Source: a virus
Lineage: Duplodnaviria; Caudoviricetes
Length of the DNA stretch: 64,000 bases
Virus record (IMG/VR): IMGVR_UViG_3300008740_000001
Coordinates: 1-64,000 of that record
Direction: 5' to 3' (one strand)
Each line of letters begins with the position of its first letter. Within the stretch, counting starts at the first letter, position 1. Shown in pieces: positions 1 to 64,000 of the stretch. The notes under the pieces are model-generated. The model saw only the letters and a program-made list of their open reading frames with translations. It was not told where the DNA came from and did not search any database. Position numbers and translations under genes: made by a program.

Positions 1-86
1 CCAACCCTGAAGTTGAGGATATTGAGGAACTTGAGGTACCCGAAGAAGAGGACCGTCCGTGGATTACTCAAGAAAAAGAAAAATAA
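1..86 (+). CDS. 3' end of an upstream acidic protein (partial; ...NPEVEDIEELEVPEEEDRPWITQEKEK*)
   Basis: Open frame from position 3 to TAA at 84-86, followed directly by a promoter. Confidence 0.6.
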   Translation, partial: NPEVEDIEELEVPEEEDRPWITQEKEK

Positions 87-89
87 TGC

Positions 90-118
90 TTGACTATTGA
101 ACTAAAGTAGGTTAATAT
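90..118 (+). promoter_or_regulatory. sigma70-type promoter
   Basis: TTGACT(90-95)-N17-TAATAT(113-118), then SD AGGAGG(125-130) and GTG at 137. Confidence 0.8.
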
Positions 119-136
119 ACTAATAGGAGGTGAAGA

Positions 137-391
137 GTGAGTGCACTTTTCCGATTTTTAGGTTATACAACTGTAATTTTTACTTCATGCATGGGCCTTT
201 TGTACGCTGCACTGTTGACAGGCTGGGCGTGGCTATTTGTATGTACGTTCATTTTTGTTGTTCCTGTGTTTCTTTGTAATGTGTTCGTGCATGCTGCAAT
301 CGCACTCGGCGAACACACTAGTGATAAGCAACTAGTTGCTTTGAACAAGGCATATGCTGTACATGAAAAAAACTTGCAAGAGTATATGTAA
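137..391 (+). CDS. hypothetical membrane protein
   Basis: Two hydrophobic segments; strong SD and promoter upstream. Confidence 0.7.
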   Translation: MSALFRFLGYTTVIFTSCMGLLYAALLTGWAWLFVCTFIFVVPVFLCNVFVHAAIALGEHTSDKQLVALNKAYAVHEKNLQEYM

Positions 392-869
392 GCGTGTAAA
401 TTCGTTGAGTGTAATTAAGAAGCTAAAAAAAATGATCAAATCCTTACTCCAAAATCTAATTAAACGTGGAGATGGACACTCTACGAACAAAAATCCCGAG
501 CCCGAACCAGTTCAGGCAGAGGAAACACCAGTTTCGCAAGAAAATCCTTCTCCTAATTTAAAAGGAGTGGTGGTTTTGGCCGATGATCCAAGCAAATTAG
601 ACCTTGATGAACTACAGAAGATGCTTCAAGAGGCCTTAAGTGGTCGGAAAGGCTCTCAGCAGAAGAGTCCAACACCTTATATACTTAATACTGACTCAGA
701 TAGTTGGTATTGGAATCCGATTGATCGTAATATGATACGTTTGCCGGCCGGCGCACAGTTGGTTTTAGCCGAAGAGACTCCGAATGACGAAGGAAAAATC
801 ATTTGTTTGACCGATTTGGGCTTTGCGTTGATTCCATTTGAGCTAATCATACCATTAGGATACAATTAA
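354..869 (+). CDS. hypothetical protein (true start may be downstream, e.g. MIKSLL)
   Basis: 171-aa ORF with Pro/Glu linker and a C-terminal beta-rich segment; no family recognised. Confidence 0.6.
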   Translation: MLYMKKTCKSICKRVNSLSVIKKLKKMIKSLLQNLIKRGDGHSTNKNPEPEPVQAEETPVSQENPSPNLKGVVVLADDPSKLDLDELQKMLQEALSGRKGSQQKSPTPYILNTDSDSWYWNPIDRNMIRLPAGAQLVLAEETPNDEGKIICLTDLGFALIPFELIIPLGYN

Positions 870-870
870 T

Positions 871-1029
871 ATGTTTTTTACCTTTTTTCAAAGCCCTTTT
901 TGGCGCTCTGTGTTGTGGATTGGAAGTTTTTTAACAATTAAAGCCTTTTTGGGCTTCGAAGTCGCTGTAATCACTGCTTTGGCTATCATCGCAATGCGCC
1001 AAAGAGAAAATAAGGCTTGGTTTATTTGA
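871..1029 (+). CDS. small hydrophobic protein (52 aa, MFFTFFQSPFWRSVLWIG...)
   Basis: Read by hand; ATG follows the previous stop; below the ORF-track cutoff. Confidence 0.5.
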   Translation: MFFTFFQSPFWRSVLWIGSFLTIKAFLGFEVAVITALAIIAMRQRENKAWFI

Positions 1030-1064
1030 AAAAGAGGTAATTATTCGTACAGAGGTGCCTCAAA

Positions 1065-1577
1065 ATGATATATTCACACAAATTAGTAGAATATCCGTTA
1101 ACCGAAGAGGTATTGTACAAAAAAAGCGCCAAAATTGATGAAATTACTGATGAAATTGTTCAATTGGCCCATAATTTAGCTCAAATTATGTATGATAGCG
1201 GCGGAATCGGCATTGCAGCGCCGCAAGTCGGTATTTATCTGAATTTAATCGTTATAGACTGCTCCGAAGAGAAGAATAACACTGTTTATTTGCTAAATCC
1301 CGAAATTGAGTGGCAAACACCAACAACTAGTCATGGAAAAGAGGGATGTTTAAGTTATCCGGGGCTTGTTATGCCCATTACACGGCCAAAAAAGATAAAA
1401 GTCGTTGCAATGAGTCTTGAGGGCGAAAAAATAGAGTTTGAAGCTAGTGGGATTTATGCGAGATGCATATGTCACGAAATTGACCATTTAAATGGGATCC
1501 CGTTCACTCGCAGAGTTTCTCGGCAAGTAAGAAGGCATTTAATGAGGAAATGGGAGCGTAAAAGAGATGATATATGA
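1065..1577 (+). CDS. def: peptide deformylase
   Basis: All three PDF motifs: GIGIAAPQVG, EGCLSYPG, HEIDHLNG. Confidence 0.95.
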   Translation: MIYSHKLVEYPLTEEVLYKKSAKIDEITDEIVQLAHNLAQIMYDSGGIGIAAPQVGIYLNLIVIDCSEEKNNTVYLLNPEIEWQTPTTSHGKEGCLSYPGLVMPITRPKKIKVVAMSLEGEKIEFEASGIYARCICHEIDHLNGIPFTRRVSRQVRRHLMRKWERKRDDI

Positions 1578-1758
1578 TATTTGGGAAGATTGGATGGGGT
1601 ATGCAGTATATTACGTACAAAACGACACTATTCAGGCCTATTCAAAGAATGTTCCATTGGATTTTGCGCAAGAAAGGCTAATTGAACTGCTTAAACGAAG
1701 AAAATGCGCTTGGATCGAGAAAACAGATCCTACTAGCATGGGAGATATCCCTTTTTAA
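1567..1758 (+). CDS. hypothetical protein, paralog of 1758-1991
   Basis: Shares RLIxxLxxxKCAW with the next ORF; overlaps def stop. Confidence 0.6.
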   Translation: MIYDIWEDWMGYAVYYVQNDTIQAYSKNVPLDFAQERLIELLKRRKCAWIEKTDPTSMGDIPF

Positions 1759-1991
1759 TGGCCGAACAAGTTGATATTTTCGAAGACGTGATCTTCGTTT
1801 GGGTACATATCGATTCTAAATTGAAGTGTCTAGGTCCTTATTATTGTTACAATAAAGCCAAAAATAGACTAATTACGTACTTAACTAAGGGCAAGTGCGC
1901 ATGGATGTCATCTAATGAAAGAAAAACCAAGCCTAGGCAATTCAAAGAAGATCAAAGTTGGCGATCTGGTTCAGTGGAGGCACTGGGCTGA
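1758..1991 (+). CDS. hypothetical protein, paralog of 1567-1758
   Basis: RLITYLTKGKCAW; TAATG coupling with upstream ORF. Confidence 0.6.
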   Translation: MAEQVDIFEDVIFVWVHIDSKLKCLGPYYCYNKAKNRLITYLTKGKCAWMSSNERKTKPRQFKEDQSWRSGSVEALG

Positions 1992-2175
1992 TGGCTGGCT
2001 AGCCATTACGGGGGTCGTAACAGAGACCTCTACCACTAAATTAGCCGGCCGGCGTATTATAATGGCCAAGGTGACGACAACAAGCTCAGAATCCCCACGG
2101 ATCCGCGTCGGCCAAGAAATAGAATTAAACCCTTTGAGTCTTAGAATTATTTCGACCCGAGCCATCAGTGATTAG
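1915..2175 (+). CDS. small SH3/KOW-like hypothetical protein
   Basis: IKVGDLVQW...GVVTE pattern typical of small phage beta-barrels. Confidence 0.5.
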   Translation: MKEKPSLGNSKKIKVGDLVQWRHWADGWLAITGVVTETSTTKLAGRRIIMAKVTTTSSESPRIRVGQEIELNPLSLRIISTRAISD

Positions 2176-2182
2176 TTTTGTG

Positions 2183-2191
2183 ACTATTTAC
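2183..2191 (+). promoter_or_regulatory. putative phage late-promoter motif ACTATTTAC
   Basis: Recurrent ACTA(A/T)TTA(T/C) motif in intergenic gaps; 14 nt before ATG 2206. Confidence 0.5.
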
Positions 2192-2205
2192 TTATAGTAA
2201 AAGTT

Positions 2206-2382
2206 ATGAAGGCTCTATTAAGAAACATATGTATTCTTGCTACTGGGATTAATCTGCCAATTATTGGATTGTCCGTATATCTAGGGGATCTTAATTTGTT
2301 TCTTCTTTCCGCAGCTTCGGCAACATTGACTTTAACGGGCGCCCTTTTCGTATATTCAGAGGATGATGAAGATGAACTTTAA
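2206..2382 (+). CDS. small membrane protein (58 aa, MKALLRNICILATG...EDDEDEL*)
   Basis: Read by hand; two hydrophobic stretches and an acidic tail. Confidence 0.55.
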   Translation: MKALLRNICILATGINLPIIGLSVYLGDLNLFLLSAASATLTLTGALFVYSEDDEDEL

Positions 2383-4678
2383 CAATTGGCGTGAATTTTT
2401 AGCTGAGGCGAAAGCTCAGCCTGATACCCTTTTAAGAGAAATCTCAGAAGATGAAATGGAGCATATCACAGCGGCGCTGGATGAAATGTCTCCCGAATCT
2501 TGGGCATTCAATGAGCTTTTTGAGGGCAAAAATAGAGTAATTATTGATTTTCCTACCCTCGATCCAAGCTCCGATCTGGGCGGATTCTTATTACTCTTTC
2601 AGAACATGGGTTACGATGTCGATTGGTCTAAGGGGATCTTATCTGGTGAGAAGATTTTCCGAGATACTAGCCCTGCGGGCTTTGTAGATGGTCTTCTGAC
2701 CGGGAGATGGGAAACAGGGAAAACAAAAAAGATAAAAATGAAAGTGGGCAAGTTTTTGGCCACAATATATCGTATGGCCAAGAAGAATTATGAAATTTGG
2801 TTAGAATTATCGCGGAAGGATCCCAATGGCCGCGTCACCGGCAACGATATCTTAAAACATCTGGGAGAAGAAGGTGCACAGAGGTATTATCTCACCAACG
2901 ATCAGCTAAATATGTATTTAGGCGATTTGCCCACTGTCTCTCCCAGATCTGCGCCGGAGTTTTGGAAAAAGAAGGCCCAGTATTGGCAACAAAACGCAGA
3001 TTACATTAAAAATAATTTAGATAATGCCGAAACAGACCAATATTCAATTATTATAACTAGGCACCCTATTGATGTGCTGCGCATGAGCGACTTTAACAAT
3101 ATTCAGTCATGTCATTCGCCGCCTAGTCGCGGTGGAGAAGGCAGCTATTATAAATGTGCCGTCGCAGAGGCCCATGGACACGGCGCTGTAGCTTATGTAG
3201 TTAACACAGCAGAACTGTTAGAACAGACCGATTCTAGTGATATTGGAGAGGCTGAAGGGGTAATTCAAGAAGGTGAAGTGTTCGACGATGAGATAAGAGG
3301 CAGCCATGTGGGAATGGGTATACTTCCCTTGAGCCGTGTAAGACTGCGGCAAATGAGGTATTATGAAGAAGAGAATCCCAAGCGCTGGGATGCCGGCGTT
3401 GAATTAGCAGTACCCGAAAATCGAATTTATGGAGATAATATACCCGGCCTAAAAGACCGAGTAACCAAATGGGCCCAGACAAATCAAGAGAAACAAATCA
3501 AGAATGCGCCAAAAACAGATTCAGGGAAATATAATTTAAGTCTTTTCTATAAATTTGGCGGCTCATATGAAGACAGCGGAAGAGCGGACATTGTGGCAGC
3601 GTTGTTCAACGTTAAGCGCGAAGAGTTGACTGGACATCTTAAGCAGCACACAGAAACAGAAGATAACCTTGATGTTAACCTCGTTGGCGGGGTTATGGAA
3701 CAATACTCTCAACAATGTGAAGAAATAGCTGACGGATGGAATTACAGATACCAAGGTGCTGAAGTTGAATATGAAGTTGAAGATGATGGTGCTGGTTCTG
3801 TTTATATTACCATTGGTGCTTCAATGACAATCAAGTGGTCACTAGATGAGTGGAGTCGTTTTCCAAACCAGAATGAGGTTGAGTGGGCCCTAGGCGAATT
3901 GCGAGATATCGGATGGGGGTTCATAAAGGATTCGTATCCCACATTTCTTAAGAAGCCGGGTATCGGAGATGTCGAGGTACATCTTACGTTCGGGATTGAG
4001 CCGGAACACCTGCCAGATTTCGGCGGCCAAGCATATGCATATGATCCGGATATGTTTGAAGATTTCTGTGTTGAAATCAACAAAGTGGATGATGCATACG
4101 AAGCTATTAAAGGCGAGCTTGAAAGGTTTTTTAAGCGCAATGGAGATATGCAAGGCGGTGCATTTATACAAATGAACTATGATATCGAACAGAAGGATAT
4201 TAGCGCCTACGAGTGGGAAATAGAAAATGATAATAAATGGGATCCCGAAGATGCAACAGAGATCATCGCTTCGACAACTCACTATTTCGACCCAGAAGAA
4301 TATGGAATGGATCCAAGAGTAATGTTCCAAGTTTTGGACTCTCGTGAATATCGCTTAGCTGTAAGAACGGCAATTCTTGCTGGGCCTCGTGAAGAGGTAG
4401 GTACTGAGTATTATCTAGATGTGGACTCGTCTGTCGTGGAGCATGCTGGAGAATTAAAATATACTTTACAGTTTAAAGTATACGAACATCACCCAGATAT
4501 ATTGATAGATCTTCTCAAGGCAGTTATAGAGGATATGGATGACGAGGATGTATTAAATTCGATTTTTACAACAACATTCAAACAGGCACAAAATAGTCGC
4601 TTGCCATCGGGCATGCAAAAGGAATTAAATGAAACAGGGCACGTTGTTAAAAGATGGAAGCAGTTTTTAAGGGGATAA
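2363..4678 (+). CDS. large acidic putative virion/internal protein
   Basis: 771 aa; N-terminal MNFNNWREFLAE leader and C-terminal KRWKQFLRG; likely start 2372. Confidence 0.75.
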   Translation: MMKMNFNNWREFLAEAKAQPDTLLREISEDEMEHITAALDEMSPESWAFNELFEGKNRVIIDFPTLDPSSDLGGFLLLFQNMGYDVDWSKGILSGEKIFRDTSPAGFVDGLLTGRWETGKTKKIKMKVGKFLATIYRMAKKNYEIWLELSRKDPNGRVTGNDILKHLGEEGAQRYYLTNDQLNMYLGDLPTVSPRSAPEFWKKKAQYWQQNADYIKNNLDNAETDQYSIIITRHPIDVLRMSDFNNIQSCHSPPSRGGEGSYYKCAVAEAHGHGAVAYVVNTAELLEQTDSSDIGEAEGVIQEGEVFDDEIRGSHVGMGILPLSRVRLRQMRYYEEENPKRWDAGVELAVPENRIYGDNIPGLKDRVTKWAQTNQEKQIKNAPKTDSGKYNLSLFYKFGGSYEDSGRADIVAALFNVKREELTGHLKQHTETEDNLDVNLVGGVMEQYSQQCEEIADGWNYRYQGAEVEYEVEDDGAGSVYITIGASMTIKWSLDEWSRFPNQNEVEWALGELRDIGWGFIKDSYPTFLKKPGIGDVEVHLTFGIEPEHLPDFGGQAYAYDPDMFEDFCVEINKVDDAYEAIKGELERFFKRNGDMQGGAFIQMNYDIEQKDISAYEWEIENDNKWDPEDATEIIASTTHYFDPEEYGMDPRVMFQVLDSREYRLAVRTAILAGPREEVGTEYYLDVDSSVVEHAGELKYTLQFKVYEHHPDILIDLLKAVIEDMDDEDVLNSIFTTTFKQAQNSRLPSGMQKELNETGHVVKRWKQFLRG

Positions 4679-4702
4679 ACCAATTCCGAGGTCATAATTA
4701 TT

Positions 4703-5125
4703 ATGAAAGGTTATGTTAAAGCGTGGAAGGAATTCTTGGAAGAAGCAAAAAACAATAAAGACTCCAAAGAGATAGCGAAAGCTGTTTTATATAAAGAGGA
4801 TAAAGTACTTTTGCTTAAAAGATCTGACTACATGAAAAAGCATGCCGGCGAATGGGATCTACCCGGGGGCCACCTTATCGAAGGAGAAGACATCACAGAT
4901 GGCCTTATAAGGGAGGTATGGGAGGAAACCGGCCTACGTATTAGAAACCCTGTTAGACTCCACTCAAACGGCAATGACACGTATTATAAGGCATCTATGC
5001 CAGACTCTGAAGTTGAATTAAGCGATGAGCATACCGAGCACAAAATGTACACATTGGATGAAATTGAAAGCTTGGACTTTCCAAGCAAGTATAGGAAAGC
5101 AGTCGAGGAAACCATAAATGAATAA
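4703..5125 (+). CDS. Nudix hydrolase with WKEFLEE leader
   Basis: Nudix box GGHLIEGEDITDGLIREVWEETGL. Confidence 0.9.
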   Translation: MKGYVKAWKEFLEEAKNNKDSKEIAKAVLYKEDKVLLLKRSDYMKKHAGEWDLPGGHLIEGEDITDGLIREVWEETGLRIRNPVRLHSNGNDTYYKASMPDSEVELSDEHTEHKMYTLDEIESLDFPSKYRKAVEETINE

Positions 5126-6230
5126 CAAAAAGTGGAAACAATTTTTAACAGAAGCAAACCAGCCTCAGTGGCACGGCCTTGCGTTCGATGGCCGGAACCC
5201 CACCGAAGAAGAGATCAAATTGATGGATATCTTTCCGGGCAGCGGTGCACAAGCTCTGGAATTGGCTGAGTTGACCGGCAATGAGGAAATGGCGGTTGAA
5301 TTCCGCAAGATGCTTAAGCCAATCAGAGAAATAATTGCAAAGATTGAAGTGACCATAAAGCAAATCCGTAACGGGACCATGACGAGCGAGAGGCTGGATG
5401 TTATAGCTACAGAATTGGAGCTGGATGCAGAGAAGGCATGGATGAGCAGCCGCAACCACGAGTGGTTCGTAGCCGAGGACTGGTTTGAGGACAGCCTGTA
5501 CGAAATGAAGGATTATATTTGGCACCACGGCATGACTTATAGCGGTGTGGTTGGTCTAGGAAATGTTGCATCAGAAGAAAAGTCGAAGGAAGATTTGGAT
5601 AAGATAAAAACATGGGCAGGAATGGCCGGTCAGGTTGAATTACCCTTAAGTGAAAAGAAATTTTCAGACTTCGAGGATGGGCCCGGGCAATGGACAGATC
5701 TTGCAGTGGCAGATCTGAGAAATCCAGAAAATATAGATTTGTCTATTGAGTTATACAATTTGATTGCCAATGCATATTCACATATGAAGCCCCCGGGGCA
5801 TTTTGATTTTAAAACACCAGAAGATATTCCTTCTGATCATGATGTGTGGGCGGCTGTTAATATAGATGATGATCCTGAGCCTGACGCGCTAAGGGTTGGT
5901 AAAAACAAACCAAGTGGATTGAAATTGACAGCTAGTGGTCACGATGGCAGCAGAGAAGGAAAGGACGCATACATTAACAAAACAGCAGAAATGCTATTGC
6001 AAAATGGATATTATGCAGAAATGTCTAAAGGTATTGCACATTTAATGATAAAATATCACAGTGTACCACATGTTGGAGAAGAAGAGACGGTTAGAAAAGT
6101 ACTAGGAAAGGAAATAGAATGGATCGGGCCCCACCCCGAGGGCAAGTATCCCGGCTATGATGGTTGGTATATTCGCGATATTAGTGGACATAGAGAATTA
6201 AAAATCATGTTAGGAACACCTAACGCTTAA
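5118..6230 (+). CDS. hypothetical protein with WKQFLTE leader, probably two domains
   Basis: MNNKKWKQFLTEA N-terminus; internal LSE motif separates a helical half from an alpha/beta half. Confidence 0.7.
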   Translation: MNNKKWKQFLTEANQPQWHGLAFDGRNPTEEEIKLMDIFPGSGAQALELAELTGNEEMAVEFRKMLKPIREIIAKIEVTIKQIRNGTMTSERLDVIATELELDAEKAWMSSRNHEWFVAEDWFEDSLYEMKDYIWHHGMTYSGVVGLGNVASEEKSKEDLDKIKTWAGMAGQVELPLSEKKFSDFEDGPGQWTDLAVADLRNPENIDLSIELYNLIANAYSHMKPPGHFDFKTPEDIPSDHDVWAAVNIDDDPEPDALRVGKNKPSGLKLTASGHDGSREGKDAYINKTAEMLLQNGYYAEMSKGIAHLMIKYHSVPHVGEEETVRKVLGKEIEWIGPHPEGKYPGYDGWYIRDISGHRELKIMLGTPNA

Positions 6231-6242
6231 ATTGGAGATAAA

Positions 6243-6440
6243 ATGGCTAGAGGCAAAGTGACGACATCAGAGGCTCTCAAGAATGAAAGAGACTCCTTAC
6301 AGGCTAAGAATAGTAAATTGGAGCAGCGTAATGATATGCTGCTGCAGCGGATTGGCGGTCTGAGGGCTCACATCATTCAGAATAATGTAGAGGCCGAAGA
6401 AATTGCTAGATTGCTTGAGCGAATTCTGCTTGATTCGTAA
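6243..6440 (+). CDS. small coiled-coil protein
   Basis: Heptad pattern; GGAG SD upstream. Confidence 0.65.
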   Translation: MARGKVTTSEALKNERDSLQAKNSKLEQRNDMLLQRIGGLRAHIIQNNVEAEEIARLLERILLDS

Positions 6441-6462
6441 AAGTAAACTAAAATACAATTTT

Positions 6463-6494
6463 AAGCGGGGATTCTTCCCCGCTTTTTTGTTTTG
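6463..6494 (+). terminator. intrinsic terminator
   Basis: AAGCGGGG-attctt-CCCCGCTT 8-bp hairpin followed by TTTTGTTTTG. Confidence 0.85.
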
Positions 6495-6505
6495 CTGTAA
6501 TGTGA

Positions 6506-6514
6506 ACTATTTAT
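6506..6514 (+). promoter_or_regulatory. putative late-promoter motif ACTATTTAT
   Basis: Directly after the terminator and 7 nt before ATG 6522. Confidence 0.55.
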
Positions 6515-6521
6515 TGGTGTT

Positions 6522-6836
6522 ATGAAAAATCCTTTTACTCAACACCCTCAAGAAGTGGGTGAGACCTATTTTCAACATATGTGTGCCGCGCTTGGAATTA
6601 CCGGGAGGCTAGCGCTAGCAACTCACTGTCATTTAATACATGCAGTCTTCCCCTTTATCCACCCTCCCCTTGGAACTGATTTGGAAAATTTAATAAAAGA
6701 ACTCAAAGAGTGTTTACCGAAAGAACGCGCCAAGAAGGAATGCCACCTTGATGAAGCACTAAACAACCTTGTTGGTGATGAACTCGAAGAATATGAAGAG
6801 GCTATTGATCTTTACACGACCTACGGAGGAGATTAG
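6522..6836 (+). CDS. DUF6356-like protein
   Basis: N-terminal FTQHPQEVGETYFQHM...HLIHAVFPF pattern recalled for this family. Confidence 0.6.
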   Translation: MKNPFTQHPQEVGETYFQHMCAALGITGRLALATHCHLIHAVFPFIHPPLGTDLENLIKELKECLPKERAKKECHLDEALNNLVGDELEEYEEAIDLYTTYGGD

Positions 6837-6847
6837 TTGGATAAATT

Positions 6848-7453
6848 ATGAAACTACTATTTGAAAATTGGCGCAAGTATTTGAACGAGGGCCAGTGGGA
6901 CTTTGAGAATATCCCACCTTCACAACGAGCGAGAAATATTATAGTAGACGAATTTCTCACCGAAGATGATCGTCATATAGTTATTGTGAAAACTCTCGGC
7001 GGGCCCGTGGCTTTTTACAGAAGCACTGGTGGTGGAAGTGGATCGTGGACAAAAGGAATGTACTTACCCTTCGATGGTGTGAGTCCAGACGGGCCCGGGA
7101 CAGGATCAAAATTTTGGTTTGCTAAAATGGATCCAAGCCATCCACAATCTGGGGAGAAAAGCTCGAAAGTTCCCGAAGAGGGAAGTGAATTTGATAAAAT
7201 TGGAAAACACTTATCTTCTATATACAAACAAAGTGGAGGTGGTCAAAATGCCGGTGAATTTATGAATTCGATTGGATATAAATCTTCCGAAGAACTTGGA
7301 ATTAAGGCATCTCCGGTGTATGGAAACCCGCTTTACGATGCTATGGCCACTAATCTCTTTCTTCAAAAATGGAGAGCGCTGGGTGCATTAGGAAACGATT
7401 ATCGTTGGTGGGGAATAGACGAGATAGACGGCTTTAAGGCGGAGAAAAAATGA
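6848..7453 (+). CDS. MKLLFENWRKYLNE-leader protein, unknown cargo domain
   Basis: Leader motif; AFYRSTG...YLPFDG core. Confidence 0.75.
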   Translation: MKLLFENWRKYLNEGQWDFENIPPSQRARNIIVDEFLTEDDRHIVIVKTLGGPVAFYRSTGGGSGSWTKGMYLPFDGVSPDGPGTGSKFWFAKMDPSHPQSGEKSSKVPEEGSEFDKIGKHLSSIYKQSGGGQNAGEFMNSIGYKSSEELGIKASPVYGNPLYDAMATNLFLQKWRALGALGNDYRWWGIDEIDGFKAEKK

Positions 7454-8085
7454 AACTCCTGTTTGAAAATTGGCGAAAGTATTTAAATGAGTCTTTAGAA
7501 GGATTCAAGTATCTTTCTGCGTCACCATGGTCTACCGCAGATGCAAAACAAGAGTGGGGAGAAGAAGTAAATACATCACTTGAAAACGGCGACGATTATA
7601 TTGCGCAGCGCTGGCCCGGTTTAAGCAGAGAGGTAATAGAAGAAAAGTATCCTTTTTTGCTCTCTGCGGAAGATTTTGCAAAAACCCTAAATTCTGCACC
7701 TATACAAAATTTGCCACTATCACAAATGAAAAATATACACAATCATGCGCAAGTTTATGACATTATCGAAATGTATGAGAACGGTAGCTCATCGGAAGAA
7801 GTGCAAAAAGCTATGTATAGTTTCTTTAAAGGTACTGGTGTTAAATCAGATCCAGATGCATCTGGAAAAAGTTATACCAAAGAATCTAGCTATCAAAGAT
7901 GGGTGGATATGTTTAAAGAGTCTGATTCAATAGACAAGCCATCTGTGGTGTTGGAGTTGCCAGATGGCGGATTAGCTCACGTTAGTGGACAAACTAGACA
8001 AACTGGAGCTTTAACAAGCAGAAAAATTGTTCCATATGCTGTTCTAAGGCCAATTCAAGGAGAACAGAATGAAACTCCTGTTTGA
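7450..8085 (+). CDS. MKLLFENWRKYLNE-leader protein, weak ParB/Srx-like C-terminus
   Basis: Leader motif; PSVVLE...HVSGQTR resembles the ParB GxxR motif (weak). Confidence 0.65.
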   Translation: MKLLFENWRKYLNESLEGFKYLSASPWSTADAKQEWGEEVNTSLENGDDYIAQRWPGLSREVIEEKYPFLLSAEDFAKTLNSAPIQNLPLSQMKNIHNHAQVYDIIEMYENGSSSEEVQKAMYSFFKGTGVKSDPDASGKSYTKESSYQRWVDMFKESDSIDKPSVVLELPDGGLAHVSGQTRQTGALTSRKIVPYAVLRPIQGEQNETPV

Positions 8086-9106
8086 AAATTGGCGAAGATT
8101 CTTAGCTGAAGATGAAACAACCATTGAAATTCCCAACTCTGCAAAGAATTTAGCAAAGCAATGGCTTAAGGACGCACAGGAGCTACTTGGTAACCAAGGG
8201 CTCTATGTTAACAAAGAACTTGGCCGAGGCAAGATGGGTATTGTCTATGAAGTGGAAGACGAGAATAGCGGCAGGCGTCTAGCTGCCAAATTCGTCAAGA
8301 AGGATAACCCCAATGCACGTCGAGAGCGGGAAAATTATGAATGGATGATGAATAATCGTGAGCGTCTTCCAGAAGATGTTTCAAAACACTTGGTAGAAGT
8401 ATACGACATCATAGAAAGGGATACAGTATACATTTTTCTAATCGAGCTTTTGGAGGCGCCCGATAAAAAAACTGTGCGACAACTATTAGCGCTGGGCGAT
8501 TATGATGATATGGCTCGGCCCGATAAAGAAGCGCGTATTTTCAAAGATGAGGGCGCTATTTTTGATTTGGTTAAAGACGTGGTTATGTCAGCAGACTCAC
8601 TAATGGCTCAGGCTAATGCTAGTCAAGCTGAAACAAAGTCTACCGTAAGAGAGATCCATCGAAAGTTTTTATCTGGCGAAGGCGCCTCTAGGGAGTTAAT
8701 AGGCAAAGTTTACTTTGGTGATTTGGACTATTACATGGGTGCAACCGAGGATCGCCGGCGACTCATTAATCTTATACTATCGGAATTATTATCCTTGATC
8801 GAGCCTGAAATGGTCGAACACATTGCTAACTCTCTTGCAAGGATAGTTGATTCTAAAACAAATTACTTTTTACAAAAGCAGGTAATTCCCATCCACGATT
8901 TCTCCCCGCGTAGTGGTCTTACGGGCGGCGCTGAGGGATATACGAAAGAAGCTTTCCCAGAAGCGGACAGTCTCATGAGAGCGATGCAGCATTTGACTAA
9001 GAAGGAACAGTTTAGCCCGGGCGATATTCATGTGAAGAACGTGATGGCGCGCCCGGGGTCGAGAGAACTAGTTATTATGGATTTAGGATTATTTAAAACC
9101 TTGTAA
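8069..9106 (+). CDS. Ser/Thr protein kinase-like protein with MKLLFENWRRFLAE leader
   Basis: Gly loop LGRGKMGIVY, AAK, helix-C Glu, catalytic DIHVKN, DLG. Confidence 0.85.
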   Translation: MKLLFENWRRFLAEDETTIEIPNSAKNLAKQWLKDAQELLGNQGLYVNKELGRGKMGIVYEVEDENSGRRLAAKFVKKDNPNARRERENYEWMMNNRERLPEDVSKHLVEVYDIIERDTVYIFLIELLEAPDKKTVRQLLALGDYDDMARPDKEARIFKDEGAIFDLVKDVVMSADSLMAQANASQAETKSTVREIHRKFLSGEGASRELIGKVYFGDLDYYMGATEDRRRLINLILSELLSLIEPEMVEHIANSLARIVDSKTNYFLQKQVIPIHDFSPRSGLTGGAEGYTKEAFPEADSLMRAMQHLTKKEQFSPGDIHVKNVMARPGSRELVIMDLGLFKTL

Positions 9107-9117
9107 TAATTATTAAT

Positions 9118-9645
9118 ATGAAATTTTTAATTCCCATTCTATTGCTGGCCGGTCATACTACGACACCAGTGTCTCACGTCGAAGCGGGATTTGTCTTTGG
9201 CCCGCCAGTACGACAAGCCTCGTGGGCTCTGCCTCCAGATGTTATTGTTTGTCACGATGCTCCGGTTAAGGAAGGAAGGGTTCAGCAAGCTGTCGCCTTT
9301 TGGAGAAACCTAGGCTATGATATCGGCACTGTGACCATGGCCGAGAAAGATGATTTTGCTTGTGCTCGTGATTTGGTCCTGTATGGCGAAATTATGGTTA
9401 AACTCATTGGACAAGATTTTCAAATTGGTAAACATTTGGCAACAACGCAAACTTGGTTCAACGCAGAATCAAAAACCATATTTAAAGCCAAGATCCAAAT
9501 AATGAATGGTTGGGGTAGCACAGAACGAATCTTAGAACACGAACTTGGGCATGCCCTCGGCTGGCGTGATTATAACCAAACAGGGCACATCATGAATACT
9601 AACTGGAGTATGGGCGGATATCGTACTAAAGGATTACACTTATGA
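9118..9645 (+). CDS. secreted metzincin metalloprotease (matrixin/snapalysin-like)
   Basis: Signal peptide MKFLIPILLLAG; HELGHALGWRD (HExxHxxGxxD) and Met-turn GHIM. Confidence 0.8.
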   Translation: MKFLIPILLLAGHTTTPVSHVEAGFVFGPPVRQASWALPPDVIVCHDAPVKEGRVQQAVAFWRNLGYDIGTVTMAEKDDFACARDLVLYGEIMVKLIGQDFQIGKHLATTQTWFNAESKTIFKAKIQIMNGWGSTERILEHELGHALGWRDYNQTGHIMNTNWSMGGYRTKGLHL

Positions 9646-10151
9646 AACTTTTATTTGAAAACTGGCGGAAGTATTTGGCTGAAGACCAGCCGGCCTGTAT
9701 AACTATTCAGGATTATCGACAAGGTATAATAGCTGCCGAAGATGAAGAGCATCGAGAGGAGATGATCCAAAAGGGTAAAGAGACGGCAGTAAAGGTAGGC
9801 ATGTTCGTTCTGGGCTTCATTCCGGGGGCGGGGCCTATCGCGGACGTAGTTGGTGGAGGAGAGTTCATAAAAGACCTGTATGATACTATTAAGGATAAAG
9901 ATGTCGAACTAGATGACCTAGATGACTTCCCAGTACTGAAGAAGCTTAGAATGGACAAAGAATTGGTCAAAGCTCTAGAGGATGACATTCTCAGTGATAT
10001 CGACGAAAAATATCTGGCCTATTTAGACAACTTAGAGCCTAGCACTTGCATTGATCAGGTACCAGATATTAACGAATTTATTCGCAACTATGTTGCCCAA
10101 CTGACTAGTAATCATGTGGTGATCAGCGATCAATCGGGAGGAAGTGTATAA
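9642..10151 (+). CDS. MKLLFENWRKYLAE-leader protein
   Basis: Leader motif; Gly-rich hydrophobic segment VGMFVLGFIPGAG. Confidence 0.75.
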   Translation: MKLLFENWRKYLAEDQPACITIQDYRQGIIAAEDEEHREEMIQKGKETAVKVGMFVLGFIPGAGPIADVVGGGEFIKDLYDTIKDKDVELDDLDDFPVLKKLRMDKELVKALEDDILSDIDEKYLAYLDNLEPSTCIDQVPDINEFIRNYVAQLTSNHVVISDQSGGSV

Positions 10152-10784
10152 ATGAAACTCCTATTTGAAAATTGGCGAAAACACATTCTTATCAAAGAAG
10201 AAAAAGGTAAGCACCAGATCTACTGTGATATGGATGGTGTTCTTGTCGATTTTGTGAAAGGAGCAGTCGACCAAATTAATGCCGATATCAGAAATAAAGC
10301 CTTAACGGGTAAAAAATTAGATGCCCTGCGCGCTAAATTAGAAGAGATTGGCAAAAAGAAAATCGAAGAGGATGACTTACACATCAATTCCTCACTGGCC
10401 ATAGAAGAGGCTAGGAAGTACATGTACAGCCGCTTGGCTGGTGATAAGGGGTGGTGGGCCGAACTGCCATGGATGTCCGATGGAAAGCGATTATGGGACT
10501 TTATAAAGAAGTACGATCCATATATTCTAACGACACCGATGAACAGTCCAGCCTCTCAAGAAGGTAAACTTATTTGGGTCGAGTACAATCTTAGTATTCC
10601 CCGCGCAAGAGTAATCTTTTCACATAAAAAACATGAGCATGCCAAAGATGGGGAAAACCCAAATATTTTGATTGATGATTTCCTAGGAAGAAATATTAAG
10701 CCTTTCAACGAAGCGGGCGGAATTGGAATACATCATACTAGTTCGGATCTATCTATTGCTGAACTTAAGAAATTAGGCTTTTAA
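10152..10784 (+). CDS. HAD 5'(3')-deoxyribonucleotidase-like protein with MKLLFENWRKH leader
   Basis: YCDMDGVLVDF (HAD motif I), ILTTP, ILIDD (NT5C-like). Confidence 0.85.
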   Translation: MKLLFENWRKHILIKEEKGKHQIYCDMDGVLVDFVKGAVDQINADIRNKALTGKKLDALRAKLEEIGKKKIEEDDLHINSSLAIEEARKYMYSRLAGDKGWWAELPWMSDGKRLWDFIKKYDPYILTTPMNSPASQEGKLIWVEYNLSIPRARVIFSHKKHEHAKDGENPNILIDDFLGRNIKPFNEAGGIGIHHTSSDLSIAELKKLGF

Positions 10785-10810
10785 TAAAAAGCGGTTTTAC
10801 TAAGTCTTTA

Positions 10811-10819
10811 ACTATTTAT
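10811..10819 (+). promoter_or_regulatory. putative late-promoter motif ACTATTTAT
   Basis: In the intergenic gap before the 969-aa ORF. Confidence 0.55.
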
Positions 10820-10846
10820 TGACGTACCTTATGGGAGTTTTTATAA

Positions 10847-13756
10847 ATGAATCTACAAGATTATAACTTATTGACAAAAGAAGAGATTAGTGAAGTGGTC
10901 CAAGAAGTGTTGGCCGGCGCTGGAATTGTGCAAGAGGCAGACTACCTAGAAAAAGATGGACCCATGTCCAAGAGGCGGAAGCCGACCCCTGTTGACGCAG
11001 AAGAAGAAGGCAATGCCCCGGACAATCCGATGGGGGGCGCGCCAAGGCGGGGAAGTGGAACAAGATATCAGTCGGGGGCGGGATACACGGATAGCAAAGG
11101 GAAGCCGATAGACGCCACTGGCATGCCCAGACCGGATGATGGACAGGCGAAGAAGCCGGCAGCGCAGAGCCAAACTGGCGGTGTCGACACGAAGGCAATG
11201 CCCGGTACGCCGACAAAGCATCCAGAAAGGCCTGCGCCCGACAAAAAGAGGAAAGGCGTGGTAAATCGGGTGCTCGGAGTGGGAGATGACCCTCAATACC
11301 CCCGCCAGCAGGCCCATGCCGCGATGGGTCAAGACGCACAAAATAAAGGTATCTCTTCCGCTACGGCCGACACTCCCTCCGTCGCGGACACCGTGAACCC
11401 CGATAAGTTGAAGAGAGGCGCCCCCGATGCAGTGGCCAAGGCGGGCAGTCAAGAAGATGGCATGCCCGATTCCGGTGCGGAAGGCGACTTTGGCGATATG
11501 AACGACGCATGGTTTGCGCCGGGATCGTCGACTTTGCCTGACAAGGCCGTTAGAACGATTGCCCAGAAGTTTGGCGACAATAGAATGGCTCCTCTGCAGG
11601 TTATCGACTTTTATATCCGCGCTGGACATGGTGATACGGGTGGACGAACCCATATGATGGCTCAGCAAGAACGTGGGATGCAAATCACTCGAATAAAAGG
11701 ATTAATTCAGAAGGCTGCTGCATCTGGCGATTCAGGTCACAAGATGAATGTTAAGAGAGCCCTCGATTCCCTTTTATATGACGCCGCCATGAAAGGCGGT
11801 GGCAGAAGCGACGGGGGTGAAGGTGGCAAAGATGGTAAAGACGGCAAAGATGGTCGCGACGGCAAAGATGGTCGCGACGGCAGAGACGGTACAGACGGCG
11901 GAAACGGCGGCGGTGACGGTGGCGGTGACGGTGGTGGTGAAGTAACGCCTGAGCCACCGCCAGAAGATCCTGATGACCCGGGTGCTGGGCTGCCGATTCC
12001 TGTTAACAAGAAGTGGTCCGGTGAAGAAAGAAAAATGGCCGGCCTTGATAAGAGCGCGGCAGGAAGTCTTGCTAGCCAGCTAGCTAAGCTGTTTCCCGAT
12101 GTTGATAAGAGCATTATTACACAGATTCTTAAAGATGTCGCAGGTCAACTTAAAGCACAGGGTCTTCCCATTCAAGAATCCCTCAGAAAGTTTATTGTAC
12201 AAAGAGTTTTGGAAGAGTACATTGTAAAGAAGACAAAAATTCTTATGGAATTTCAAGACACGACGGGTAAGTATACCGGTGCTGCTGCCGGCGAAGAGTC
12301 GCCGGGAGGTGGCGGTGATGAGAAAGAAGAAGCCGCTGTTAAAAAGCTCAGTGTGTACCTGAAGAAAAATAAAGAGTTTTACGAAAATGTGGAATTGGTT
12401 CTCAGCGCTAGTGACGATATTGATGATTTAGTCTCCAATGCAAAGGACAATCTAGAACTTCCGGAGGTTACTCTTGAAGAAGGTCTCAAGAAGGATCTGA
12501 AGAAATGGATCGAAAGAGGACGTTTTGGACAGGCTAGCCGAGAGTTGCTTACTAGATTGCAAAAGGCTAAGAAATATATTGCGCACGAATTGGCCAAGGT
12601 TGAAAAGTATATTGCTGCTGATAAAGATGCATCTCGACAAAAAGAAGATGTAAAGACGGCTATGGAGAAATTTCTCAACTTGTTCAAGGGTGGTCAGGAA
12701 GTACTTGACGCGTATAGTGATAGGGATCAGGAGCCCGAGGAAACAACCGAAGAGCCACCCGAGGAACCACGAGAACCACAAGAATTAAGTGGCGACGTTG
12801 TTCTCGACGCACTCATGGCACGGCTGAAAGAGTTGGACCTTGATTCTGATGATGGTATGTACCAAGCTACACAACCGGGCAACGAACAGGCGTATCTTGG
12901 CGGCTATATGTTTTATAAGGCAATGCTTAAACTTCAAAAGGCACTTACAAAGAATCCAAATGCGTCTACACAAGAATTGATTGGTCTCGTTCAGAAAGAA
13001 CTTGGCGGAAATGAACATGGTTCTGGAAGTCCTTACTCTCCGAAGAGAAAGGGGGCTGTTGGTGTAAGTGCCGATCAGCGGCGCGCCACTAAATATGGCC
13101 CGGGCCCGGTTAACGAAGCCATGCTTCTTGAAAGGGTTGAGGCCATTATCGAACGTGCGGCCGGATTATTCCTTATTAATCTTTTAAAGGAAGCAGTATT
13201 ACTGACCGAGCAAGAAGGTGAGGGTGGCGATATCATGAAGTGGCTTGAAGACACTATTGCCAAGTTCAAGAGCTATCAGTTAGATGATTCCAGTCGCGCT
13301 GTGAAAGCATCAAGGGCGGCTAGGGGCGCCAAGGATCCCAAGGATCTTTCAGAGCCCCAAGGAGACGAAAGCGCAGAAGATGTGGTTAAGAGAGTGGCTG
13401 CTGATGTAAAAGCCGGCAAGGCAACAAAAGCAGATCTTGCAGCCGCCAGACAAAAGGCTAAGGCCGGCGGAGATGAAACGGCGCGCCGAAGCGGGCAAGC
13501 TGGTACAATTAATATGAAGTCTGTTGTCGGGCCTCGACTCAAGCAGGGTGGACTGGCTCTAAAGAACCCAGACGGAAGCCCGGGCCCCGGGGCCAAATTG
13601 CAAAAGAAGATGGGTAAAGTTATTCGTCGATTCATTAACAAGCAATTGAAAAGAATGGGCAAAACTGATATTAAGGTCATTGCAGAAAGTAAAGTACTTC
13701 AGACAGAACTGAGGAAAGTTGTTGTGAAACACCTTAAAGAATATGAACTTCTATAA
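10847..13756 (+). CDS. large low-complexity putative head/internal protein with collagen-like repeat
   Basis: 969 aa; Gly/Pro/Asp-rich; (GxD)8 repeat; many (L/I/V)-x-E motifs. Confidence 0.75.
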   Translation: MNLQDYNLLTKEEISEVVQEVLAGAGIVQEADYLEKDGPMSKRRKPTPVDAEEEGNAPDNPMGGAPRRGSGTRYQSGAGYTDSKGKPIDATGMPRPDDGQAKKPAAQSQTGGVDTKAMPGTPTKHPERPAPDKKRKGVVNRVLGVGDDPQYPRQQAHAAMGQDAQNKGISSATADTPSVADTVNPDKLKRGAPDAVAKAGSQEDGMPDSGAEGDFGDMNDAWFAPGSSTLPDKAVRTIAQKFGDNRMAPLQVIDFYIRAGHGDTGGRTHMMAQQERGMQITRIKGLIQKAAASGDSGHKMNVKRALDSLLYDAAMKGGGRSDGGEGGKDGKDGKDGRDGKDGRDGRDGTDGGNGGGDGGGDGGGEVTPEPPPEDPDDPGAGLPIPVNKKWSGEERKMAGLDKSAAGSLASQLAKLFPDVDKSIITQILKDVAGQLKAQGLPIQESLRKFIVQRVLEEYIVKKTKILMEFQDTTGKYTGAAAGEESPGGGGDEKEEAAVKKLSVYLKKNKEFYENVELVLSASDDIDDLVSNAKDNLELPEVTLEEGLKKDLKKWIERGRFGQASRELLTRLQKAKKYIAHELAKVEKYIAADKDASRQKEDVKTAMEKFLNLFKGGQEVLDAYSDRDQEPEETTEEPPEEPREPQELSGDVVLDALMARLKELDLDSDDGMYQATQPGNEQAYLGGYMFYKAMLKLQKALTKNPNASTQELIGLVQKELGGNEHGSGSPYSPKRKGAVGVSADQRRATKYGPGPVNEAMLLERVEAIIERAAGLFLINLLKEAVLLTEQEGEGGDIMKWLEDTIAKFKSYQLDDSSRAVKASRAARGAKDPKDLSEPQGDESAEDVVKRVAADVKAGKATKADLAAARQKAKAGGDETARRSGQAGTINMKSVVGPRLKQGGLALKNPDGSPGPGAKLQKKMGKVIRRFINKQLKRMGKTDIKVIAESKVLQTELRKVVVKHLKEYELL
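11825..11896 (+). repeat. collagen-like 9-bp tandem repeat, GKDGKDGKDGRDGKDGRDGRDGTD
   Basis: Eight G-X-D triplets followed by a Gly-rich run. Confidence 0.9.
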
Positions 13757-14255
13757 TATAGAAAATAAATCTGGCCTCGATCTTCAAGAAATGGGTGAGC
13801 TTCTTGGAAGCTTTATGCCCTTTTCTAAAAAGCGCATGGGATATGATCAGCCGGTCACAATAACCTTTGAATCAGATGAGGAAAACGGAAACAATATATT
13901 AGGTAAAACAGCTTACTATAATCCTGAGTCGAAGAGTGTTACAATATATACTGATTCTCGCCATCCTAAAGATATGATGCGCTCATTGTCGCACGAGTTA
14001 GTCCACCATACACAAAATTGTCGTGGAGAATTTGACAAGGCGATGGAAATGGGTGAAGGATATGCTCAGAAAGATGAACATCTGCGAGAAATGGAAAGAG
14101 AAGCCTATGAAACAGGCAATATGTGCTTTCGTGATTGGGAAGACACATATAAACACGATTTAGCAACTAATTATACTGATATGAGTGCTTTGGTTACCGA
14201 AAAAAGGGAGCACTTATTTAATCTTTTAACCAAACAAATTATTAAGGAGAATTAA
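13743..14255 (+). CDS. zincin-like HExxH protein
   Basis: RSLSHELVHHTQ plus downstream EREAY Glu. Confidence 0.7.
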   Translation: MNFYNIENKSGLDLQEMGELLGSFMPFSKKRMGYDQPVTITFESDEENGNNILGKTAYYNPESKSVTIYTDSRHPKDMMRSLSHELVHHTQNCRGEFDKAMEMGEGYAQKDEHLREMEREAYETGNMCFRDWEDTYKHDLATNYTDMSALVTEKREHLFNLLTKQIIKEN

Positions 14256-14256
14256 A

Positions 14257-14694
14257 ATGATTCACGGTAAGAAAAGAAACGAGCAGCTTATGAAGCGCCT
14301 AATGGAAAGTTGGGGTTATAGTAAGTCTGACGAAGAGGTAGTACCTCTTGATGAGGAAATGGCGGCCGACTCGGAAGACGAGGTTGTCGAAGAGGCCGAA
14401 GAAGACGAGGAACTTGAGGAAGGCGGACGAGCAAACCGTAAGGAGAATGAGTCCGAAGGTGACGAGCGCAGGATGGGTCAGGCTGACCGCATGCGTGAGG
14501 ATCTTGATGCAGTTCCGGTTGAGGACGAAGACGAAGAAGGTGGCAGCGATGCGGCCGTCGAGGAAGGGGTCTACAATCGCGATGAGGACGAGGAAGAGGT
14601 TGTTGAGGAAGAGACTGAGACTGAAATCTCAGAGCTTGAAGAGACTATCCGTAAGGTAGTGCAGAAAGTATTGAGCGAATTTACGACTAAGTAA
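14257..14694 (+). CDS. highly acidic scaffold-like head protein
   Basis: Very Glu/Asp-rich; LMESW and repeated LEE motifs; C-terminal amphipathic helix. Confidence 0.65.
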   Translation: MIHGKKRNEQLMKRLMESWGYSKSDEEVVPLDEEMAADSEDEVVEEAEEDEELEEGGRANRKENESEGDERRMGQADRMREDLDAVPVEDEDEEGGSDAAVEEGVYNRDEDEEEVVEEETETEISELEETIRKVVQKVLSEFTTK

Positions 14695-14705
14695 GGAGGT
14701 TAACG

Positions 14706-14966
14706 GTGAAGAATGTCGATTTTGACAAGATGACCCGCGATTTCCTTAGAGGAGTAATGGGCGAGAGCAAATCCACCGACGTTTGGAGTTATATCCAAAG
14801 CGTCATGGAATCGTTGCATTCTATTAAGCCTCGCACGAAAGCTGGTAGCAGGAAAGTTGCTATAGCTCTGGAGCACATGAAAGAGATCCGCCGACATACT
14901 CGGAGGCTCGAAGAACGCGTAAAAGTATTAGAGGAACAGGTTCAGGTTCTAGAAGAGGGTGGATAA
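14706..14966 (+). CDS. small coiled-coil protein
   Basis: GGAGG SD; C-terminal heptads RRLEERVKVLEEQVQVLEE. Confidence 0.7.
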   Translation: MKNVDFDKMTRDFLRGVMGESKSTDVWSYIQSVMESLHSIKPRTKAGSRKVAIALEHMKEIRRHTRRLEERVKVLEEQVQVLEEGG

Positions 14967-17297
14967 ATGCGTCGATTATTACTTGAAGGCGGTGTTGCAG
15001 GCCACCTGTCACATTTGTATGACAACCGCGAATTAACTGCTAACCAAATGTTTAAGATTCTGTCTCTCGCGTCTCAAGGCGAACTAGAGGGTACAGAGAA
15101 AACTGATGGATACAATATTTATCTAGGTTTCAGAGACGGCCAAGCTCGTTGGGCGCGCAACAAAGGTGATATGCGCAGCGGTGGTCGGACTATGGAAGAA
15201 CTGATTAACCGTATATTTCAAGGTGGCGAACAAGTAAAAGACGTGTATGTACGCGCATTTAAAGGATTTGAGGACTTTGCCAACAAGTTAGGGCAACGTG
15301 TCCAAGCAAATATCTTTGGCGAAGATGGATCCATTTTCTACAACACAGAAATTCAAGGTCCGGGCGCGAACAACGTTGTTAATTACGATGCAAATGTTGT
15401 GTCGATTCATCACGGGAACCATAAGAGATATGATGCTGAAACCGATACTGTAGAAATTATCGATGCGGAAGAAAATTCTAGATATCTCGATCATGCTTTA
15501 AACCGAATTGAGCAAGAAGCTCACGAGCAGAACTTTACTGTTAAACGCACCGCCGTATTAAAGTTGCGTCGTCTTGACGATGACACCGATTTGCGTATTG
15601 CTATAGCCAAGATCGAAAAAACTGGCTTTATAGGGGATATGACCATCAACGAATACCTTGAATCTAAAATTCTCCCAAAAATTCAACAGAAGGTGCCGTA
15701 CATGGATAGTAACGTGCATCAAATGATGGTCGACTATATTCTAGATAAGCGAAATGAGGCTGGTCAAAAGACGGTCAGTATGAGATCTATTTACAAAGGC
15801 TTCCCAGTCGAGCAACGTGATGTGGTGCGGAATCTGTTAAGTACCGGCGGGACTTTAATCAAGGCTGCAATCTGGCCTATTGAAGATGCAATTCACGATT
15901 TTGCAGTAGAGCTTTTAAGGGGCCTAGAGAGCGTTTACATCCTCGATAATCACGCAGAGGTAACCAGACTCAAAGCTGAGGTGGACGCCGCTGTGAGGGC
16001 TATACAGGCCTACTCTGGGCCGGGTGCGGATGAAGCTCGTAATGTGTTGCAGCACCAGCTGAGAAAAGTCAAGCACTTGGATAATATTAACTCTGCTGTC
16101 GAGGGATTTGTGTTCCACCATGGCGGTCAGATGTATAAATTCACAGGTAACTTTGCACCAGTTAATCAAATCTTGGGGTTGTTCCGATATGGACGTGGAA
16201 ATGTTCCTGCAATCTCACGGGACAATCTTGACGCCGACGACGGTGGAGAGCTTGAAGAAGCAGAAGTTGTTTCTCACGCCACCCCAGAGCGTGTAATTGC
16301 TATCTTGCCGGGCGCTTTTAAGCCTCCGCACAAAGGCCACTTTCAGATGGCCCTACATTATGCCGAGATTGCCGATGCAGTTGCGGTGTATATTAGTAGA
16401 ATTCCCAGAGAGGGCGTGGACTTTGGAACATCGAAGGCGCTGTGGGACATTTATATACAAGCCTCTCAAAATCCAGCAGCTAGCAAAATCGCAGTACTGC
16501 CAGAGCCCTCCGAAAATGCATCCCCTGTAGGAGCAGCCTTAGAGTTCGTTGGAAACGAAAGCCAAAGCCCAAACTTGGCTCAGCCGGGTGATTATGTAAT
16601 TTTGGGCGCCAGTTCAAAACCAGATTCAAAGGGTAACCCAGATTATATGCGATTTAAAGATGCACAAAAGTATTATGCGCACGGAGTACTGGGTGGAGAT
16701 CTGGAAGATACCAAGAAATATGCCTTTAAGGTCTCCGAAGAGCCATTAAGTGCACGAGATCTTAGAGCAGCCATCAGCAGAGGGGACATTGAAATCATTA
16801 AACGCTATATTCCAGACGGAGTGCTGCGACATGAAGGTGGTTTTGAGTCGGTTCTTGATCTGTTAGATGTTACGGTCGCACCGGTGGAAACTTTAGAAGA
16901 AATGCTTATTCGGATGGTTGAAGAGCGTTTAAACGAGATCAGCGAAGCTGTCGGTGATGATAGCGCTGGATGGCCAACAGTGCCTCCTACTCGATCCAAG
17001 GGGACGCCATGTATCAAATATAGTCGACAAGGCACCCAGATGCTTTATAAAGGCGATGAGGGCTACGAGGAATGTGTGAGCGAGAAAGAATTAGAAGAAA
17101 TAAGCGCGATGGGCGGCGGTGCAGTCCAAGGCGCGATGATAAGTACCGGTACCGGCAACGGTGCATGGGATGGGGCCGCAACTAAGAAGTTTAATAAGAA
17201 GCAAAAGAAAGATCAAAAGCTCAAAGGAACAAAACTTACCAAAGAGGCGCTAATTGAAAAAGTAATGGACTATTTACTAACACAGGCGGTAAACTAA
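14967..17297 (+). CDS. fusion of a ligase-like (KxDG) domain and an HxGH cytidylyltransferase-like domain
   Basis: GHLSHLYD...TEKTDGYN in the N-half; PGAFKPPHKGH in the C-half. Confidence 0.75.
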   Translation: MRRLLLEGGVAGHLSHLYDNRELTANQMFKILSLASQGELEGTEKTDGYNIYLGFRDGQARWARNKGDMRSGGRTMEELINRIFQGGEQVKDVYVRAFKGFEDFANKLGQRVQANIFGEDGSIFYNTEIQGPGANNVVNYDANVVSIHHGNHKRYDAETDTVEIIDAEENSRYLDHALNRIEQEAHEQNFTVKRTAVLKLRRLDDDTDLRIAIAKIEKTGFIGDMTINEYLESKILPKIQQKVPYMDSNVHQMMVDYILDKRNEAGQKTVSMRSIYKGFPVEQRDVVRNLLSTGGTLIKAAIWPIEDAIHDFAVELLRGLESVYILDNHAEVTRLKAEVDAAVRAIQAYSGPGADEARNVLQHQLRKVKHLDNINSAVEGFVFHHGGQMYKFTGNFAPVNQILGLFRYGRGNVPAISRDNLDADDGGELEEAEVVSHATPERVIAILPGAFKPPHKGHFQMALHYAEIADAVAVYISRIPREGVDFGTSKALWDIYIQASQNPAASKIAVLPEPSENASPVGAALEFVGNESQSPNLAQPGDYVILGASSKPDSKGNPDYMRFKDAQKYYAHGVLGGDLEDTKKYAFKVSEEPLSARDLRAAISRGDIEIIKRYIPDGVLRHEGGFESVLDLLDVTVAPVETLEEMLIRMVEERLNEISEAVGDDSAGWPTVPPTRSKGTPCIKYSRQGTQMLYKGDEGYEECVSEKELEEISAMGGGAVQGAMISTGTGNGAWDGAATKKFNKKQKKDQKLKGTKLTKEALIEKVMDYLLTQAVN

Positions 17298-18203
17298 ATG
17301 GATGATTTAAAAAGAATAGAGTTTCTTAAAGAACTCAAAGCTCGCAAGCTTATGCGTGAAGCAGTAAGAAAAGCAATTCATACTGTTTTAGAGAAGCGGA
17401 ATGAAGAAGACTTTGAAAGATTGCAGATAGAACAAGAAGAGACAGCACTCAGGTCTTATATCAGGTCTTACTTGTCCGAAACGTCGACGCAAGACACGGA
17501 TCCCGCACCTCACAGATCGACGGGAATTAACGTGCTCTCGGACCTGTTGAAGAAGATCATTCCCGTATTAGAAGACGACTATAAGATTCTTACTACAGAC
17601 GCTGATCAACGCGCATCTTTCCGTGCACACGTAATTCATGGTGTCCAGAACTCATTGGCTCCGCTGCAGTCAATTGATGACGTTGGGCCAGATGCCGGAG
17701 CTGAAACTCTCCAAGAAATTGATGTACAAGTTGGAGGTGCAGACGAGGATGCCTTTATAGACATCGAAGACACTGGCGGTGAGGACGAAGAAATTTCTCC
17801 TGAAGAAGAGTTTGGTACTGGTCTAGACGGACAAGATTTGACCGGCCGGAACATGGCTTATTCTTCCTTCAAAAAGATCGAGCGGAATATTCTAGATTCT
17901 TACGAACTGCTGAGCAACAATGAAGACAGGGAACTTTTTTACGACTACCTTATCACTAACCTTAAACTATATTTTGATAAGTTTGAAGATGAATTGGCCG
18001 GTAATCTAGATGAACCCACTACACCAGAGTACGAAGATGCCGCAGATGAAATGGCTGCAGATGAAGCTGGAGAAGACTTTGCACCCGCTGGAGAAGAACC
18101 GATGGCTGGAGAAGATGACGAGGAGTTAGTCGAGTGGCCCTTTTCTATAACAAACGGCTGGGGACAGAAGCAGAAAGGTAAGGGCAAGGGCAGAAAAGGC
18201 TAA
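17298..18203 (+). CDS. acidic putative head-associated protein
   Basis: LMREAVRKAI and YLSE motifs; acidic C-half. Confidence 0.7.
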   Translation: MDDLKRIEFLKELKARKLMREAVRKAIHTVLEKRNEEDFERLQIEQEETALRSYIRSYLSETSTQDTDPAPHRSTGINVLSDLLKKIIPVLEDDYKILTTDADQRASFRAHVIHGVQNSLAPLQSIDDVGPDAGAETLQEIDVQVGGADEDAFIDIEDTGGEDEEISPEEEFGTGLDGQDLTGRNMAYSSFKKIERNILDSYELLSNNEDRELFYDYLITNLKLYFDKFEDELAGNLDEPTTPEYEDAADEMAADEAGEDFAPAGEEPMAGEDDEELVEWPFSITNGWGQKQKGKGKGRKG

Positions 18204-18212
18204 TGAGGTAAC

Positions 18213-18548
18213 ATGCTGGCAAGATACTATGATCTATTATCGCTCACTAAACAGCTTAGGATCATTGTTATTTTGACTTTGTTTGATCTTCTCATGACTC
18301 TAGTTTGGGTACTCTCGGGTACCGCATCCGAAGCAAATCCGATCATGGCTTACATGCTTAATAAAAGTGCGTTGGCATTTGGTTTGTCCAAATTGGTTTT
18401 AAGTTTAGGATCGATCTGGATATTATTTAAATATCAGACATCTAGGTTGGTACAATATGCAGTACCTATTATATTTTTGCTATATTTTTCTGTATCAGTC
18501 CATCATTGTGTAGGTTTTCTAGGTAGTTTAAACTTAAAACTAGGCTAG
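18213..18548 (+). CDS. DUF5658-like membrane protein
   Basis: DLLMT...EANPIM motif and 3-4 TM segments. Confidence 0.7.
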   Translation: MLARYYDLLSLTKQLRIIVILTLFDLLMTLVWVLSGTASEANPIMAYMLNKSALAFGLSKLVLSLGSIWILFKYQTSRLVQYAVPIIFLLYFSVSVHHCVGFLGSLNLKLG

Positions 18549-18619
18549 CCAGTCAGCCTAATTAACTATAAAGTTATTAGTATATAATATATAATTACTA
18601 CTCCAAGTTTGAGGTTAAA

Positions 18620-18985
18620 GTGGGTACAAGTAAACAAGGTAAGTATAGAATCTATTCTACCGCAAAAAAGTTGAAAATTGCAGGAAAAATTACAGAAGAA
18701 TTCGAAGTAATGCTGGCAAATTTGACCCTTGAGGAATTAATTGCCCTTAAGCTGGAAAACGCAGCAAAAATGATCAATAATAAACCATACGGTCTTGATT
18801 TGTGGCATGCCATACCCAGAATCGCGAGAGATGCAGTTCTTAAATTTGCCATCTCAGCGGCGCAAACGCAGCAGGATGCATGCCGGATCTTAGGTATTAA
18901 GCCCACGCAGCTACGAAAATTAAAAAACATCTACGGCATCGAGGAATATTTTGAAAAAAAGATCGACAAATCGCCAAAGGTGTGA
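18620..18985 (+). CDS. Fis-like helix-turn-helix protein
   Basis: C-terminal QQDACRILGIKPTQLRK resembles the Fis/NtrC HTH. Confidence 0.6.
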   Translation: MGTSKQGKYRIYSTAKKLKIAGKITEEFEVMLANLTLEELIALKLENAAKMINNKPYGLDLWHAIPRIARDAVLKFAISAAQTQQDACRILGIKPTQLRKLKNIYGIEEYFEKKIDKSPKV

Positions 18986-18991
18986 TATATT
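18963..18991 (+). promoter_or_regulatory. sigma70-type promoter driving the ncRNA/tmRNA region
   Basis: TCGACA(18963-68)-N17-TATATT(18986-91) with extended -10 TG. Confidence 0.7.
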
Positions 18992-18999
18992 GTTAATAC

Positions 19000-19305
19000 A
19001 AGTAAAGGTAAGACACTTAATGATTATGCACACTGAATTTTGGTGACGGATCAAGAGGTCTGATCGGCTGCTTTAAGCGTAAATTAATTTAGGTTCTATA
19101 TCCGTACAGAACCTAGCTGATGTGCACTAAAGGATAAAAAACCCATTAGAAGGGCAGCAAATTAAAATCGGACTGGCAGGGTGACGAGCGAGGAGAGTCA
19201 CTCAGTCGATCAGTACCTCCGCTCACATGCTTGAAATGATTATGGGATGAGCACGTAATTTGAGGATATTTTAAATTTAGGCTAGGCACAACCCCTTACT
19301 AGCGA
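19000..19305 (+). ncRNA. candidate structured ncRNA (unassigned)
   Basis: No ORF; 11-bp helix 19060-70/19203-13, 8-bp hairpin 19090-97/19108-15, 7-bp hairpin 19179-85/19197-203; promoter upstream. Confidence 0.55.
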
Positions 19306-19314
19306 GAAGATGAG

Positions 19315-19557
19315 ATGTGGCAGTTTTGGAAATGGAATGGAAGATATATTCAGGGCGATTTGGTAAGTAAACACAAAACCAAAACTGCTGCAATTTCAAA
19401 AGCAAAAAAGGAATTGGGAAACGACGTAATATTTACAGAGAGTACATGGAAAAAAGAAGAAGTTATTTGGATAGATAGCAAAACCCATACTCCCATGGGG
19501 ATTATTTGTAAATCAACGGGGGCGAAACGGTCTCGACAGGGTAAGAAAGGAGTATAA
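19315..19557 (+). CDS. small basic hypothetical protein; 3' end overlaps tmRNA
   Basis: 80-aa ORF; last 40 nt lie inside the tmRNA 5' end. Confidence 0.55.
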   Translation: MWQFWKWNGRYIQGDLVSKHKTKTAAISKAKKELGNDVIFTESTWKKEEVIWIDSKTHTPMGIICKSTGAKRSRQGKKGV

Positions 19558-19938
19558 GAGTGCAAGTGGTCTAACGAAACAGAAGACCCTAAATTCAGTT
19601 TCAAAAAACATAATTGCCAATAACAATTATTATTTCGAAGAAAGCCGCTTAGCGGCCTAATCGGCGGGGTTGTCAATGACCTTGTTTCCCAACATTGAAT
19701 AACAGGCGGAGTCCTGCGAAAACAAAAAACCACAATGGAGACCTCGGCTTTATGAAAACATCTTCGGATGGACTACCTCACTAAATGTGAGAAAGGTGAG
19801 TGGGGCGCAACAGGTCAGTAAGCGCCGGAGGACGACTGACTATCTTTGTTAATTTGTGATAGTAAATTGACTAAACTTGTGAACGACTTGATACTGGACT
19901 TATTTTGGACGCGGGTTCGACTCCCGCCGCCTCCACCA
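19518..19938 (+). ncRNA. ssrA: tmRNA, tag (A)ANNNYYFEESRLAA*
   Basis: 5' GGGGGCGAAACGGUCUCGAC; 3' GCGGGUUCGACUCCCGCCGCCUCCACCA; G3-U70 pair; tag frame 19616-19660 ending LAA-stop. Confidence 0.95.
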
Positions 19939-19942
19939 ACTT

Positions 19943-20017
19943 GCGGGTGTAACTCAGTGGTAGAGTATTACGTTGCCAACGTGACTGTCGCTGGTTCGAA
20001 TCCAGTCACCCGCTCCA
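19943..20017 (+). tRNA. tRNA-Gly(GCC)
   Basis: Cloverleaf; anticodon loop UU-GCC-AA; U73; encoded CCA. Confidence 0.95.
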
Positions 20018-20042
20018 CTGATGAAAAGGATAAAAACAAACA

Positions 20043-20408
20043 ATGAAAAAGAGATTAATCGAAGCATGCCTCTTTATGACGCTACTAGCCTTGTGCACCT
20101 CGCTTGTCTTTGCGATCACTGGGTGTTCAAAGCACAATATCGATTTTAATCCGTCGAATAGCATGTGTTTGGATGCAGTGGTGGCCAACATTCATGCCGC
20201 CGGCTGTGAAGCAGTTTCAGTAGAAAAGGCTACATATGGCATTACTAAGGTGCGCTGCTATGATATTGATATTGTTGAGAATGAGACAGACTCAGAATGG
20301 CTGAGAAATGAATTTTATGGAATCGCATTTGGCACAAGAATCCCGCCAGAGGTAAAGCCAATCTGTACAGATCCATATATGATTATGACGACTGCAGAGC
20401 GCGACTAA
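20043..20408 (+). CDS. putative lipoprotein
   Basis: Basic-hydrophobic signal peptide ending in lipobox-like ITGC. Confidence 0.7.
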   Translation: MKKRLIEACLFMTLLALCTSLVFAITGCSKHNIDFNPSNSMCLDAVVANIHAAGCEAVSVEKATYGITKVRCYDIDIVENETDSEWLRNEFYGIAFGTRIPPEVKPICTDPYMIMTTAERD

Positions 20409-20641
20409 TGAAAAAGAAAATTCACGTTAATCAACACAAGATTCGCTCAAACCACAAGACTGGCGAAAGGGTACCGGTAATTACGGTTAAAACGTATAAG
20501 ACGAATACCTATTGCCACGAAGTTCAGGTTAATGGTCCTTGCAAAGTAATTTATTCGCCAGATAAACCATTGCCCTGCGGCGCCAAGGTATGGATTGAAA
20601 CGGATTCCGACGTTGTTTGTGTAACAGACAAGGAATCGTGA
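20408..20641 (+). CDS. conserved small phage protein (KKKIHVNQHKIR family)
   Basis: Pattern IHVNQH...PLxCGAKVWIET recalled from many phage genomes. Confidence 0.7.
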   Translation: MKKKIHVNQHKIRSNHKTGERVPVITVKTYKTNTYCHEVQVNGPCKVIYSPDKPLPCGAKVWIETDSDVVCVTDKES

Positions 20642-20701
20642 GAAAGTGGTTATAAGTAGACGACGTACTAGTTATAGGCGTCTATATAGGAGGTACATAT
20701 C

Positions 20702-20836
20702 ATGTTAGACAAACTTAAAAGCGGAGCGCTCCACATGTGGGACGATCTCGTGCACGGCGAACATCGTTGGTGTATGCGACTGGTCCTTGTTGGTTCGGCT
20801 CTAGCTGGTGCTTGCGTGGGCCATTGCCTGCTTTAA
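20702..20836 (+). CDS. small protein (44 aa, MLDKLKSGALHMWDDLVHG...)
   Basis: Read by hand; strong SD AGGAGG; C-terminal hydrophobic segment. Confidence 0.6.
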   Translation: MLDKLKSGALHMWDDLVHGEHRWCMRLVLVGSALAGACVGHCLL

Positions 20837-20874
20837 GCTGAAATAAATGGCGTTTCCCTACTTGTAGGTGGATC

Positions 20875-20904
20875 GGACAGTGGTGGTGGCTGTCCCATTT
20901 TTTT
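20875..20904 (+). terminator. probable intrinsic terminator
   Basis: GGACAG-N9-CTGTCC hairpin followed by a T run. Confidence 0.6.
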
Positions 20905-20939
20905 ATGAAAAAATATTCCATATGTGTTAATATTTTATT

Positions 20940-21221
20940 ATGGTATGGAAATATGCAATGATTAAGGTTGCCGAGGAACATGACTTAGCAACCGATGAGA
21001 AGATTGAAGATATTTGTGAACTGGTAGAAATATATCAGAACCCACTAGGCGATTGGACATACTATTGTCGACCTTCAATTACTTCTTTTGAGATGCTCAA
21101 AAAGGCAGTATCAGATATCACACGCGACGGTACAAACACATGGTTTTGGGACAACGGTAATTTTGTTTGGTCTATGGAAGAAAAGTTCTGGGACTGGATC
21201 CCATATAACAAAATTTCGTGA
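20940..21221 (+). CDS. hypothetical protein
   Basis: 93-aa Trp-rich ORF; TGTGTTAATAT extended -10-like element upstream. Confidence 0.65.
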   Translation: MVWKYAMIKVAEEHDLATDEKIEDICELVEIYQNPLGDWTYYCRPSITSFEMLKKAVSDITRDGTNTWFWDNGNFVWSMEEKFWDWIPYNKIS

Positions 21222-21401
21222 GAAGACGGAATATACGGTAGCCACAGTACATCTGTACGGTTTACTATTCTGCGTAGCCTGTATCTATTCTCTATTAGAA
21301 TGGTATGGCGGTGTTCGAAGAAAATGGGAAAATCGCTTGAACAATAAAAAAAATACTGATATAATTAATGTAGACTTTGAAGAAGTCACAAAGGAATAAA
21401 A

Positions 21402-21671
21402 ATGGAAGAAACTACAAATAACGACTCTCCACAATTTTATATTACGGCAGTTAGAAAAGGTGAAGCAGAAAACGAGATCTTGGTAGACTATCAATTGACT
21501 GATGAGTTCAAGCAGTGGTACAAAACCAAAAATAATCTCAAGCGCTGGTCCCGAAAGCGTTTTGAAAACGAGCTAACTGAAATGGTAAAATTGAAAATGG
21601 CCCAAGACATTGGCTCAATTGAGACCGTTCCAGAACCCCCTACTCCGGATTCTGAAAATGAATCCGAATAG
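21402..21671 (+). CDS. hypothetical protein
   Basis: 89-aa ORF with AAGGA SD. Confidence 0.7.
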   Translation: MEETTNNDSPQFYITAVRKGEAENEILVDYQLTDEFKQWYKTKNNLKRWSRKRFENELTEMVKLKMAQDIGSIETVPEPPTPDSENESE

Positions 21672-21933
21672 TACAGTAGAACAGAAGCGTTGGAAACAAG
21701 TGGGCAGACTTGTTAATAGTTATGAAGAAGCCCGGGCCATCGCAGAAGATACGATTAAGCGCTTGACCACTGAAGACGATATCCCCGGAGTCGAAATTAA
21801 AATCAAGCGCTGCGGCCCAGCAGGTACCCGCTTCAAGATTAAAGTATGGTACCCTGCTTTGGCGCCAAAGAAGAAAAAGAAAAATGAAAAAGCAAAAAAG
21901 AGAAATAAGACATCAGCCAGTTCCGGTAGATAG
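21658..21933 (+). CDS. basic hypothetical protein
   Basis: Start moved to MNPNS (21658); Lys-rich tail. Confidence 0.6.
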   Translation: MNPNSTVEQKRWKQVGRLVNSYEEARAIAEDTIKRLTTEDDIPGVEIKIKRCGPAGTRFKIKVWYPALAPKKKKKNEKAKKRNKTSASSGR

Positions 21934-22063
21934 CCCCAAGTGTATTGATATTTGGTCATTGCCCGAAACTGAGGATATTACTGAAGAGTTTAATGTAACT
22001 TTGGAAGAAATTAAAACAACTTATGATATCCCAACTGACGAGATCAAGAAAGTCCGAAATTAA
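21884..22063 (+). CDS. small hypothetical protein (59 aa, MKKQKREIRHQP...)
   Basis: Read by hand; fills the gap up to the tRNA promoter. Confidence 0.5.
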   Translation: MKKQKREIRHQPVPVDSPKCIDIWSLPETEDITEEFNVTLEEIKTTYDIPTDEIKKVRN

Positions 22064-22075
22064 TAAAAAAAGAGC

Positions 22076-22104
22076 TTGACTCACAGCGTTAAATACGTTA
22101 TATT
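22076..22104 (+). promoter_or_regulatory. sigma70-type promoter of the tRNA-Lys/large RNA unit
   Basis: TTGACT(22076-81)-N17-TATATT(22099-104). Confidence 0.85.
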
Positions 22105-22123
22105 AATAATGTAAGGAAGCTTT

Positions 22124-22200
22124 GGGTCTATAGCTCAACAGCGTAGAGCAACGGACTTTTAATCCGTAGGTTCTGGGTTCAAGTCCCAGTAGACCCACCA
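22124..22200 (+). tRNA. tRNA-Lys(UUU)
   Basis: Cloverleaf; loop CU-UUU-AA; encoded CCA. Confidence 0.95.
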
Positions 22201-22219
22201 TCATCGATTCTTTGAAATT

Positions 22220-22862
22220 TTAGATAGACCCTAGTTCTCGGGTCTCAAAACCTGAATGGAAATACCGACCTTCAGGCACCGGCGAAAGCTAGTGATAGAG
22301 AAAACTTCGCTTAGGAACGGGATGTTCTTACATCCTATGGGTGCCGCCTAACTAAGAGAGGGAATGAGTTAAGGAGGGTGGTACTTCCGAAAATCATTTA
22401 GTAGTTCAACGCGTGAGCTTTCATACCACTGAAAGAATACTGCTGAGAATATCCACGGATTTGTAGGTTCATCGTGGAAACGGGATTAAGGCACATCCAA
22501 GAAAGGCTTGGGAAGGAGGAATAAACGCCTCTAGAATCTAACTGTCGGTGACAGAAGACTCTCTGATGGAATTGGAAACAAGACCATCGTCCCGAAAGGG
22601 GTCATGTGGACATCCTCCCAAGGTTTGGAAATATGACGCGCAACGGCGAGGTGAAGTGTACAGCTTACTCAAAGGAACGCAGAATGTCATGGCGATAGTA
22701 GGGCGTGCTGTTCCGTGGTCTTTGCAGATCAAGAACAGGGAGAAAGTTTGTGAACGGCGTTACTTGCCGGTGTGCTTACCTCTCACGCGAAATGCGGACA
22801 GGCTCAAAAGGCTTGAGGGTCACAAATGAGGAACAAAGAAGTGCTAAGTGTTCCACCTTTTT
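22220..22862 (+). ncRNA. large ornate structured ncRNA candidate (GOLLD/ROOL-like size and context)
   Basis: More than 12 hairpins, several GAAA tetraloops, loop GUGGUA(22378-83) complementary to UACCAC(22424-29); directly downstream of tRNA-Lys; no credible CDS. Confidence 0.75.
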
Positions 22863-22874
22863 AAGAGAAACAAC

Positions 22875-23114
22875 ATGCAAGAAAACTATGACAAACATTT
22901 GGTTACTACAATCGCAAGTGGACTGGTTAAAACAACTTTATGCCTTTGTAGTACCGCATTAGGATGCATGTGGTTATCAAATTGTGCTTTAGACGAAGAT
23001 TTAATTATCAGTTGCGAAGAATCTTGTAGTGGCATAGGGAGTCACATGGAATCAGTTACTAGCAGAAAATGTATATGTACAGCCCCAACCAATGACATAT
23101 GGGTTTTACCTTAA
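22875..23114 (+). CDS. Cys-rich small membrane-anchored protein
   Basis: Start set at MQENY; hydrophobic segment then CEESC...CIC. Confidence 0.55.
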   Translation: MQENYDKHLVTTIASGLVKTTLCLCSTALGCMWLSNCALDEDLIISCEESCSGIGSHMESVTSRKCICTAPTNDIWVLP

Positions 23115-23123
23115 TGAACTTAT

Positions 23124-23218
23124 GGGGCTGTAGCCAAGTGGTTAAGGCAGCCGGCTTATATCCGGTTTAGCGTCTGATAAACGCGAGATCGTGGGTTCGA
23201 ACCCCACCAGCCCTACCA
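23124..23218 (+). tRNA. tRNA with UAU anticodon (Ile/AUA) and long variable arm
   Basis: GGGGCUG/CAGCCCU acceptor, A73, CCA; anticodon loop CU-UAU-AU (23155-61); 24-nt variable region; canonical T arm. Confidence 0.9.
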
Positions 23219-23237
23219 TTTTAAAACAAAGGAAACA

Positions 23238-24056
23238 ATGACAGTTAAAAACATTATATTATTTGATATGGACGGTACTCTTACCGAGCCTAGACAGATT
23301 ATTGATCAGAATATGATTGATACTCTTGCTCAAGTCACTCGCAGTGGCCACGACGTGGGCATTGTTACTGGCAGTCCGATGAATTATATGGAAGAACAAA
23401 TAGGCCCACTCTTAAGTGCGCAGTATAGTGAGATCGATAGATACCACCTTCTTCCATGTAACGGTATAGAATATACCTTTTGGGAAAATGGGATTTCAAA
23501 CGCCACAGTTGGTAATACTATGGCAGAAGAATTGGGCACTTCAAACTTCCAGAATTTAATGGCGGCTCTTGTCCACCTTCAAGCAGAAGTATCTAAAACT
23601 ATGTTGGATCGCGGCCTCTCCTTAACAGGAAATTTCATTCAGTATAGGGGTGGCCTGATTAATTGGTGCCCCATCGGCCGAAACGCAACCCAACCCCAGC
23701 GCGCCGCGTTTGTAAACTTTGACCAAACGACAAACTTTCGAAATGAATATTGTCGCTTGATCAAGAAGTGGCTTAGCTGGGCCGGCTTGGAAGATAAAAT
23801 GACAGTTGTTAAGGGTGGATCCACCTCTTTTGACATATATCCAGCCGGCTGGGACAAAACTTACGCTCTGACATGGTTCGGAGATTACGAATGTTGGTTC
23901 GTTGGTGATAAATGCCACCCCGGCGGCAACGATCAACAAATTTATGAGCTTTTACAGAAGAACGGAAAAGCTTTTGAGACCACGGGACCTAATCAAACTA
24001 TTGAAATTATTGACAATATCTTGAACACCCTAGGCCCCGATAGCTCAGCAGGATAG
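23238..24056 (+). CDS. phosphomannomutase, eukaryote-type HAD-IIB (PF03332-like)
   Basis: FDMDGTLT, INWCPIGRN, SFDIYPAGWDKTYAL, FVGDK...GGND. Confidence 0.9.
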   Translation: MTVKNIILFDMDGTLTEPRQIIDQNMIDTLAQVTRSGHDVGIVTGSPMNYMEEQIGPLLSAQYSEIDRYHLLPCNGIEYTFWENGISNATVGNTMAEELGTSNFQNLMAALVHLQAEVSKTMLDRGLSLTGNFIQYRGGLINWCPIGRNATQPQRAAFVNFDQTTNFRNEYCRLIKKWLSWAGLEDKMTVVKGGSTSFDIYPAGWDKTYALTWFGDYECWFVGDKCHPGGNDQQIYELLQKNGKAFETTGPNQTIEIIDNILNTLGPDSSAG

Positions 24057-24110
24057 AGCAACGGCCTTCTAAGCCGTAGGTCGTAGGTTCGAATCCTACT
24101 CGGGGTGCCA
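24034..24110 (+). tRNA. tRNA-Arg(UCU)
   Basis: Cloverleaf; loop CU-UCU-AA; encoded CCA; 5' 23 nt overlap the PMM CDS. Confidence 0.95.
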
Positions 24111-24123
24111 TTTGGAGATTGAA

Positions 24124-24558
24124 ATGACGTACAGAGACACATCAAATCAAAGCGGAGACATTAGCGAAAGGGCGGTGTCGTTAGAATTAGTAAGGCGAGG
24201 TTGGCACGTACTAGAACCCATTAGTCGTGATGCAGTATATGATTTGGTTGTCGACATCGATGGTGCGTTTCAGACAATCCAAGTAAAGACAATGACAGGT
24301 AATAGTATTGCCAGAATTGTCGACCGGTCGGGGGAGGTGGTGAGTGAAAATGGTAAAACAAGAAACTCAATTGATTATGCTGAACATGGTATTGATTGGT
24401 TAGTTGGGTATGATAAACGAAATGGCAAATGTCATTTCTATAGTCATGAAAAGTATTCACAAATACCGACAAAATCATTCAGCATAAACAAACACCCCCC
24501 CGATGACTTTCCCACAAGAGAGGTACCAAATAGACATTCAAAAAAGAAAGGAAACTAA
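24124..24558 (+). CDS. PD-(D/E)XK endonuclease, free-standing homing-endonuclease-like
   Basis: GDISE...YDLVVD...IQVKT motif; start set at ATG after GGAG. Confidence 0.75.
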   Translation: MTYRDTSNQSGDISERAVSLELVRRGWHVLEPISRDAVYDLVVDIDGAFQTIQVKTMTGNSIARIVDRSGEVVSENGKTRNSIDYAEHGIDWLVGYDKRNGKCHFYSHEKYSQIPTKSFSINKHPPDDFPTREVPNRHSKKKGN

Positions 24559-24564
24559 CAAGAA

Positions 24565-25074
24565 ATGGGTTACCATTATGGAGATTTTTTAGGATATGGA
24601 AGGAACAACAAAGGTATGAGAAGAACACCGTATGATACAGTCGTGGTTAGTGGAGGATTTGATCCGATTCACGTAGGCCACGTTCGAATGATTTTAGAAG
24701 CAGCGCGAGAATATGGAGACGTTATTATCGTGGCTAATTCAGATGATTGGCTTTTGCGCAAGAAGGGATATGTATTCATGCCCTTTGAGCAGCGAGAAGA
24801 GATTCTGATGGGCATTAAGGGCGTCACCCGGGTCGAGGCCGTCGATGACACTGATGGCACGGTCTGTGAGGCTCTGAGGCGAATTAAACCTACGTATTTT
24901 GCTAACGGCGGAGATCGTCACTTGCAAAACACGCCAGAAATGCAAGTTTGTAAAGATATGAAAATTCAGATGGTTTGGAATGTTGGTGGCGGTAAGATCC
25001 AAAGCAGTAGCGACTTAGTAAAGAGTTCTAGTGACCATTTGATTAACAAGGCTAATTGGCCGGGAGCAGTGTAA
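24565..25074 (+). CDS. cytidylyltransferase-family protein (RfaE/TagD-like)
   Basis: SGGFDPIHVGH (HxGH), FANGGDR, KIQSSS. Confidence 0.9.
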   Translation: MGYHYGDFLGYGRNNKGMRRTPYDTVVVSGGFDPIHVGHVRMILEAAREYGDVIIVANSDDWLLRKKGYVFMPFEQREEILMGIKGVTRVEAVDDTDGTVCEALRRIKPTYFANGGDRHLQNTPEMQVCKDMKIQMVWNVGGGKIQSSSDLVKSSSDHLINKANWPGAV

Positions 25075-25175
25075 GATGTATAAGTATTTTGATAGCAGCG
25101 ACATGATGTTTCTTAAGATCCTAGGGGGTCTTTCATTTATTTCGTTTATGCTAGTGATGATTGCATAGTGTATGA

Positions 25176-25457
25176 ATGAGACTATATCAGTACATACTCG
25201 AAAATGAGTTTGTAACTTACTACCATTATCTTTCATATTCAGCAGAAGTAAAGGACATTCTAGGGATCCTCACACGTAACATAGATCAAGCAATAGACAT
25301 TGTAGATATCTTCCCAGAGCCCAAAGTTCAAAAAGGTACCACAACAGAGCCGCTGCTGGTCCACACCGCATCTGGCCAAGAAATGTATTTACCACCCGGG
25401 TTCGATATTACAATCGTTGGGCACTCACGAATATTGTTCCAATTTGTAGAGCCATAA
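25176..25457 (+). CDS. hypothetical protein
   Basis: 93-aa ORF; no family recognised. Confidence 0.55.
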   Translation: MRLYQYILENEFVTYYHYLSYSAEVKDILGILTRNIDQAIDIVDIFPEPKVQKGTTTEPLLVHTASGQEMYLPPGFDITIVGHSRILFQFVEP

Positions 25458-25519
25458 TCTTTTTATAAGCTTTTTGAAAAAATCGGCATGCCCCCTACCT
25501 ATTAGTATAGGAGGTATGT

Positions 25520-26209
25520 GTGATGAGAGCTTTATTGAGCATTATGGCTTTATGCTTGGCCGCCTGCACGGCGCCTTATGACAAAGCCGAACCTGACGAG
25601 AACAACGAAAGCGAGTCAGAAGTAGTAGAGGGAATTGGACCAGAGGTAGGGGAAGTCGACGTTAGTCAGCCGGATCTTCCAAAAGACACCTCGGCCCCAG
25701 AGGATACCGGAGATCCTGTTTTAGCAACCGGGTTTTTAGAAAATACTGATTGTGGATATGACATTGGCGAAAGTGCCTGCAATTTTAGATTAACTGATCA
25801 GAATGGAAACTATTGGGAATTAGATGAACACTTAGGTGATTTGGTATTAATTGATTTATCTGTAATGTGGTGTGGTCCCTGTAAATTGGCTGCAGAAACC
25901 GCACAGCGAACTCAGGACGATTACGCAGATCAAGGTTTTCACTACGTCACCGTGTTGATAACGGATTCGCAGAATGATACTCTTGAGCAAGCTGAGGTAG
26001 CTGACTGGGCAAATTCATTTCATATTTTATCAGCCCCTGTCCTTCTCGGCAGCAGAGATTTGTTGACCACTGGAGGCGCTCCGGGGTATGGATTCCCAGC
26101 TACAAGTTGGCCAACGTTCATTTTGGTAAGCCGTTCAGGCGATGTCGCATGGGGCTTATATGGTTTTAACGAGTCAATGATTCGGACAGCTATTGAAGAT
26201 AATCTATAA
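25520..26209 (+). CDS. TlpA-like thioredoxin-fold lipoprotein
   Basis: Lipobox LAAC; NFRLTDQNG; WCGPC; WPTFILV. Confidence 0.85.
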   Translation: MMRALLSIMALCLAACTAPYDKAEPDENNESESEVVEGIGPEVGEVDVSQPDLPKDTSAPEDTGDPVLATGFLENTDCGYDIGESACNFRLTDQNGNYWELDEHLGDLVLIDLSVMWCGPCKLAAETAQRTQDDYADQGFHYVTVLITDSQNDTLEQAEVADWANSFHILSAPVLLGSRDLLTTGGAPGYGFPATSWPTFILVSRSGDVAWGLYGFNESMIRTAIEDNL

Positions 26210-26214
26210 TTTAA

Positions 26215-26243
26215 TTGACAACTGTAATATAATCAGTTATTAT
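26215..26243 (+). promoter_or_regulatory. sigma70 promoter, probably producing a leaderless mRNA
   Basis: TTGACA(26215-20)-N17-TATTAT(26238-43); ATG only 6 nt later. Confidence 0.8.
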
Positions 26244-26249
26244 TAGAGT

Positions 26250-26825
26250 ATGACTATCCGAGAAAAAACCCGAAGAGAGCGATATGACAATAAAAAATCT
26301 GGAGCAAAAATGTACCCAATTAGTTTGTGCTGCGTTAATTTCCAATGCGACGGTAATTTGGGGTATTTACTTCGAGCCGCTGCTTGTTTTGGCGCTACTT
26401 CTGTACATGTTATAGGTTCGGTACCTGATAGGAAAACATTAAACCCGTCTTCAGGAACATTATATGATTATGTGGAGATTATCCAACATGCTAACCCGAG
26501 GGACTTCTTGGATTTTGCAGAGCGCGAAGGCTACAATATTGTATCTGCGGAAATTACTGACGGTGCGATCCCCATCTCGACTTATAGTTTCGATTATTCT
26601 AGCCATAATATTATGGTGGTGGGTAACGAAGAATCAGGCGTACCACCTGAAATTTTAAAGAATAGCGATAAAGTATACATACCAATGCCCGGTGTGGGAT
26701 ATTGCCTCAATACTTCTCAAACTGCGAATATATTATTGTACGAAGCAGTAAAAAAATACGAAAGACAACAGGAGTTTACAGAACAACTTTGGCATGATGA
26801 CTGGGAATGTTATCACTTGCCATAA
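26250..26825 (+). CDS. SpoU/TrmH-family SPOUT RNA 2'-O-methyltransferase
   Basis: GNLGYLLRAA, VVGNEESG, CLNTSQTANILLYE. Confidence 0.9.
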   Translation: MTIREKTRRERYDNKKSGAKMYPISLCCVNFQCDGNLGYLLRAAACFGATSVHVIGSVPDRKTLNPSSGTLYDYVEIIQHANPRDFLDFAEREGYNIVSAEITDGAIPISTYSFDYSSHNIMVVGNEESGVPPEILKNSDKVYIPMPGVGYCLNTSQTANILLYEAVKKYERQQEFTEQLWHDDWECYHLP

Positions 26826-26826
26826 G

Positions 26827-26902
26827 TGGGGTGTAGCACAATTGGCCGTGCATCCGGTTGTTACCCGGAAGGATGGTGGTTCGAATCCACCCGCCCCAGC
26901 CA
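26827..26902 (+). tRNA. tRNA-Asn(GUU)
   Basis: U1-A72, G73, CCA; loop UU-GUU-AC. Confidence 0.93.
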
Positions 26903-26965
26903 TTAAATAATGAAACAACTGCCTATATACAACAGACGGGTTTATTTCCTGTCCCATAAAGTTGA

Positions 26966-28312
26966 ATGAAAAAGAAAAATTATATTATAGACACTAGTGT
27001 CTTTTTAACAAATGCCGAAGCAATTTTTGACTTTGGACGTAACGACATCGTTATACCACTTAAAGTTTTAGAAGAAGTGGATAAACACAAAAAACGTCAA
27101 GATGGCGTAGGTGCCCAAGCAAGGAAATTTATCAGAATTCTAGATGGCCTCCGCGAAAAGGGGTCGCTCCATTCTGGTGTACGCATCCAGAAAGGGCTGG
27201 GCTTGGCGTGCACAAGAAGTATTAAGGATACAGATCTCAGTTTATTGCCAAGAGACCTCAATTCTAAAATACCGGATCATATTATAATTGCTACCGCACT
27301 GATGGTCGCGAAAGAGGATCCAACAAGAAAGACAATAATGGTTTCCCGCGACATTAATCTTCGGGTTATCTGTGACGCCGTTGGTCTGGATGCACAAGAC
27401 TATATTGCTACCAAAGCGGTCGAAAGCTTGGAAAAGCTGTATACCGGCTTTGATACTTACTTGGTTGATGATCAAACAATTGATCAGTTTTATGCTGGTG
27501 ATAATGTGTTTGTTGACGATGAGGATCTTAATGGCGGCAAATTTTATCCAAACCAGTATTTGATGTTAGTTTCAAATGCAAATGAGAAAAAGACAGCTTT
27601 AGCCAAATACCAAAGTCCCCAAGGGCCATTAAAAAAGCTAGTTCATGATCATTTGCCCACATTTGGCATCCGATCCAGAAACAAAGAACAGGCCTTTGCA
27701 ATTGATCTGTTATTAAATCCAGAGGTAGAGGTTGTTACGCTGATTGGTAAAGCCGGCTCAGGGAAGACGCTTTGTGCCCTTGCTGCAGGCTTAGAACAGG
27801 TTATGGGGCACAAGAATTCAAAAGAAGACTCATTGTATACGAGAATGGTTGTCTCTCGTCCAATTATGCCTATGGGCCGCGACATCGGCTTCCTGCCGGG
27901 CTCAATGGAGGAGAAGATGCATCCATGGCTCATGCCTATCCAAGATAACCTACAACTTTTGATGGGTAACGACAAAGTAATGTTAGAACAATACATGGAA
28001 AAGGGAAAAATAGAGATTGAGGCATTAACTTATATTAGGGGACGTTCAATTTCAAAAGCCTTCATAATTATTGATGAGGCGCAGAACTTGACTGCGCACG
28101 AAATTAAAACCATCATTACGCGTGCTGGTGAGGGCACGAAGATCGTCTTGACTGGGGATATAGAACAGATCGACAACGCTTATACCGATGAGACCTCAAA
28201 CGGTCTAGCTTATGCTATCGAGAAATTTAAGCACTATGATTTATCGGGACATATCACCTTGCGAAAAGGAGAGCGCTCTAAAGTTGCCACACTTGCTGCT
28301 AAAATACTATAA
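26966..28312 (+). CDS. phoH: PhoH-family ATPase with N-terminal PIN domain (PhoH2/YlaK-like)
   Basis: YIIDTSV PIN start; GKAGSGKT Walker A; IIDEAQN; YIRGRS. Confidence 0.92.
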   Translation: MKKKNYIIDTSVFLTNAEAIFDFGRNDIVIPLKVLEEVDKHKKRQDGVGAQARKFIRILDGLREKGSLHSGVRIQKGLGLACTRSIKDTDLSLLPRDLNSKIPDHIIIATALMVAKEDPTRKTIMVSRDINLRVICDAVGLDAQDYIATKAVESLEKLYTGFDTYLVDDQTIDQFYAGDNVFVDDEDLNGGKFYPNQYLMLVSNANEKKTALAKYQSPQGPLKKLVHDHLPTFGIRSRNKEQAFAIDLLLNPEVEVVTLIGKAGSGKTLCALAAGLEQVMGHKNSKEDSLYTRMVVSRPIMPMGRDIGFLPGSMEEKMHPWLMPIQDNLQLLMGNDKVMLEQYMEKGKIEIEALTYIRGRSISKAFIIIDEAQNLTAHEIKTIITRAGEGTKIVLTGDIEQIDNAYTDETSNGLAYAIEKFKHYDLSGHITLRKGERSKVATLAAKIL

Positions 28313-28321
28313 GGGATAGCA

Positions 28322-28849
28322 GTGAAAATCAAAGTTGCATTTTATAAAGGCCATGGCGGATGGAAAAACAAATTAATTCGCTGGTGGACAAAGAATCCAT
28401 ATAGTCACGCAGAGCTAGTATTGCCAGATGAGATTACATGGGTGAGCATAAGTCCACTATTAACATCTAAAGTGCAAACGAGGACGAAAAAAGAGTATAA
28501 TAAAGAAAGTTGGGACTTTGTTGAATTACAAATAACTGAAGAACAGTTCGTAACAATAATGGAATTTTATGAGTTTACGAAAGGTTCCTCTTATGATTGG
28601 GTTGGCATGATATTTTCTCAATTCTTACCATACACTATAAAAAGACAAGGAAAGTGGTACTGCAGCGAATGGATTGCTTACGCACTAAGAATTTCAAATA
28701 TAATCGATTGGAAGATTATAAAAATATACGATAGGCACGATTTATCACCGGGAGTATTACACCAAATACTTCTTCAGCAGATGTGTTTATTGGCCACGCA
28801 GAAAGAAAAAGAAAAAAAGGATGAATTTTTAATTGACATTTCTGTATAA
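28322..28849 (+). CDS. permuted papain-like amidase (YiiX/NlpC-P60-like)
   Basis: YSHAEL, YDW, WYCSEW (His precedes Cys). Confidence 0.75.
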   Translation: MKIKVAFYKGHGGWKNKLIRWWTKNPYSHAELVLPDEITWVSISPLLTSKVQTRTKKEYNKESWDFVELQITEEQFVTIMEFYEFTKGSSYDWVGMIFSQFLPYTIKRQGKWYCSEWIAYALRISNIIDWKIIKIYDRHDLSPGVLHQILLQQMCLLATQKEKEKKDEFLIDISV

Positions 28850-28862
28850 TGTGTTATATTAT
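28833..28862 (+). promoter_or_regulatory. sigma70-type promoter
   Basis: TTGACA(28833-38), then TG-n-TATATT / TATTAT at 16-18 nt spacing; AGGAG SD before 28877. Confidence 0.75.
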
Positions 28863-28876
28863 TAATAGGAGAAGCT

Positions 28877-29179
28877 ATGAACGAAACACTTGATCAACAA
28901 ATTGAGGCTGCATTTGATAATAAGAATCAGCCCGATTGGCCCGAGGGCCCGCTTAAGCAACTAGTCGTTGACTATGTTGGAGAAAAATCTGAAACGGAAC
29001 AGGACGTGACCATGGAGATGATGGTTGAGGTGATGGCTAAAGAATTCCCTGAATTTTTATTGGCCGTTGCAGAGGAAAACTGGATTCGTGGATATCATCA
29101 AGCCATGCACGATGTTGACGAAGGACGTAAACTTTTAGAGGCTCATCAGACTGAGAACAATGAAACCGGAACAAACTGA
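28877..29179 (+). CDS. hypothetical protein
   Basis: 100 aa; FLLAVAEENWIRGYHQA motif. Confidence 0.75.
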   Translation: MNETLDQQIEAAFDNKNQPDWPEGPLKQLVVDYVGEKSETEQDVTMEMMVEVMAKEFPEFLLAVAEENWIRGYHQAMHDVDEGRKLLEAHQTENNETGTN

Positions 29180-29885
29180 AAGCCTCAATCAAAATCTGAA
29201 AAACTATGTCAGTAAATCTATGAAAGAGTCAAAGGATTCTAGAAGAGAGTACTCTCTATTTGGCCATGTATATGTTTATGTACAAGACTTCTTACCGGAT
29301 TCTGTTGACATTGTAGAGGTTTTGGAAGAGATTGAAAATAGGATCCCGGCTCATCTATCTAACGAGATTGATACGATTTTTATCGGAGATTATGATTATT
29401 TCGATCAATTGTCGGTAACTGCCATGTATGATTCGGGAGCTATTTACGTTTCGAACAAACAGACTGATTCGTCCGATATGATCGATGACATCGTGCATGA
29501 AATTGCACACTCTCTTGAGCAGCCATACGGATATCATCTTTATTCTGACGAAGTATTAGAAACGGAATTTATACAAAAGCGCTCAGCCGGCTTTCAGGCC
29601 CTGCATGCCCACGGGTATGCAACGAAGAAACAAAAGGAAATGTTTCAGTACATTGATTACTCTAGCACTTTTGATGCCTATTTATATAAAGAAGTGGGTT
29701 ATGATCGCTTGGTGCATTTGTTCATGGGCATCTTTACGACCCCATATGCGGCCACCTCTTTAAGAGAGTATTTTGCTACCGGCTTCGAAGACTACTTTTT
29801 AAATGATAGAGAATATTTGAAAAAGGTAAGTCCAAAATTGTTTAATAAAATTCATAGACTTACAAAAGGAGATTATGATGAATGA
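29160..29885 (+). CDS. zincin-like HExxH protein
   Basis: IVHEIAHSLE and downstream EYFA. Confidence 0.7.
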   Translation: MKPEQTESLNQNLKNYVSKSMKESKDSRREYSLFGHVYVYVQDFLPDSVDIVEVLEEIENRIPAHLSNEIDTIFIGDYDYFDQLSVTAMYDSGAIYVSNKQTDSSDMIDDIVHEIAHSLEQPYGYHLYSDEVLETEFIQKRSAGFQALHAHGYATKKQKEMFQYIDYSSTFDAYLYKEVGYDRLVHLFMGIFTTPYAATSLREYFATGFEDYFLNDREYLKKVSPKLFNKIHRLTKGDYDE

Positions 29886-30219
29886 AAATATAAATATCCT
29901 GATACACGAAAATAAAAGTAACGATGCCGTGGTTTTACAAGTCGACATTGCACCTGAAAATCACAGGAAGCGGATTCCGCCAATTGTTTTCAACAGTGAA
30001 GACGCTCGCCAACATCTTACCGAAATATACGGCAATAGGCTCGGCCGGCTTATAAATGGCTGTACTTTAGAAAACAGGCCCCACATTGCTAACCTCAGTG
30101 GTCGTTTTGTTTTTGAACTTATGAGCACCCGCCCCTTCCTCCGAAAAAGCGCGCCAGCGACACGTAAGACTCCTACAAAGCGGCGCTCGACTAAGAAAGC
30201 ATCTAAAACCACAGAATAG
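29875..30219 (+). CDS. hypothetical protein with basic tail
   Basis: 114-aa ORF coupled to neighbours. Confidence 0.6.
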   Translation: MMNENINILIHENKSNDAVVLQVDIAPENHRKRIPPIVFNSEDARQHLTEIYGNRLGRLINGCTLENRPHIANLSGRFVFELMSTRPFLRKSAPATRKTPTKRRSTKKASKTTE

Positions 30220-30227
30220 AGAAAAAT

Positions 30228-31001
30228 ATGCAAAAGCCTCACATTTCTTTTAGTGAGTTAAAAGACTGGGTTACCTGCCCATTCTATCATAAGCTGGTTC
30301 ATATGGAGAGACTTAAGGGTTTCCTTGGTAATGAATATACAGCATTCGGTACCGCAATTCATGATGTCTGTGAAAAGACCCTGCTGCAAGAGGACATGAA
30401 AGCAGAAGAATATTTCCTAGATAGATTTGAATCACAACTTGAAGACTTGATAGGAAAGAATGTGCCGCTTCGAGATTCACTTGTTGAAGATCTTCGTGGC
30501 CAAGCAACAAACATTATCCCCCTCATCGAGCCCGCTCTGAAGGATTATTTTCCAGATGGATATGAGGTTGTTAGTACCGAAGAACAGCTAATGGTGCCTA
30601 TTGACGGCCATGACAAGAAATTTAAGGGCTACATCGATGCGGTATTTAAGACACCAGATGGCGTTATCCACATTGTTGATTGGAAATCCTGCTCATGGGG
30701 CTGGGATGCGCGCAAACGCGCCGATCCAATGGTGGTATACCAACTAATTTTATATAAACATTTTTATGCTTTACAGCACAATCTTGACCCAAAAAACATC
30801 GAAACACACTTTGCTTTGCTGAAAAGAACAGCAAAAGACAACAATGTTGAGTTCTTTCGTGTTACAAGTGGTCCAAAAAGAATTGATAATGCGCTAAAAC
30901 TTTTACAAAAAGCACTATATAATGTTTCTAGAAAGAGATTTATGAAAAACAGACTTTCATGTAAATCTTGTACATTTTATAAGACAGAACATTGTCCTTA
31001 A
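30228..31001 (+). CDS. PD-(D/E)XK exonuclease, Cas4/RecB-like
   Basis: SFSEL..W..CP; GYIDAV; IVDWKS; C-terminal CKSC...C (possible Fe-S ligands). Confidence 0.85.
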   Translation: MQKPHISFSELKDWVTCPFYHKLVHMERLKGFLGNEYTAFGTAIHDVCEKTLLQEDMKAEEYFLDRFESQLEDLIGKNVPLRDSLVEDLRGQATNIIPLIEPALKDYFPDGYEVVSTEEQLMVPIDGHDKKFKGYIDAVFKTPDGVIHIVDWKSCSWGWDARKRADPMVVYQLILYKHFYALQHNLDPKNIETHFALLKRTAKDNNVEFFRVTSGPKRIDNALKLLQKALYNVSRKRFMKNRLSCKSCTFYKTEHCP

Positions 31002-31014
31002 TAACGGAGTTAAA

Positions 31015-32280
31015 TTGACAAAAAAGACAATTGTAACCTTATCCGACCATCCATTGAGTCCGTCCGGTGTAGGTACACAAACTAAGTATGTGTTAGAGGC
31101 ACTACTAAAGACGGGCAAATATAAGATCATATCTTTCGGTGGCGCAATCAAACACAACGATTACCGCCCCATCAAGGTAGAGGAGTGGGGTGATGACTGG
31201 ACGGTCTTCCCTGTTAATGGATATGGCGACCATCAGATGATCCGGTCGATCATGAGAACAGAACGTCCAGATTTATTGTGGTTCATGACCGATCCACGTT
31301 TCTTTGGATGGCTCTGGGAAATCGAAGATGAAATTCGCTCCCTGTGCCCCATGTTGTATTATCATGTTTGGGACAATTATCCTCTGCCGGATTTTAATAA
31401 GCGGTGGTACGACTCAACGGATGTCATTGCGTGTATTTCAAAAGTGACGCACGACATTGTTAAGAATGTCTCCCCAGAGGTAGAATCGCATTATCTGCCA
31501 CATGCTGTTGATCCAAACATTTTTAAGACATACTCGCCCGCAGATGTTAAAGAGTTTTCAACTGCAGTGCTGAATGATGGCGACGTTTGGGAAGATAAAG
31601 TAACCTTTTTCTGGAACAATCGAAACGCCCGACGCAAACAAACCGGCTCCGTCATGTTTTGGTTTAAGGAGTTTTTAGACAAGGTGGGTCACGATAAGGC
31701 GCGCCTAATTTTACATACAGATCCTAGAGATATGAACGGCCAAGATTTGGTCGCGATTATCCACAACTTGGGCTTGAACGCCGGCGAAGTCTTGTTATCG
31801 ACTGCTAAGCTCCCTCCTGAGTCTATGGCTCTTATGTACAATATGGCAGATTGTACGATCAATATTGCAGACGCAGAAGGGTTCGGTTTAGCAACGCTAG
31901 AATCACTCTCTTGTGGAACTCCTATCATCGTTAACATGACTGGTGGTTTACAGGAACAGGTCACGGATGGGGAAAACTGGTTCGGTATTGGCATTGAACC
32001 CACATCAAAATGCATTATCGGATCCCAGCAGGTACCATATATTTACGAAGATCGTGTATCTAAAGAGGATTTCCTCAAAGCCTTAGAAGACATCTACAAC
32101 ATGACAGCCGAAGAAAGATTCGAATTAGGACTTCAAGGCAGAAACCATGTCATGACAAATTACAACTTTAGTGAATTTCAAGATTCTTGGAGAGAACTGG
32201 TTGAAAAGACAATGGAATCTCACGGCTCTTGGGAAACTCGAAAAAATTATCAACGTTGGCACTTTATGGAGGTTGCATAA
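31015..32280 (+). CDS. GT4 glycosyltransferase
   Basis: AEGFGLATLESLSCGTPII (ExE7 motif), RNARRK. Confidence 0.9.
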   Translation: MTKKTIVTLSDHPLSPSGVGTQTKYVLEALLKTGKYKIISFGGAIKHNDYRPIKVEEWGDDWTVFPVNGYGDHQMIRSIMRTERPDLLWFMTDPRFFGWLWEIEDEIRSLCPMLYYHVWDNYPLPDFNKRWYDSTDVIACISKVTHDIVKNVSPEVESHYLPHAVDPNIFKTYSPADVKEFSTAVLNDGDVWEDKVTFFWNNRNARRKQTGSVMFWFKEFLDKVGHDKARLILHTDPRDMNGQDLVAIIHNLGLNAGEVLLSTAKLPPESMALMYNMADCTINIADAEGFGLATLESLSCGTPIIVNMTGGLQEQVTDGENWFGIGIEPTSKCIIGSQQVPYIYEDRVSKEDFLKALEDIYNMTAEERFELGLQGRNHVMTNYNFSEFQDSWRELVEKTMESHGSWETRKNYQRWHFMEVA

Positions 32281-33555
32281 ATGAAAAAGAAAGTTATTAT
32301 TAGAGGACCAATTCTCACGCGGACTGGCTATGGAGAGCAAGCTAGATTTGCGTTTCGAGCCCTGAAGTCCCGTCCGGATTTGTTTGATGTATATGTGATG
32401 CCTACAAATTGGGGCCACACTGGTTGGACCGTTGAAGATGATGAAAATCGCAGAGAGCTTGATCAGATTATTCGGGAGACTCCGATATATATCAATGAGT
32501 GTAACGAGGCCCAAGTCCAGCCATTTGACATCTCTATTCAGGTTACTATCCCGCAAGAGTGGGAGCCATTGGCTGCCAACAATATTGGCTTCACAGCCGG
32601 CACAGAAACGACACACATTTCTGCGAACTGGATAGAGAAATCAAATGAGGTCGACAGAATCATTGTAGTTTCAGAACACACGCGCTCTGGATTTGTGAAT
32701 ACTGAATATAACGCAAAGGCGCGCAATGGTGCCGATGTCGTATTGAGATGTGCTACTCCTGTAGATGTTGTGAATTTTCCTGTTAAGCATGTAGAACCCG
32801 AAGAACTGGACTTTGAGCCAAGTACGGAGTTCAACTTTTTAACAGTCGCACAATGGTCGCCCCGTAAAAACTTGGAACATACAGTTAAGTGGTTTATCGA
32901 GGAGTTTATCGATAACGAAAATGTCGGCTTAATTCTCAAGGCCAACATTGCAAAGAATTGCCTTCTTGATAGGGTTGCGATAAATCAGCGCCTGTCTGAA
33001 CTAACGGCTAAATATCCAGATCGGAAATGCAAGATCTATCTTTTGCACGGTAACCTCACTGATGAGGAGATGGCCGGCCTGTATCAGCATCCCAAGGTCA
33101 AAGCTTTGGTTAATATTGCTCACGGAGAAGGGTTTGGTCTGCCGATGTTTGAGGCTGCAGCTAACGCGTTGCCGATTGTTGCTCCAAACTGGGGAGGCCA
33201 GAAGGACTACTTAAGTGCGGAAGTTACCACTAAGCGAAAGGGCAAGAAGACCACAAAGACGCGATGTTTGGCCACAAAGGTTGATTATACTCTAGGGCCA
33301 ATCCAAGCGGAAGCGGTTTGGGAAAATGTCTTAATTCCAGAATCATCATGGTGTTATCCAACAAAGACTGCTTATAAGAAAGCACTCCAGACGGTATATA
33401 AGAACCACAATAGGATGGTTAGTGATGCCAAGAAGCTGCAGGCTAGTATTGTAGAGAATTTTTCCGAAGAAAATCAGATTGAGAAATTTGTCGACTCTGT
33501 GCTTAAAACCACTGGGGCGAGTTCTTCTGAATTTAGTAAGGTTGTTACATTATGA
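32281..33555 (+). CDS. GT4 glycosyltransferase
   Basis: GEGFGLPMFEAAANALP; QWSPRKN. Confidence 0.9.
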   Translation: MKKKVIIRGPILTRTGYGEQARFAFRALKSRPDLFDVYVMPTNWGHTGWTVEDDENRRELDQIIRETPIYINECNEAQVQPFDISIQVTIPQEWEPLAANNIGFTAGTETTHISANWIEKSNEVDRIIVVSEHTRSGFVNTEYNAKARNGADVVLRCATPVDVVNFPVKHVEPEELDFEPSTEFNFLTVAQWSPRKNLEHTVKWFIEEFIDNENVGLILKANIAKNCLLDRVAINQRLSELTAKYPDRKCKIYLLHGNLTDEEMAGLYQHPKVKALVNIAHGEGFGLPMFEAAANALPIVAPNWGGQKDYLSAEVTTKRKGKKTTKTRCLATKVDYTLGPIQAEAVWENVLIPESSWCYPTKTAYKKALQTVYKNHNRMVSDAKKLQASIVENFSEENQIEKFVDSVLKTTGASSSEFSKVVTL

Positions 33556-34817
33556 CAACAAAGGTGCTATATCAAGGTCAGGTTTATGACCCAAGCGGAT
33601 ACGCCGTCGCCGGCCGAGGCTATATTCGTTCAATGTATGATTACATTAAGGCCAATAACTTAGATATGGAACTTAGAGTTGTGGCTGTTAGTGCTGACCA
33701 GCATAAGAGCTTGACAGAAGAAGAGACCAAGTTCCTCGATTCTCTAGGTTTTGATTCAGCAGAGGCTATGGACGAGTGGATTGAAGATGAAGATTATCAT
33801 TATATTTTTCATCACCCACCGGTATATGCTTGGAAACTGCCAATTACCAAGAAGCTTGCGGCACGCTCATTAACTACAACGTGTTTTACTGTGTGGGAAA
33901 CAGACGAGATCCCACCTGTTTGGAATGACATTTTTGAATCTTTTGATGTTGATAAGGTTGTGGTGCCCTGTAAGTGGAATCGTGACAGTTTTGTACAAAG
34001 CTTGCAGAAATTTGATCGCCCCCGCCCCGTCGAAATGGTGCCACACCTTATCAACGATAACTTTATCGAGTCGGACAACGCAGTTACTGAAATTGAAGGG
34101 TTCCCGATGAATAAGGATGCCTTTAAGGTATTGACAGTGGGCCAATGGACAGATCGTAAAGCACTCAAAGCAGTCGTAAAGGCCTTCTTGATGGAGTTTA
34201 AGGATAATACAGACTGTGAACTCATTGTAAAAACATATGGCAATATTCAAGATCCACGACCGGAGATGCAGACTGCGCAACAGCAATCGATTGCTCAGGA
34301 GATGGTTATACTGAAACAGTCTATCCTCGGGAACAGTTTGACCGATTTACCTAAGTGTTCTTTACACCTATTGTATGGTCTTTTTCCCAAAGATCAGATG
34401 AACTATTTGTTTAAAGAAGCAGACTTGTTTGCTTTACTTAGCAAGGCAGAAGGCTTCGGCTTGCCTATCGCAGAAGCAATTGCTAGCGAAACACCTGTTT
34501 TGGTCCATGACAAGGGTGGCCATGTTGGCTTTACCGATCCTGAGAATAATTTTTTAGTTGACTGTCACCTTACTCCCGCTAATTGTACTGTATTTCCTTT
34601 TGTTTACTCCTGCGATAGCAACTGGTTTGATACTGATTATCTTTCAGCCAGAAAACAATTTCGAGCGGCATACAATGCATGGAAGGAAGACAAGGCAGCA
34701 TATACCGCTCGCGCCACCGCCTCGAAGGCGTATATGTTAAACGTCACCGGCGATAGCTTAGTATTAGGCAAAAAGCTGGTTGATTTTGTTGTAGGCGAGA
34801 ATGCACAAGAGGACTAG
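33552..34817 (+). CDS. GT4 glycosyltransferase
   Basis: AEGFGLPIAEAIASETP; GQWTDRK. Confidence 0.9.
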   Translation: MTTKVLYQGQVYDPSGYAVAGRGYIRSMYDYIKANNLDMELRVVAVSADQHKSLTEEETKFLDSLGFDSAEAMDEWIEDEDYHYIFHHPPVYAWKLPITKKLAARSLTTTCFTVWETDEIPPVWNDIFESFDVDKVVVPCKWNRDSFVQSLQKFDRPRPVEMVPHLINDNFIESDNAVTEIEGFPMNKDAFKVLTVGQWTDRKALKAVVKAFLMEFKDNTDCELIVKTYGNIQDPRPEMQTAQQQSIAQEMVILKQSILGNSLTDLPKCSLHLLYGLFPKDQMNYLFKEADLFALLSKAEGFGLPIAEAIASETPVLVHDKGGHVGFTDPENNFLVDCHLTPANCTVFPFVYSCDSNWFDTDYLSARKQFRAAYNAWKEDKAAYTARATASKAYMLNVTGDSLVLGKKLVDFVVGENAQED

Positions 34818-35571
34818 AGAAACCAAAAGAGCTTTAAACCGGCTTAACACTTACCACGAAAAAGTCGCTCATTTGAAAGATTTATATGCAAATGAGCGAT
34901 TATTTTTGTTGGCACCGGGCCCTTCTCTGGGAGAGGTGGACGAGCAAGAACTAAGGGCGAAATTAAAAAATAGCCTTACTTTTTCTGTAAAACAAGCTTA
35001 TCTTAAGTATAAAAACGAAACAGACTTTCACTTCATCAACGATTGCAATTTGCCGATGATTAACGGGTACCCCGGATATGTATATGGAATAAAATCTGGG
35101 CCCATAACAATCGCTTCCAGCGGATACCCAGAGGAGCATGCTAGGCAGAGATACGCGCACCATCAGCATTGGGACATTTTTTGTCGAGTCCTAGATCCGC
35201 TGGTATATCAGGATCAGAACCTTCAGCGTTTGTGTGAGAGTAATGATTTTGATTCTGGCTTGTTCGATAATATGCTTGATCGCCCATGTGGCCCAAGCAT
35301 AACCCTAGAGACAGTTCTTTATATGGCAGTGCATGTTGGAGCCAAAGACATATACGCTATTGGTTGGGATAGTGGTGATAAGGCCGGAGAACATTTCTAC
35401 GATGACGAAACACACCTGACCAGCAATCGAGAATTTGAATATGCAATGGTGCAAAAAGCTTCCAGTCCATTGTATAATTGGCTAAAGGAGCAAGGAGTAA
35501 ACTTGCACTTAATTAGCAAAATCAGCGCTCTAAGCGATGAAATCCCCAGACTAAATTTAAAGGATATATAA
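34801..35571 (+). CDS. DUF115/MptE-like (Maf/sialyltransferase-fold) protein
   Basis: LLAPGPSL ... IYAIGWD ... HFY motif set. Confidence 0.7.
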   Translation: MHKRTRETKRALNRLNTYHEKVAHLKDLYANERLFLLAPGPSLGEVDEQELRAKLKNSLTFSVKQAYLKYKNETDFHFINDCNLPMINGYPGYVYGIKSGPITIASSGYPEEHARQRYAHHQHWDIFCRVLDPLVYQDQNLQRLCESNDFDSGLFDNMLDRPCGPSITLETVLYMAVHVGAKDIYAIGWDSGDKAGEHFYDDETHLTSNREFEYAMVQKASSPLYNWLKEQGVNLHLISKISALSDEIPRLNLKDI

Positions 35572-36398
35572 TGTCAACTTATATTATTGCCGAAATTGGC
35601 ATCAATCACAATGGCGATCTAAATATCGCTAAACGATTAATAGATATCGCTGCAGTGGCTGGTTGCGATGCGGTAAAGTTTCAAAAAAGAAATCCCGATG
35701 TGTGCGTACCCGAACACCAAAAGGGCGTCATGAGAGAGACGCCATGGGGAACGATGACATACTTGGATTACAAATACCGCATGGAATTTGGAAAAGCCGA
35801 GTATGATGAAATTGATCAATATTGTCGAGACAAAGGCATTGCATGGTCAGCCAGTCCGTGGGACATGGATAGTTTAGAATTCTTAAAACAGTATGATCTA
35901 CCGTTTATTAAAATACCATCTGCCATGATTACAAATGAGGAGTTGATGCGAGGCTGCGCCAATTCTGGCATGAAGGTGATCTTTTCTTCTGGTATGAGCA
36001 CTATTGAGGAAACCGATCAGGCTGTCAATTGGATGCGGGACGAAAACACTGAATTTGCACTTTTGCACTGTAATTCTACATATCCCGCGCCACTTGAAGA
36101 TTTGAATCTTAGATGCATACAGACTTTGAAGGAGCGCTATAATTGCGAGGTTGGCTATAGCGGTCATGAATTTAGACTAGGCACCTCGGTGGCTAGCATT
36201 TATTTGGGTGCTACGATTATCGAGCGTCATATCACGCTAGACAGGACGATGTGGGGTTCAGACCATTTAGCATCCGTAGAGCCCCAAGGGTTGATTAAGC
36301 TGGTAAAGGGCATTCGAGAATTGGAGATTGCCCTAGGCGACGGAGTTAAGAGAGTTACGGAAGGGGAACTTCCGGTAAGAAAGAAGTTGAGAGGCTAA
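35571..36398 (+). CDS. neuB: N-acetylneuraminate/nonulosonate synthase, short form without SAF domain
   Basis: IAEIGINHNGD, DAVKFQK, GYSGHE, IERHITLDR. Confidence 0.93.
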   Translation: MSTYIIAEIGINHNGDLNIAKRLIDIAAVAGCDAVKFQKRNPDVCVPEHQKGVMRETPWGTMTYLDYKYRMEFGKAEYDEIDQYCRDKGIAWSASPWDMDSLEFLKQYDLPFIKIPSAMITNEELMRGCANSGMKVIFSSGMSTIEETDQAVNWMRDENTEFALLHCNSTYPAPLEDLNLRCIQTLKERYNCEVGYSGHEFRLGTSVASIYLGATIIERHITLDRTMWGSDHLASVEPQGLIKLVKGIRELEIALGDGVKRVTEGELPVRKKLRG

Positions 36399-36399
36399 A

Positions 36400-37386
36400 A
36401 TGGAACTTGGTGCGCATTGGGGCCCATATCAGTTGGTTTTTAACAAAAACAACAAAGAAATGTTAAGCGAACACATAAGTGGCGTGCTACAATATATGAG
36501 ATATTATCCAAATTCAGTCTACGAAAACATATGGCTAGACGGGAATACTAATGAGTTGTTTAGTGCATCTCAAACTCTTTCTACTGGCAAATGTCCCATA
36601 AACCACATGTTCTGTTTGACACGCGAAGAATTCATCAATGATCAATATCCGACACACCAGCTTGGAATGAAACACAATTACGATGCGTTAAGGAATGTTT
36701 TTCTTAGTGAGAACACATTTGAGGCAATAAGTACAGAATTAAAATGTGGAGTCAACGAAGATCTGTTATCGCTAAGACACCAAGAAAAGGTTTTAATTGT
36801 GGGCGGAGGCCCTTCTACAAAACAAGTCGACTTTGCGAAACATAAAGATACTCCAGTTTGGACCATGAACGAGTTTTGGAAAAATCCGGTATTTGAATTT
36901 TTTAACAACATTCAGGCGGTGGCCTTGTGTGATGACGTTGATATCAATAGTTCGCAGCTGTGGGATTCGATTAATAATAATAATGCTGTGGTCCTGCAAG
37001 AGTTAAGTGATTTGGGCCCTGAGCGTGTCCAGTCAATTTATAACAAGGCCGGCCGGTCGACGTTTATTCATACACGATACAGATCAAAGCTGGGCATTGG
37101 CCCGAGAATGATTGTTTTAGCGATTATCCTAGGGGCCAAAGACATATATTTTTGTGGACTAGATGGCTATGATTCTGCTTCTGACGATACACACTCCTTT
37201 GAGTCTGGCAAAGACTATCCATATTGGTTCAAAGTGGGGGGTCACGCAATGCAAGCCCAGCAGCATGTGGTAACTTGGGATTATATTTTAAACTTTTTAA
37301 GACCCAGTTATGATTTCCGATTACACGATTTGTCTGCTGGAATGCCAAGTGTTAAGTATGGTTTTATGCAAGAGAATATTAAGTGA
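36400..37386 (+). CDS. DUF115/CstII-like putative ulosonate transferase
   Basis: LIVGGGPS, WTMNEF, IYFCGLDGY, HSFE. Confidence 0.65.
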   Translation: MELGAHWGPYQLVFNKNNKEMLSEHISGVLQYMRYYPNSVYENIWLDGNTNELFSASQTLSTGKCPINHMFCLTREEFINDQYPTHQLGMKHNYDALRNVFLSENTFEAISTELKCGVNEDLLSLRHQEKVLIVGGGPSTKQVDFAKHKDTPVWTMNEFWKNPVFEFFNNIQAVALCDDVDINSSQLWDSINNNNAVVLQELSDLGPERVQSIYNKAGRSTFIHTRYRSKLGIGPRMIVLAIILGAKDIYFCGLDGYDSASDDTHSFESGKDYPYWFKVGGHAMQAQQHVVTWDYILNFLRPSYDFRLHDLSAGMPSVKYGFMQENIK

Positions 37387-38072
37387 AAGATATTAACGAA
37401 ATAGCAGTAGTAATTCAGGCCCGCCTCGGCTCCCAGCGCGTTCCACGAAAAATGATTCGACCATTTGCAGACACAACTCTTCTTGATGTTGCATTAAAGA
37501 AGATTAGGCGATGCACTTCTTTTTCTCAAAATAATTTTTATTTGTCGGCGCATGAGCCAGAACTGGTGCTTCTTGGCGAAAAACACGGAGTCAACGTTTA
37601 CCGTCGATCAGCCAAGTCTGCGAATTCCGAAGGTACCCCCATGACTGAGATGTATGAATGGTGGGACCGCCTACCACATAAATATTGCGTATTGATAAAC
37701 GCATGCGCACCTTTTTTGCGTCCTGAGACAATAGACAACTTTGTAGAGGCCTACAAAATAAGCGATCAAGATGGGCTTTTTGGTGTAATTCATAAAAAAA
37801 ATTATTTTTGGAACGAACAACGAGAACTGTTAACTCCTCTTACCGAAGCGGTGATGAATACCAAGACGGTACCCGCAACATATGAGGCGGCTCATTGTCT
37901 CTACGCCGGCCGATTGGATAAAATAGGGGAAGATATATGGATGGGAAACTTTAATACACCGGGAGAAATAGGGCTATACATAATGGACGAGAAAGAAGCC
38001 TTGGACATTGATTATGAATGGCAATTTAATACATATGAAAAGCTATATAGAACATTATCAGAAGTGCGTTAA
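37383..38072 (+). CDS. neuA: CMP-sialic acid/ulosonate synthetase
   Basis: IQARLGSQRVPRK, CAPFL, LDIDYE. Confidence 0.85.
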   Translation: MKDINEIAVVIQARLGSQRVPRKMIRPFADTTLLDVALKKIRRCTSFSQNNFYLSAHEPELVLLGEKHGVNVYRRSAKSANSEGTPMTEMYEWWDRLPHKYCVLINACAPFLRPETIDNFVEAYKISDQDGLFGVIHKKNYFWNEQRELLTPLTEAVMNTKTVPATYEAAHCLYAGRLDKIGEDIWMGNFNTPGEIGLYIMDEKEALDIDYEWQFNTYEKLYRTLSEVR

Positions 38073-38868
38073 GCAAGCCCATGGGCCTGACCATATGTTC
38101 CTTGTCAAGCCAGTCTCCCCCGAGGATACTTTAGGCGAAGATATCGATTTAACACTAGAGGAGAATATTGAAACTTCAAAAGAATTCCGACAATTAGTAA
38201 AGTCGTTGAGTTTGAAAGTTTCGGATATTTTCCAAGACGGGACTCACATTCAAAGTACTTCGTTTTCGAACGAAATAATGGACACGCTGCAATTCCCCGA
38301 AGTTCATGAAATTTATGAACTTGCGTATGAACAGTTATTCAACTTGTATAAGTGTCACGTTACTACTAATCGTATACAAATATATCAAAACATATATTCC
38401 AAAGATACACCTTTGTCTTCATGGCAATGGCACTATGATGACAATCCTGTTCCGCAAAGAAAACTGTTTGTCTACTTGACGGATGTTGGTAGAGATGACG
38501 CTCCCTTTTGTTACTTGGGTGGCCCAACCGTTATTGGTACCACCCGAGATCAAGAGAGTACTGCATATCCATACAGAGTTGGGTCCTCGCGGATCTCACC
38601 TACCTATAGAAAAGAACAGGTGTTTAAAACTTCAAGAATTCCCGATCATTATATACGAAAGTTGCAAATGCGCCACGATGCCAGAGAATATTTTATCTTG
38701 GGCGAAGCAGGCACATCTTTTGTCTTTGATCCCAATATTATTCATAGAGCCACGATTCCCAAGCAGGGTCATCAACGCATAGCGCTTGTTTATCATCTTC
38801 ATCCGACATTGGAGAAGACTGAGCTACAAAATTTTTACAACAAGGATGTTAAAGTATATGCAATCTGA
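38008..38868 (+). CDS. PhyH-like Fe(II)/2-oxoglutarate dioxygenase (start uncertain)
   Basis: WHYD...KLFVYLTDV...APF...FDPNIIHRA. Confidence 0.75.
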   Translation: MIMNGNLIHMKSYIEHYQKCVKQAHGPDHMFLVKPVSPEDTLGEDIDLTLEENIETSKEFRQLVKSLSLKVSDIFQDGTHIQSTSFSNEIMDTLQFPEVHEIYELAYEQLFNLYKCHVTTNRIQIYQNIYSKDTPLSSWQWHYDDNPVPQRKLFVYLTDVGRDDAPFCYLGGPTVIGTTRDQESTAYPYRVGSSRISPTYRKEQVFKTSRIPDHYIRKLQMRHDAREYFILGEAGTSFVFDPNIIHRATIPKQGHQRIALVYHLHPTLEKTELQNFYNKDVKVYAI

Positions 38869-39721
38869 CAAAACATCATGCTTCGTGATCCCGTGCAAAT
38901 ATAGTAAAGAGATCCCGATTATTTTTAACTGCCTAAAGAGCATAAGAAAATTTCATCCGGATGATGAAATCTTTGTAGTAGACAGCAATTCAGAAGATAA
39001 AAGCTATTTTCAAGAGGCCTCCGAACAATATGGGGCTACGGTTTTAGATGTATCAAATAACAATTATTTAACCGGCGCCATTTGGTATGTGTTCAATCAT
39101 TACAAAAGGGACTTTTATTACTGTATTCACGATTCAATAGAACTGCTAGATAATCTCGCATCGCTGCAAGAACACAGAGTCTCACCTATTATGTACCATA
39201 AGCACTGGGAATGGCCCAAGGAACCCGAGACGGGAATGCGTATAGTTGACTGGTCAAAACAGCAAATAAAGAGCCACACTAATTTCACTTTTAGAGCCAG
39301 TGACTTTTATATTCTTCTGGGCGCAATGATGTGCTGCAAGAGGGAAGTCCTTGAAGGACTTAAAATGCAGGGGTTTGATAAGATCGTGCCATCCAACAAG
39401 TATCAAGAAGAATGCACGGAGAGATTGTGGGGATTCGCACTGGGAGAAATGGGATATAATCAAGACATAGAAGAAAACTCTATCCTCGGGCCCATGCGCC
39501 AAGGGCAAGGTCTCGGAACTGATTTTATTTCTAGCATTGCAGAAGATGATGATAGGGTTGTCTTTGAGGGAGTTAAATATTATAAGGATCCTGTCGGCAA
39601 ATATCATTTAGGAAATACGGACAGGGTGGTGTTGGATGACATACCCTTTGCTTTAAAACGAAACAAAATGTATGACGGTGACAAAGTGGTAAAATACTGG
39701 TGCAGCGTTAAGAGGAAGTAA
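38858..39721 (+). CDS. GT2-like (GT-A fold) glycosyltransferase
   Basis: FVIPCK, IFVVDSNS, CIHDS, ERLWG; start set at MQSDK. Confidence 0.7.
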   Translation: MQSDKTSCFVIPCKYSKEIPIIFNCLKSIRKFHPDDEIFVVDSNSEDKSYFQEASEQYGATVLDVSNNNYLTGAIWYVFNHYKRDFYYCIHDSIELLDNLASLQEHRVSPIMYHKHWEWPKEPETGMRIVDWSKQQIKSHTNFTFRASDFYILLGAMMCCKREVLEGLKMQGFDKIVPSNKYQEECTERLWGFALGEMGYNQDIEENSILGPMRQGQGLGTDFISSIAEDDDRVVFEGVKYYKDPVGKYHLGNTDRVVLDDIPFALKRNKMYDGDKVVKYWCSVKRK

Positions 39722-39722
39722 G

Positions 39723-40376
39723 ATGGCGGTAGCATGCTTTATCCCAATCAAAGAAAAGAGTACCAGAGTACCAAGAAAAAACTTCAGATATCTGCAGGAT
39801 CGGCGCCTTTTTGAACACATCATCGATACCGCAATCAAATCTGATAGTTTTGATAACATATATGTGGACACAGATAGTACAGAAATTAAGGAATATTGTA
39901 GAAAATCAGGAGTTTCGGTCATTCACAGGGAGCCCAAACTGGCAGAAGACACCGCTAACGGAAACGATTTGCTAAATCATTGGACTATGTTACACCCTGA
40001 ATACGACTATTATTTCCAGCTTCATGCCACCGCGCCATTTTTAAGCTCAACAACTGTTAAAAAATGTGTTAATATATTGACAGAAGCGAAGAATTATGAT
40101 TCTGTTTTTACAGCATATGAAAATTGCGGATGGTATTGGTATGAAAATACGCCGATTAATTATGATCCGGCCGAATTGCCTAGAAGTCAAGATGCCAAAA
40201 AGGTATACAGCGAAACTACTGGCCTATATGGAATAACTTCTTCGGCATTGAGGCATCTTGGGTGTCGTATCGGCTCTAAACCATATGTTTATTTTGTAGA
40301 TGAAGTTGAGGCGCATGATATCGACAATGAATTTGACTTTAAAATAGCGGAATTGATAGCGAGGGAATTAAAATAA
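39723..40376 (+). CDS. second CMP-ulosonate synthetase-like cytidylyltransferase
   Basis: IPIKEKSTRVPRKN, VDTDS, TAPFL, DIDNEFDF. Confidence 0.85.
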   Translation: MAVACFIPIKEKSTRVPRKNFRYLQDRRLFEHIIDTAIKSDSFDNIYVDTDSTEIKEYCRKSGVSVIHREPKLAEDTANGNDLLNHWTMLHPEYDYYFQLHATAPFLSSTTVKKCVNILTEAKNYDSVFTAYENCGWYWYENTPINYDPAELPRSQDAKKVYSETTGLYGITSSALRHLGCRIGSKPYVYFVDEVEAHDIDNEFDFKIAELIARELK

Positions 40377-41359
40377 TGTTAGACACTGAAAATATTGAAA
40401 GCAAATTTCATTCAATTATCAAATCTCAAGGATGGAATGATTATGTTAAGCAATTGAACTCTGTTGATGATGTGTATGTGATAGGGAACGGAGGCAATTG
40501 GGCGGTCGGCAGCCATGGGGCTATCGACAATCTCAAGATGTCAAAAGATAAAAGATTTTTTAGTCCGGACAGTACCGCTTATGTCACTGCGGCTTCGAAT
40601 GATTGGGGTTACGATAACTTATTTTTAAACTGGCTTAAGCATCAAAACAAAAACGGCGATCTATACAATGGCAAGGTGATGGTACTAGGACTTTCGTCTT
40701 CTGGAAATTCAGAAAACATCATTAGAGCGCTAAGGTGGGCTTCTGATGCCGGCATTCCGACATGTCTGATAACAGGGCAAAAAAGTAAAGAGCTTGAAAA
40801 GTATCCAACCATCAACACAGTAGAGGTTGACTTGGGGGTGCAGTATTACCACTCAGCAGAACTGTTAACGTTGTGGCTATTTTACGAAATGGTACACGTT
40901 ACGGGCGCCACCTGTCCGAAGTTCGTCGATAGAAAAGACGATTCTGTCGAAAGAAAACAATGGACGGGTATTAGAAAGCATAGCTATCCAGACGAGATGA
41001 TCAATATTGGTATTGACTTTGATGGTGTAATACACAGGTGTTCTAAGGGCTTCTATGATGGAACGATTTACGATGAACCTGTCGACGGCGCCGCAGAAGC
41101 TTTGAAGTCTTTAGCCGAAAAATACAATATTATAGTTTATACAGCAAAGGCCAAGCCAGATCGGCCATTGATAAGCGGAAAAACCGGCCAAGAGTTGGTG
41201 TGGGAATGGCTTGACAAGTGGAACTTTAGCCAGTATGTATGTGAAGTTACAGCAGAAAAGCCTAGGGCCAAGTTCTACATAGATGACAAAGCTATCCGGT
41301 TTGTTGATTGGGCAGATGCACTGGAGGCCATAGATACTCTTTATGATGAAAGTTATTAA
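40376..41359 (+). CDS. SIS-domain sugar isomerase (GmhA-like) fused to a HAD phosphatase
   Basis: IGNGGN, LSSSGNSENIIRAL; C-half IDFDGVIH...YIDDKA. Confidence 0.8.
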   Translation: MLDTENIESKFHSIIKSQGWNDYVKQLNSVDDVYVIGNGGNWAVGSHGAIDNLKMSKDKRFFSPDSTAYVTAASNDWGYDNLFLNWLKHQNKNGDLYNGKVMVLGLSSSGNSENIIRALRWASDAGIPTCLITGQKSKELEKYPTINTVEVDLGVQYYHSAELLTLWLFYEMVHVTGATCPKFVDRKDDSVERKQWTGIRKHSYPDEMINIGIDFDGVIHRCSKGFYDGTIYDEPVDGAAEALKSLAEKYNIIVYTAKAKPDRPLISGKTGQELVWEWLDKWNFSQYVCEVTAEKPRAKFYIDDKAIRFVDWADALEAIDTLYDESY

Positions 41360-42026
41360 AAATATATTTGCAGAAGAGAAACAGAAGAAATGTTTTATCA
41401 TGGGCACCGGCCCGTCTTTATCAGACACTCCTTTGCACTTGTTGAAAGAACATATCACAATAGGTGTCAACTTGGTGATGCATTCAGGATTTGTGCCAAA
41501 TTATTTATGTGTTAGTGATAGAGAGATGGCCGTCGATAACTTTGATGCTATTTTTAATGAGAAGATGGATAACGGTACATATGTTATAGCTAGAACCAAA
41601 AATCAACATGTTAATAATTTCCTAATGAGAAAGAGTAATGTGTATTTAATTGAAGGATTTAAAGAAAACAGACCAGTTAGGCCGCCCCATATAGATGAAC
41701 AGTTTTTGAAATTTGCAATGACTAAAAACGGGGTTGTCAACGACTTAGCTGTTCCGCTGGCAGTCTATCTGGGATTTAAGGAAATTTATTTATTAGGAGT
41801 CGATGGCGAACATGGCCCAGAGGCCCACTTCTATGATCACGTCAACGCTAAGGACAAGAAGGAATCAATCATAAGAGGGCCCCGCACGCCAACGAAATAT
41901 GACTTATTGCTCGAAATATTAAAACATAGAGACATAAGCCTGTATAATTGTAGTGTTAATGGAAATAAGACGCCCGAAATAGAAACTAAGAAACTAGGAG
42001 ACGTATTAAATGGTTCATGCCTCTGA
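41343..42026 (+). CDS. DUF115/MptE-like protein
   Basis: IMGTGPSL, IGVN, IYLLGVD, HFYD. Confidence 0.75.
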   Translation: MMKVIKNIFAEEKQKKCFIMGTGPSLSDTPLHLLKEHITIGVNLVMHSGFVPNYLCVSDREMAVDNFDAIFNEKMDNGTYVIARTKNQHVNNFLMRKSNVYLIEGFKENRPVRPPHIDEQFLKFAMTKNGVVNDLAVPLAVYLGFKEIYLLGVDGEHGPEAHFYDHVNAKDKKESIIRGPRTPTKYDLLLEILKHRDISLYNCSVNGNKTPEIETKKLGDVLNGSCL

Positions 42027-42732
42027 CATGCATTATCATCAAGAATTGATTGAGAAGCTGGTTCGCGCCACTTCTGCAAAAGTTGTATTAGAACTTGGCG
42101 TCCGTGCCATCGTTTCCCACCCGCGCAAAGGCACCTCGACATTCTTTTTCTGGAAATCATTGGCTCCAGAAGAGGGAAAACTTTATTCAGTTGATCTGAA
42201 AAACCCGGCAAGTCATAATCATTCAGAAGAATTCCTACTACGCGAATTACGAAGTTCAGGTAGATGGGAGTTTATCCAAGGAAATACCATGAATGTGTTC
42301 GAGGACATAGAGGCTCGCTTCCGGAAAGAGAATATAAGTGTGGACATTCTTTTCATCGACACGGACAAAGAAGGTGACTTAACAAAATATGAATTGGAAA
42401 ACTATTCTAAGCTGCTGGGGCCCAAAGGCATTATCATGATGCACGATACAGGGTGGGTACCCAGCAAGAGGGTGCATGAACTAGCCAGAGCAAACTCAGG
42501 CTGGCCGGCCCATGATTCGGCGGTTCAAGATTTCTTGCAGCAGACAGATTTTAAGATGAAAGCACAACTCGGAAGTTACAATATGGTCGTACTTTATAGA
42601 GATGTTGCCGATCTATGCGGAGTGAAGATTGATAATGATCTCCCGGTCGACGAAAATAGGGCGCCCTATGAAGACTCAAAAGTTGCACTACGGCGCCGCA
42701 AGTTTAACGAAATTTGGAGTAAATACGAATGA
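42010..42732 (+). CDS. class I SAM methyltransferase (Methyltransf_24-like)
   Basis: VLELGV, ILFIDT, IMMHDT. Confidence 0.8.
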   Translation: MVHASDMHYHQELIEKLVRATSAKVVLELGVRAIVSHPRKGTSTFFFWKSLAPEEGKLYSVDLKNPASHNHSEEFLLRELRSSGRWEFIQGNTMNVFEDIEARFRKENISVDILFIDTDKEGDLTKYELENYSKLLGPKGIIMMHDTGWVPSKRVHELARANSGWPAHDSAVQDFLQQTDFKMKAQLGSYNMVVLYRDVADLCGVKIDNDLPVDENRAPYEDSKVALRRRKFNEIWSKYE

Positions 42733-43913
42733 AAATTTTTAGAGAAAGTCTCGATAGCGAGAAGTATATTATGGTCGAATACTATTTAGAGTCCAAGACG
42801 ACACTAAGAGATGCCGCATGGAGCTTGGCCATTGGACAAAGTGTAGGTAATCCCAATGTAAGAAACCAGTGGGAGACCGATGAACTTTTTGAAAACCACG
42901 CATGTATGGTGCTCGGTGATGAAGAGTGGCTAGCATCTTCAAATTCTGGACATGTCGCCATTGGTTTTCCAGTCGACAATATCGATTTGTCAACTGATGG
43001 GATTTCTCACCTGTTATGTCAGATTATGGGAGGCCAGTTAGATATTGATATTGTTTTAAAATGTCATGTGCTGAATATTGAATTTCCCCAAGCGGCTTTA
43101 CAACATTTTCGTGGGCCAAAATATGGAATCTCTGGTATTCGAAAGTTTACAAAGGTGTATGATAAACCGCTTTTGGGCGGAATCGTTAAGCCCAAGATTG
43201 GCATTAGTCCAGAAGTGCTGTTGGAAATGGTCAAGGAAATGGTTGAAGGCGGTGTAAACTTTATTAAAGAAGACGAGATTATGTCTAACCCGCATTTCTG
43301 CACAATCGAAGATCGTGTCCCGAGAATAATGGAATATCTGAAAAACAAGAATGTAATTTATTCGGTTTGCATTAATTCTGATGCTCCGTACTTGTTAGAC
43401 AGAGTTCGACAAGTTCACTCTTTGGGCGGAAACTCTGTACATGTTAACTTCTGGAGCGGCTTAGGATCTTATAAGGCGATTAGAGATCTGGACTTACCAT
43501 TGTTTATTCATTTTCAGAAAAGCGGCGACAAGATCTTGACGAACAAAAGTCACGACTATCACATTGACTGGAGAGTCGTATGTGATCTGGCCGGCCTTAT
43601 GGGTGTTGATTTCATCCATGCTGGCATGTGGGGCGGCTATATGAGTGACAATGAGAAAGAACTCAAAGCAGTTGTGTCCACGCTACATAACCACGGAGTG
43701 GTGCCTGCATTAAGCTGCGGCATGCATCCGGGCTTGGTACAAGCCATCAACAGCCGCTTTGGGGTAGACTACATGGCGAACGTAGGAGGAGCCATCCACG
43801 GCCATCCTAGTGGCTCTCTTGGTGGCGCCCGAGCCATGCGCCAGTCAATTGATCACGACCACGGTTTAGAATATGAGCTAGCTATAGACAAGTGGGGTCT
43901 GGTTGATGGCTAG
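42729..43913 (+). CDS. RuBisCO-like protein (form IV RLP)
   Basis: GIVKPKIG, FIKEDE, FIHAG, SCGMHPG, GGAIHGHP; lacks E60, H294 and K334 equivalents. Confidence 0.92.
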   Translation: MKIFRESLDSEKYIMVEYYLESKTTLRDAAWSLAIGQSVGNPNVRNQWETDELFENHACMVLGDEEWLASSNSGHVAIGFPVDNIDLSTDGISHLLCQIMGGQLDIDIVLKCHVLNIEFPQAALQHFRGPKYGISGIRKFTKVYDKPLLGGIVKPKIGISPEVLLEMVKEMVEGGVNFIKEDEIMSNPHFCTIEDRVPRIMEYLKNKNVIYSVCINSDAPYLLDRVRQVHSLGGNSVHVNFWSGLGSYKAIRDLDLPLFIHFQKSGDKILTNKSHDYHIDWRVVCDLAGLMGVDFIHAGMWGGYMSDNEKELKAVVSTLHNHGVVPALSCGMHPGLVQAINSRFGVDYMANVGGAIHGHPSGSLGGARAMRQSIDHDHGLEYELAIDKWGLVDG

Positions 43914-44823
43914 GGACATCATAACAACTATGCCGGATTATAATGTTAGAATCTTAGTCTGTGGTATGTCGCGCAGTGGCAGTACGCTGTTAGTAAAAAT
44001 GATACGAAAGTATTTCGCTGAATACCACGGTTTAGTTTTACCAGTGTTGAGTAATAAACAGTTCTTGAACGCCCCACCTCGTTCGGGCAATTACATTGTC
44101 AAGACACACGTTCCAGATGTTAGTATTAAAAGAAAATACAAGCACGACCAACCCCGGGACCCTGATGATAAAGAACTTAAACAATATTTCTCGCTTACTG
44201 ATATTTTCCGTACAAAAAGAGATATAAGAGATGCAGCTGCTTCAGAAATTATAAGTTTGAACCTGCGTGAGCATTTCTTTCCGAGCGATGCCAAGGCGCT
44301 CCTAACTAAAAACGAAGATTACGAGTCTCCTTACTTAAGGGAAATTGTTAAAAAATTACACAGAGAACATATGATTTGGGCACATACCTTATCCCGCGTC
44401 CACACTCATCCAGATTTTACAGCATCCAGCACTAACACCAAGTGGTATGAGTGGAAATATGAAGATAGTATATCTGATCAGCACGCGGCATTTCGAAACG
44501 TTTTAGCGTTTTTAAAAGAAAGGCACGACTTTATCGAAGATTTGGACGACGCCTCTATCGCAAATTTGCTGGCCTCGCTGCCCGATCCAGTAGAATTACC
44601 TCGCAGCGAGGACGACTTCCGAGGCCTGCCTAGAGAATTCTGGAGAGACCCCGAAAAATTCGCAAGCGAGAACGTACCCTACAAAAAGAGGCTTGGTTGG
44701 GATGTGGGGGTGTCTAGTACCGGCGGCAAAATTGGATATTATAAAGAATTTTTTACAAAAGAACAATTAAAAGTCATTGATGGACAATGTGTTCAGTGGC
44801 TAAAAAGGAATGGTTATAAATGA
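43903..44823 (+). CDS. sulfotransferase-fold protein
   Basis: GMSRSGSTLL (5'-PSB-like), VKTH, RDIRDAAAS, WKYED. Confidence 0.7.
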   Translation: MMARDIITTMPDYNVRILVCGMSRSGSTLLVKMIRKYFAEYHGLVLPVLSNKQFLNAPPRSGNYIVKTHVPDVSIKRKYKHDQPRDPDDKELKQYFSLTDIFRTKRDIRDAAASEIISLNLREHFFPSDAKALLTKNEDYESPYLREIVKKLHREHMIWAHTLSRVHTHPDFTASSTNTKWYEWKYEDSISDQHAAFRNVLAFLKERHDFIEDLDDASIANLLASLPDPVELPRSEDDFRGLPREFWRDPEKFASENVPYKKRLGWDVGVSSTGGKIGYYKEFFTKEQLKVIDGQCVQWLKRNGYK

Positions 44824-45752
44824 AAAGATTGATTGTAACGACAGCAGATGATAAATTTGCACCCGGCACTGCTTTATTGTTATATTCCCTTAAAAGAAAT
44901 ATGGTGAGATTCGCAGAAACTGACGTAAAGGTGCTGTATACAAATTTGTCCGATGAGAATAAGAAAATGATTAAAAGTGTACTCTCTAGAGTACAGTTTG
45001 AAAAACCAGATATGGATTTTTGCGCAGGTATTAAGACGCTTTACGGCGCCGACAACCAAGACACTTATTTGTGTCTTGAGGCATTTAGACAACACGAATA
45101 CGATCAAGTAATATGCTTAGATAGTGATATGCTTTGTATAGGGGACATCTCCCCGTTGCTCGGCTATGATAAGGTAATCATGGCATGTATTGGAAAAAGA
45201 AACCTTAACACAAAAGAACAGACCTATCATCATGGAATTGACAAGTTTAATGCCGGCTTTATGGTGATTGGTAAGCAAATTCTACAGAACAATAGGGTGT
45301 ATCAAGACTTGACATCAATAGTACGACATATTAGAGACAACAAGCGTGATGGCCTATACAACGTCTTTGGTGATAATCGAAAAGTGTTTAACGATCAGGA
45401 TGTAATAAGAGTATACTTTAGCAGTGCTCCAACACATATTCTGCCGGATTGGTATAATTTTAAGAATTTTTGTTTGGGCCCAAACTTTGAAGAAACAAAC
45501 AAGATTTTCGATACTCACCAAAACGACGTAAAGATTCTGCATTTTTCGGGGAAAAGAAAACCATGGGCGAATAAGACGGACCGCTCTGGTGGACCCGTTG
45601 ACGGGAAGATAGCAGGGATTTATGATGTCTGCTCAGTGGCAGATCCGGAGGAAATGAACAACAGCGCCGCCTGTCACATATGGCACGATTATTATGAAGA
45701 ATGTTTCGGAGAGAAGTGCATTAATGATTGGTACAGGCACGACAGGAGTTAA
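44820..45752 (+). CDS. GT8 glycosyltransferase
   Basis: CLDSDML (DxD), FNAG, DQD, HFSGKRKPW. Confidence 0.9.
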   Translation: MKRLIVTTADDKFAPGTALLLYSLKRNMVRFAETDVKVLYTNLSDENKKMIKSVLSRVQFEKPDMDFCAGIKTLYGADNQDTYLCLEAFRQHEYDQVICLDSDMLCIGDISPLLGYDKVIMACIGKRNLNTKEQTYHHGIDKFNAGFMVIGKQILQNNRVYQDLTSIVRHIRDNKRDGLYNVFGDNRKVFNDQDVIRVYFSSAPTHILPDWYNFKNFCLGPNFEETNKIFDTHQNDVKILHFSGKRKPWANKTDRSGGPVDGKIAGIYDVCSVADPEEMNNSAACHIWHDYYEECFGEKCINDWYRHDRS

Positions 45753-45758
45753 GGCATC

Positions 45759-46493
45759 GTGAATATTTTAATTCCAATGGCCGGCGCCGGCTCTCGTTTT
45801 ACGCAAGAAGGCTACGAACTGCCTAAACCACTGATCGACATAGCCGGCCTCCCGATGATTCAGAGATGCATCAACAGCTTAGATATAACAGGACAGTATA
45901 TTTTTATCATTAGAAAATATGAGACTCTAGCTGAGACCATTTTACTTCGAGATATTTTGAAACAAATAACGGAAGAACCAATTATCATTGAAATAGATCA
46001 CGTTACAGAAGGCGCCGCATGTACATGCTTGTTGGCAAAGGAACATATAAACAATTCCGAACAACTGATTTCAGTCAATTGTGATCAGATAATGAATTGG
46101 GACTCTAAGGAGTTTCTAAATCTTGTAGAAGGTGCAAACGTTGATGGTTGTGTGGTAACATATAATTCTGATTCGATCAAAAATAGCTACATTGAACTAG
46201 ACGAGCAGGGGTTTGGCGTTCGGCTAGCCGAGAAGGATCCAATTAGTAACCTCTCTTTAACAGGAATCCACTATTGGAAACAGGGTCGCTACTTTGTAAA
46301 ATCGGCGGAAGCTATGATAAACGACAACATCAGAGTAAATAACGAGTTTTATGTGGCACCAACCTATAATCATATGATTTCGGATGGACTAAAGGTCAAC
46401 AATTATCATATTGAGAACTCCAACTTTCACCCTGTTGGTACTCCAGAAGATTTAAAGAAGTATCTTCATAGCCATTATGGTATAGAGAAATGA
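45759..46493 (+). CDS. sugar-phosphate nucleotidyltransferase
   Basis: IPMAGAGSRF...PKPLI, NCDQ, EFYVAP, GTPEDL. Confidence 0.9.
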   Translation: MNILIPMAGAGSRFTQEGYELPKPLIDIAGLPMIQRCINSLDITGQYIFIIRKYETLAETILLRDILKQITEEPIIIEIDHVTEGAACTCLLAKEHINNSEQLISVNCDQIMNWDSKEFLNLVEGANVDGCVVTYNSDSIKNSYIELDEQGFGVRLAEKDPISNLSLTGIHYWKQGRYFVKSAEAMINDNIRVNNEFYVAPTYNHMISDGLKVNNYHIENSNFHPVGTPEDLKKYLHSHYGIEK

Positions 46494-46816
46494 AAATTTT
46501 AAAGCTAAAAGACATGAAGGCCGGCTGGTTTATTGGTAATTTTGAACCAACTGCCTATAAAACTTCTGATTTTGAGGTATGTTATAAAGAACACCCCGCC
46601 GGCGAATCATGGGATGTGCATTTTCATAAGAAAGCTCTGGAAATTAACTATCTGATTCGTGGAAAGATGTGTATACAGGGCAAAATTTTGGAGCAAGGCG
46701 ATATTTTTATGTTATATCCGTGGGAAGTGGCAGACCCAGTTTTCATAGAAGACTGTGAGGTTGTTGTGGTCAAAGTACCTTCCGTTCCAAACGATAAATT
46801 TACAATTAAGGAATAA
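46490..46816 (+). CDS. cupin-domain protein
   Basis: MKAGWFIGNFEP, HFHKKALEIN, KVPSVPNDK. Confidence 0.8.
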   Translation: MKILKLKDMKAGWFIGNFEPTAYKTSDFEVCYKEHPAGESWDVHFHKKALEINYLIRGKMCIQGKILEQGDIFMLYPWEVADPVFIEDCEVVVVKVPSVPNDKFTIKE

Positions 46817-46818
46817 AA

Positions 46819-47517
46819 ATGGGAATTAATCATATAGGCAAGCTAGAGCGTCTTGAAACGGCGCTCCTACAAGCTGGAAAAGAATATCAAGGAGCAAAAG
46901 TGTGTGACTTGGGAAATCAAAGAATGTGGGAATCTGCTGCAGAAGGTTTGGGTATACCGATGGATTATTATGCAGGAGCTTATCTGCTTAAAGATTATTT
47001 TAAAAAGAAAAGGGTCTCTTTTCACACTTCAATCGATTTAAATGGAAAGGATGGTTCTTTGAGTCTAGATCTGACAAAACCAATTGATGTAGAAAAGATT
47101 GGGGGCCCCTTTACTGTGGTTACAAACTATGGTACTAGTGAACATGTGCCCGGTCAATATTGGTGTTTTAGAAATATTCATCATTTAGTAGAGCTTGGTG
47201 GCCTAATGTGTCATGTGGTGCCTCGTGTTGGAAATTGGGATGGCAAAAATTGTGGTTGCAAGAAACCTCATTGCCCATATTATTACGATACAGACTTTTT
47301 TGGTCTTTTGGCCGAGGCTAATGGTTATAAAATCATAGAGAACGATATATGCAATTATGATCACGAAACTCCCAAAAGAGCCCGGGAAGAATGTTTTGTA
47401 ATATATCAAAAGACCACAGAACAAGAGTTTGTTTCGCTCGATAAATTTGAAAAATTTCCAATAAAGTGTATTTCAAATCCGTCAAAAACAGGGAATTATT
47501 CCCCGGGAGGAAGATAA
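46819..47517 (+). CDS. class I SAM methyltransferase-like protein
   Basis: VCDLG, IDLNG, VVTNYGTSEHV, GGLMCH. Confidence 0.7.
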   Translation: MGINHIGKLERLETALLQAGKEYQGAKVCDLGNQRMWESAAEGLGIPMDYYAGAYLLKDYFKKKRVSFHTSIDLNGKDGSLSLDLTKPIDVEKIGGPFTVVTNYGTSEHVPGQYWCFRNIHHLVELGGLMCHVVPRVGNWDGKNCGCKKPHCPYYYDTDFFGLLAEANGYKIIENDICNYDHETPKRAREECFVIYQKTTEQEFVSLDKFEKFPIKCISNPSKTGNYSPGGR

Positions 47518-48510
47518 ATGTCAGAAACGGTTTTAGTAACCGGCGGAGCCGGCTTCATTGGCCATGCGGTAATTGAATATTTATTGGCCAACACAGATCA
47601 CAATGTGGTCTCACTAGATAGGTTGGATGTCTCAGGCAACTTGAATCGCTTGGGCGCCCTGATAGGGGAACATCCAGAATGGCGAACCCGACTAAGGATA
47701 GTGTGGCACGATCTTAAGGCCCCAGTGCACGATTACGTAATTAACAAAATTGGTCAGGTTGACTATATTTTACATTTGGCAGCCGGCTCACATGTTGATA
47801 GAAGCATTTTATATCCGCTGGAATATGTAATGGACAATGTTGTGGGCACATGTAACATCCTTGACTATGCACGTAAAGAGTGTGAAGATCTAAAGCTGTT
47901 TTTATATTTCAGCACGGATGAGGTCTTCGGCGCCGCCCCTCGTGGTATAACCTTTAAAGAAAATGATCGCTATAATGCCGGCAATCCTTATGCTGCATCT
48001 AAAGCTGCTGGGGAGGAGTTGTGTGTCGCATACGAAAATACATATAGCATGCCAATTATCATAACCCACACAATGAACGTATACGGACCTAGGCAGCATC
48101 CTGAAAAGTATTTGCCTCTTATTATCAACAAGGTGCTCAATGGAGATACACTGGAGGTGCATTCAAATCCGCAGCTTACAGAAGCTAGCAAGAGGCATTA
48201 TTTGCACTCTAGGGATGTAGCTGCAGCAGTTCATTTTTTGATGCAAAATCACAAAGTTGGCGAAAAATACAATATTGTGGCAAACGAAGAGACAGATAAT
48301 TTAGATTTAGCAATTAAGATTGCCGAAATCATTGGCAAGCCTTTAAAGTATAAATTGGTCGACCCACAGATTACCAGACCCCGCCATGACTTTCGTTACG
48401 CACTGTGCGGAGAAAAGCTGAGAGAAATGGGATGGACTCAGGAAATTGAACTTGTGTCGGGATTAGAAGAAGTTGTTCAATGGTTTATTGAAAACGAGCA
48501 CTGGAGGTAA
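47518..48510 (+). CDS. rfbB: dTDP-glucose 4,6-dehydratase-like extended SDR
   Basis: TGGAGFIG, AAGSHVDRS, STDEV, YAASK. Confidence 0.88.
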   Translation: MSETVLVTGGAGFIGHAVIEYLLANTDHNVVSLDRLDVSGNLNRLGALIGEHPEWRTRLRIVWHDLKAPVHDYVINKIGQVDYILHLAAGSHVDRSILYPLEYVMDNVVGTCNILDYARKECEDLKLFLYFSTDEVFGAAPRGITFKENDRYNAGNPYAASKAAGEELCVAYENTYSMPIIITHTMNVYGPRQHPEKYLPLIINKVLNGDTLEVHSNPQLTEASKRHYLHSRDVAAAVHFLMQNHKVGEKYNIVANEETDNLDLAIKIAEIIGKPLKYKLVDPQITRPRHDFRYALCGEKLREMGWTQEIELVSGLEEVVQWFIENEHWR

Positions 48511-48514
48511 TTAA

Positions 48515-48958
48515 ATGATTTGGATAGCACATAGGGGGAATATTGATGGCCCAAAACCCGAAATGGAAAACCGGCCGGAATATTTATTAGCCGCCACTGA
48601 AAAAGGTTATGATGTAGAAGTAGATGTTTGGCTAGCCGGAGATAAATTATTTCTTGGTCATGACGAGCCTCAATATGAAACAAATATCGAGTTTTTAAAT
48701 AATGAGCATTTTTGGTGTCATTGTAAAAATGCCGAAGCGCTCAAGCTTTTGCTTGAGCATGGAATTCACTGTTTCTTCCATATCGGAGATGATGTTACAT
48801 TGACCTCAAAGAACTACATCTGGACCTTTCCGAAGAAAAGATTGATCTCCGGAGCCATTTGTGTCATGCCAGAATATGGCTACAGGGGCGATATTGATGG
48901 ATGTATCGGCGTGTGCAGCGATAATATTCTTGAATGGGAGAAGCGATATAATGGCTGA
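48515..48958 (+). CDS. glycerophosphodiester phosphodiesterase-like (GDPD/PLC) protein
   Basis: IAHRGN, DVEVDVW, LGHD, HCKN. Confidence 0.75.
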   Translation: MIWIAHRGNIDGPKPEMENRPEYLLAATEKGYDVEVDVWLAGDKLFLGHDEPQYETNIEFLNNEHFWCHCKNAEALKLLLEHGIHCFFHIGDDVTLTSKNYIWTFPKKRLISGAICVMPEYGYRGDIDGCIGVCSDNILEWEKRYNG

Positions 48959-49301
48959 AGTATATACAGAAGAGCGTCCATGGGGCAAGTTTGAGAACCT
49001 ATTAGAATCAGATTACTGTAAAGTAAAGAGGATTACGGTTAACCCGGGTCAAAGGTTGAGTTATCAATATCACCATAAGCGTAATGAAGTTTGGACAATC
49101 GTGCAGGGTACTGGGCTGATAACTATAGACGACAACGCAACTTGGATCCAAAAAGGAACAACGGTTGAAATCCCCGCCGGCTCAAAACATAGGATTCAAA
49201 ACGCGACCGAGGGACCCCTTGTATTTATCGAGGTCCAGCACGGCTCCTATTTCGGTGAAGATGACATTGTAAGGATTAGTGATGATTACGAAAGAAACTG
49301 A
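48951..49301 (+). CDS. mannose-6-phosphate isomerase type II-like cupin
   Basis: EERPWG, SYQYHHKRNEVW, EVQHGSYFGEDDIVR; start set at MAEVY. Confidence 0.88.
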   Translation: MAEVYTEERPWGKFENLLESDYCKVKRITVNPGQRLSYQYHHKRNEVWTIVQGTGLITIDDNATWIQKGTTVEIPAGSKHRIQNATEGPLVFIEVQHGSYFGEDDIVRISDDYERN

Positions 49302-49926
49302 GGATAAAGTTTCAAAGGTGATTTGCAAAGACAAGGAATTGTTCTTTGTGCATATACCGAAAAACTATGGCACTTCAATAATGCACATCGTATTCCAAGA
49401 TATTCGCGGTGCCGCCACTCACATGACGGCGGATCAGATCAACTCGATAGAACAATATTCAGAGTATAAAAACTTTTGTTTTGTCAGAGATCCTATTGAA
49501 AGGTTCATAAGTGTATATTTGTGGCGTAAGCGAAAAGACGAGCTTATTGCCCCTTTGGGCCTTGCTGGTACGCTGGATCTTCTGTGTGAGTCGGGCATGA
49601 ATCAAGTAATTGGGAAAGATTTCCAAACTGAGCCAGACAAGCTTAATAGAATGTTTTTGAAACAATCAACGTGGGTTAATCAAAATACTGTATTTGTGGG
49701 CAGGTGTGAAAACTTTGTTTACGATTTGAACAGTTTGAAGAATAAGTATGATTTGGATTTCCCCATCCGCGAGCTTAAAACCAATCGTCAACTTAAGTCT
49801 ACAAAAAAAGAAACAAAAAGTAAACTTCTCAATATTTTTGATAATTCTCCCGACTTGAAGAATAAATTTTATGAATATTACGACGAAGATTACGAGCGCT
49901 TCCAATACAGTAGGGAGACCTCATGA
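49279..49926 (+). CDS. sulfotransferase family 2 protein
   Basis: FVHIPKNYGTS, FVRDPIERFIS, YDEDYERFQY. Confidence 0.85.
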   Translation: MMITKETEDKVSKVICKDKELFFVHIPKNYGTSIMHIVFQDIRGAATHMTADQINSIEQYSEYKNFCFVRDPIERFISVYLWRKRKDELIAPLGLAGTLDLLCESGMNQVIGKDFQTEPDKLNRMFLKQSTWVNQNTVFVGRCENFVYDLNSLKNKYDLDFPIRELKTNRQLKSTKKETKSKLLNIFDNSPDLKNKFYEYYDEDYERFQYSRETS

Positions 49927-50825
49927 CAGCAGAACAGAAATGGTTAACCCCAGATCATGCCGGTTTTTATAGGGGCGGCCACCCATCGGTGTATTGGTAT
50001 AATGATAGAGTCATGGAACGCAGAAAGTTGTATCCAAACTGGGAATCTCTGCGGGATGAAAATAAGGCTCTCACTGCAGTCGCCCACCGTGTAGCTCACG
50101 ACGGGTATTATAAAATTGAGGATTTTTGGAACACAGATTTGTTAGATCAGCTTAGAGATCAAACATTGCAACTTATGGAGCAAAACCACCCGGACAAAAT
50201 TAAACACCCCCAAGAAGGTCGCCATACACAGGTTTATATGCCTTTGTTGAATGCTCCTGTTGCAAATCAGCTGGCAACCGATCCACGCATCCTTGCTATA
50301 GCGACTGCTTTTCTAAATTGTTTCCCGGCATTAGGCACATCAAATTTACGATTGAGTACGGCGGAAAAGTCCGAATCAAAGGGCACCTGTATGTTCCATA
50401 GAGATTTTAACAGCCCAGTAAAGTTTATTAAGTTTTTTACATATCTCAACGACGTTACAATGGAAAATGGTCCGTTTACTTACGTGGAGGCCTCGAACAG
50501 AGAAATGCCAGTACAGCCACATTGGAGCACTCATCACCGATGGCCAGATGAAACAATAGAGTCGATTTATGGAAAAGATAGAATAAAGAACATAACGGCG
50601 AATTACGGCGATCTCTTGATAGCCACAACGGTTGGTTTTCACAAGGGCCTACAGTTACAAAAAGGCAGTCGATTAATGCTTACGTTGAATTATCTTGTAC
50701 ATCCCGAGCTTGGCGGACAGGGCATTTATGGTCCGCCCGAACAACCGCATCAAGTTTCAATGGAAACATTTAAGTCTACAAAGCACCCTGAATCTGGCTT
50801 GTACGATTTTATGACCAAGGTATGA
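49923..50825 (+). CDS. PhyH-like Fe(II)/2-oxoglutarate dioxygenase
   Basis: FHRD, KFFTYLNDV...GPF, FHKG. Confidence 0.8.
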   Translation: MTAEQKWLTPDHAGFYRGGHPSVYWYNDRVMERRKLYPNWESLRDENKALTAVAHRVAHDGYYKIEDFWNTDLLDQLRDQTLQLMEQNHPDKIKHPQEGRHTQVYMPLLNAPVANQLATDPRILAIATAFLNCFPALGTSNLRLSTAEKSESKGTCMFHRDFNSPVKFIKFFTYLNDVTMENGPFTYVEASNREMPVQPHWSTHHRWPDETIESIYGKDRIKNITANYGDLLIATTVGFHKGLQLQKGSRLMLTLNYLVHPELGGQGIYGPPEQPHQVSMETFKSTKHPESGLYDFMTKV

Positions 50826-50826
50826 A

Positions 50827-51660
50827 ATGAAAACTGCACTAATTATCCCGGGCCACATAAGAAATATAGACCAGACAATAGATAATCAAAAGTCAAAACT
50901 GATTAAGCCCAACGATTGTGATATTTTCGTGTATACATCAACCATGAATACTCAACGCTGGACCATCCACACTCAGGATCGCAGATACTATCATGCTCCG
51001 AAGGGCGAAATTCACCATAGCAACAGGTATTTGAAACAAAGCGCCGGCACTGTGGGTTCTATTTATCTTCTAGATAAAGAATATGTTGCAGATGTGTTAA
51101 GAAGGAATTATGGTGAAAGATTGAAAGGCTATGTCATAGAAGAAGAAATTCCAAATGACGCCAGCAGAGAACTGGATCACTTGAAATGGGAATTTCACAG
51201 AGTTAGACAATTTAAAAAAGCATACGAATGCAACAAATTAATGCATGAGCACGAAGAAGAGCATGGGTTTAAATATGATTTTGTCATCCGCGCCCGCACG
51301 GATATCACATTAGACCAAACAATCACTCCGGTTGATTACGCCAGTGCTTATATCAGTGAATATTCACGGGAAGAATACGAAAAGTCTGTATTTCTCTTTG
51401 GAGGCTGGCCCGATCCCACCGGAAGAAGCAAATCTGGTAGGGGGTTGTTTGATGGATTTGCTTTCGGCCACCCCACAGCGATGGATGTTTATTTTGATGT
51501 TTATAATACCAAAAAGATATACGAAAACAGTGGCCACCCAACGGATCTTGAACATCCCGCTAACCAGCTAGAACAACATATAGAAGAAAATAATGTGGAA
51601 CTGGTTTATCTTAAAGGCTGGACAGGGAAGCATAATCGGGGATATAAACTTACTAGGTGA
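50827..51660 (+). CDS. glycan-locus protein, putative glycosyltransferase-like
   Basis: KTALIIPGHIR ... YDFVIRARTD ... DGFAFG pattern typical of viral glycan loci. Confidence 0.6.
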   Translation: MKTALIIPGHIRNIDQTIDNQKSKLIKPNDCDIFVYTSTMNTQRWTIHTQDRRYYHAPKGEIHHSNRYLKQSAGTVGSIYLLDKEYVADVLRRNYGERLKGYVIEEEIPNDASRELDHLKWEFHRVRQFKKAYECNKLMHEHEEEHGFKYDFVIRARTDITLDQTITPVDYASAYISEYSREEYEKSVFLFGGWPDPTGRSKSGRGLFDGFAFGHPTAMDVYFDVYNTKKIYENSGHPTDLEHPANQLEQHIEENNVELVYLKGWTGKHNRGYKLTR

Positions 51661-51669
51661 AAATAACAA

Positions 51670-51990
51670 ATGATTGTATACATTGACATAGACGAAACAA
51701 TAGCAGACACACCAGCAGATAGGAATTACAGCCTATCGACACCAATTAGAGAAAATATTGAAAAAGCCAACAGATACTACGAAGATGGCCACACTGTTGT
51801 TTATTGGACAGCACGAGGCAGCGGCAGTGGAATTGATTGGTATGAGATAACCAGAGATCAACTTCAGTCATGGGGCGTCAAATACCATGAACTCAAGTTG
51901 GGAAAACCAATTTATGATTTATTCATTGATGATAAAGCAATGAACCCAGCAGAATGGGAAAACAAAGGAGAAAAAAATGAATCAGAATGA
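51670..51990 (+). CDS. small HAD phosphatase (capsule-biosynthesis type)
   Basis: IDIDETI, WTARG, GKP, FIDDKA. Confidence 0.85.
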   Translation: MIVYIDIDETIADTPADRNYSLSTPIRENIEKANRYYEDGHTVVYWTARGSGSGIDWYEITRDQLQSWGVKYHELKLGKPIYDLFIDDKAMNPAEWENKGEKNESE

Positions 51991-52207
51991 AACAGAGAAA
52001 AATATGCACTTATCCGAACAGGCAATGGGTGCAGTTATGATGGCTTTACAAAAGAGTCTTTTGGAACAATCGGACATAGTGCCGGTTCTCAAGCAAATGA
52101 AGTTCAGGCTTTCTGAGCAGGGGCTGATTGTGATGAACCCACCGATTGTACATGCGAACTCTCCTGCTGTCGAAACGACCGAAGTCGATACAGCGACATT
52201 TGAATAA
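51977..52207 (+). CDS. hypothetical protein
   Basis: 76 aa; LSEQAMGAVMMALQK...LIVMNPP. Confidence 0.7.
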   Translation: MNQNETEKNMHLSEQAMGAVMMALQKSLLEQSDIVPVLKQMKFRLSEQGLIVMNPPIVHANSPAVETTEVDTATFE

Positions 52208-52470
52208 TGCCGAGGTATTCGTATTATTGTGAAATTTGCAGAGAGGCCTCAGATGTATTTCATTTAATTGGCGAATCTGTCGAACACTGCCCAATATGTG
52301 ACGTGACAGGCAGCTTATCCAAAATGGTTTCAACGCCGACTATAAATTCGAAAGCTGCTGTCCAAAACACTTCGGTTAAAGAGAGGGTAGTTAAACATAT
52401 TGATGATGCTAAGAGAGATTTAAAACTACAATTAGAAGAATTAAAAAACGAGGATTTAATTAACGAATGA
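52207..52470 (+). CDS. FmdB-like zinc-ribbon protein
   Basis: MPRYSYYCEIC ... CPIC. Confidence 0.85.
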   Translation: MPRYSYYCEICREASDVFHLIGESVEHCPICDVTGSLSKMVSTPTINSKAAVQNTSVKERVVKHIDDAKRDLKLQLEELKNEDLINE

Positions 52471-52841
52471 CAATTGCAACAAATTTAATAATTGTATTGA
52501 CAATTATTTTTACAATATCCGCACTTTTAAACGCAGTGCTGATTTGGTACACGAGGGTATCAATACAAAAGTTTTCATTTATTTCAGAGAACATACAAGA
52601 CTTAAAAGATTCCATAGCACATTATGAGAATCACTTAAAATCAGTATACGAAATGGAGATGTTTTATGGAGACGAAACCTTAAAGAGCCTAATCGAACAC
52701 ACCCGAGCTTTGAGCGGGTCGATGTCTCTCTATGATGACTTTTATGATCTTTTTGGAATCGAAGTATTGGAGGAAGAAATCGAGGAAGAAGAAATCGAGG
52801 AGGAACTAGCAGATGACGAAGCGCAGACGCAGGCGATCTAG
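52467..52841 (+). CDS. membrane-anchored coiled-coil protein
   Basis: N-terminal TM; YEMEMFYGDETLKSL; acidic tail. Confidence 0.7.
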   Translation: MTIATNLIIVLTIIFTISALLNAVLIWYTRVSIQKFSFISENIQDLKDSIAHYENHLKSVYEMEMFYGDETLKSLIEHTRALSGSMSLYDDFYDLFGIEVLEEEIEEEEIEEELADDEAQTQAI

Positions 52842-53517
52842 GGGTGGCTCTGGAAAGCAATATTTCACAAAAGATCACGAAGATGCGATAATCAAATACG
52901 TTGCTACGACGGATATCCGCGAGCGCACATATTTATATGAAAAATGGATCGGTCCTGCTTTTAACGAGATGGTCGATAAAATTTGCTACACATATAACTT
53001 TACTAATCTGTCAAATGTAGCTGAGTTGAGAGAAGAGTGTAAGGTGTGGTTAACTACAATTCTTGACAAGTACGATCCCAGCAAGGGCTCTAAGGCCTTT
53101 TCTTATTTTTCGGTGATCACAAAAAACTGGTTTATTCACAAAGTAAAGAGGCAACAAAAACAGCTTTGCCGTGAACAAGATATCGAGTCGATTTCTAATC
53201 AAACTCATCTCGATCACATGTCGACAGAAAACAAGTATTTGCCGGAGAGGATGGAGAGGGAATTCTGGATGCTTTTATGGAAAGAGATGGAGTCGTGGGA
53301 TACAGAAACCATGAAAGAGAATGAAAGAAAGGTTTATGAAGCGATAAAGATTTTGTTATCAAATCCAGATGATATAGAAATTTTTAACAAAAAAGCTATT
53401 TATTTATACTTGAGGGAAATTACTGGTCTGAATACAAAACAGGTCGTCAACAATCTCAATAAAATGCGCAAGCGATATCGGACCTTTAAAGATAAGTGGA
53501 ATGGTGGAGAGTTATGA
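52813..53517 (+). CDS. sigma-factor-like protein (candidate late sigma, gp55-like)
   Basis: YFT..HE.AII.Y and YDPSKGSKAFSYFSVI resemble sigma region 2; C-terminal HTH-like LREITGLNTKQV. Confidence 0.6.
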   Translation: MTKRRRRRSRGGSGKQYFTKDHEDAIIKYVATTDIRERTYLYEKWIGPAFNEMVDKICYTYNFTNLSNVAELREECKVWLTTILDKYDPSKGSKAFSYFSVITKNWFIHKVKRQQKQLCREQDIESISNQTHLDHMSTENKYLPERMEREFWMLLWKEMESWDTETMKENERKVYEAIKILLSNPDDIEIFNKKAIYLYLREITGLNTKQVVNNLNKMRKRYRTFKDKWNGGEL

Positions 53518-53798
53518 AACTAGATGACTACATTACTGAAGTAATTGATAACATCCGCGAAGATCGAGAAGTTACTAAAGAACTTCTAAACGACGCGATC
53601 AATTATATGAGCAATAAGACCGACGCTCACGAGTCAGTTGGTCAAATTGCGGCAAAGTATGTAGAAACGCTCCAGCGTTCAAACGAGCAACTGGTGAAGA
53701 TCACTGGATTGCTGCACAAACGAGAGCAGGGCACCGAAGGGCTGACCGAAGAAGATAAGAAAGCCGTGTTCGATATGATCAGCGCGGGAGAGGTATAA
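53514..53798 (+). CDS. helical hypothetical protein
   Basis: Start set at MKLDDY (ATGA overlap). Confidence 0.7.
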   Translation: MKLDDYITEVIDNIREDREVTKELLNDAINYMSNKTDAHESVGQIAAKYVETLQRSNEQLVKITGLLHKREQGTEGLTEEDKKAVFDMISAGEV

Positions 53799-55201
53799 TG
53801 ACAACAGAAGATCGATATTTACCCGGCACTCTAAACCCCGAGGCTATGAAGATCTCGGCGGATCATTATGAATTTCCAGCTTCTACAGATAATACAGACT
53901 TCTTTCCAAGGTTTCACGAATCGATCCTCAAGGGGGCAGCCCCTGACAGTTTTAAAGGCGTTAGTAGATATAAGGGCATGGTGATTTCCCAGCCAACCAA
54001 GGAAGTGGTAGGCGGAGGCTGGTTTAAAAAAGGAAAGCCCAGATATAGTTTCAGAGTGAGAATTCCAGAACTACACAGTGCTATACAGGATCCTTGCTCT
54101 ATTGCTCCCGATGGAGGTACTGGTGCAAACCTTGAAGACTCGCAGAGAAAGCTTGTGTGTATGCACCCGATGGCCATTACCGCAAACGATAATGAGAATG
54201 GTGATACTTTGCCGGAACCTAGCTTGGGCGATATAGTCTGGATTGAGTTCGAAAAAGGGCCCTCTGGGGGCCGCATGGGCTCACCAATTTATGTTGGCCG
54301 TTTTAGTAAAGGTGCCGGCACAAACGGCCTAAGTGATGCGTGTTCTTCTTTAGCAAACCTTAATTGGGACGGCTCTACGCTTGGTGGAAACGGCTATGCG
54401 CCTGCCGGCGGCTACCCCGGGGATCCATCTTCGTGGCCAGTTAGTGAAGGCGCACAGCATATAACAGACGAAGCGGCGGAAGATCTGCACGAAGTGGCCA
54501 GAACTTATTACGAAGAACACGGGTTTGATTGGCGTACTAATCCGTCAGAGCTTAACATTATGGGAATGAGAAACACAAACACACAAACAAACAACTCTTT
54601 CGATGATAAGATGATATGCATGTATACTGATGACGCCGGCGCTCAATATGTAGACGTGTGGCCCTGCACCACCCGCCCGGGCCGGTCTTCTATGACTGGT
54701 GCCGGAGGCTATGGGATTGCGATTTTGATTCCGTCTGCGGCCCAGTATCATTCGGATGATCCGTCATTACATCCCGACAGCAGAAAGATCCCAAGCGCCG
54801 GCCAAAAGTCATATGATCTTGGCCGAGGCGGGTCGAACAAAGAAGAAAGAGGCCGGCCAGATCGATCCGATCCGGGTCAGGCATATCGTGATAGCAACAA
54901 TGATGATGTGTTCAACTATGATCCCAACACAATTGGAGGGTGCATTCAATGTCAGCTTCATGATACATCTCCGGGCAGATCGATGAGCAAAGGGGTTGAC
55001 GGCTACTCAGAGGGATGCCAAGTTTGGGGCCAATACGAGGATTTTCAGTTTTTCTTGTCTCTATGGAAGAAGCAGATAGCTGTAGGGGTGTCTGATCTTG
55101 ATTACGTTCTTATCAACGCAGAAGACTTGAGCGAGTTGTGGAGCACAACGACATCTTCAACGGCCACTGACGAGCCACAAGCAGGAGATCCGGTAGAGTA
55201 A
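53798..55201 (+). CDS. baseplate hub protein: gp5/Vgr OB-fold-like N-half plus L,D-transpeptidase-like C-half
   Basis: RVRIPEL...PSLGDIVWIEFE...PIYVG; C-half QLH...YSEGCQV (His/Cys). Confidence 0.7.
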   Translation: MTTEDRYLPGTLNPEAMKISADHYEFPASTDNTDFFPRFHESILKGAAPDSFKGVSRYKGMVISQPTKEVVGGGWFKKGKPRYSFRVRIPELHSAIQDPCSIAPDGGTGANLEDSQRKLVCMHPMAITANDNENGDTLPEPSLGDIVWIEFEKGPSGGRMGSPIYVGRFSKGAGTNGLSDACSSLANLNWDGSTLGGNGYAPAGGYPGDPSSWPVSEGAQHITDEAAEDLHEVARTYYEEHGFDWRTNPSELNIMGMRNTNTQTNNSFDDKMICMYTDDAGAQYVDVWPCTTRPGRSSMTGAGGYGIAILIPSAAQYHSDDPSLHPDSRKIPSAGQKSYDLGRGGSNKEERGRPDRSDPGQAYRDSNNDDVFNYDPNTIGGCIQCQLHDTSPGRSMSKGVDGYSEGCQVWGQYEDFQFFLSLWKKQIAVGVSDLDYVLINAEDLSELWSTTTSSTATDEPQAGDPVE

Positions 55202-55212
55202 TGAGGAATTAA

Positions 55213-56265
55213 ATGGGACTTTGGAGCAAAGGCCGCGATAAAGGTCGTGAACAAAAAAACATAGACCCCGAAAAGGCAAAAAAGCTAGAAGAGATTAAGT
55301 CGGGCGAAGGCTCCTTTACAGAGGAGGGCGCCCAAGCACGTAAGCGAGTTGTAGGCGGCATTGGTTGTGACACAATCATCGAGCCCGTGCCAGAATTCGA
55401 CCGTGCACCCTGTGAGACGGTGATGCACGGAGAGAACAATCAATGGATTGTTTTAGGCAGAGATCGTCCTGCGAACCGCGCTAGCGGTTATGGTGGAGCC
55501 GGCCATACTCACTGCGGAATGGTTGATATTGTTGTTGGTAGGGCATCTAGTAAGAATAACGGTCTTAAGGCCGCCGGCCCAAGTGACGAAGATGTTGTAG
55601 GAAACAACTGGTTCAACGACGCAGCTAGAATTTATATTAGTGCTAAGACTGATATTGATAAGAACTTGGGCCTCTCTCGTGGCACCTTGGGGAATAAGAA
55701 GGCGCAGTCTGGCATCGCGCTTAAAGCGGATCAGGTCCGCATCGTTGGTCGCGGCGGAATCAAGATTGTAACAGGAAAGGCTCAAAATGTTAAGGTTGGT
55801 GCCGGCGGAGAAAAGCTTTCTAATGGGGCCAAGGAAATTACACCATCCCCTATCATTGAGCTTATTGCGGGAAATCAAGACGGCTCTTCAAGACACTTCT
55901 CTATCGACAAAGGCTTTTTTACAGTTAACAATGTCCAACCGGCCGTTTTAGGAGAAAATTTGATAGAAGCCATGACCGAACTGATTGATTTAGTAAATCA
56001 GCTTCAGGGCGCCGTTACAAATTTTGCAACTCAGCAGACTATTTTTAACGGCGTGGCGGCTGTACATACTCATCCAGTTGTTCTGGCGTATACAACACCT
56101 TCTCCCGAGATGGCATCGACGGGTATCAACAATCTAATCAAAATGGCGACAGATGTCCATATACCTCTCTTTTCACAAAAGGTTAACACTATGTTATATG
56201 AAATGAACTATTTACAGCCATTCGGAATGAACTATATTAATAGCCGGAGCGTTAGGATCACCTAG
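55213..56265 (+). CDS. baseplate spike-like protein
   Basis: Beta-repeat-like ALKADQVRIVGR...IKIVTG; C-terminal HTHP metal-binding tip; position in tail module. Confidence 0.6.
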   Translation: MGLWSKGRDKGREQKNIDPEKAKKLEEIKSGEGSFTEEGAQARKRVVGGIGCDTIIEPVPEFDRAPCETVMHGENNQWIVLGRDRPANRASGYGGAGHTHCGMVDIVVGRASSKNNGLKAAGPSDEDVVGNNWFNDAARIYISAKTDIDKNLGLSRGTLGNKKAQSGIALKADQVRIVGRGGIKIVTGKAQNVKVGAGGEKLSNGAKEITPSPIIELIAGNQDGSSRHFSIDKGFFTVNNVQPAVLGENLIEAMTELIDLVNQLQGAVTNFATQQTIFNGVAAVHTHPVVLAYTTPSPEMASTGINNLIKMATDVHIPLFSQKVNTMLYEMNYLQPFGMNYINSRSVRIT

Positions 56266-56273
56266 GAAAAACC

Positions 56274-59200
56274 ATGGCCGAAACAGATACTGAAACTACA
56301 GAAACAGAAGAAACACCTTCTGACGAGACCAGCTATATTGATTATCAGTCAGTGCCCTCGTCCGCCAGCGATTGTGATCTTGTAGAAGAAGAGGTAGTTG
56401 AAGAAGAACAGGATTGCCCAACGTGCACTCCAAACCCGAAAGCTCCTCTGATTGACTGGACCAAGACAACGGACACTACTCCATTCTTGAATGAGAGAAA
56501 GTGCATGTATTCTATTTGCATCCGCACTGATTATGAGGGCACCGGGGGCAACCAGCTTCAGACACGCTTAGACGAATATGTAGAAGAAGGTGTCATCAAA
56601 TTATTGGCGTATTATGACAAGGCGTTAGATGAGAATACTGTTGCGGCCATGGTGAGCATCGCCGGCGCCACTGATCACTTCATCCCGCCAAGACCTAAGC
56701 TTAAAATGAAGGCTCTCATTGAGATCGACGCCAATGAGTTTGATAAGATGCCTTCCTCGACAGATGTTCCGGAAGACAGTACAGTAGATGAAGAGCAGCA
56801 AGACGAAGTAACAATACCAGACATGTCCGCCACGATTAACATCGAAGGTGGCGATGAAAAGTTTAAGAAAATCGTGCATGGCTTCGAGGCGTATGCAAGA
56901 TATCAGGCAATATATTATAAAATCCAGCGAGGAAAAGTAACCTTTCCCGGCGGCCAAATGGTCAATTTGTTACATGAGGCCAAACATCTTAGAAAAGTTT
57001 ATCCGGCTATAAAGAGATTCCTTAGAACAAAAGGTTGGGTCCTCCGCGAACGCCGGGGAATGTCCAAGATAGGTCAAAAGCCCGGGCTGAAGTTGGCAAA
57101 CAAAGTAGAGTTCGGTTTCGATTCAGAATATAAAATTATATCTGTTAAGGTGTATCAACACGGCACTTGCGAGGAATCTCCTGTCGAATATAAGGATATG
57201 AAATTATATGCCTTACAGGGCACATATCCTTTCGACCGACCCACCACCATGGCATTGCTTCCAAATTTAGATGCCATGGAGGACGATTTGACTCGTCGGG
57301 AAGGTATGATGCCATGGACAGAGTTTGTTCAGACATATATTTATCCGACTCCTACGGTTAACGAAGGTGTCGATCTAACAGCAACGACTACCGCTCTTGT
57401 CGCCGCCTCCACTGGTACTGCTACCGATACTGATTTAGAAACATTAACAAAAGCGGCGGTTCAATATAGCGATGAAAACGCCATGGCCGCGAAAACTCCC
57501 GGCTCTTGGGAAGATGCCTCGTCAGATGAACACTATCACGGCGGCGGAGCCATGGCGGATCGCGATTGGAACCCATGGGCCGAAGGCGCCACCGATGGTA
57601 TGACTGCCGAAGAGTACACAACAGCCATGACTGAGTACTACGAGAATACAGTCGATAGCAAAACATTAGATTATGATGAACAAGTAGCAGCATTATGCAA
57701 TGATGACTTCGCCGGCTGGGGAGATGAATTCGTCGACGGGTTTATGGATGAACTGTTCAGCATCTGGGATGCTATTCAGTACCAGTTCCAGAACTATTTG
57801 TGCATGTCTCCTGACGAGCGGGAGCAGTTACTCACGAATCTGCAAGAGATGAACAATCAGGTTGCGGCAGAGGCTTTTGCGGAATACGTCGCTGTTCTAA
57901 TTGGCTTTAGCGAGATGATTGAATCTATGTTTGAGGGCTTGGACGAACTTAAGGATCTTAAAGACCTCTATCCCGGGGCAATGGACAAGATTAAACTTTG
58001 TGGCCTTTTTAATCTGCTTTTGGCATTTGCAGAATGTCTAGTTGCTGGCTTGGACTTCTCAGAGATGTTGGAGCCCATTATTGCTGCTGCCTTATCGAAT
58101 ATGGATCCAAAGAGTTTTGAGAAGCTGTTTGTTGGTCTCCCTCCCGACCGTCAAGCTGCCGTTATGGCCGCAGTCGAGGCAGAGCTTGGTTCCCACGTTA
58201 TGCCATGGGAGGCTTATGAGATGCAAGGCCAGCCTGACCCGGCCGCACATACGGCATACGGCTCAGAACCTCATTCTGGAACGGTAGTGACATGGGGATC
58301 CGGCGGCTTAAATACCGAGAAGGCTGCAGCCAGACAGGATCCTTCTTACATATCACCAAAAGAAATCTCTTTAGCTAGGAAGATGGAAAACATTCTGGGC
58401 GATGACCCCGAATCTGGAGACTACTTCAGACTGATTATGGATCTAGACGGGGACTCTACTTGGAGCACTCTCGCGGAGTCTTTCGGCCTGCAAAATGATC
58501 TGGAAGACGTATATTATGCAGAATCTGGATTTAGTAAATTATCGGCCGATGGGTGGGACTCCCCCGGCTCGGATTATAATCTCATGGTTGGTCATATTAA
58601 TGATTTAATTGAACAAGCCAACAGCACCGGCGTCCAGTATGCAACGACTGTCGACCGCAGCAAAACAATCACTTATACTGCGACTTATCAAGATGCCTTA
58701 ACTGAATACTGTGATGATGCTTTTGCTGATGCTTTTATGGCGACTGATGATGGTGAGATGGGTATGTCTGCCGATGAGTGGAAGGCTGATTGTGCCACGT
58801 CATCCGCCGCAATTGCTTATGCAGAAGCCGCAGCAGAAGCCGCAGACGCAGCACAGGCAGGAGAGGCTACATACGGGTCTGAGGGTCCATACGGCACAAG
58901 AGGCTCCCTCGGCGCCGCAGCAGGTGCAACGGTAACGACCTTGTTGTCTGTATATGCGCAGCAGTTATTAGAATACTATGTTGAACATGGGCTCTTAGAA
59001 GAACTCATGGACGGATTAAACAAGCTCCCCGGCGCCGAAATTGTTGCTAAAATTATTGCGATGTTTGACTGCGTAGTGCCGCCCTTGTTCGACCCCCCAT
59101 TATTCGACTTTTTGAAAACTCTAGAAATCGACTTTTGTAATAACCAATATGGTATTGTACTTCCGAGATTACAGTCTTTGCCGATTCCGAACTTTAAAGA

Positions 59201-62200
59201 TTTCTTCAAATATCTTTTAGAATATGCAAAACAGATCTTACTTTATATATTGTTCCGATTATTGCTTTATATACTTACTAAGATATTATTTATGCTTTTC
59301 GACTCACTATGTAAAGCATTATCAACACTAGGAGAAGCAGCCTCAAATGCTTTGGCCGACGCCGCATGCAATGCTATGTCGAATGCTGGAGGTTTCTTGG
59401 GCGATGTTGCAGAGGAGGCTTCCAAGGATGACATGGAATACAATCCTGAAACTGGATTAGAACAGCCAGTTGAGGGTTCTAGTTTCTGTGAGGATCCGCC
59501 TAGAGACTTTCTCTCGTGTATCAAGGAGGCCTTCTGTGGGCCACAAGCAACAGATGAGCAAGCAACCGACACAATGAACCAGATGATGAGCACATATGGT
59601 GGTATCACTGAAGAGGACGCTGCGCAAATGGCTAATACTGAAGCCGTCAATCAGTTGGTTGCAGACATGTCTTCATGCTTGACTGGCGCCGAGATGACCG
59701 ACTTATTGCTTGGGCGCCCCAACCCTGTTGCGCAGCAAATGATTCAAGAAGTCGTCGCGACAGAAAATCCCGCCTTCGCGTCTGTATTGGGCAGCACTGG
59801 CCAAGTTGGTGATTTGTTTAAGAACATCGGTGATATGATGCCAATGGAGTTCCGGGCCAAACTAAGAGATGAGGTCAGTCCTCAGTCTGGAGAGGAGATG
59901 CCCGCCAATCCATCGTTATGTGTAACTAAGTCAGATGTGGATAGGTTTAGGCAACTAAGACAAACAATTTTGACGAACAAGGAACCTGACGACGGTACCG
60001 GAACCACTGGTACTACACCGGCACAGGCAGACCAACAGTTCGACGCTATGCGCGGTAGGGCTTTGAATGATTTGGCCGAGGTTGCAGATCTGCTGCAGGG
60101 CGGTCCAGAGAGCTTCATTGCCAACAACCTGCCTCCGATCTTAGGAGAGCCAGATGAGAATGGGTGCGTTCCTCCAAACGCTATTCTTCCCCGCGAACCG
60201 GAAGAACTAATGGATCTGCTCAGTTCTTCAAACGAAAAGCTATATGATATTGTCGGCCGGGCATTCAATAGAGATATTATGGGCCGTTATGGCTTTCTCA
60301 ACATGGTCTTGTCAGACACAAACGGAGTTCCGTATACTCGCCACCACCGCAAAGCTCGTCGAAATATCATGTACAGTGACAGCTATGGCGATGCCTTTGA
60401 AATTTTTGGAATTGAGCCAACTGCCGGTGATTCCATCGAAGATTCAGACATTCCTTTCTTCTTAAAACCCCTGTTAGCCAGAGAGCGCGGCTATTATCCA
60501 GAAATAGTTGGACAATATTTAATCGATCATCTTAATAACGAAGAGCATTTGGGCGATGGTTATGAATCAACCACCACCTACGTGGCTGGTTCGACATCCA
60601 CCTATGAATCCCCCGTGGGAACAGTTATAAAATCAGGAGATTATCCGAGAGATGACAAAGGTGCCCTAATGGGTACAGAAGAGAATCCGTTTGTTGAAGA
60701 AGGATCTAAAGATCCAGATTTGACATTGACATTCAAGGATGCAAACAAGGGGCTAAATTTGCCGATGTTGTCAGACGATATGCAGTTTTCAGAAGGATTC
60801 AAACTTGAATATCTCTCTTATATTATTGAAGAAGATGAAGATGGGGTTGCTTCTGCAAATACTGACAATGTGTATCAATTAAATGTAGTAGAGGTTACTA
60901 ATGAGGCGGCCCTTGCTCCAGCAAACATAGCAGAAGCCCAAGCACTAGCGGATCAAAGCGACCACGCACTGGGAGACCTTGGCACCTATGAGGGTACTGA
61001 GGATGAGATCTACTCGTTAACCATATATGGTTCTTTGTCCGAGGAAGCAGAAGAACTGAGATCAGCCTATGATCTTACTCAATTAGATGCATCTCCACAG
61101 GTTAATCTATGGAATCAGTACCTTATTGCACAATACCAAAAGCTTGGTTTAGACGACGAGTCGGCCGCTTTGTTCAATACTTACGCAGCCTTCTATGGCT
61201 CTGGCGCCGGAAATGTTACGCATGATAACATCATGAATACGCTTTTGGGATATATGGGCAAAAACATTGCCGCAAACACGCCAGCCTTTAAATTCGGCTA
61301 CGATGCCTCAACAGATGACGACCTCGACATCACAGACAAAGCATACATGTCCCCAGAAGACTATGAGGGTACCCCGAAGTTGTTCGCACAGTGGGTGGTA
61401 GAAGATCTTGTGCCATCACTCGGCCCGGATTATGTGCGCGAATCCAACGGCAAGCCTCGCTGGCGAAAAGTTAAGAAATATATCAAAGAAAACCAAATTA
61501 TGGGTACATCAAACCACTCACGCTTGGAATTTTTGAACCCATCAGAGTTTGGTGGGAGTTGGATGGCACCGCCATTCTATATCGAGCCTCCGGTGTATGA
61601 AGGTTGGTTGGGCATTCGAGATGCATTGATCCCCGAAGTAGATGGAAAGGATCCGAAGCGAGTTCCTGTGTGTAATTTCGAAGATATTAAAGATCGCGTA
61701 GATGAATTGACAAAGAAAATGCCAGATGATCCTCGCTTATCAGAATGCCCCGATTGTGTTGTAGAGTTACCTTATTCTAGAATTCTCGACCGTGCTGCAG
61801 CTTCTGGTATGGAAGGTCCGATTTTAGCCATGATTCGAGTTTACGTCTTGGAAGAAATGCTGAAAGCCATGCCTGTATTTTCTAATTTTAAAGCAGTAAT
61901 TCCTGAAGTAATGGACTATACGTATGTTGAATACATCATTGCTAAGATGAAAGAAGACTTTGTTGAAAATCTAGGTCGAAAACGTGGGTTCCTGAAGGGT
62001 GACGCACTATGGTACACCTTCTTGGAGCAGTGCGTACAGTCATATGCCAGACAAATTCAGCTAGACGGAAGAGAGCCTTCCTATGATGTTCAAGAGGCCA
62101 TGGATAAGCTGAATGCACTCCAGAAAGACTTTCATTATCCAAGCGAAGAGGATCTCTATACTGCTAAGCGAAAGGCTGGTGAGAATCCATGGGAGAGCTA

Positions 62201-63842
62201 TGGAGTCGACGCAGAAGAACAAGACTCAGAAATTGTCTTTGGCCGAGAAGTTACCAAGACTACAAAATTAGCATGGTACCGACGTTGGGCCCTTCTTCAA
62301 GCCGTTAAGGATACTGAGGAATATGCAAACGTGATTCTTCGTTCGTTGATTGAGGAACAGCTGGAATATATGGCTGATAGGTTAGAGACCTCTTTGGACT
62401 CCATTGACATGAAGCCGGAGATTACTAATATCTACAAATACTTTATTGGCTCAAGTGGCATGTGTGCTGGTAACATCGAATTTACGCCAGATTTAGAGTC
62501 GAGCACCGGAGGAGATGTGTTTAACGTCGCCGCCGATTTAGATGACAACCCTCTTAACCAATATGCTGCATCCGAGTTGGATGTGAAATTTAAGGTTGTA
62601 GAAAGCTCTTCAGGTACTTCCACGGTTGATGATCCAATTTCCAGATTTAGCACAGGTGAGTTCATATTAGAAAAATATATAAGAGTTTACGACAAGGAAG
62701 ATCTGGGAGTTACCGAAATAGATTTACCAGAATCAGTTTCTACGAGAGATGACAAGTTACGCGGTGTTGTCAACATTGACGAGTGGAAAACGTGGTTGGA
62801 GTCAATCTCTGACGAATTGGGTGATAGTAAACTATCTGAGTATTTTGGTGATTTGGCGTACATATATGAAACAGATGAAAACGGAGATCCAACTGGGGAT
62901 CCGACCGGAATCGAAGGCTCTATGGGCGTGGCTTATGGATTAAGGCTCAGTTATGTTCCTCCACAAGATGCGGTTAATGCTCTCAGCGGCTCAGTCCTCC
63001 CCGGCCTGCAGGAAAATGCTTCGTGGGCTACGTGGCAATCTGAGGCATTAAAAGAGAAAGCGTTTTTCTTAGCCCCTCCACAATACGATTATACGGATTT
63101 AAATGTAACAGACGTTACTTTGTATAATTCCTCTGACGAAGAGATGGAGGCCACTACAGGCACTACGGAGACGCAGGACACTATTTTGGACATTGAAAGT
63201 GGAGTCTACCCCGGAACATATACCATTAGGGAGGCCGGTTTTATCATACCTTTGGCATATGCAGAATATGATGCATTAGATCATACGATTTCAGATCATA
63301 TTAATCAAATCGAAGAAGAAATGGACCTAACATGTCTCGCGAATGATCTTATTGAAACTCCAGAGTTTGAGATGCTGTTCCAGTATGTGTTCCCCCTAAA
63401 CAGAATTACATCGCTAATGAGCATTTATGTTGGGCGCGCCTTCTTAATGTCAATTGGAGAAAAGGTTTTAGAAATGGATCCAAAGGACATTCTCAACCTC
63501 ATGTCGGGAGGATTCCCTATACCTGATAACGCCGCCGGCGAATGGCAGGCGTATGCACTAAGAAGGGGGCAAGGCAGATGGGGAGCGACATACGACAAGT
63601 GGGATTTCGACTTCTTATTTAGAAGAACAAAGAAAAGGCTAGTAAGAATGTTTAGAACTTACTTTAAATCTAGGGAGTTTTTGTCTAACAAGGATGATGA
63701 TAATATCGGCGGAGGCAGTCACTCTGATGGCGAGTCTGATCGCAACAAGACTCGTAATCGGCCCAACAAAAATAAGGGCCTAGGTTCTCGCAAGATGCGC
63801 CGTAGGCGCCGGGATCGTCCATACGACAAAAATGGAGAGTAG
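56274..63842 (+). CDS. giant acidic virion/baseplate-associated protein (2522 aa)
   Basis: Single uninterrupted ORF between spike and gp25-like genes. Confidence 0.7.
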   Translation: MAETDTETTETEETPSDETSYIDYQSVPSSASDCDLVEEEVVEEEQDCPTCTPNPKAPLIDWTKTTDTTPFLNERKCMYSICIRTDYEGTGGNQLQTRLDEYVEEGVIKLLAYYDKALDENTVAAMVSIAGATDHFIPPRPKLKMKALIEIDANEFDKMPSSTDVPEDSTVDEEQQDEVTIPDMSATINIEGGDEKFKKIVHGFEAYARYQAIYYKIQRGKVTFPGGQMVNLLHEAKHLRKVYPAIKRFLRTKGWVLRERRGMSKIGQKPGLKLANKVEFGFDSEYKIISVKVYQHGTCEESPVEYKDMKLYALQGTYPFDRPTTMALLPNLDAMEDDLTRREGMMPWTEFVQTYIYPTPTVNEGVDLTATTTALVAASTGTATDTDLETLTKAAVQYSDENAMAAKTPGSWEDASSDEHYHGGGAMADRDWNPWAEGATDGMTAEEYTTAMTEYYENTVDSKTLDYDEQVAALCNDDFAGWGDEFVDGFMDELFSIWDAIQYQFQNYLCMSPDEREQLLTNLQEMNNQVAAEAFAEYVAVLIGFSEMIESMFEGLDELKDLKDLYPGAMDKIKLCGLFNLLLAFAECLVAGLDFSEMLEPIIAAALSNMDPKSFEKLFVGLPPDRQAAVMAAVEAELGSHVMPWEAYEMQGQPDPAAHTAYGSEPHSGTVVTWGSGGLNTEKAAARQDPSYISPKEISLARKMENILGDDPESGDYFRLIMDLDGDSTWSTLAESFGLQNDLEDVYYAESGFSKLSADGWDSPGSDYNLMVGHINDLIEQANSTGVQYATTVDRSKTITYTATYQDALTEYCDDAFADAFMATDDGEMGMSADEWKADCATSSAAIAYAEAAAEAADAAQAGEATYGSEGPYGTRGSLGAAAGATVTTLLSVYAQQLLEYYVEHGLLEELMDGLNKLPGAEIVAKIIAMFDCVVPPLFDPPLFDFLKTLEIDFCNNQYGIVLPRLQSLPIPNFKDFFKYLLEYAKQILLYILFRLLLYILTKILFMLFDSLCKALSTLGEAASNALADAACNAMSNAGGFLGDVAEEASKDDMEYNPETGLEQPVEGSSFCEDPPRDFLSCIKEAFCGPQATDEQATDTMNQMMSTYGGITEEDAAQMANTEAVNQLVADMSSCLTGAEMTDLLLGRPNPVAQQMIQEVVATENPAFASVLGSTGQVGDLFKNIGDMMPMEFRAKLRDEVSPQSGEEMPANPSLCVTKSDVDRFRQLRQTILTNKEPDDGTGTTGTTPAQADQQFDAMRGRALNDLAEVADLLQGGPESFIANNLPPILGEPDENGCVPPNAILPREPEELMDLLSSSNEKLYDIVGRAFNRDIMGRYGFLNMVLSDTNGVPYTRHHRKARRNIMYSDSYGDAFEIFGIEPTAGDSIEDSDIPFFLKPLLARERGYYPEIVGQYLIDHLNNEEHLGDGYESTTTYVAGSTSTYESPVGTVIKSGDYPRDDKGALMGTEENPFVEEGSKDPDLTLTFKDANKGLNLPMLSDDMQFSEGFKLEYLSYIIEEDEDGVASANTDNVYQLNVVEVTNEAALAPANIAEAQALADQSDHALGDLGTYEGTEDEIYSLTIYGSLSEEAEELRSAYDLTQLDASPQVNLWNQYLIAQYQKLGLDDESAALFNTYAAFYGSGAGNVTHDNIMNTLLGYMGKNIAANTPAFKFGYDASTDDDLDITDKAYMSPEDYEGTPKLFAQWVVEDLVPSLGPDYVRESNGKPRWRKVKKYIKENQIMGTSNHSRLEFLNPSEFGGSWMAPPFYIEPPVYEGWLGIRDALIPEVDGKDPKRVPVCNFEDIKDRVDELTKKMPDDPRLSECPDCVVELPYSRILDRAAASGMEGPILAMIRVYVLEEMLKAMPVFSNFKAVIPEVMDYTYVEYIIAKMKEDFVENLGRKRGFLKGDALWYTFLEQCVQSYARQIQLDGREPSYDVQEAMDKLNALQKDFHYPSEEDLYTAKRKAGENPWESYGVDAEEQDSEIVFGREVTKTTKLAWYRRWALLQAVKDTEEYANVILRSLIEEQLEYMADRLETSLDSIDMKPEITNIYKYFIGSSGMCAGNIEFTPDLESSTGGDVFNVAADLDDNPLNQYAASELDVKFKVVESSSGTSTVDDPISRFSTGEFILEKYIRVYDKEDLGVTEIDLPESVSTRDDKLRGVVNIDEWKTWLESISDELGDSKLSEYFGDLAYIYETDENGDPTGDPTGIEGSMGVAYGLRLSYVPPQDAVNALSGSVLPGLQENASWATWQSEALKEKAFFLAPPQYDYTDLNVTDVTLYNSSDEEMEATTGTTETQDTILDIESGVYPGTYTIREAGFIIPLAYAEYDALDHTISDHINQIEEEMDLTCLANDLIETPEFEMLFQYVFPLNRITSLMSIYVGRAFLMSIGEKVLEMDPKDILNLMSGGFPIPDNAAGEWQAYALRRGQGRWGATYDKWDFDFLFRRTKKRLVRMFRTYFKSREFLSNKDDDNIGGGSHSDGESDRNKTRNRPNKNKGLGSRKMRRRRRDRPYDKNGE

Positions 63843-63859
63843 GCGATATTAAATATAAA

Positions 63860-63868
63860 ACTAATTAC
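63860..63868 (+). promoter_or_regulatory. putative late-promoter motif ACTAATTAC
   Basis: Intergenic, before the gp25-like gene. Confidence 0.55.
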
Positions 63869-63896
63869 ATGATAGTTATTGTAAGGAGAGACGAAA

Positions 63897-64000
63897 ATGG
63901 CCTATGATGCATCGCTACCGCTGAGGCGGGATCCCACATCTGGTTTTGGCGAGTTGAGTACTTTAAAGGCAGCGGTACATCAAGACTTGCTGATTCTATT
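63897..64000 (+). CDS. gp25/GPW-like baseplate wedge protein (5' partial)
   Basis: MAYDASLPLRRDPTSGFGELSTLKAAVHQDLLIL matches the N-terminal pattern of large-phage gp25-like proteins; AAGGAG SD. Confidence 0.65.
   Translation, partial: MAYDASLPLRRDPTSGFGELSTLKAAVHQDLLIL

Follow-up and report, generated by a model that had tools for sequence, protein, structure and literature searches.

What does a RuBisCO-like protein (RLP) do in a phage genome when its gene sits among genes for making and transferring sugars? The question is raised by a 64,000-nucleotide stretch of DNA (the window) from a marine phage, a label that is correct given that the source is a complete virus record of 203,859 bp with a T4-type capsid gene. 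In this window an intact RLP gene (42729..43913, + strand, 394 aa) lies within a glycan island of roughly 20 kb (31015..51660, + strand, recognised from Pfam and NCBIfam matches), and a preliminary description of the locus had read the protein as part of a sugar-nucleotide pathway supplying a possibly branched sugar to a viral glycan. Our analysis leads us to think that the RLP probably marks a small mobile cassette as its signature enzyme, and that inserted tailoring genes have stretched this cassette across 42729-48958 in the window.

Residue pattern of the RuBisCO-like protein

The family profile recognises the large-subunit catalytic barrel in the window RLP (Pfam RuBisCO_large, PF00016; E 2.9e-33, scoring 115.8 bits where the cut-off is 30.1), and among the 101 RuBisCO/RLP chains of the PDB that match it the closest solved structure is the form III RuBisCO 2cwx (E 2.7e-38). 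Calling residues from a HMMER alignment of the window RLP to 2cwx and from an alignment of 39 sequences of its clade, we found K175/K177 (KPKIG), K201/D203/E204 (KEDE), H327, S379, G381 and G403/404 retained, which upholds what the preliminary description had said of K175/K177, KEDE, H327 and S379. In the protein's own numbering the carbamylation/Mg site is K180-E-D182-E183 and K175 is K154. K175, K177, K201, D203, E204, S379, G381 and G403 are invariant in the 39 diverse clade members.

Carboxylation requires E60, N123, H294 and the loop-6 residue K334. The window RLP has E60 replaced by G, N123 by G, H294 by Q, R295 by K and K334 by Y; the first and last three of these had been noted before, while the Q previously assigned to N123 is the next residue along. 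Across the clade E60G, H294Q and K334Y occur in 39/39 members and N123G in 38/39, and most of seven aligned form III-like representatives retain E, N, H and K at these four positions. Further positions of the P2 site and N-domain are altered yet strictly conserved in the clade (T65N, W66P, R295K/R, H298D).

Genes associated with the RuBisCO-like protein

Comparing 108 related loci, including 62 viral or metagenome loci and 45 cellular ones, we found that the RLP is accompanied by just three of the window genes: a nucleotidyltransferase (NT), a small cupin (p108) and a mini glycerophosphodiester-phosphodiesterase (GDPD)-like protein (p147), starting in the window at 45759, 46490 and 48515, respectively. 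The NT is present at 60 of the 62 viral or metagenome loci, the cupin at 56 and p147 at 57, as against 0-12 for every other gene of the island. At the cellular loci, which span SAR11, Verrucomicrobiae, Legionella, Azospirillum, Turneriella, CPR and DPANN, the NT is adjacent in 41 of 45, with the cupin in 13 and p147 in 20; because the latter two are absent from many cellular loci, the pathway may differ between lineages. Counted over non-redundant RLP clusters (70% identity, n=45), a partner lies within 5 kb in 42/45 for the NT, 30/45 for the cupin and 26/45 for p147, and in the window the distance from the RLP to the NT downstream is 1.8 kb. The commonest gene order is NT-cupin-RLP-p147, tight or overlapping, among at least six arrangements of which some are divergent. 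RLP and NT are also fused, in both orders (NT::RLP in P0048 and P0104, RLP::NT in P0121), and a GDPD-like::NT architecture is present in AFDB. The surroundings of RLP loci are consistently of glycan type (GT2, GT9, GT17, GT61, DegT, UDP-Glc dehydrogenase, methyltransferases). Judged from gene neighbourhoods, these patterns support a tie between the RLP and nucleotide activation of a sugar-like phosphate within glycan clusters.

The NT (45759..46493, + strand, 244 aa) is assigned as a sugar-phosphate nucleotidyltransferase from its NCBIfam match (AglF/RmlA_long, 5e-11), its profile matches to the PDB, its co-occurrence with the RLP and the fusions. Its profile finds 4evw first (1.4e-38) and then ManC/RmlA/HddC (ManC at about 1e-11), with IspD at only 9e-4, a likeness to sugar-1-phosphate enzymes (ManC/RmlA) that exceeds the likeness to polyol-phosphate enzymes. 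An invariant Glu-Lys pair (E158-K159) may correspond to a motif of sugar-1-phosphate enzymes. The monocupin p108 (46490..46816, + strand, 108 aa) has invariant H44, H46 and E51 and an AF2 model with pLDDT 96, for which the nearest PDB entries are the Thermococcus phosphomannose isomerases 7zvm/7zvy and the nearest Swiss-Prot models the phosphomannose isomerase (PMI) cupin domains of ManC/AlgA/XanB, making it a candidate aldose-ketose isomerase for a sugar phosphate. The third partner, p147 (48515..48958, + strand, 147 aa), carries the full GDPD catalytic motif set, HRG..EN..ExD..GHD, as invariant motifs; it matches 7e0v in a PDB profile search (E 1e-3), its AF2 model (pLDDT 96) has GDPDs as best Foldseek matches, and AFDB entry A8G604, a 'GP-PDE domain' protein, superposes with TM 0.89.

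The rest of the island is diverse, holding three GT4 genes, NeuB, two PseF/NeuA-like cytidylyltransferases, GT2, a GmhA-like SIS+HAD gene, MptE-like proteins, methyltransferases, sulfotransferases, a PMI cupin and PhyH, and these genes are mostly missing at other RLP loci. The SIS+HAD gene (40376) matches NCBIfam GmhA at 2e-11, with weak Pfam matches for both domains. Between the RLP and the NT lie a sulfotransferase-like ORF (43903-44823, + strand) and a GT8 glycosyltransferase (44820-45752, + strand), both recognised by Pfam and found only in the three closest loci (L001-L003); neither had been listed among the neighbours before. Downstream of the cupin come a probable SAM methyltransferase (46819-47517, + strand), a lead given by methyltransferases among its atlas neighbours, and an RmlB-like 4,6-dehydratase of the SDR family (47518-48510, + strand; TIGR01181, 2.2e-77), an SDR being found in about 40 of the 108 loci. 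The SIS-HAD, NT, cupin, SDR and GDPD-like neighbours named in the preliminary description were all recovered; a separate HAD gene, also named there, was not found between 42729 and 48958. Its placing of the RLP in a sugar-nucleotide pathway is supported by the NT, the fusions and the glycan surroundings, but not by the SIS-HAD and SDR genes: NeuB, the glycosyltransferases, the sulfotransferases, the SDR and the SIS-HAD are variable cargo rather than conserved RLP partners.

Proposed pathway and alternative readings

On gene context, from which its biosynthetic direction is read, the cassette probably supplies a glycan of the virion or the surface with a sugar-like unit in nucleotide-activated form. 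Its parts would be the NT, the mini-cupin isomerase, the RLP, the mini GDPD-like phosphodiesterase and often a DUF7796/WavE-like transferase, and the role we favour for the RLP is to enolise or isomerise a ketose phosphate on the way to that unit. Since the RLP keeps K175 and K177, the carbamylated-Lys/Mg2+ site and the P1 phosphate pocket, it should bind a ketose phosphate. We infer that it would abstract the proton next to the carbonyl to give an enediolate, and that this would resolve to an isomer or epimer, with no carboxylation. The cupin would then interconvert ketose and aldose, the NT would join the phosphate to an NMP, and the unit would be installed by a transferase, which in phages and SAR11 would be of the WavE/DUF7796 kind and in Legionellaceae LicD. 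In the window the candidate transferase is a weak member of the DUF7796/WavE-like family (50827..51660, + strand; Pfam DUF7796, E 0.0026), whose atlas neighbours carry DUF7796/WavE; the corresponding jackhmmer family is present at 31 loci, mostly directly 3' of p147, with the window copy reaching only 8.7e-6. It tells against this scheme that the cassette has no conserved kinase or mutase to bring the phosphate to an anomeric position, as the NT's likeness to sugar-1-phosphate enzymes would require, and that the scheme gives the GDPD-like protein no step. Nothing we found points to a branched sugar, and the viral glycan proposed earlier agrees with the glycan clusters but is too narrow, since SAR11, Legionella, Azospirillum, CPR and DPANN carry the module too.

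It is possible, if unlikely, that the product is instead a CDP/NDP-linked polyol- or ketose-phosphate (compare CDP-ribitol and CDP-glycerol) that is transferred as a phosphodiester-linked decoration rather than a glycosyl residue, with the GDPD-like protein handling the phosphodiester. LicD belongs to a phospho-alcohol transferase family and adjoins RLP-NT at each of the four Legionellaceae loci, where p147 and the cupin are both missing. The complete catalytic motif set of p147 would also fit, as would the cassette's want of a conserved mutase or kinase bringing phosphate to the anomeric position across the related loci compared, and the substrates of characterised RLPs carry non-anomeric phosphates (PMC5893883). 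Against this stand the NT profile, closer to ManC/RmlA/HddC than to IspD, and its invariant E158-K159; no conserved reductase was found in the cassette at the related loci either, and SAR11 and phage loci have GT17, GT61 and WavE-like glycosyltransferases in place of LicD. The hints from transfer genes thus diverge, LicD towards phospho-alcohol transfer and GT17, GT61 and WavE towards glycosyl transfer.

We also weighed, and hold improbable, an order of steps in which the NT acts first, making an NDP- or CDP-linked ketose that the RLP then isomerises or epimerises. The NT product would be a RuBP look-alike with one phosphate replaced by a nucleotide diphosphate, comparable to the substrates of NDP-4-keto sugar tailoring enzymes. 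The fusions in both orders are compatible with either sequence of steps, the conserved T65N, W66P, R295K/R and H298D changes could mean a pocket remodelled for a larger anionic group, and the RmlB-like SDR and DegT aminotransferase that are frequent neighbours are NDP-sugar tailoring enzymes, but neither is among the conserved partners. We know of no RuBisCO-superfamily enzyme with a nucleotide-linked substrate, and in known structures loop 6 shuts the active site over a small sugar phosphate.

Placement in the RuBisCO superfamily and comparison with known systems

The window RLP falls below every NCBIfam cut-off: 174.9 against 497 for form III (TIGR03326), 161 against 438 for the large subunit (NF003252), 155.5 against 409 and 125.4 against 513.6 for MtnW (NF007095 and TIGR03332; a true MtnW, P0220, scores 652) and 137.6 against 700 for OiaX (NF042437). 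In the superfamily tree the NT-linked RLPs are monophyletic (SH-aLRT 99; 40 rows against the other 85, which include the MtnW clade), and the MtnW, OiaX-like (P0238) and form III clades all lie apart from them; a 28-row branch holding MtnW and the MtnW-like P0177 and P0187 excludes the window clade, in a tree built without a verified DeepYkr sequence. Sequence placement thus supports the window RLP being neither a carboxylase nor a methionine-salvage enzyme. The preliminary description had set its reading against one of grouping with methionine-salvage RLPs and lacking sugar genes elsewhere; we found the RLP apart from MtnW and sugar genes beside it at other loci.

Very little favours the RLP being an auxiliary metabolic gene for sulfur/methionine salvage, or for pentose/nucleotide salvage (using ribose bisphosphate much as the AMP pathway does), that sits in a glycan island by chance. 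Its top sequence matches are form III RuBisCO and DK-MTP-1-P enolase, and the MTA-isoprenoid shunt has an RLP-cupin pair (PMC5893883), but the scores, the tree split and the NT within 5 kb in nearly all clusters largely refute it. Pfam and NCBIfam scans of the neighbours, in the window and at related loci, gave no MtnA, MtnB/K, MtnX or MtnD, in line with the earlier statement that adjacent methionine-salvage genes are absent, and MtnP, AMP phosphorylase and an IF-2B-type isomerase were likewise not seen among Pfam-scanned neighbours. A working CO2-fixing RuBisCO, for which the full-length large-subunit fold with its carbamate/Mg site, K175 and K177 might speak, is hardly credible (the preliminary description had called CO2 fixation unlikely), with E60, N123, H294 and K334 substituted throughout or almost throughout the 39 clade members, carboxylase cut-offs not reached and no phosphoribulokinase noticed among annotated neighbours.

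A 'form IV-like' clade of about 80 phage sequences, one from a myovirus of roughly 200 kb, was grouped with Beckwithbacteria and noted for divergent key residues by Jaffe, Castelle, Dupont & Banfield 2019 (PMC6389311), who treated it as essentially phage plus Beckwithbacteria and left its function 'unclear'. Matched by features (phage-borne, grouping with Beckwithbacteria, outside the classical RLPs) rather than by that paper's sequences, the NT-linked clade is almost certainly the same; a Beckwithbacteria RLP (L073, 57% identity) is nested among its phage sequences. The clade as seen here, with 58 IMG/VR loci, is NT-associated and wider in hosts, extending beyond phages to SAR11, Legionella, Azospirillum, Turneriella, Verrucomicrobiae, Bacteroidota, Spirochaetota, CPR bacteria and DPANN archaea. 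The words nucleotidyl, glycosyl and polysaccharide are absent from PMC6389311, and our literature search found no paper describing an RLP-NT/surface-glycan context; phage RLPs as such had thus been reported, and of the undescribed role proposed earlier it is the NT and glycan context that stands.

Among characterised enzymes, DeepYkr (5-methylthioribulose-1-P 1,3-isomerase), the RLP that Rhodospirillum rubrum and Rhodopseudomonas palustris use in the MTA-isoprenoid shunt, isomerises a ketose 1-phosphate via an enediolate, and an adjacent small cupin, a methylsulfurylase, uses the product (PMC5893883). This is a precedent for an RLP with a cupin partner, and a conserved cupin accompanies the window RLP, but DeepYkr is catabolic/salvage, acts on methylthio substrates and has neither a nucleotidyltransferase nor a GDPD-like gene. 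MtnW/YkrW (2,3-diketo-5-methylthiopentyl-1-phosphate enolase) shares the RuBisCO fold, the carbamate/Mg site and non-carboxylating enolisation chemistry, but forms a separate clade, and no methionine-salvage genes were seen among the scanned neighbours of the window RLP; its representative has V at K177 and K at N123, against K and G, respectively, in the window clade. The RLPs of the apiose pathway to which the preliminary description had pointed (the decarboxylase OiaX and a transcarboxylase/hydrolase type) use unusual sugar-acid phosphates, in a catabolic context with no NT link, and the OiaX-like clade lies elsewhere in the tree. The GDP-mannose pathway of ManC/AlgA/XanB (PMI-GMP) resembles the cassette in combining a nucleotidyltransferase and a small cupin isomerase, whose cupin domain is the nearest to p108 in structure. 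In ManC-type enzymes NT and cupin are joined in one protein, and their pathway requires phosphomannomutase; in the window the two domains are separate genes, the likeness is low at the sequence level (10-23% identity), and the GDP-mannose pathway has no RLP or GDPD-like protein. Taken across phages, bacteria and small archaea, the RLP-NT context points to a possible biosynthetic role for a RuBisCO-like family.

Genes that travel with the RuBisCO-like protein

To ask which genes accompany the viral RuBisCO-like protein (RLP; 394 aa, window 42729-43913, +), we compared 62 loci (58 from IMG/VR and 4 from metagenomes) carrying RLP relatives at 49-84% identity, querying them with every protein of the surrounding glycan island. 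Only three genes followed the RLP: a sugar-phosphate nucleotidyltransferase (NT, 45759-46493) in 60 of the 62 loci, a 108-aa mini-cupin (p108, 46490-46816) in 56, and a 147-aa mini glycerophosphodiesterase-like (GDPD-like) protein (p147, 48515-48958) in 57, with the remaining island genes each present in 0-12 loci. The usual order of this cassette, NT-p108-RLP-p147, is tight and often overlapping, with at least six arrangements known, divergent ones included; in the window the block is split by inserted tailoring genes. After collapsing at 70% identity to 45 RLP clusters, p108 lay within 5 kb of the RLP in 30 clusters and p147 in 26, and median gaps to the RLP over non-redundant clusters were 295 bp for NT, 32 bp for p108 and 602 bp for p147. 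Fusions were found in both orders, NT::RLP in the representative proteins P0048, P0089, P0092, P0094 and P0104 (Pfam-confirmed for P0048 and P0104) and RLP::NT in P0121. Further neighbours that could be named in the examined loci were all of glycan type (GT9, GT17, GT61, GT2, DegT aminotransferase, UDP-glucose dehydrogenase, methyltransferases, HAD::NT). Together with an NT within 5 kb in 42 of the 45 clusters, the fusions and these neighbours favor coupling of the RLP to nucleotide activation in glycan synthesis, as the preliminary description had proposed from the sequence of this one virus.

The SIS-HAD, SDR and HAD genes that the same description had listed as partners found no support in this comparison. 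The SDR dehydratase, found in ~40 of 108 loci and at low identity, was not retained in the core. GT17, GT61, GT8 and sulfotransferase (4-8 loci each) and LicD (confined to four Legionellaceae loci) were rejected as general partners.

Active site and place in the RuBisCO superfamily

The RLP is a full-length homologue of the RuBisCO large subunit (Pfam RuBisCO_large, 2.9e-33). Among solved structures it most resembles the Pyrococcus horikoshii form III enzyme (2cwx, 2.7e-38), followed by DK-MTP-1-P enolases (~1e-34). Residues were called from a HMMER alignment to 2cwx and from a superfamily alignment, which agreed (RbcL numbering). The window RLP keeps K175 and K177 (KPKIG), K201, D203 and E204 (KEDE), and H327, S379, G381 and G403/404, and it carries G at E60, G at N123, Q at H294, K at R295 and Y at K334. 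The earlier by-eye residue list thus holds at all positions but one, N123, which aligns with G rather than with the Q that is the next residue. Across 39 aligned clade members, K175, K177, K201, D203, E204, S379, G381 and G403 are invariant, as are the replacements E60G (then an invariant Q), H294Q and K334Y, while N123G occurs in 38 of 39, T65N with W66P in 38, G380C in 37, and position 295 is K or R. As judged from these alignments, the P1 phosphate pocket and enolisation machinery are retained in the clade, and the carboxylation and hydration residues are swapped for a new, strictly conserved set. The replacement of E60, N123, H294 and K334 in all or nearly all of these members argues against a carboxylase, in line with the preliminary description.

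We then evaluated whether the RLP belongs to a named family. It scores far below all curated NCBIfam cut-offs (form III 175 vs 497, MtnW 155 vs 409, OiaX 138 vs 700). A maximum-likelihood tree of 125 sequences, comprising representatives of the whole protein universe and named cellular loci, placed all NT-linked RLPs in a single 40-row clade split from the remaining 85 rows (SH-aLRT 99). To label the other clades, 10 representatives were scored with NCBIfam, among them P0220 (true MtnW, 652 bits), P0238 (OiaX-like, 524) and P0158 (form III, 468/450), and by this labeling the window clade is neither MtnW, OiaX-like nor form III. A branched, apiose- or hamamelose-like sugar, which had been suggested as a possible product, gains nothing from any feature we found, and the OiaX model scores far below its cut-off. 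A methionine-salvage role is likewise disfavored by the low MtnW score and the separation from MtnW in the tree. The preliminary description had named grouping with methionine-salvage RLPs, without co-occurring sugar genes, as the finding that would count against its reading; the opposite was observed on both points, the clade lying apart from MtnW and the RLP accompanying sugar genes at other loci.

Outside the clade, the superfamily also contains a TIR domain::RuBisCO fusion (P0194) and IF-2B-type isomerase::RuBisCO fusions (P0163, P0186). The first of these hints that the fold may also serve in defence.

Partner proteins

The NT profile (42 members) matched best an uncharacterised NDP-sugar pyrophosphorylase (4evw, 1.4e-38), then ManC, RmlA and HddC-type sugar-1-phosphate enzymes (1e-13 to 1e-8), with IspD reaching just 9e-4. 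The p108 protein is a monocupin of minimal size in which H44, H46 and E51 are invariant, and its predicted model is confident (pLDDT 96). Its closest solved structures are ~105-aa Thermococcus phosphomannose isomerases (PMIs; 7zvm, 7zvy), and among reviewed models it comes nearest to the PMI cupin domains at the C-termini of ManC/AlgA/XanB. These latter enzymes are NT+cupin fusions, and ManC offers a precedent for pairing an NT with a cupin.

For p147, the GDPD catalytic motifs HRG, EN, ExD and GHD are invariant columns, the profile match to a GDPD (7e0v) is weak (1e-3), and the model is confident (pLDDT 96) with GDPDs as its closest structures. The closest match in both structure and sequence is AFDB A8G604, a 152-aa 'GP-PDE domain' protein (TM 0.89, 38% identity) that we take to come from a Prochlorococcus genome. 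A further AFDB entry, named nucleotidyltransferase, aligns to p147 over its first 198 residues and may be a GDPD-like::NT fusion.

A fifth, looser partner is a DUF7796/WavE-like family (~250 aa), present in 31 loci, mostly directly after p147 and frequently duplicated; it had no match in a PDB profile search. The window copy (50827-51660) is a weak match, and WavE genes flank the NT::RLP fusion at locus L004. In all four Legionellaceae loci a LicD-family gene (1e-42) is divergent from RLP-NT, and both p108 and p147 are absent.

A proposed role in nucleotide-sugar synthesis

In RuBisCO and RLP chemistry, a phosphorylated ketose loses a proton beside its carbonyl to the carbamate-Mg2+ site and K175 and so becomes an enediolate. 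We infer that the window RLP would do the same, and, because E60, N123, H294 and K334 are missing, the enediolate would not be carboxylated; it would presumably be reprotonated to an isomer, epimer or enol. The PMI-like p108 would then interconvert aldose and ketose, NT would activate the product with a nucleotide, and WavE/DUF7796-like enzymes, or LicD in Legionellaceae, would transfer the unit. The RLP may act before or after NT, and the product may serve as a glycosyl donor or as a phospho-alcohol donor. The MTA-isoprenoid shunt (PMC5893883) already offers one case in which a neighbouring cupin comes after an RLP.

One specific version of this scheme, which we consider improbable, is that RLP and mini-cupin open a path from a ketose of the pentose-phosphate pathway to an NDP-sugar that needs neither mutase nor kinase, providing a rare pentose (or heptose) donor. 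The RLP would carry out a 1,3-isomerisation, opposite in direction to the R. rubrum reaction, and turn an omega-phosphorylated ketose (for example xylulose or ribulose 5-phosphate) into a ketose 1-phosphate; the cupin would yield the aldose 1-phosphate, NT would activate it, and GT61/GT17/WavE-like transferases would use the donor on SAR11, Legionella and phage surfaces. If true, the RuBisCO fold would for the first time have an anabolic role beyond CO2 fixation.

Distribution in viruses and cells

The phage setting given in the preliminary description applies to the window and is too narrow for the clade, which occurs at 46 loci among 185,579 species genomes scanned. In SAR11 it sits on a complete Candidatus Pelagibacter chromosome (62% identity) and in numerous single-cell genomes; further carriers include a closed Verrucomicrobiae chromosome (66%), Beckwithbacteria, Saccharibacteria, Woesearchaeota/Nanoarchaeia, Elusimicrobia, Azospirillum oleiclasticum, Turneriella, Balneola, Sphingobacteriales and, at ~36% identity, Legionella nautarum, L. 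maceachernii, L. drozanskii and Tatlockia. Among 45 cellular loci, NT was adjacent in 41, p108 in 13 and p147 in 20. Members of the clade in marine metagenomes number many hundreds: one search gave 2,609 hits, the best 120 of them at 67-84% identity to the window RLP. The RLP had no tblastn match in 50,697 GenBank phage records, perhaps because cultured relatives of the phage lack the gene or because records close to its genome are masked.

In one SAR11 single-cell genome (L094, 5984-11923), the RLP lies between two NT paralogues in a block GT17-p147-NT-RLP-NT beside lepA, with GT61 nearby; GT17 and GT61 are families known mainly from eukaryotes. GVMAG-labelled IMG/VR contigs (giant-virus bins, 7-202 kb; L018, L019, L023, L025, L026, L030, L032, L059) share the NT-cupin-p147-RLP block with phage contigs; either large phages were placed in giant-virus bins, or the cassette may truly extend to Nucleocytoviricota.

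The virus and its glycan island

The virus record is complete (203,859 bp with terminal repeats, the window being its first 64 kb) and encodes a T4-type major capsid protein (PF07068, 5e-60), with PhoH, a tmRNA and five tRNAs also present in the window. The phage-encoded tmRNA (19518-19938; tag ANNNYYFEESRLAA) is followed by the tRNAs for Gly, Lys, Ile-UAU (95 nt), Arg and Asn (19943-26902).

The RLP gene is located within a ~20-kb glycan island with all genes on the same strand. Pfam and NCBIfam assignments there comprise transferases (three GT4, GT2, GT8, two sulfotransferase-like genes, methyltransferases), sugar enzymes (NeuB, two PseF/NeuA-like cytidylyltransferases, GmhA-like SIS+HAD, RmlB-like dehydratase) and others (MptE-like proteins, PMI cupin, PhyH dioxygenase). 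A nonulosonic-acid branch is separate within the island (35571-40376; NeuB-family synthase, 1e-78, with the two cytidylyltransferases and CST-I/MptE-like proteins), and its genes are missing from nearly all other RLP loci. The ORF at 46819-47517 had no match by PDB phmmer.

Elsewhere in the window, a 241-aa ORF (29160-29885) has sub-threshold matches, one to PF07737 (anthrax lethal factor N/C-terminal domain; 1.1e-5, 25.7 bits vs a cut-off of 27.4) and another to an M90 metallopeptidase model, and its product may be zinc metallopeptidase-like. A 345-aa ORF (8069-9106) carries a protein-kinase domain (PF00069, 5e-8; PHROG serine-threonine kinase). The large structural-looking ORFs had almost no matches in PHROGs and Pfam, including none in Pfam for a 2,522-aa ORF (56274-63842) and none in Pfam or PHROG for ORFs of 771, 969 and 776 aa.

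Implications

Phage RLPs as such are already known: on phage contigs, one a ~200-kb myovirus, Jaffe et al. 2019 (PMC6389311) reported ~80 that they called 'form IV-like' and that grouped with Beckwithbacteria; that study left their function open, and its text nowhere mentions nucleotidyltransferases or glycans. Searching the literature on RuBisCO-like proteins in viral, nucleotidyltransferase, O-antigen, SAR11 and IV-GOS contexts, we did not find the NT-linked context described, and the searchable literature appears to hold no account of the cassette, of its range among cells or of a biosynthetic reading. To our knowledge, the pathways in which characterised RLPs work are all of salvage or catabolism (methionine salvage, the MTA-isoprenoid shunt, apiose breakdown).

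Because isolate genomes exist for some of the bacterial carriers (Legionella, Azospirillum) and the clade has many members, the hypothesis is directly testable. For phages, it suggests a portable module, carried by T4-type marine members, for decorating either the virion or the infected cell. A large NT-tied clade in glycan clusters would give the RuBisCO-like family a biosynthetic role, and would imply an undescribed activated sugar or phospho-sugar on the surfaces of Legionella and of SAR11, among the ocean's most abundant cells, and its phages.
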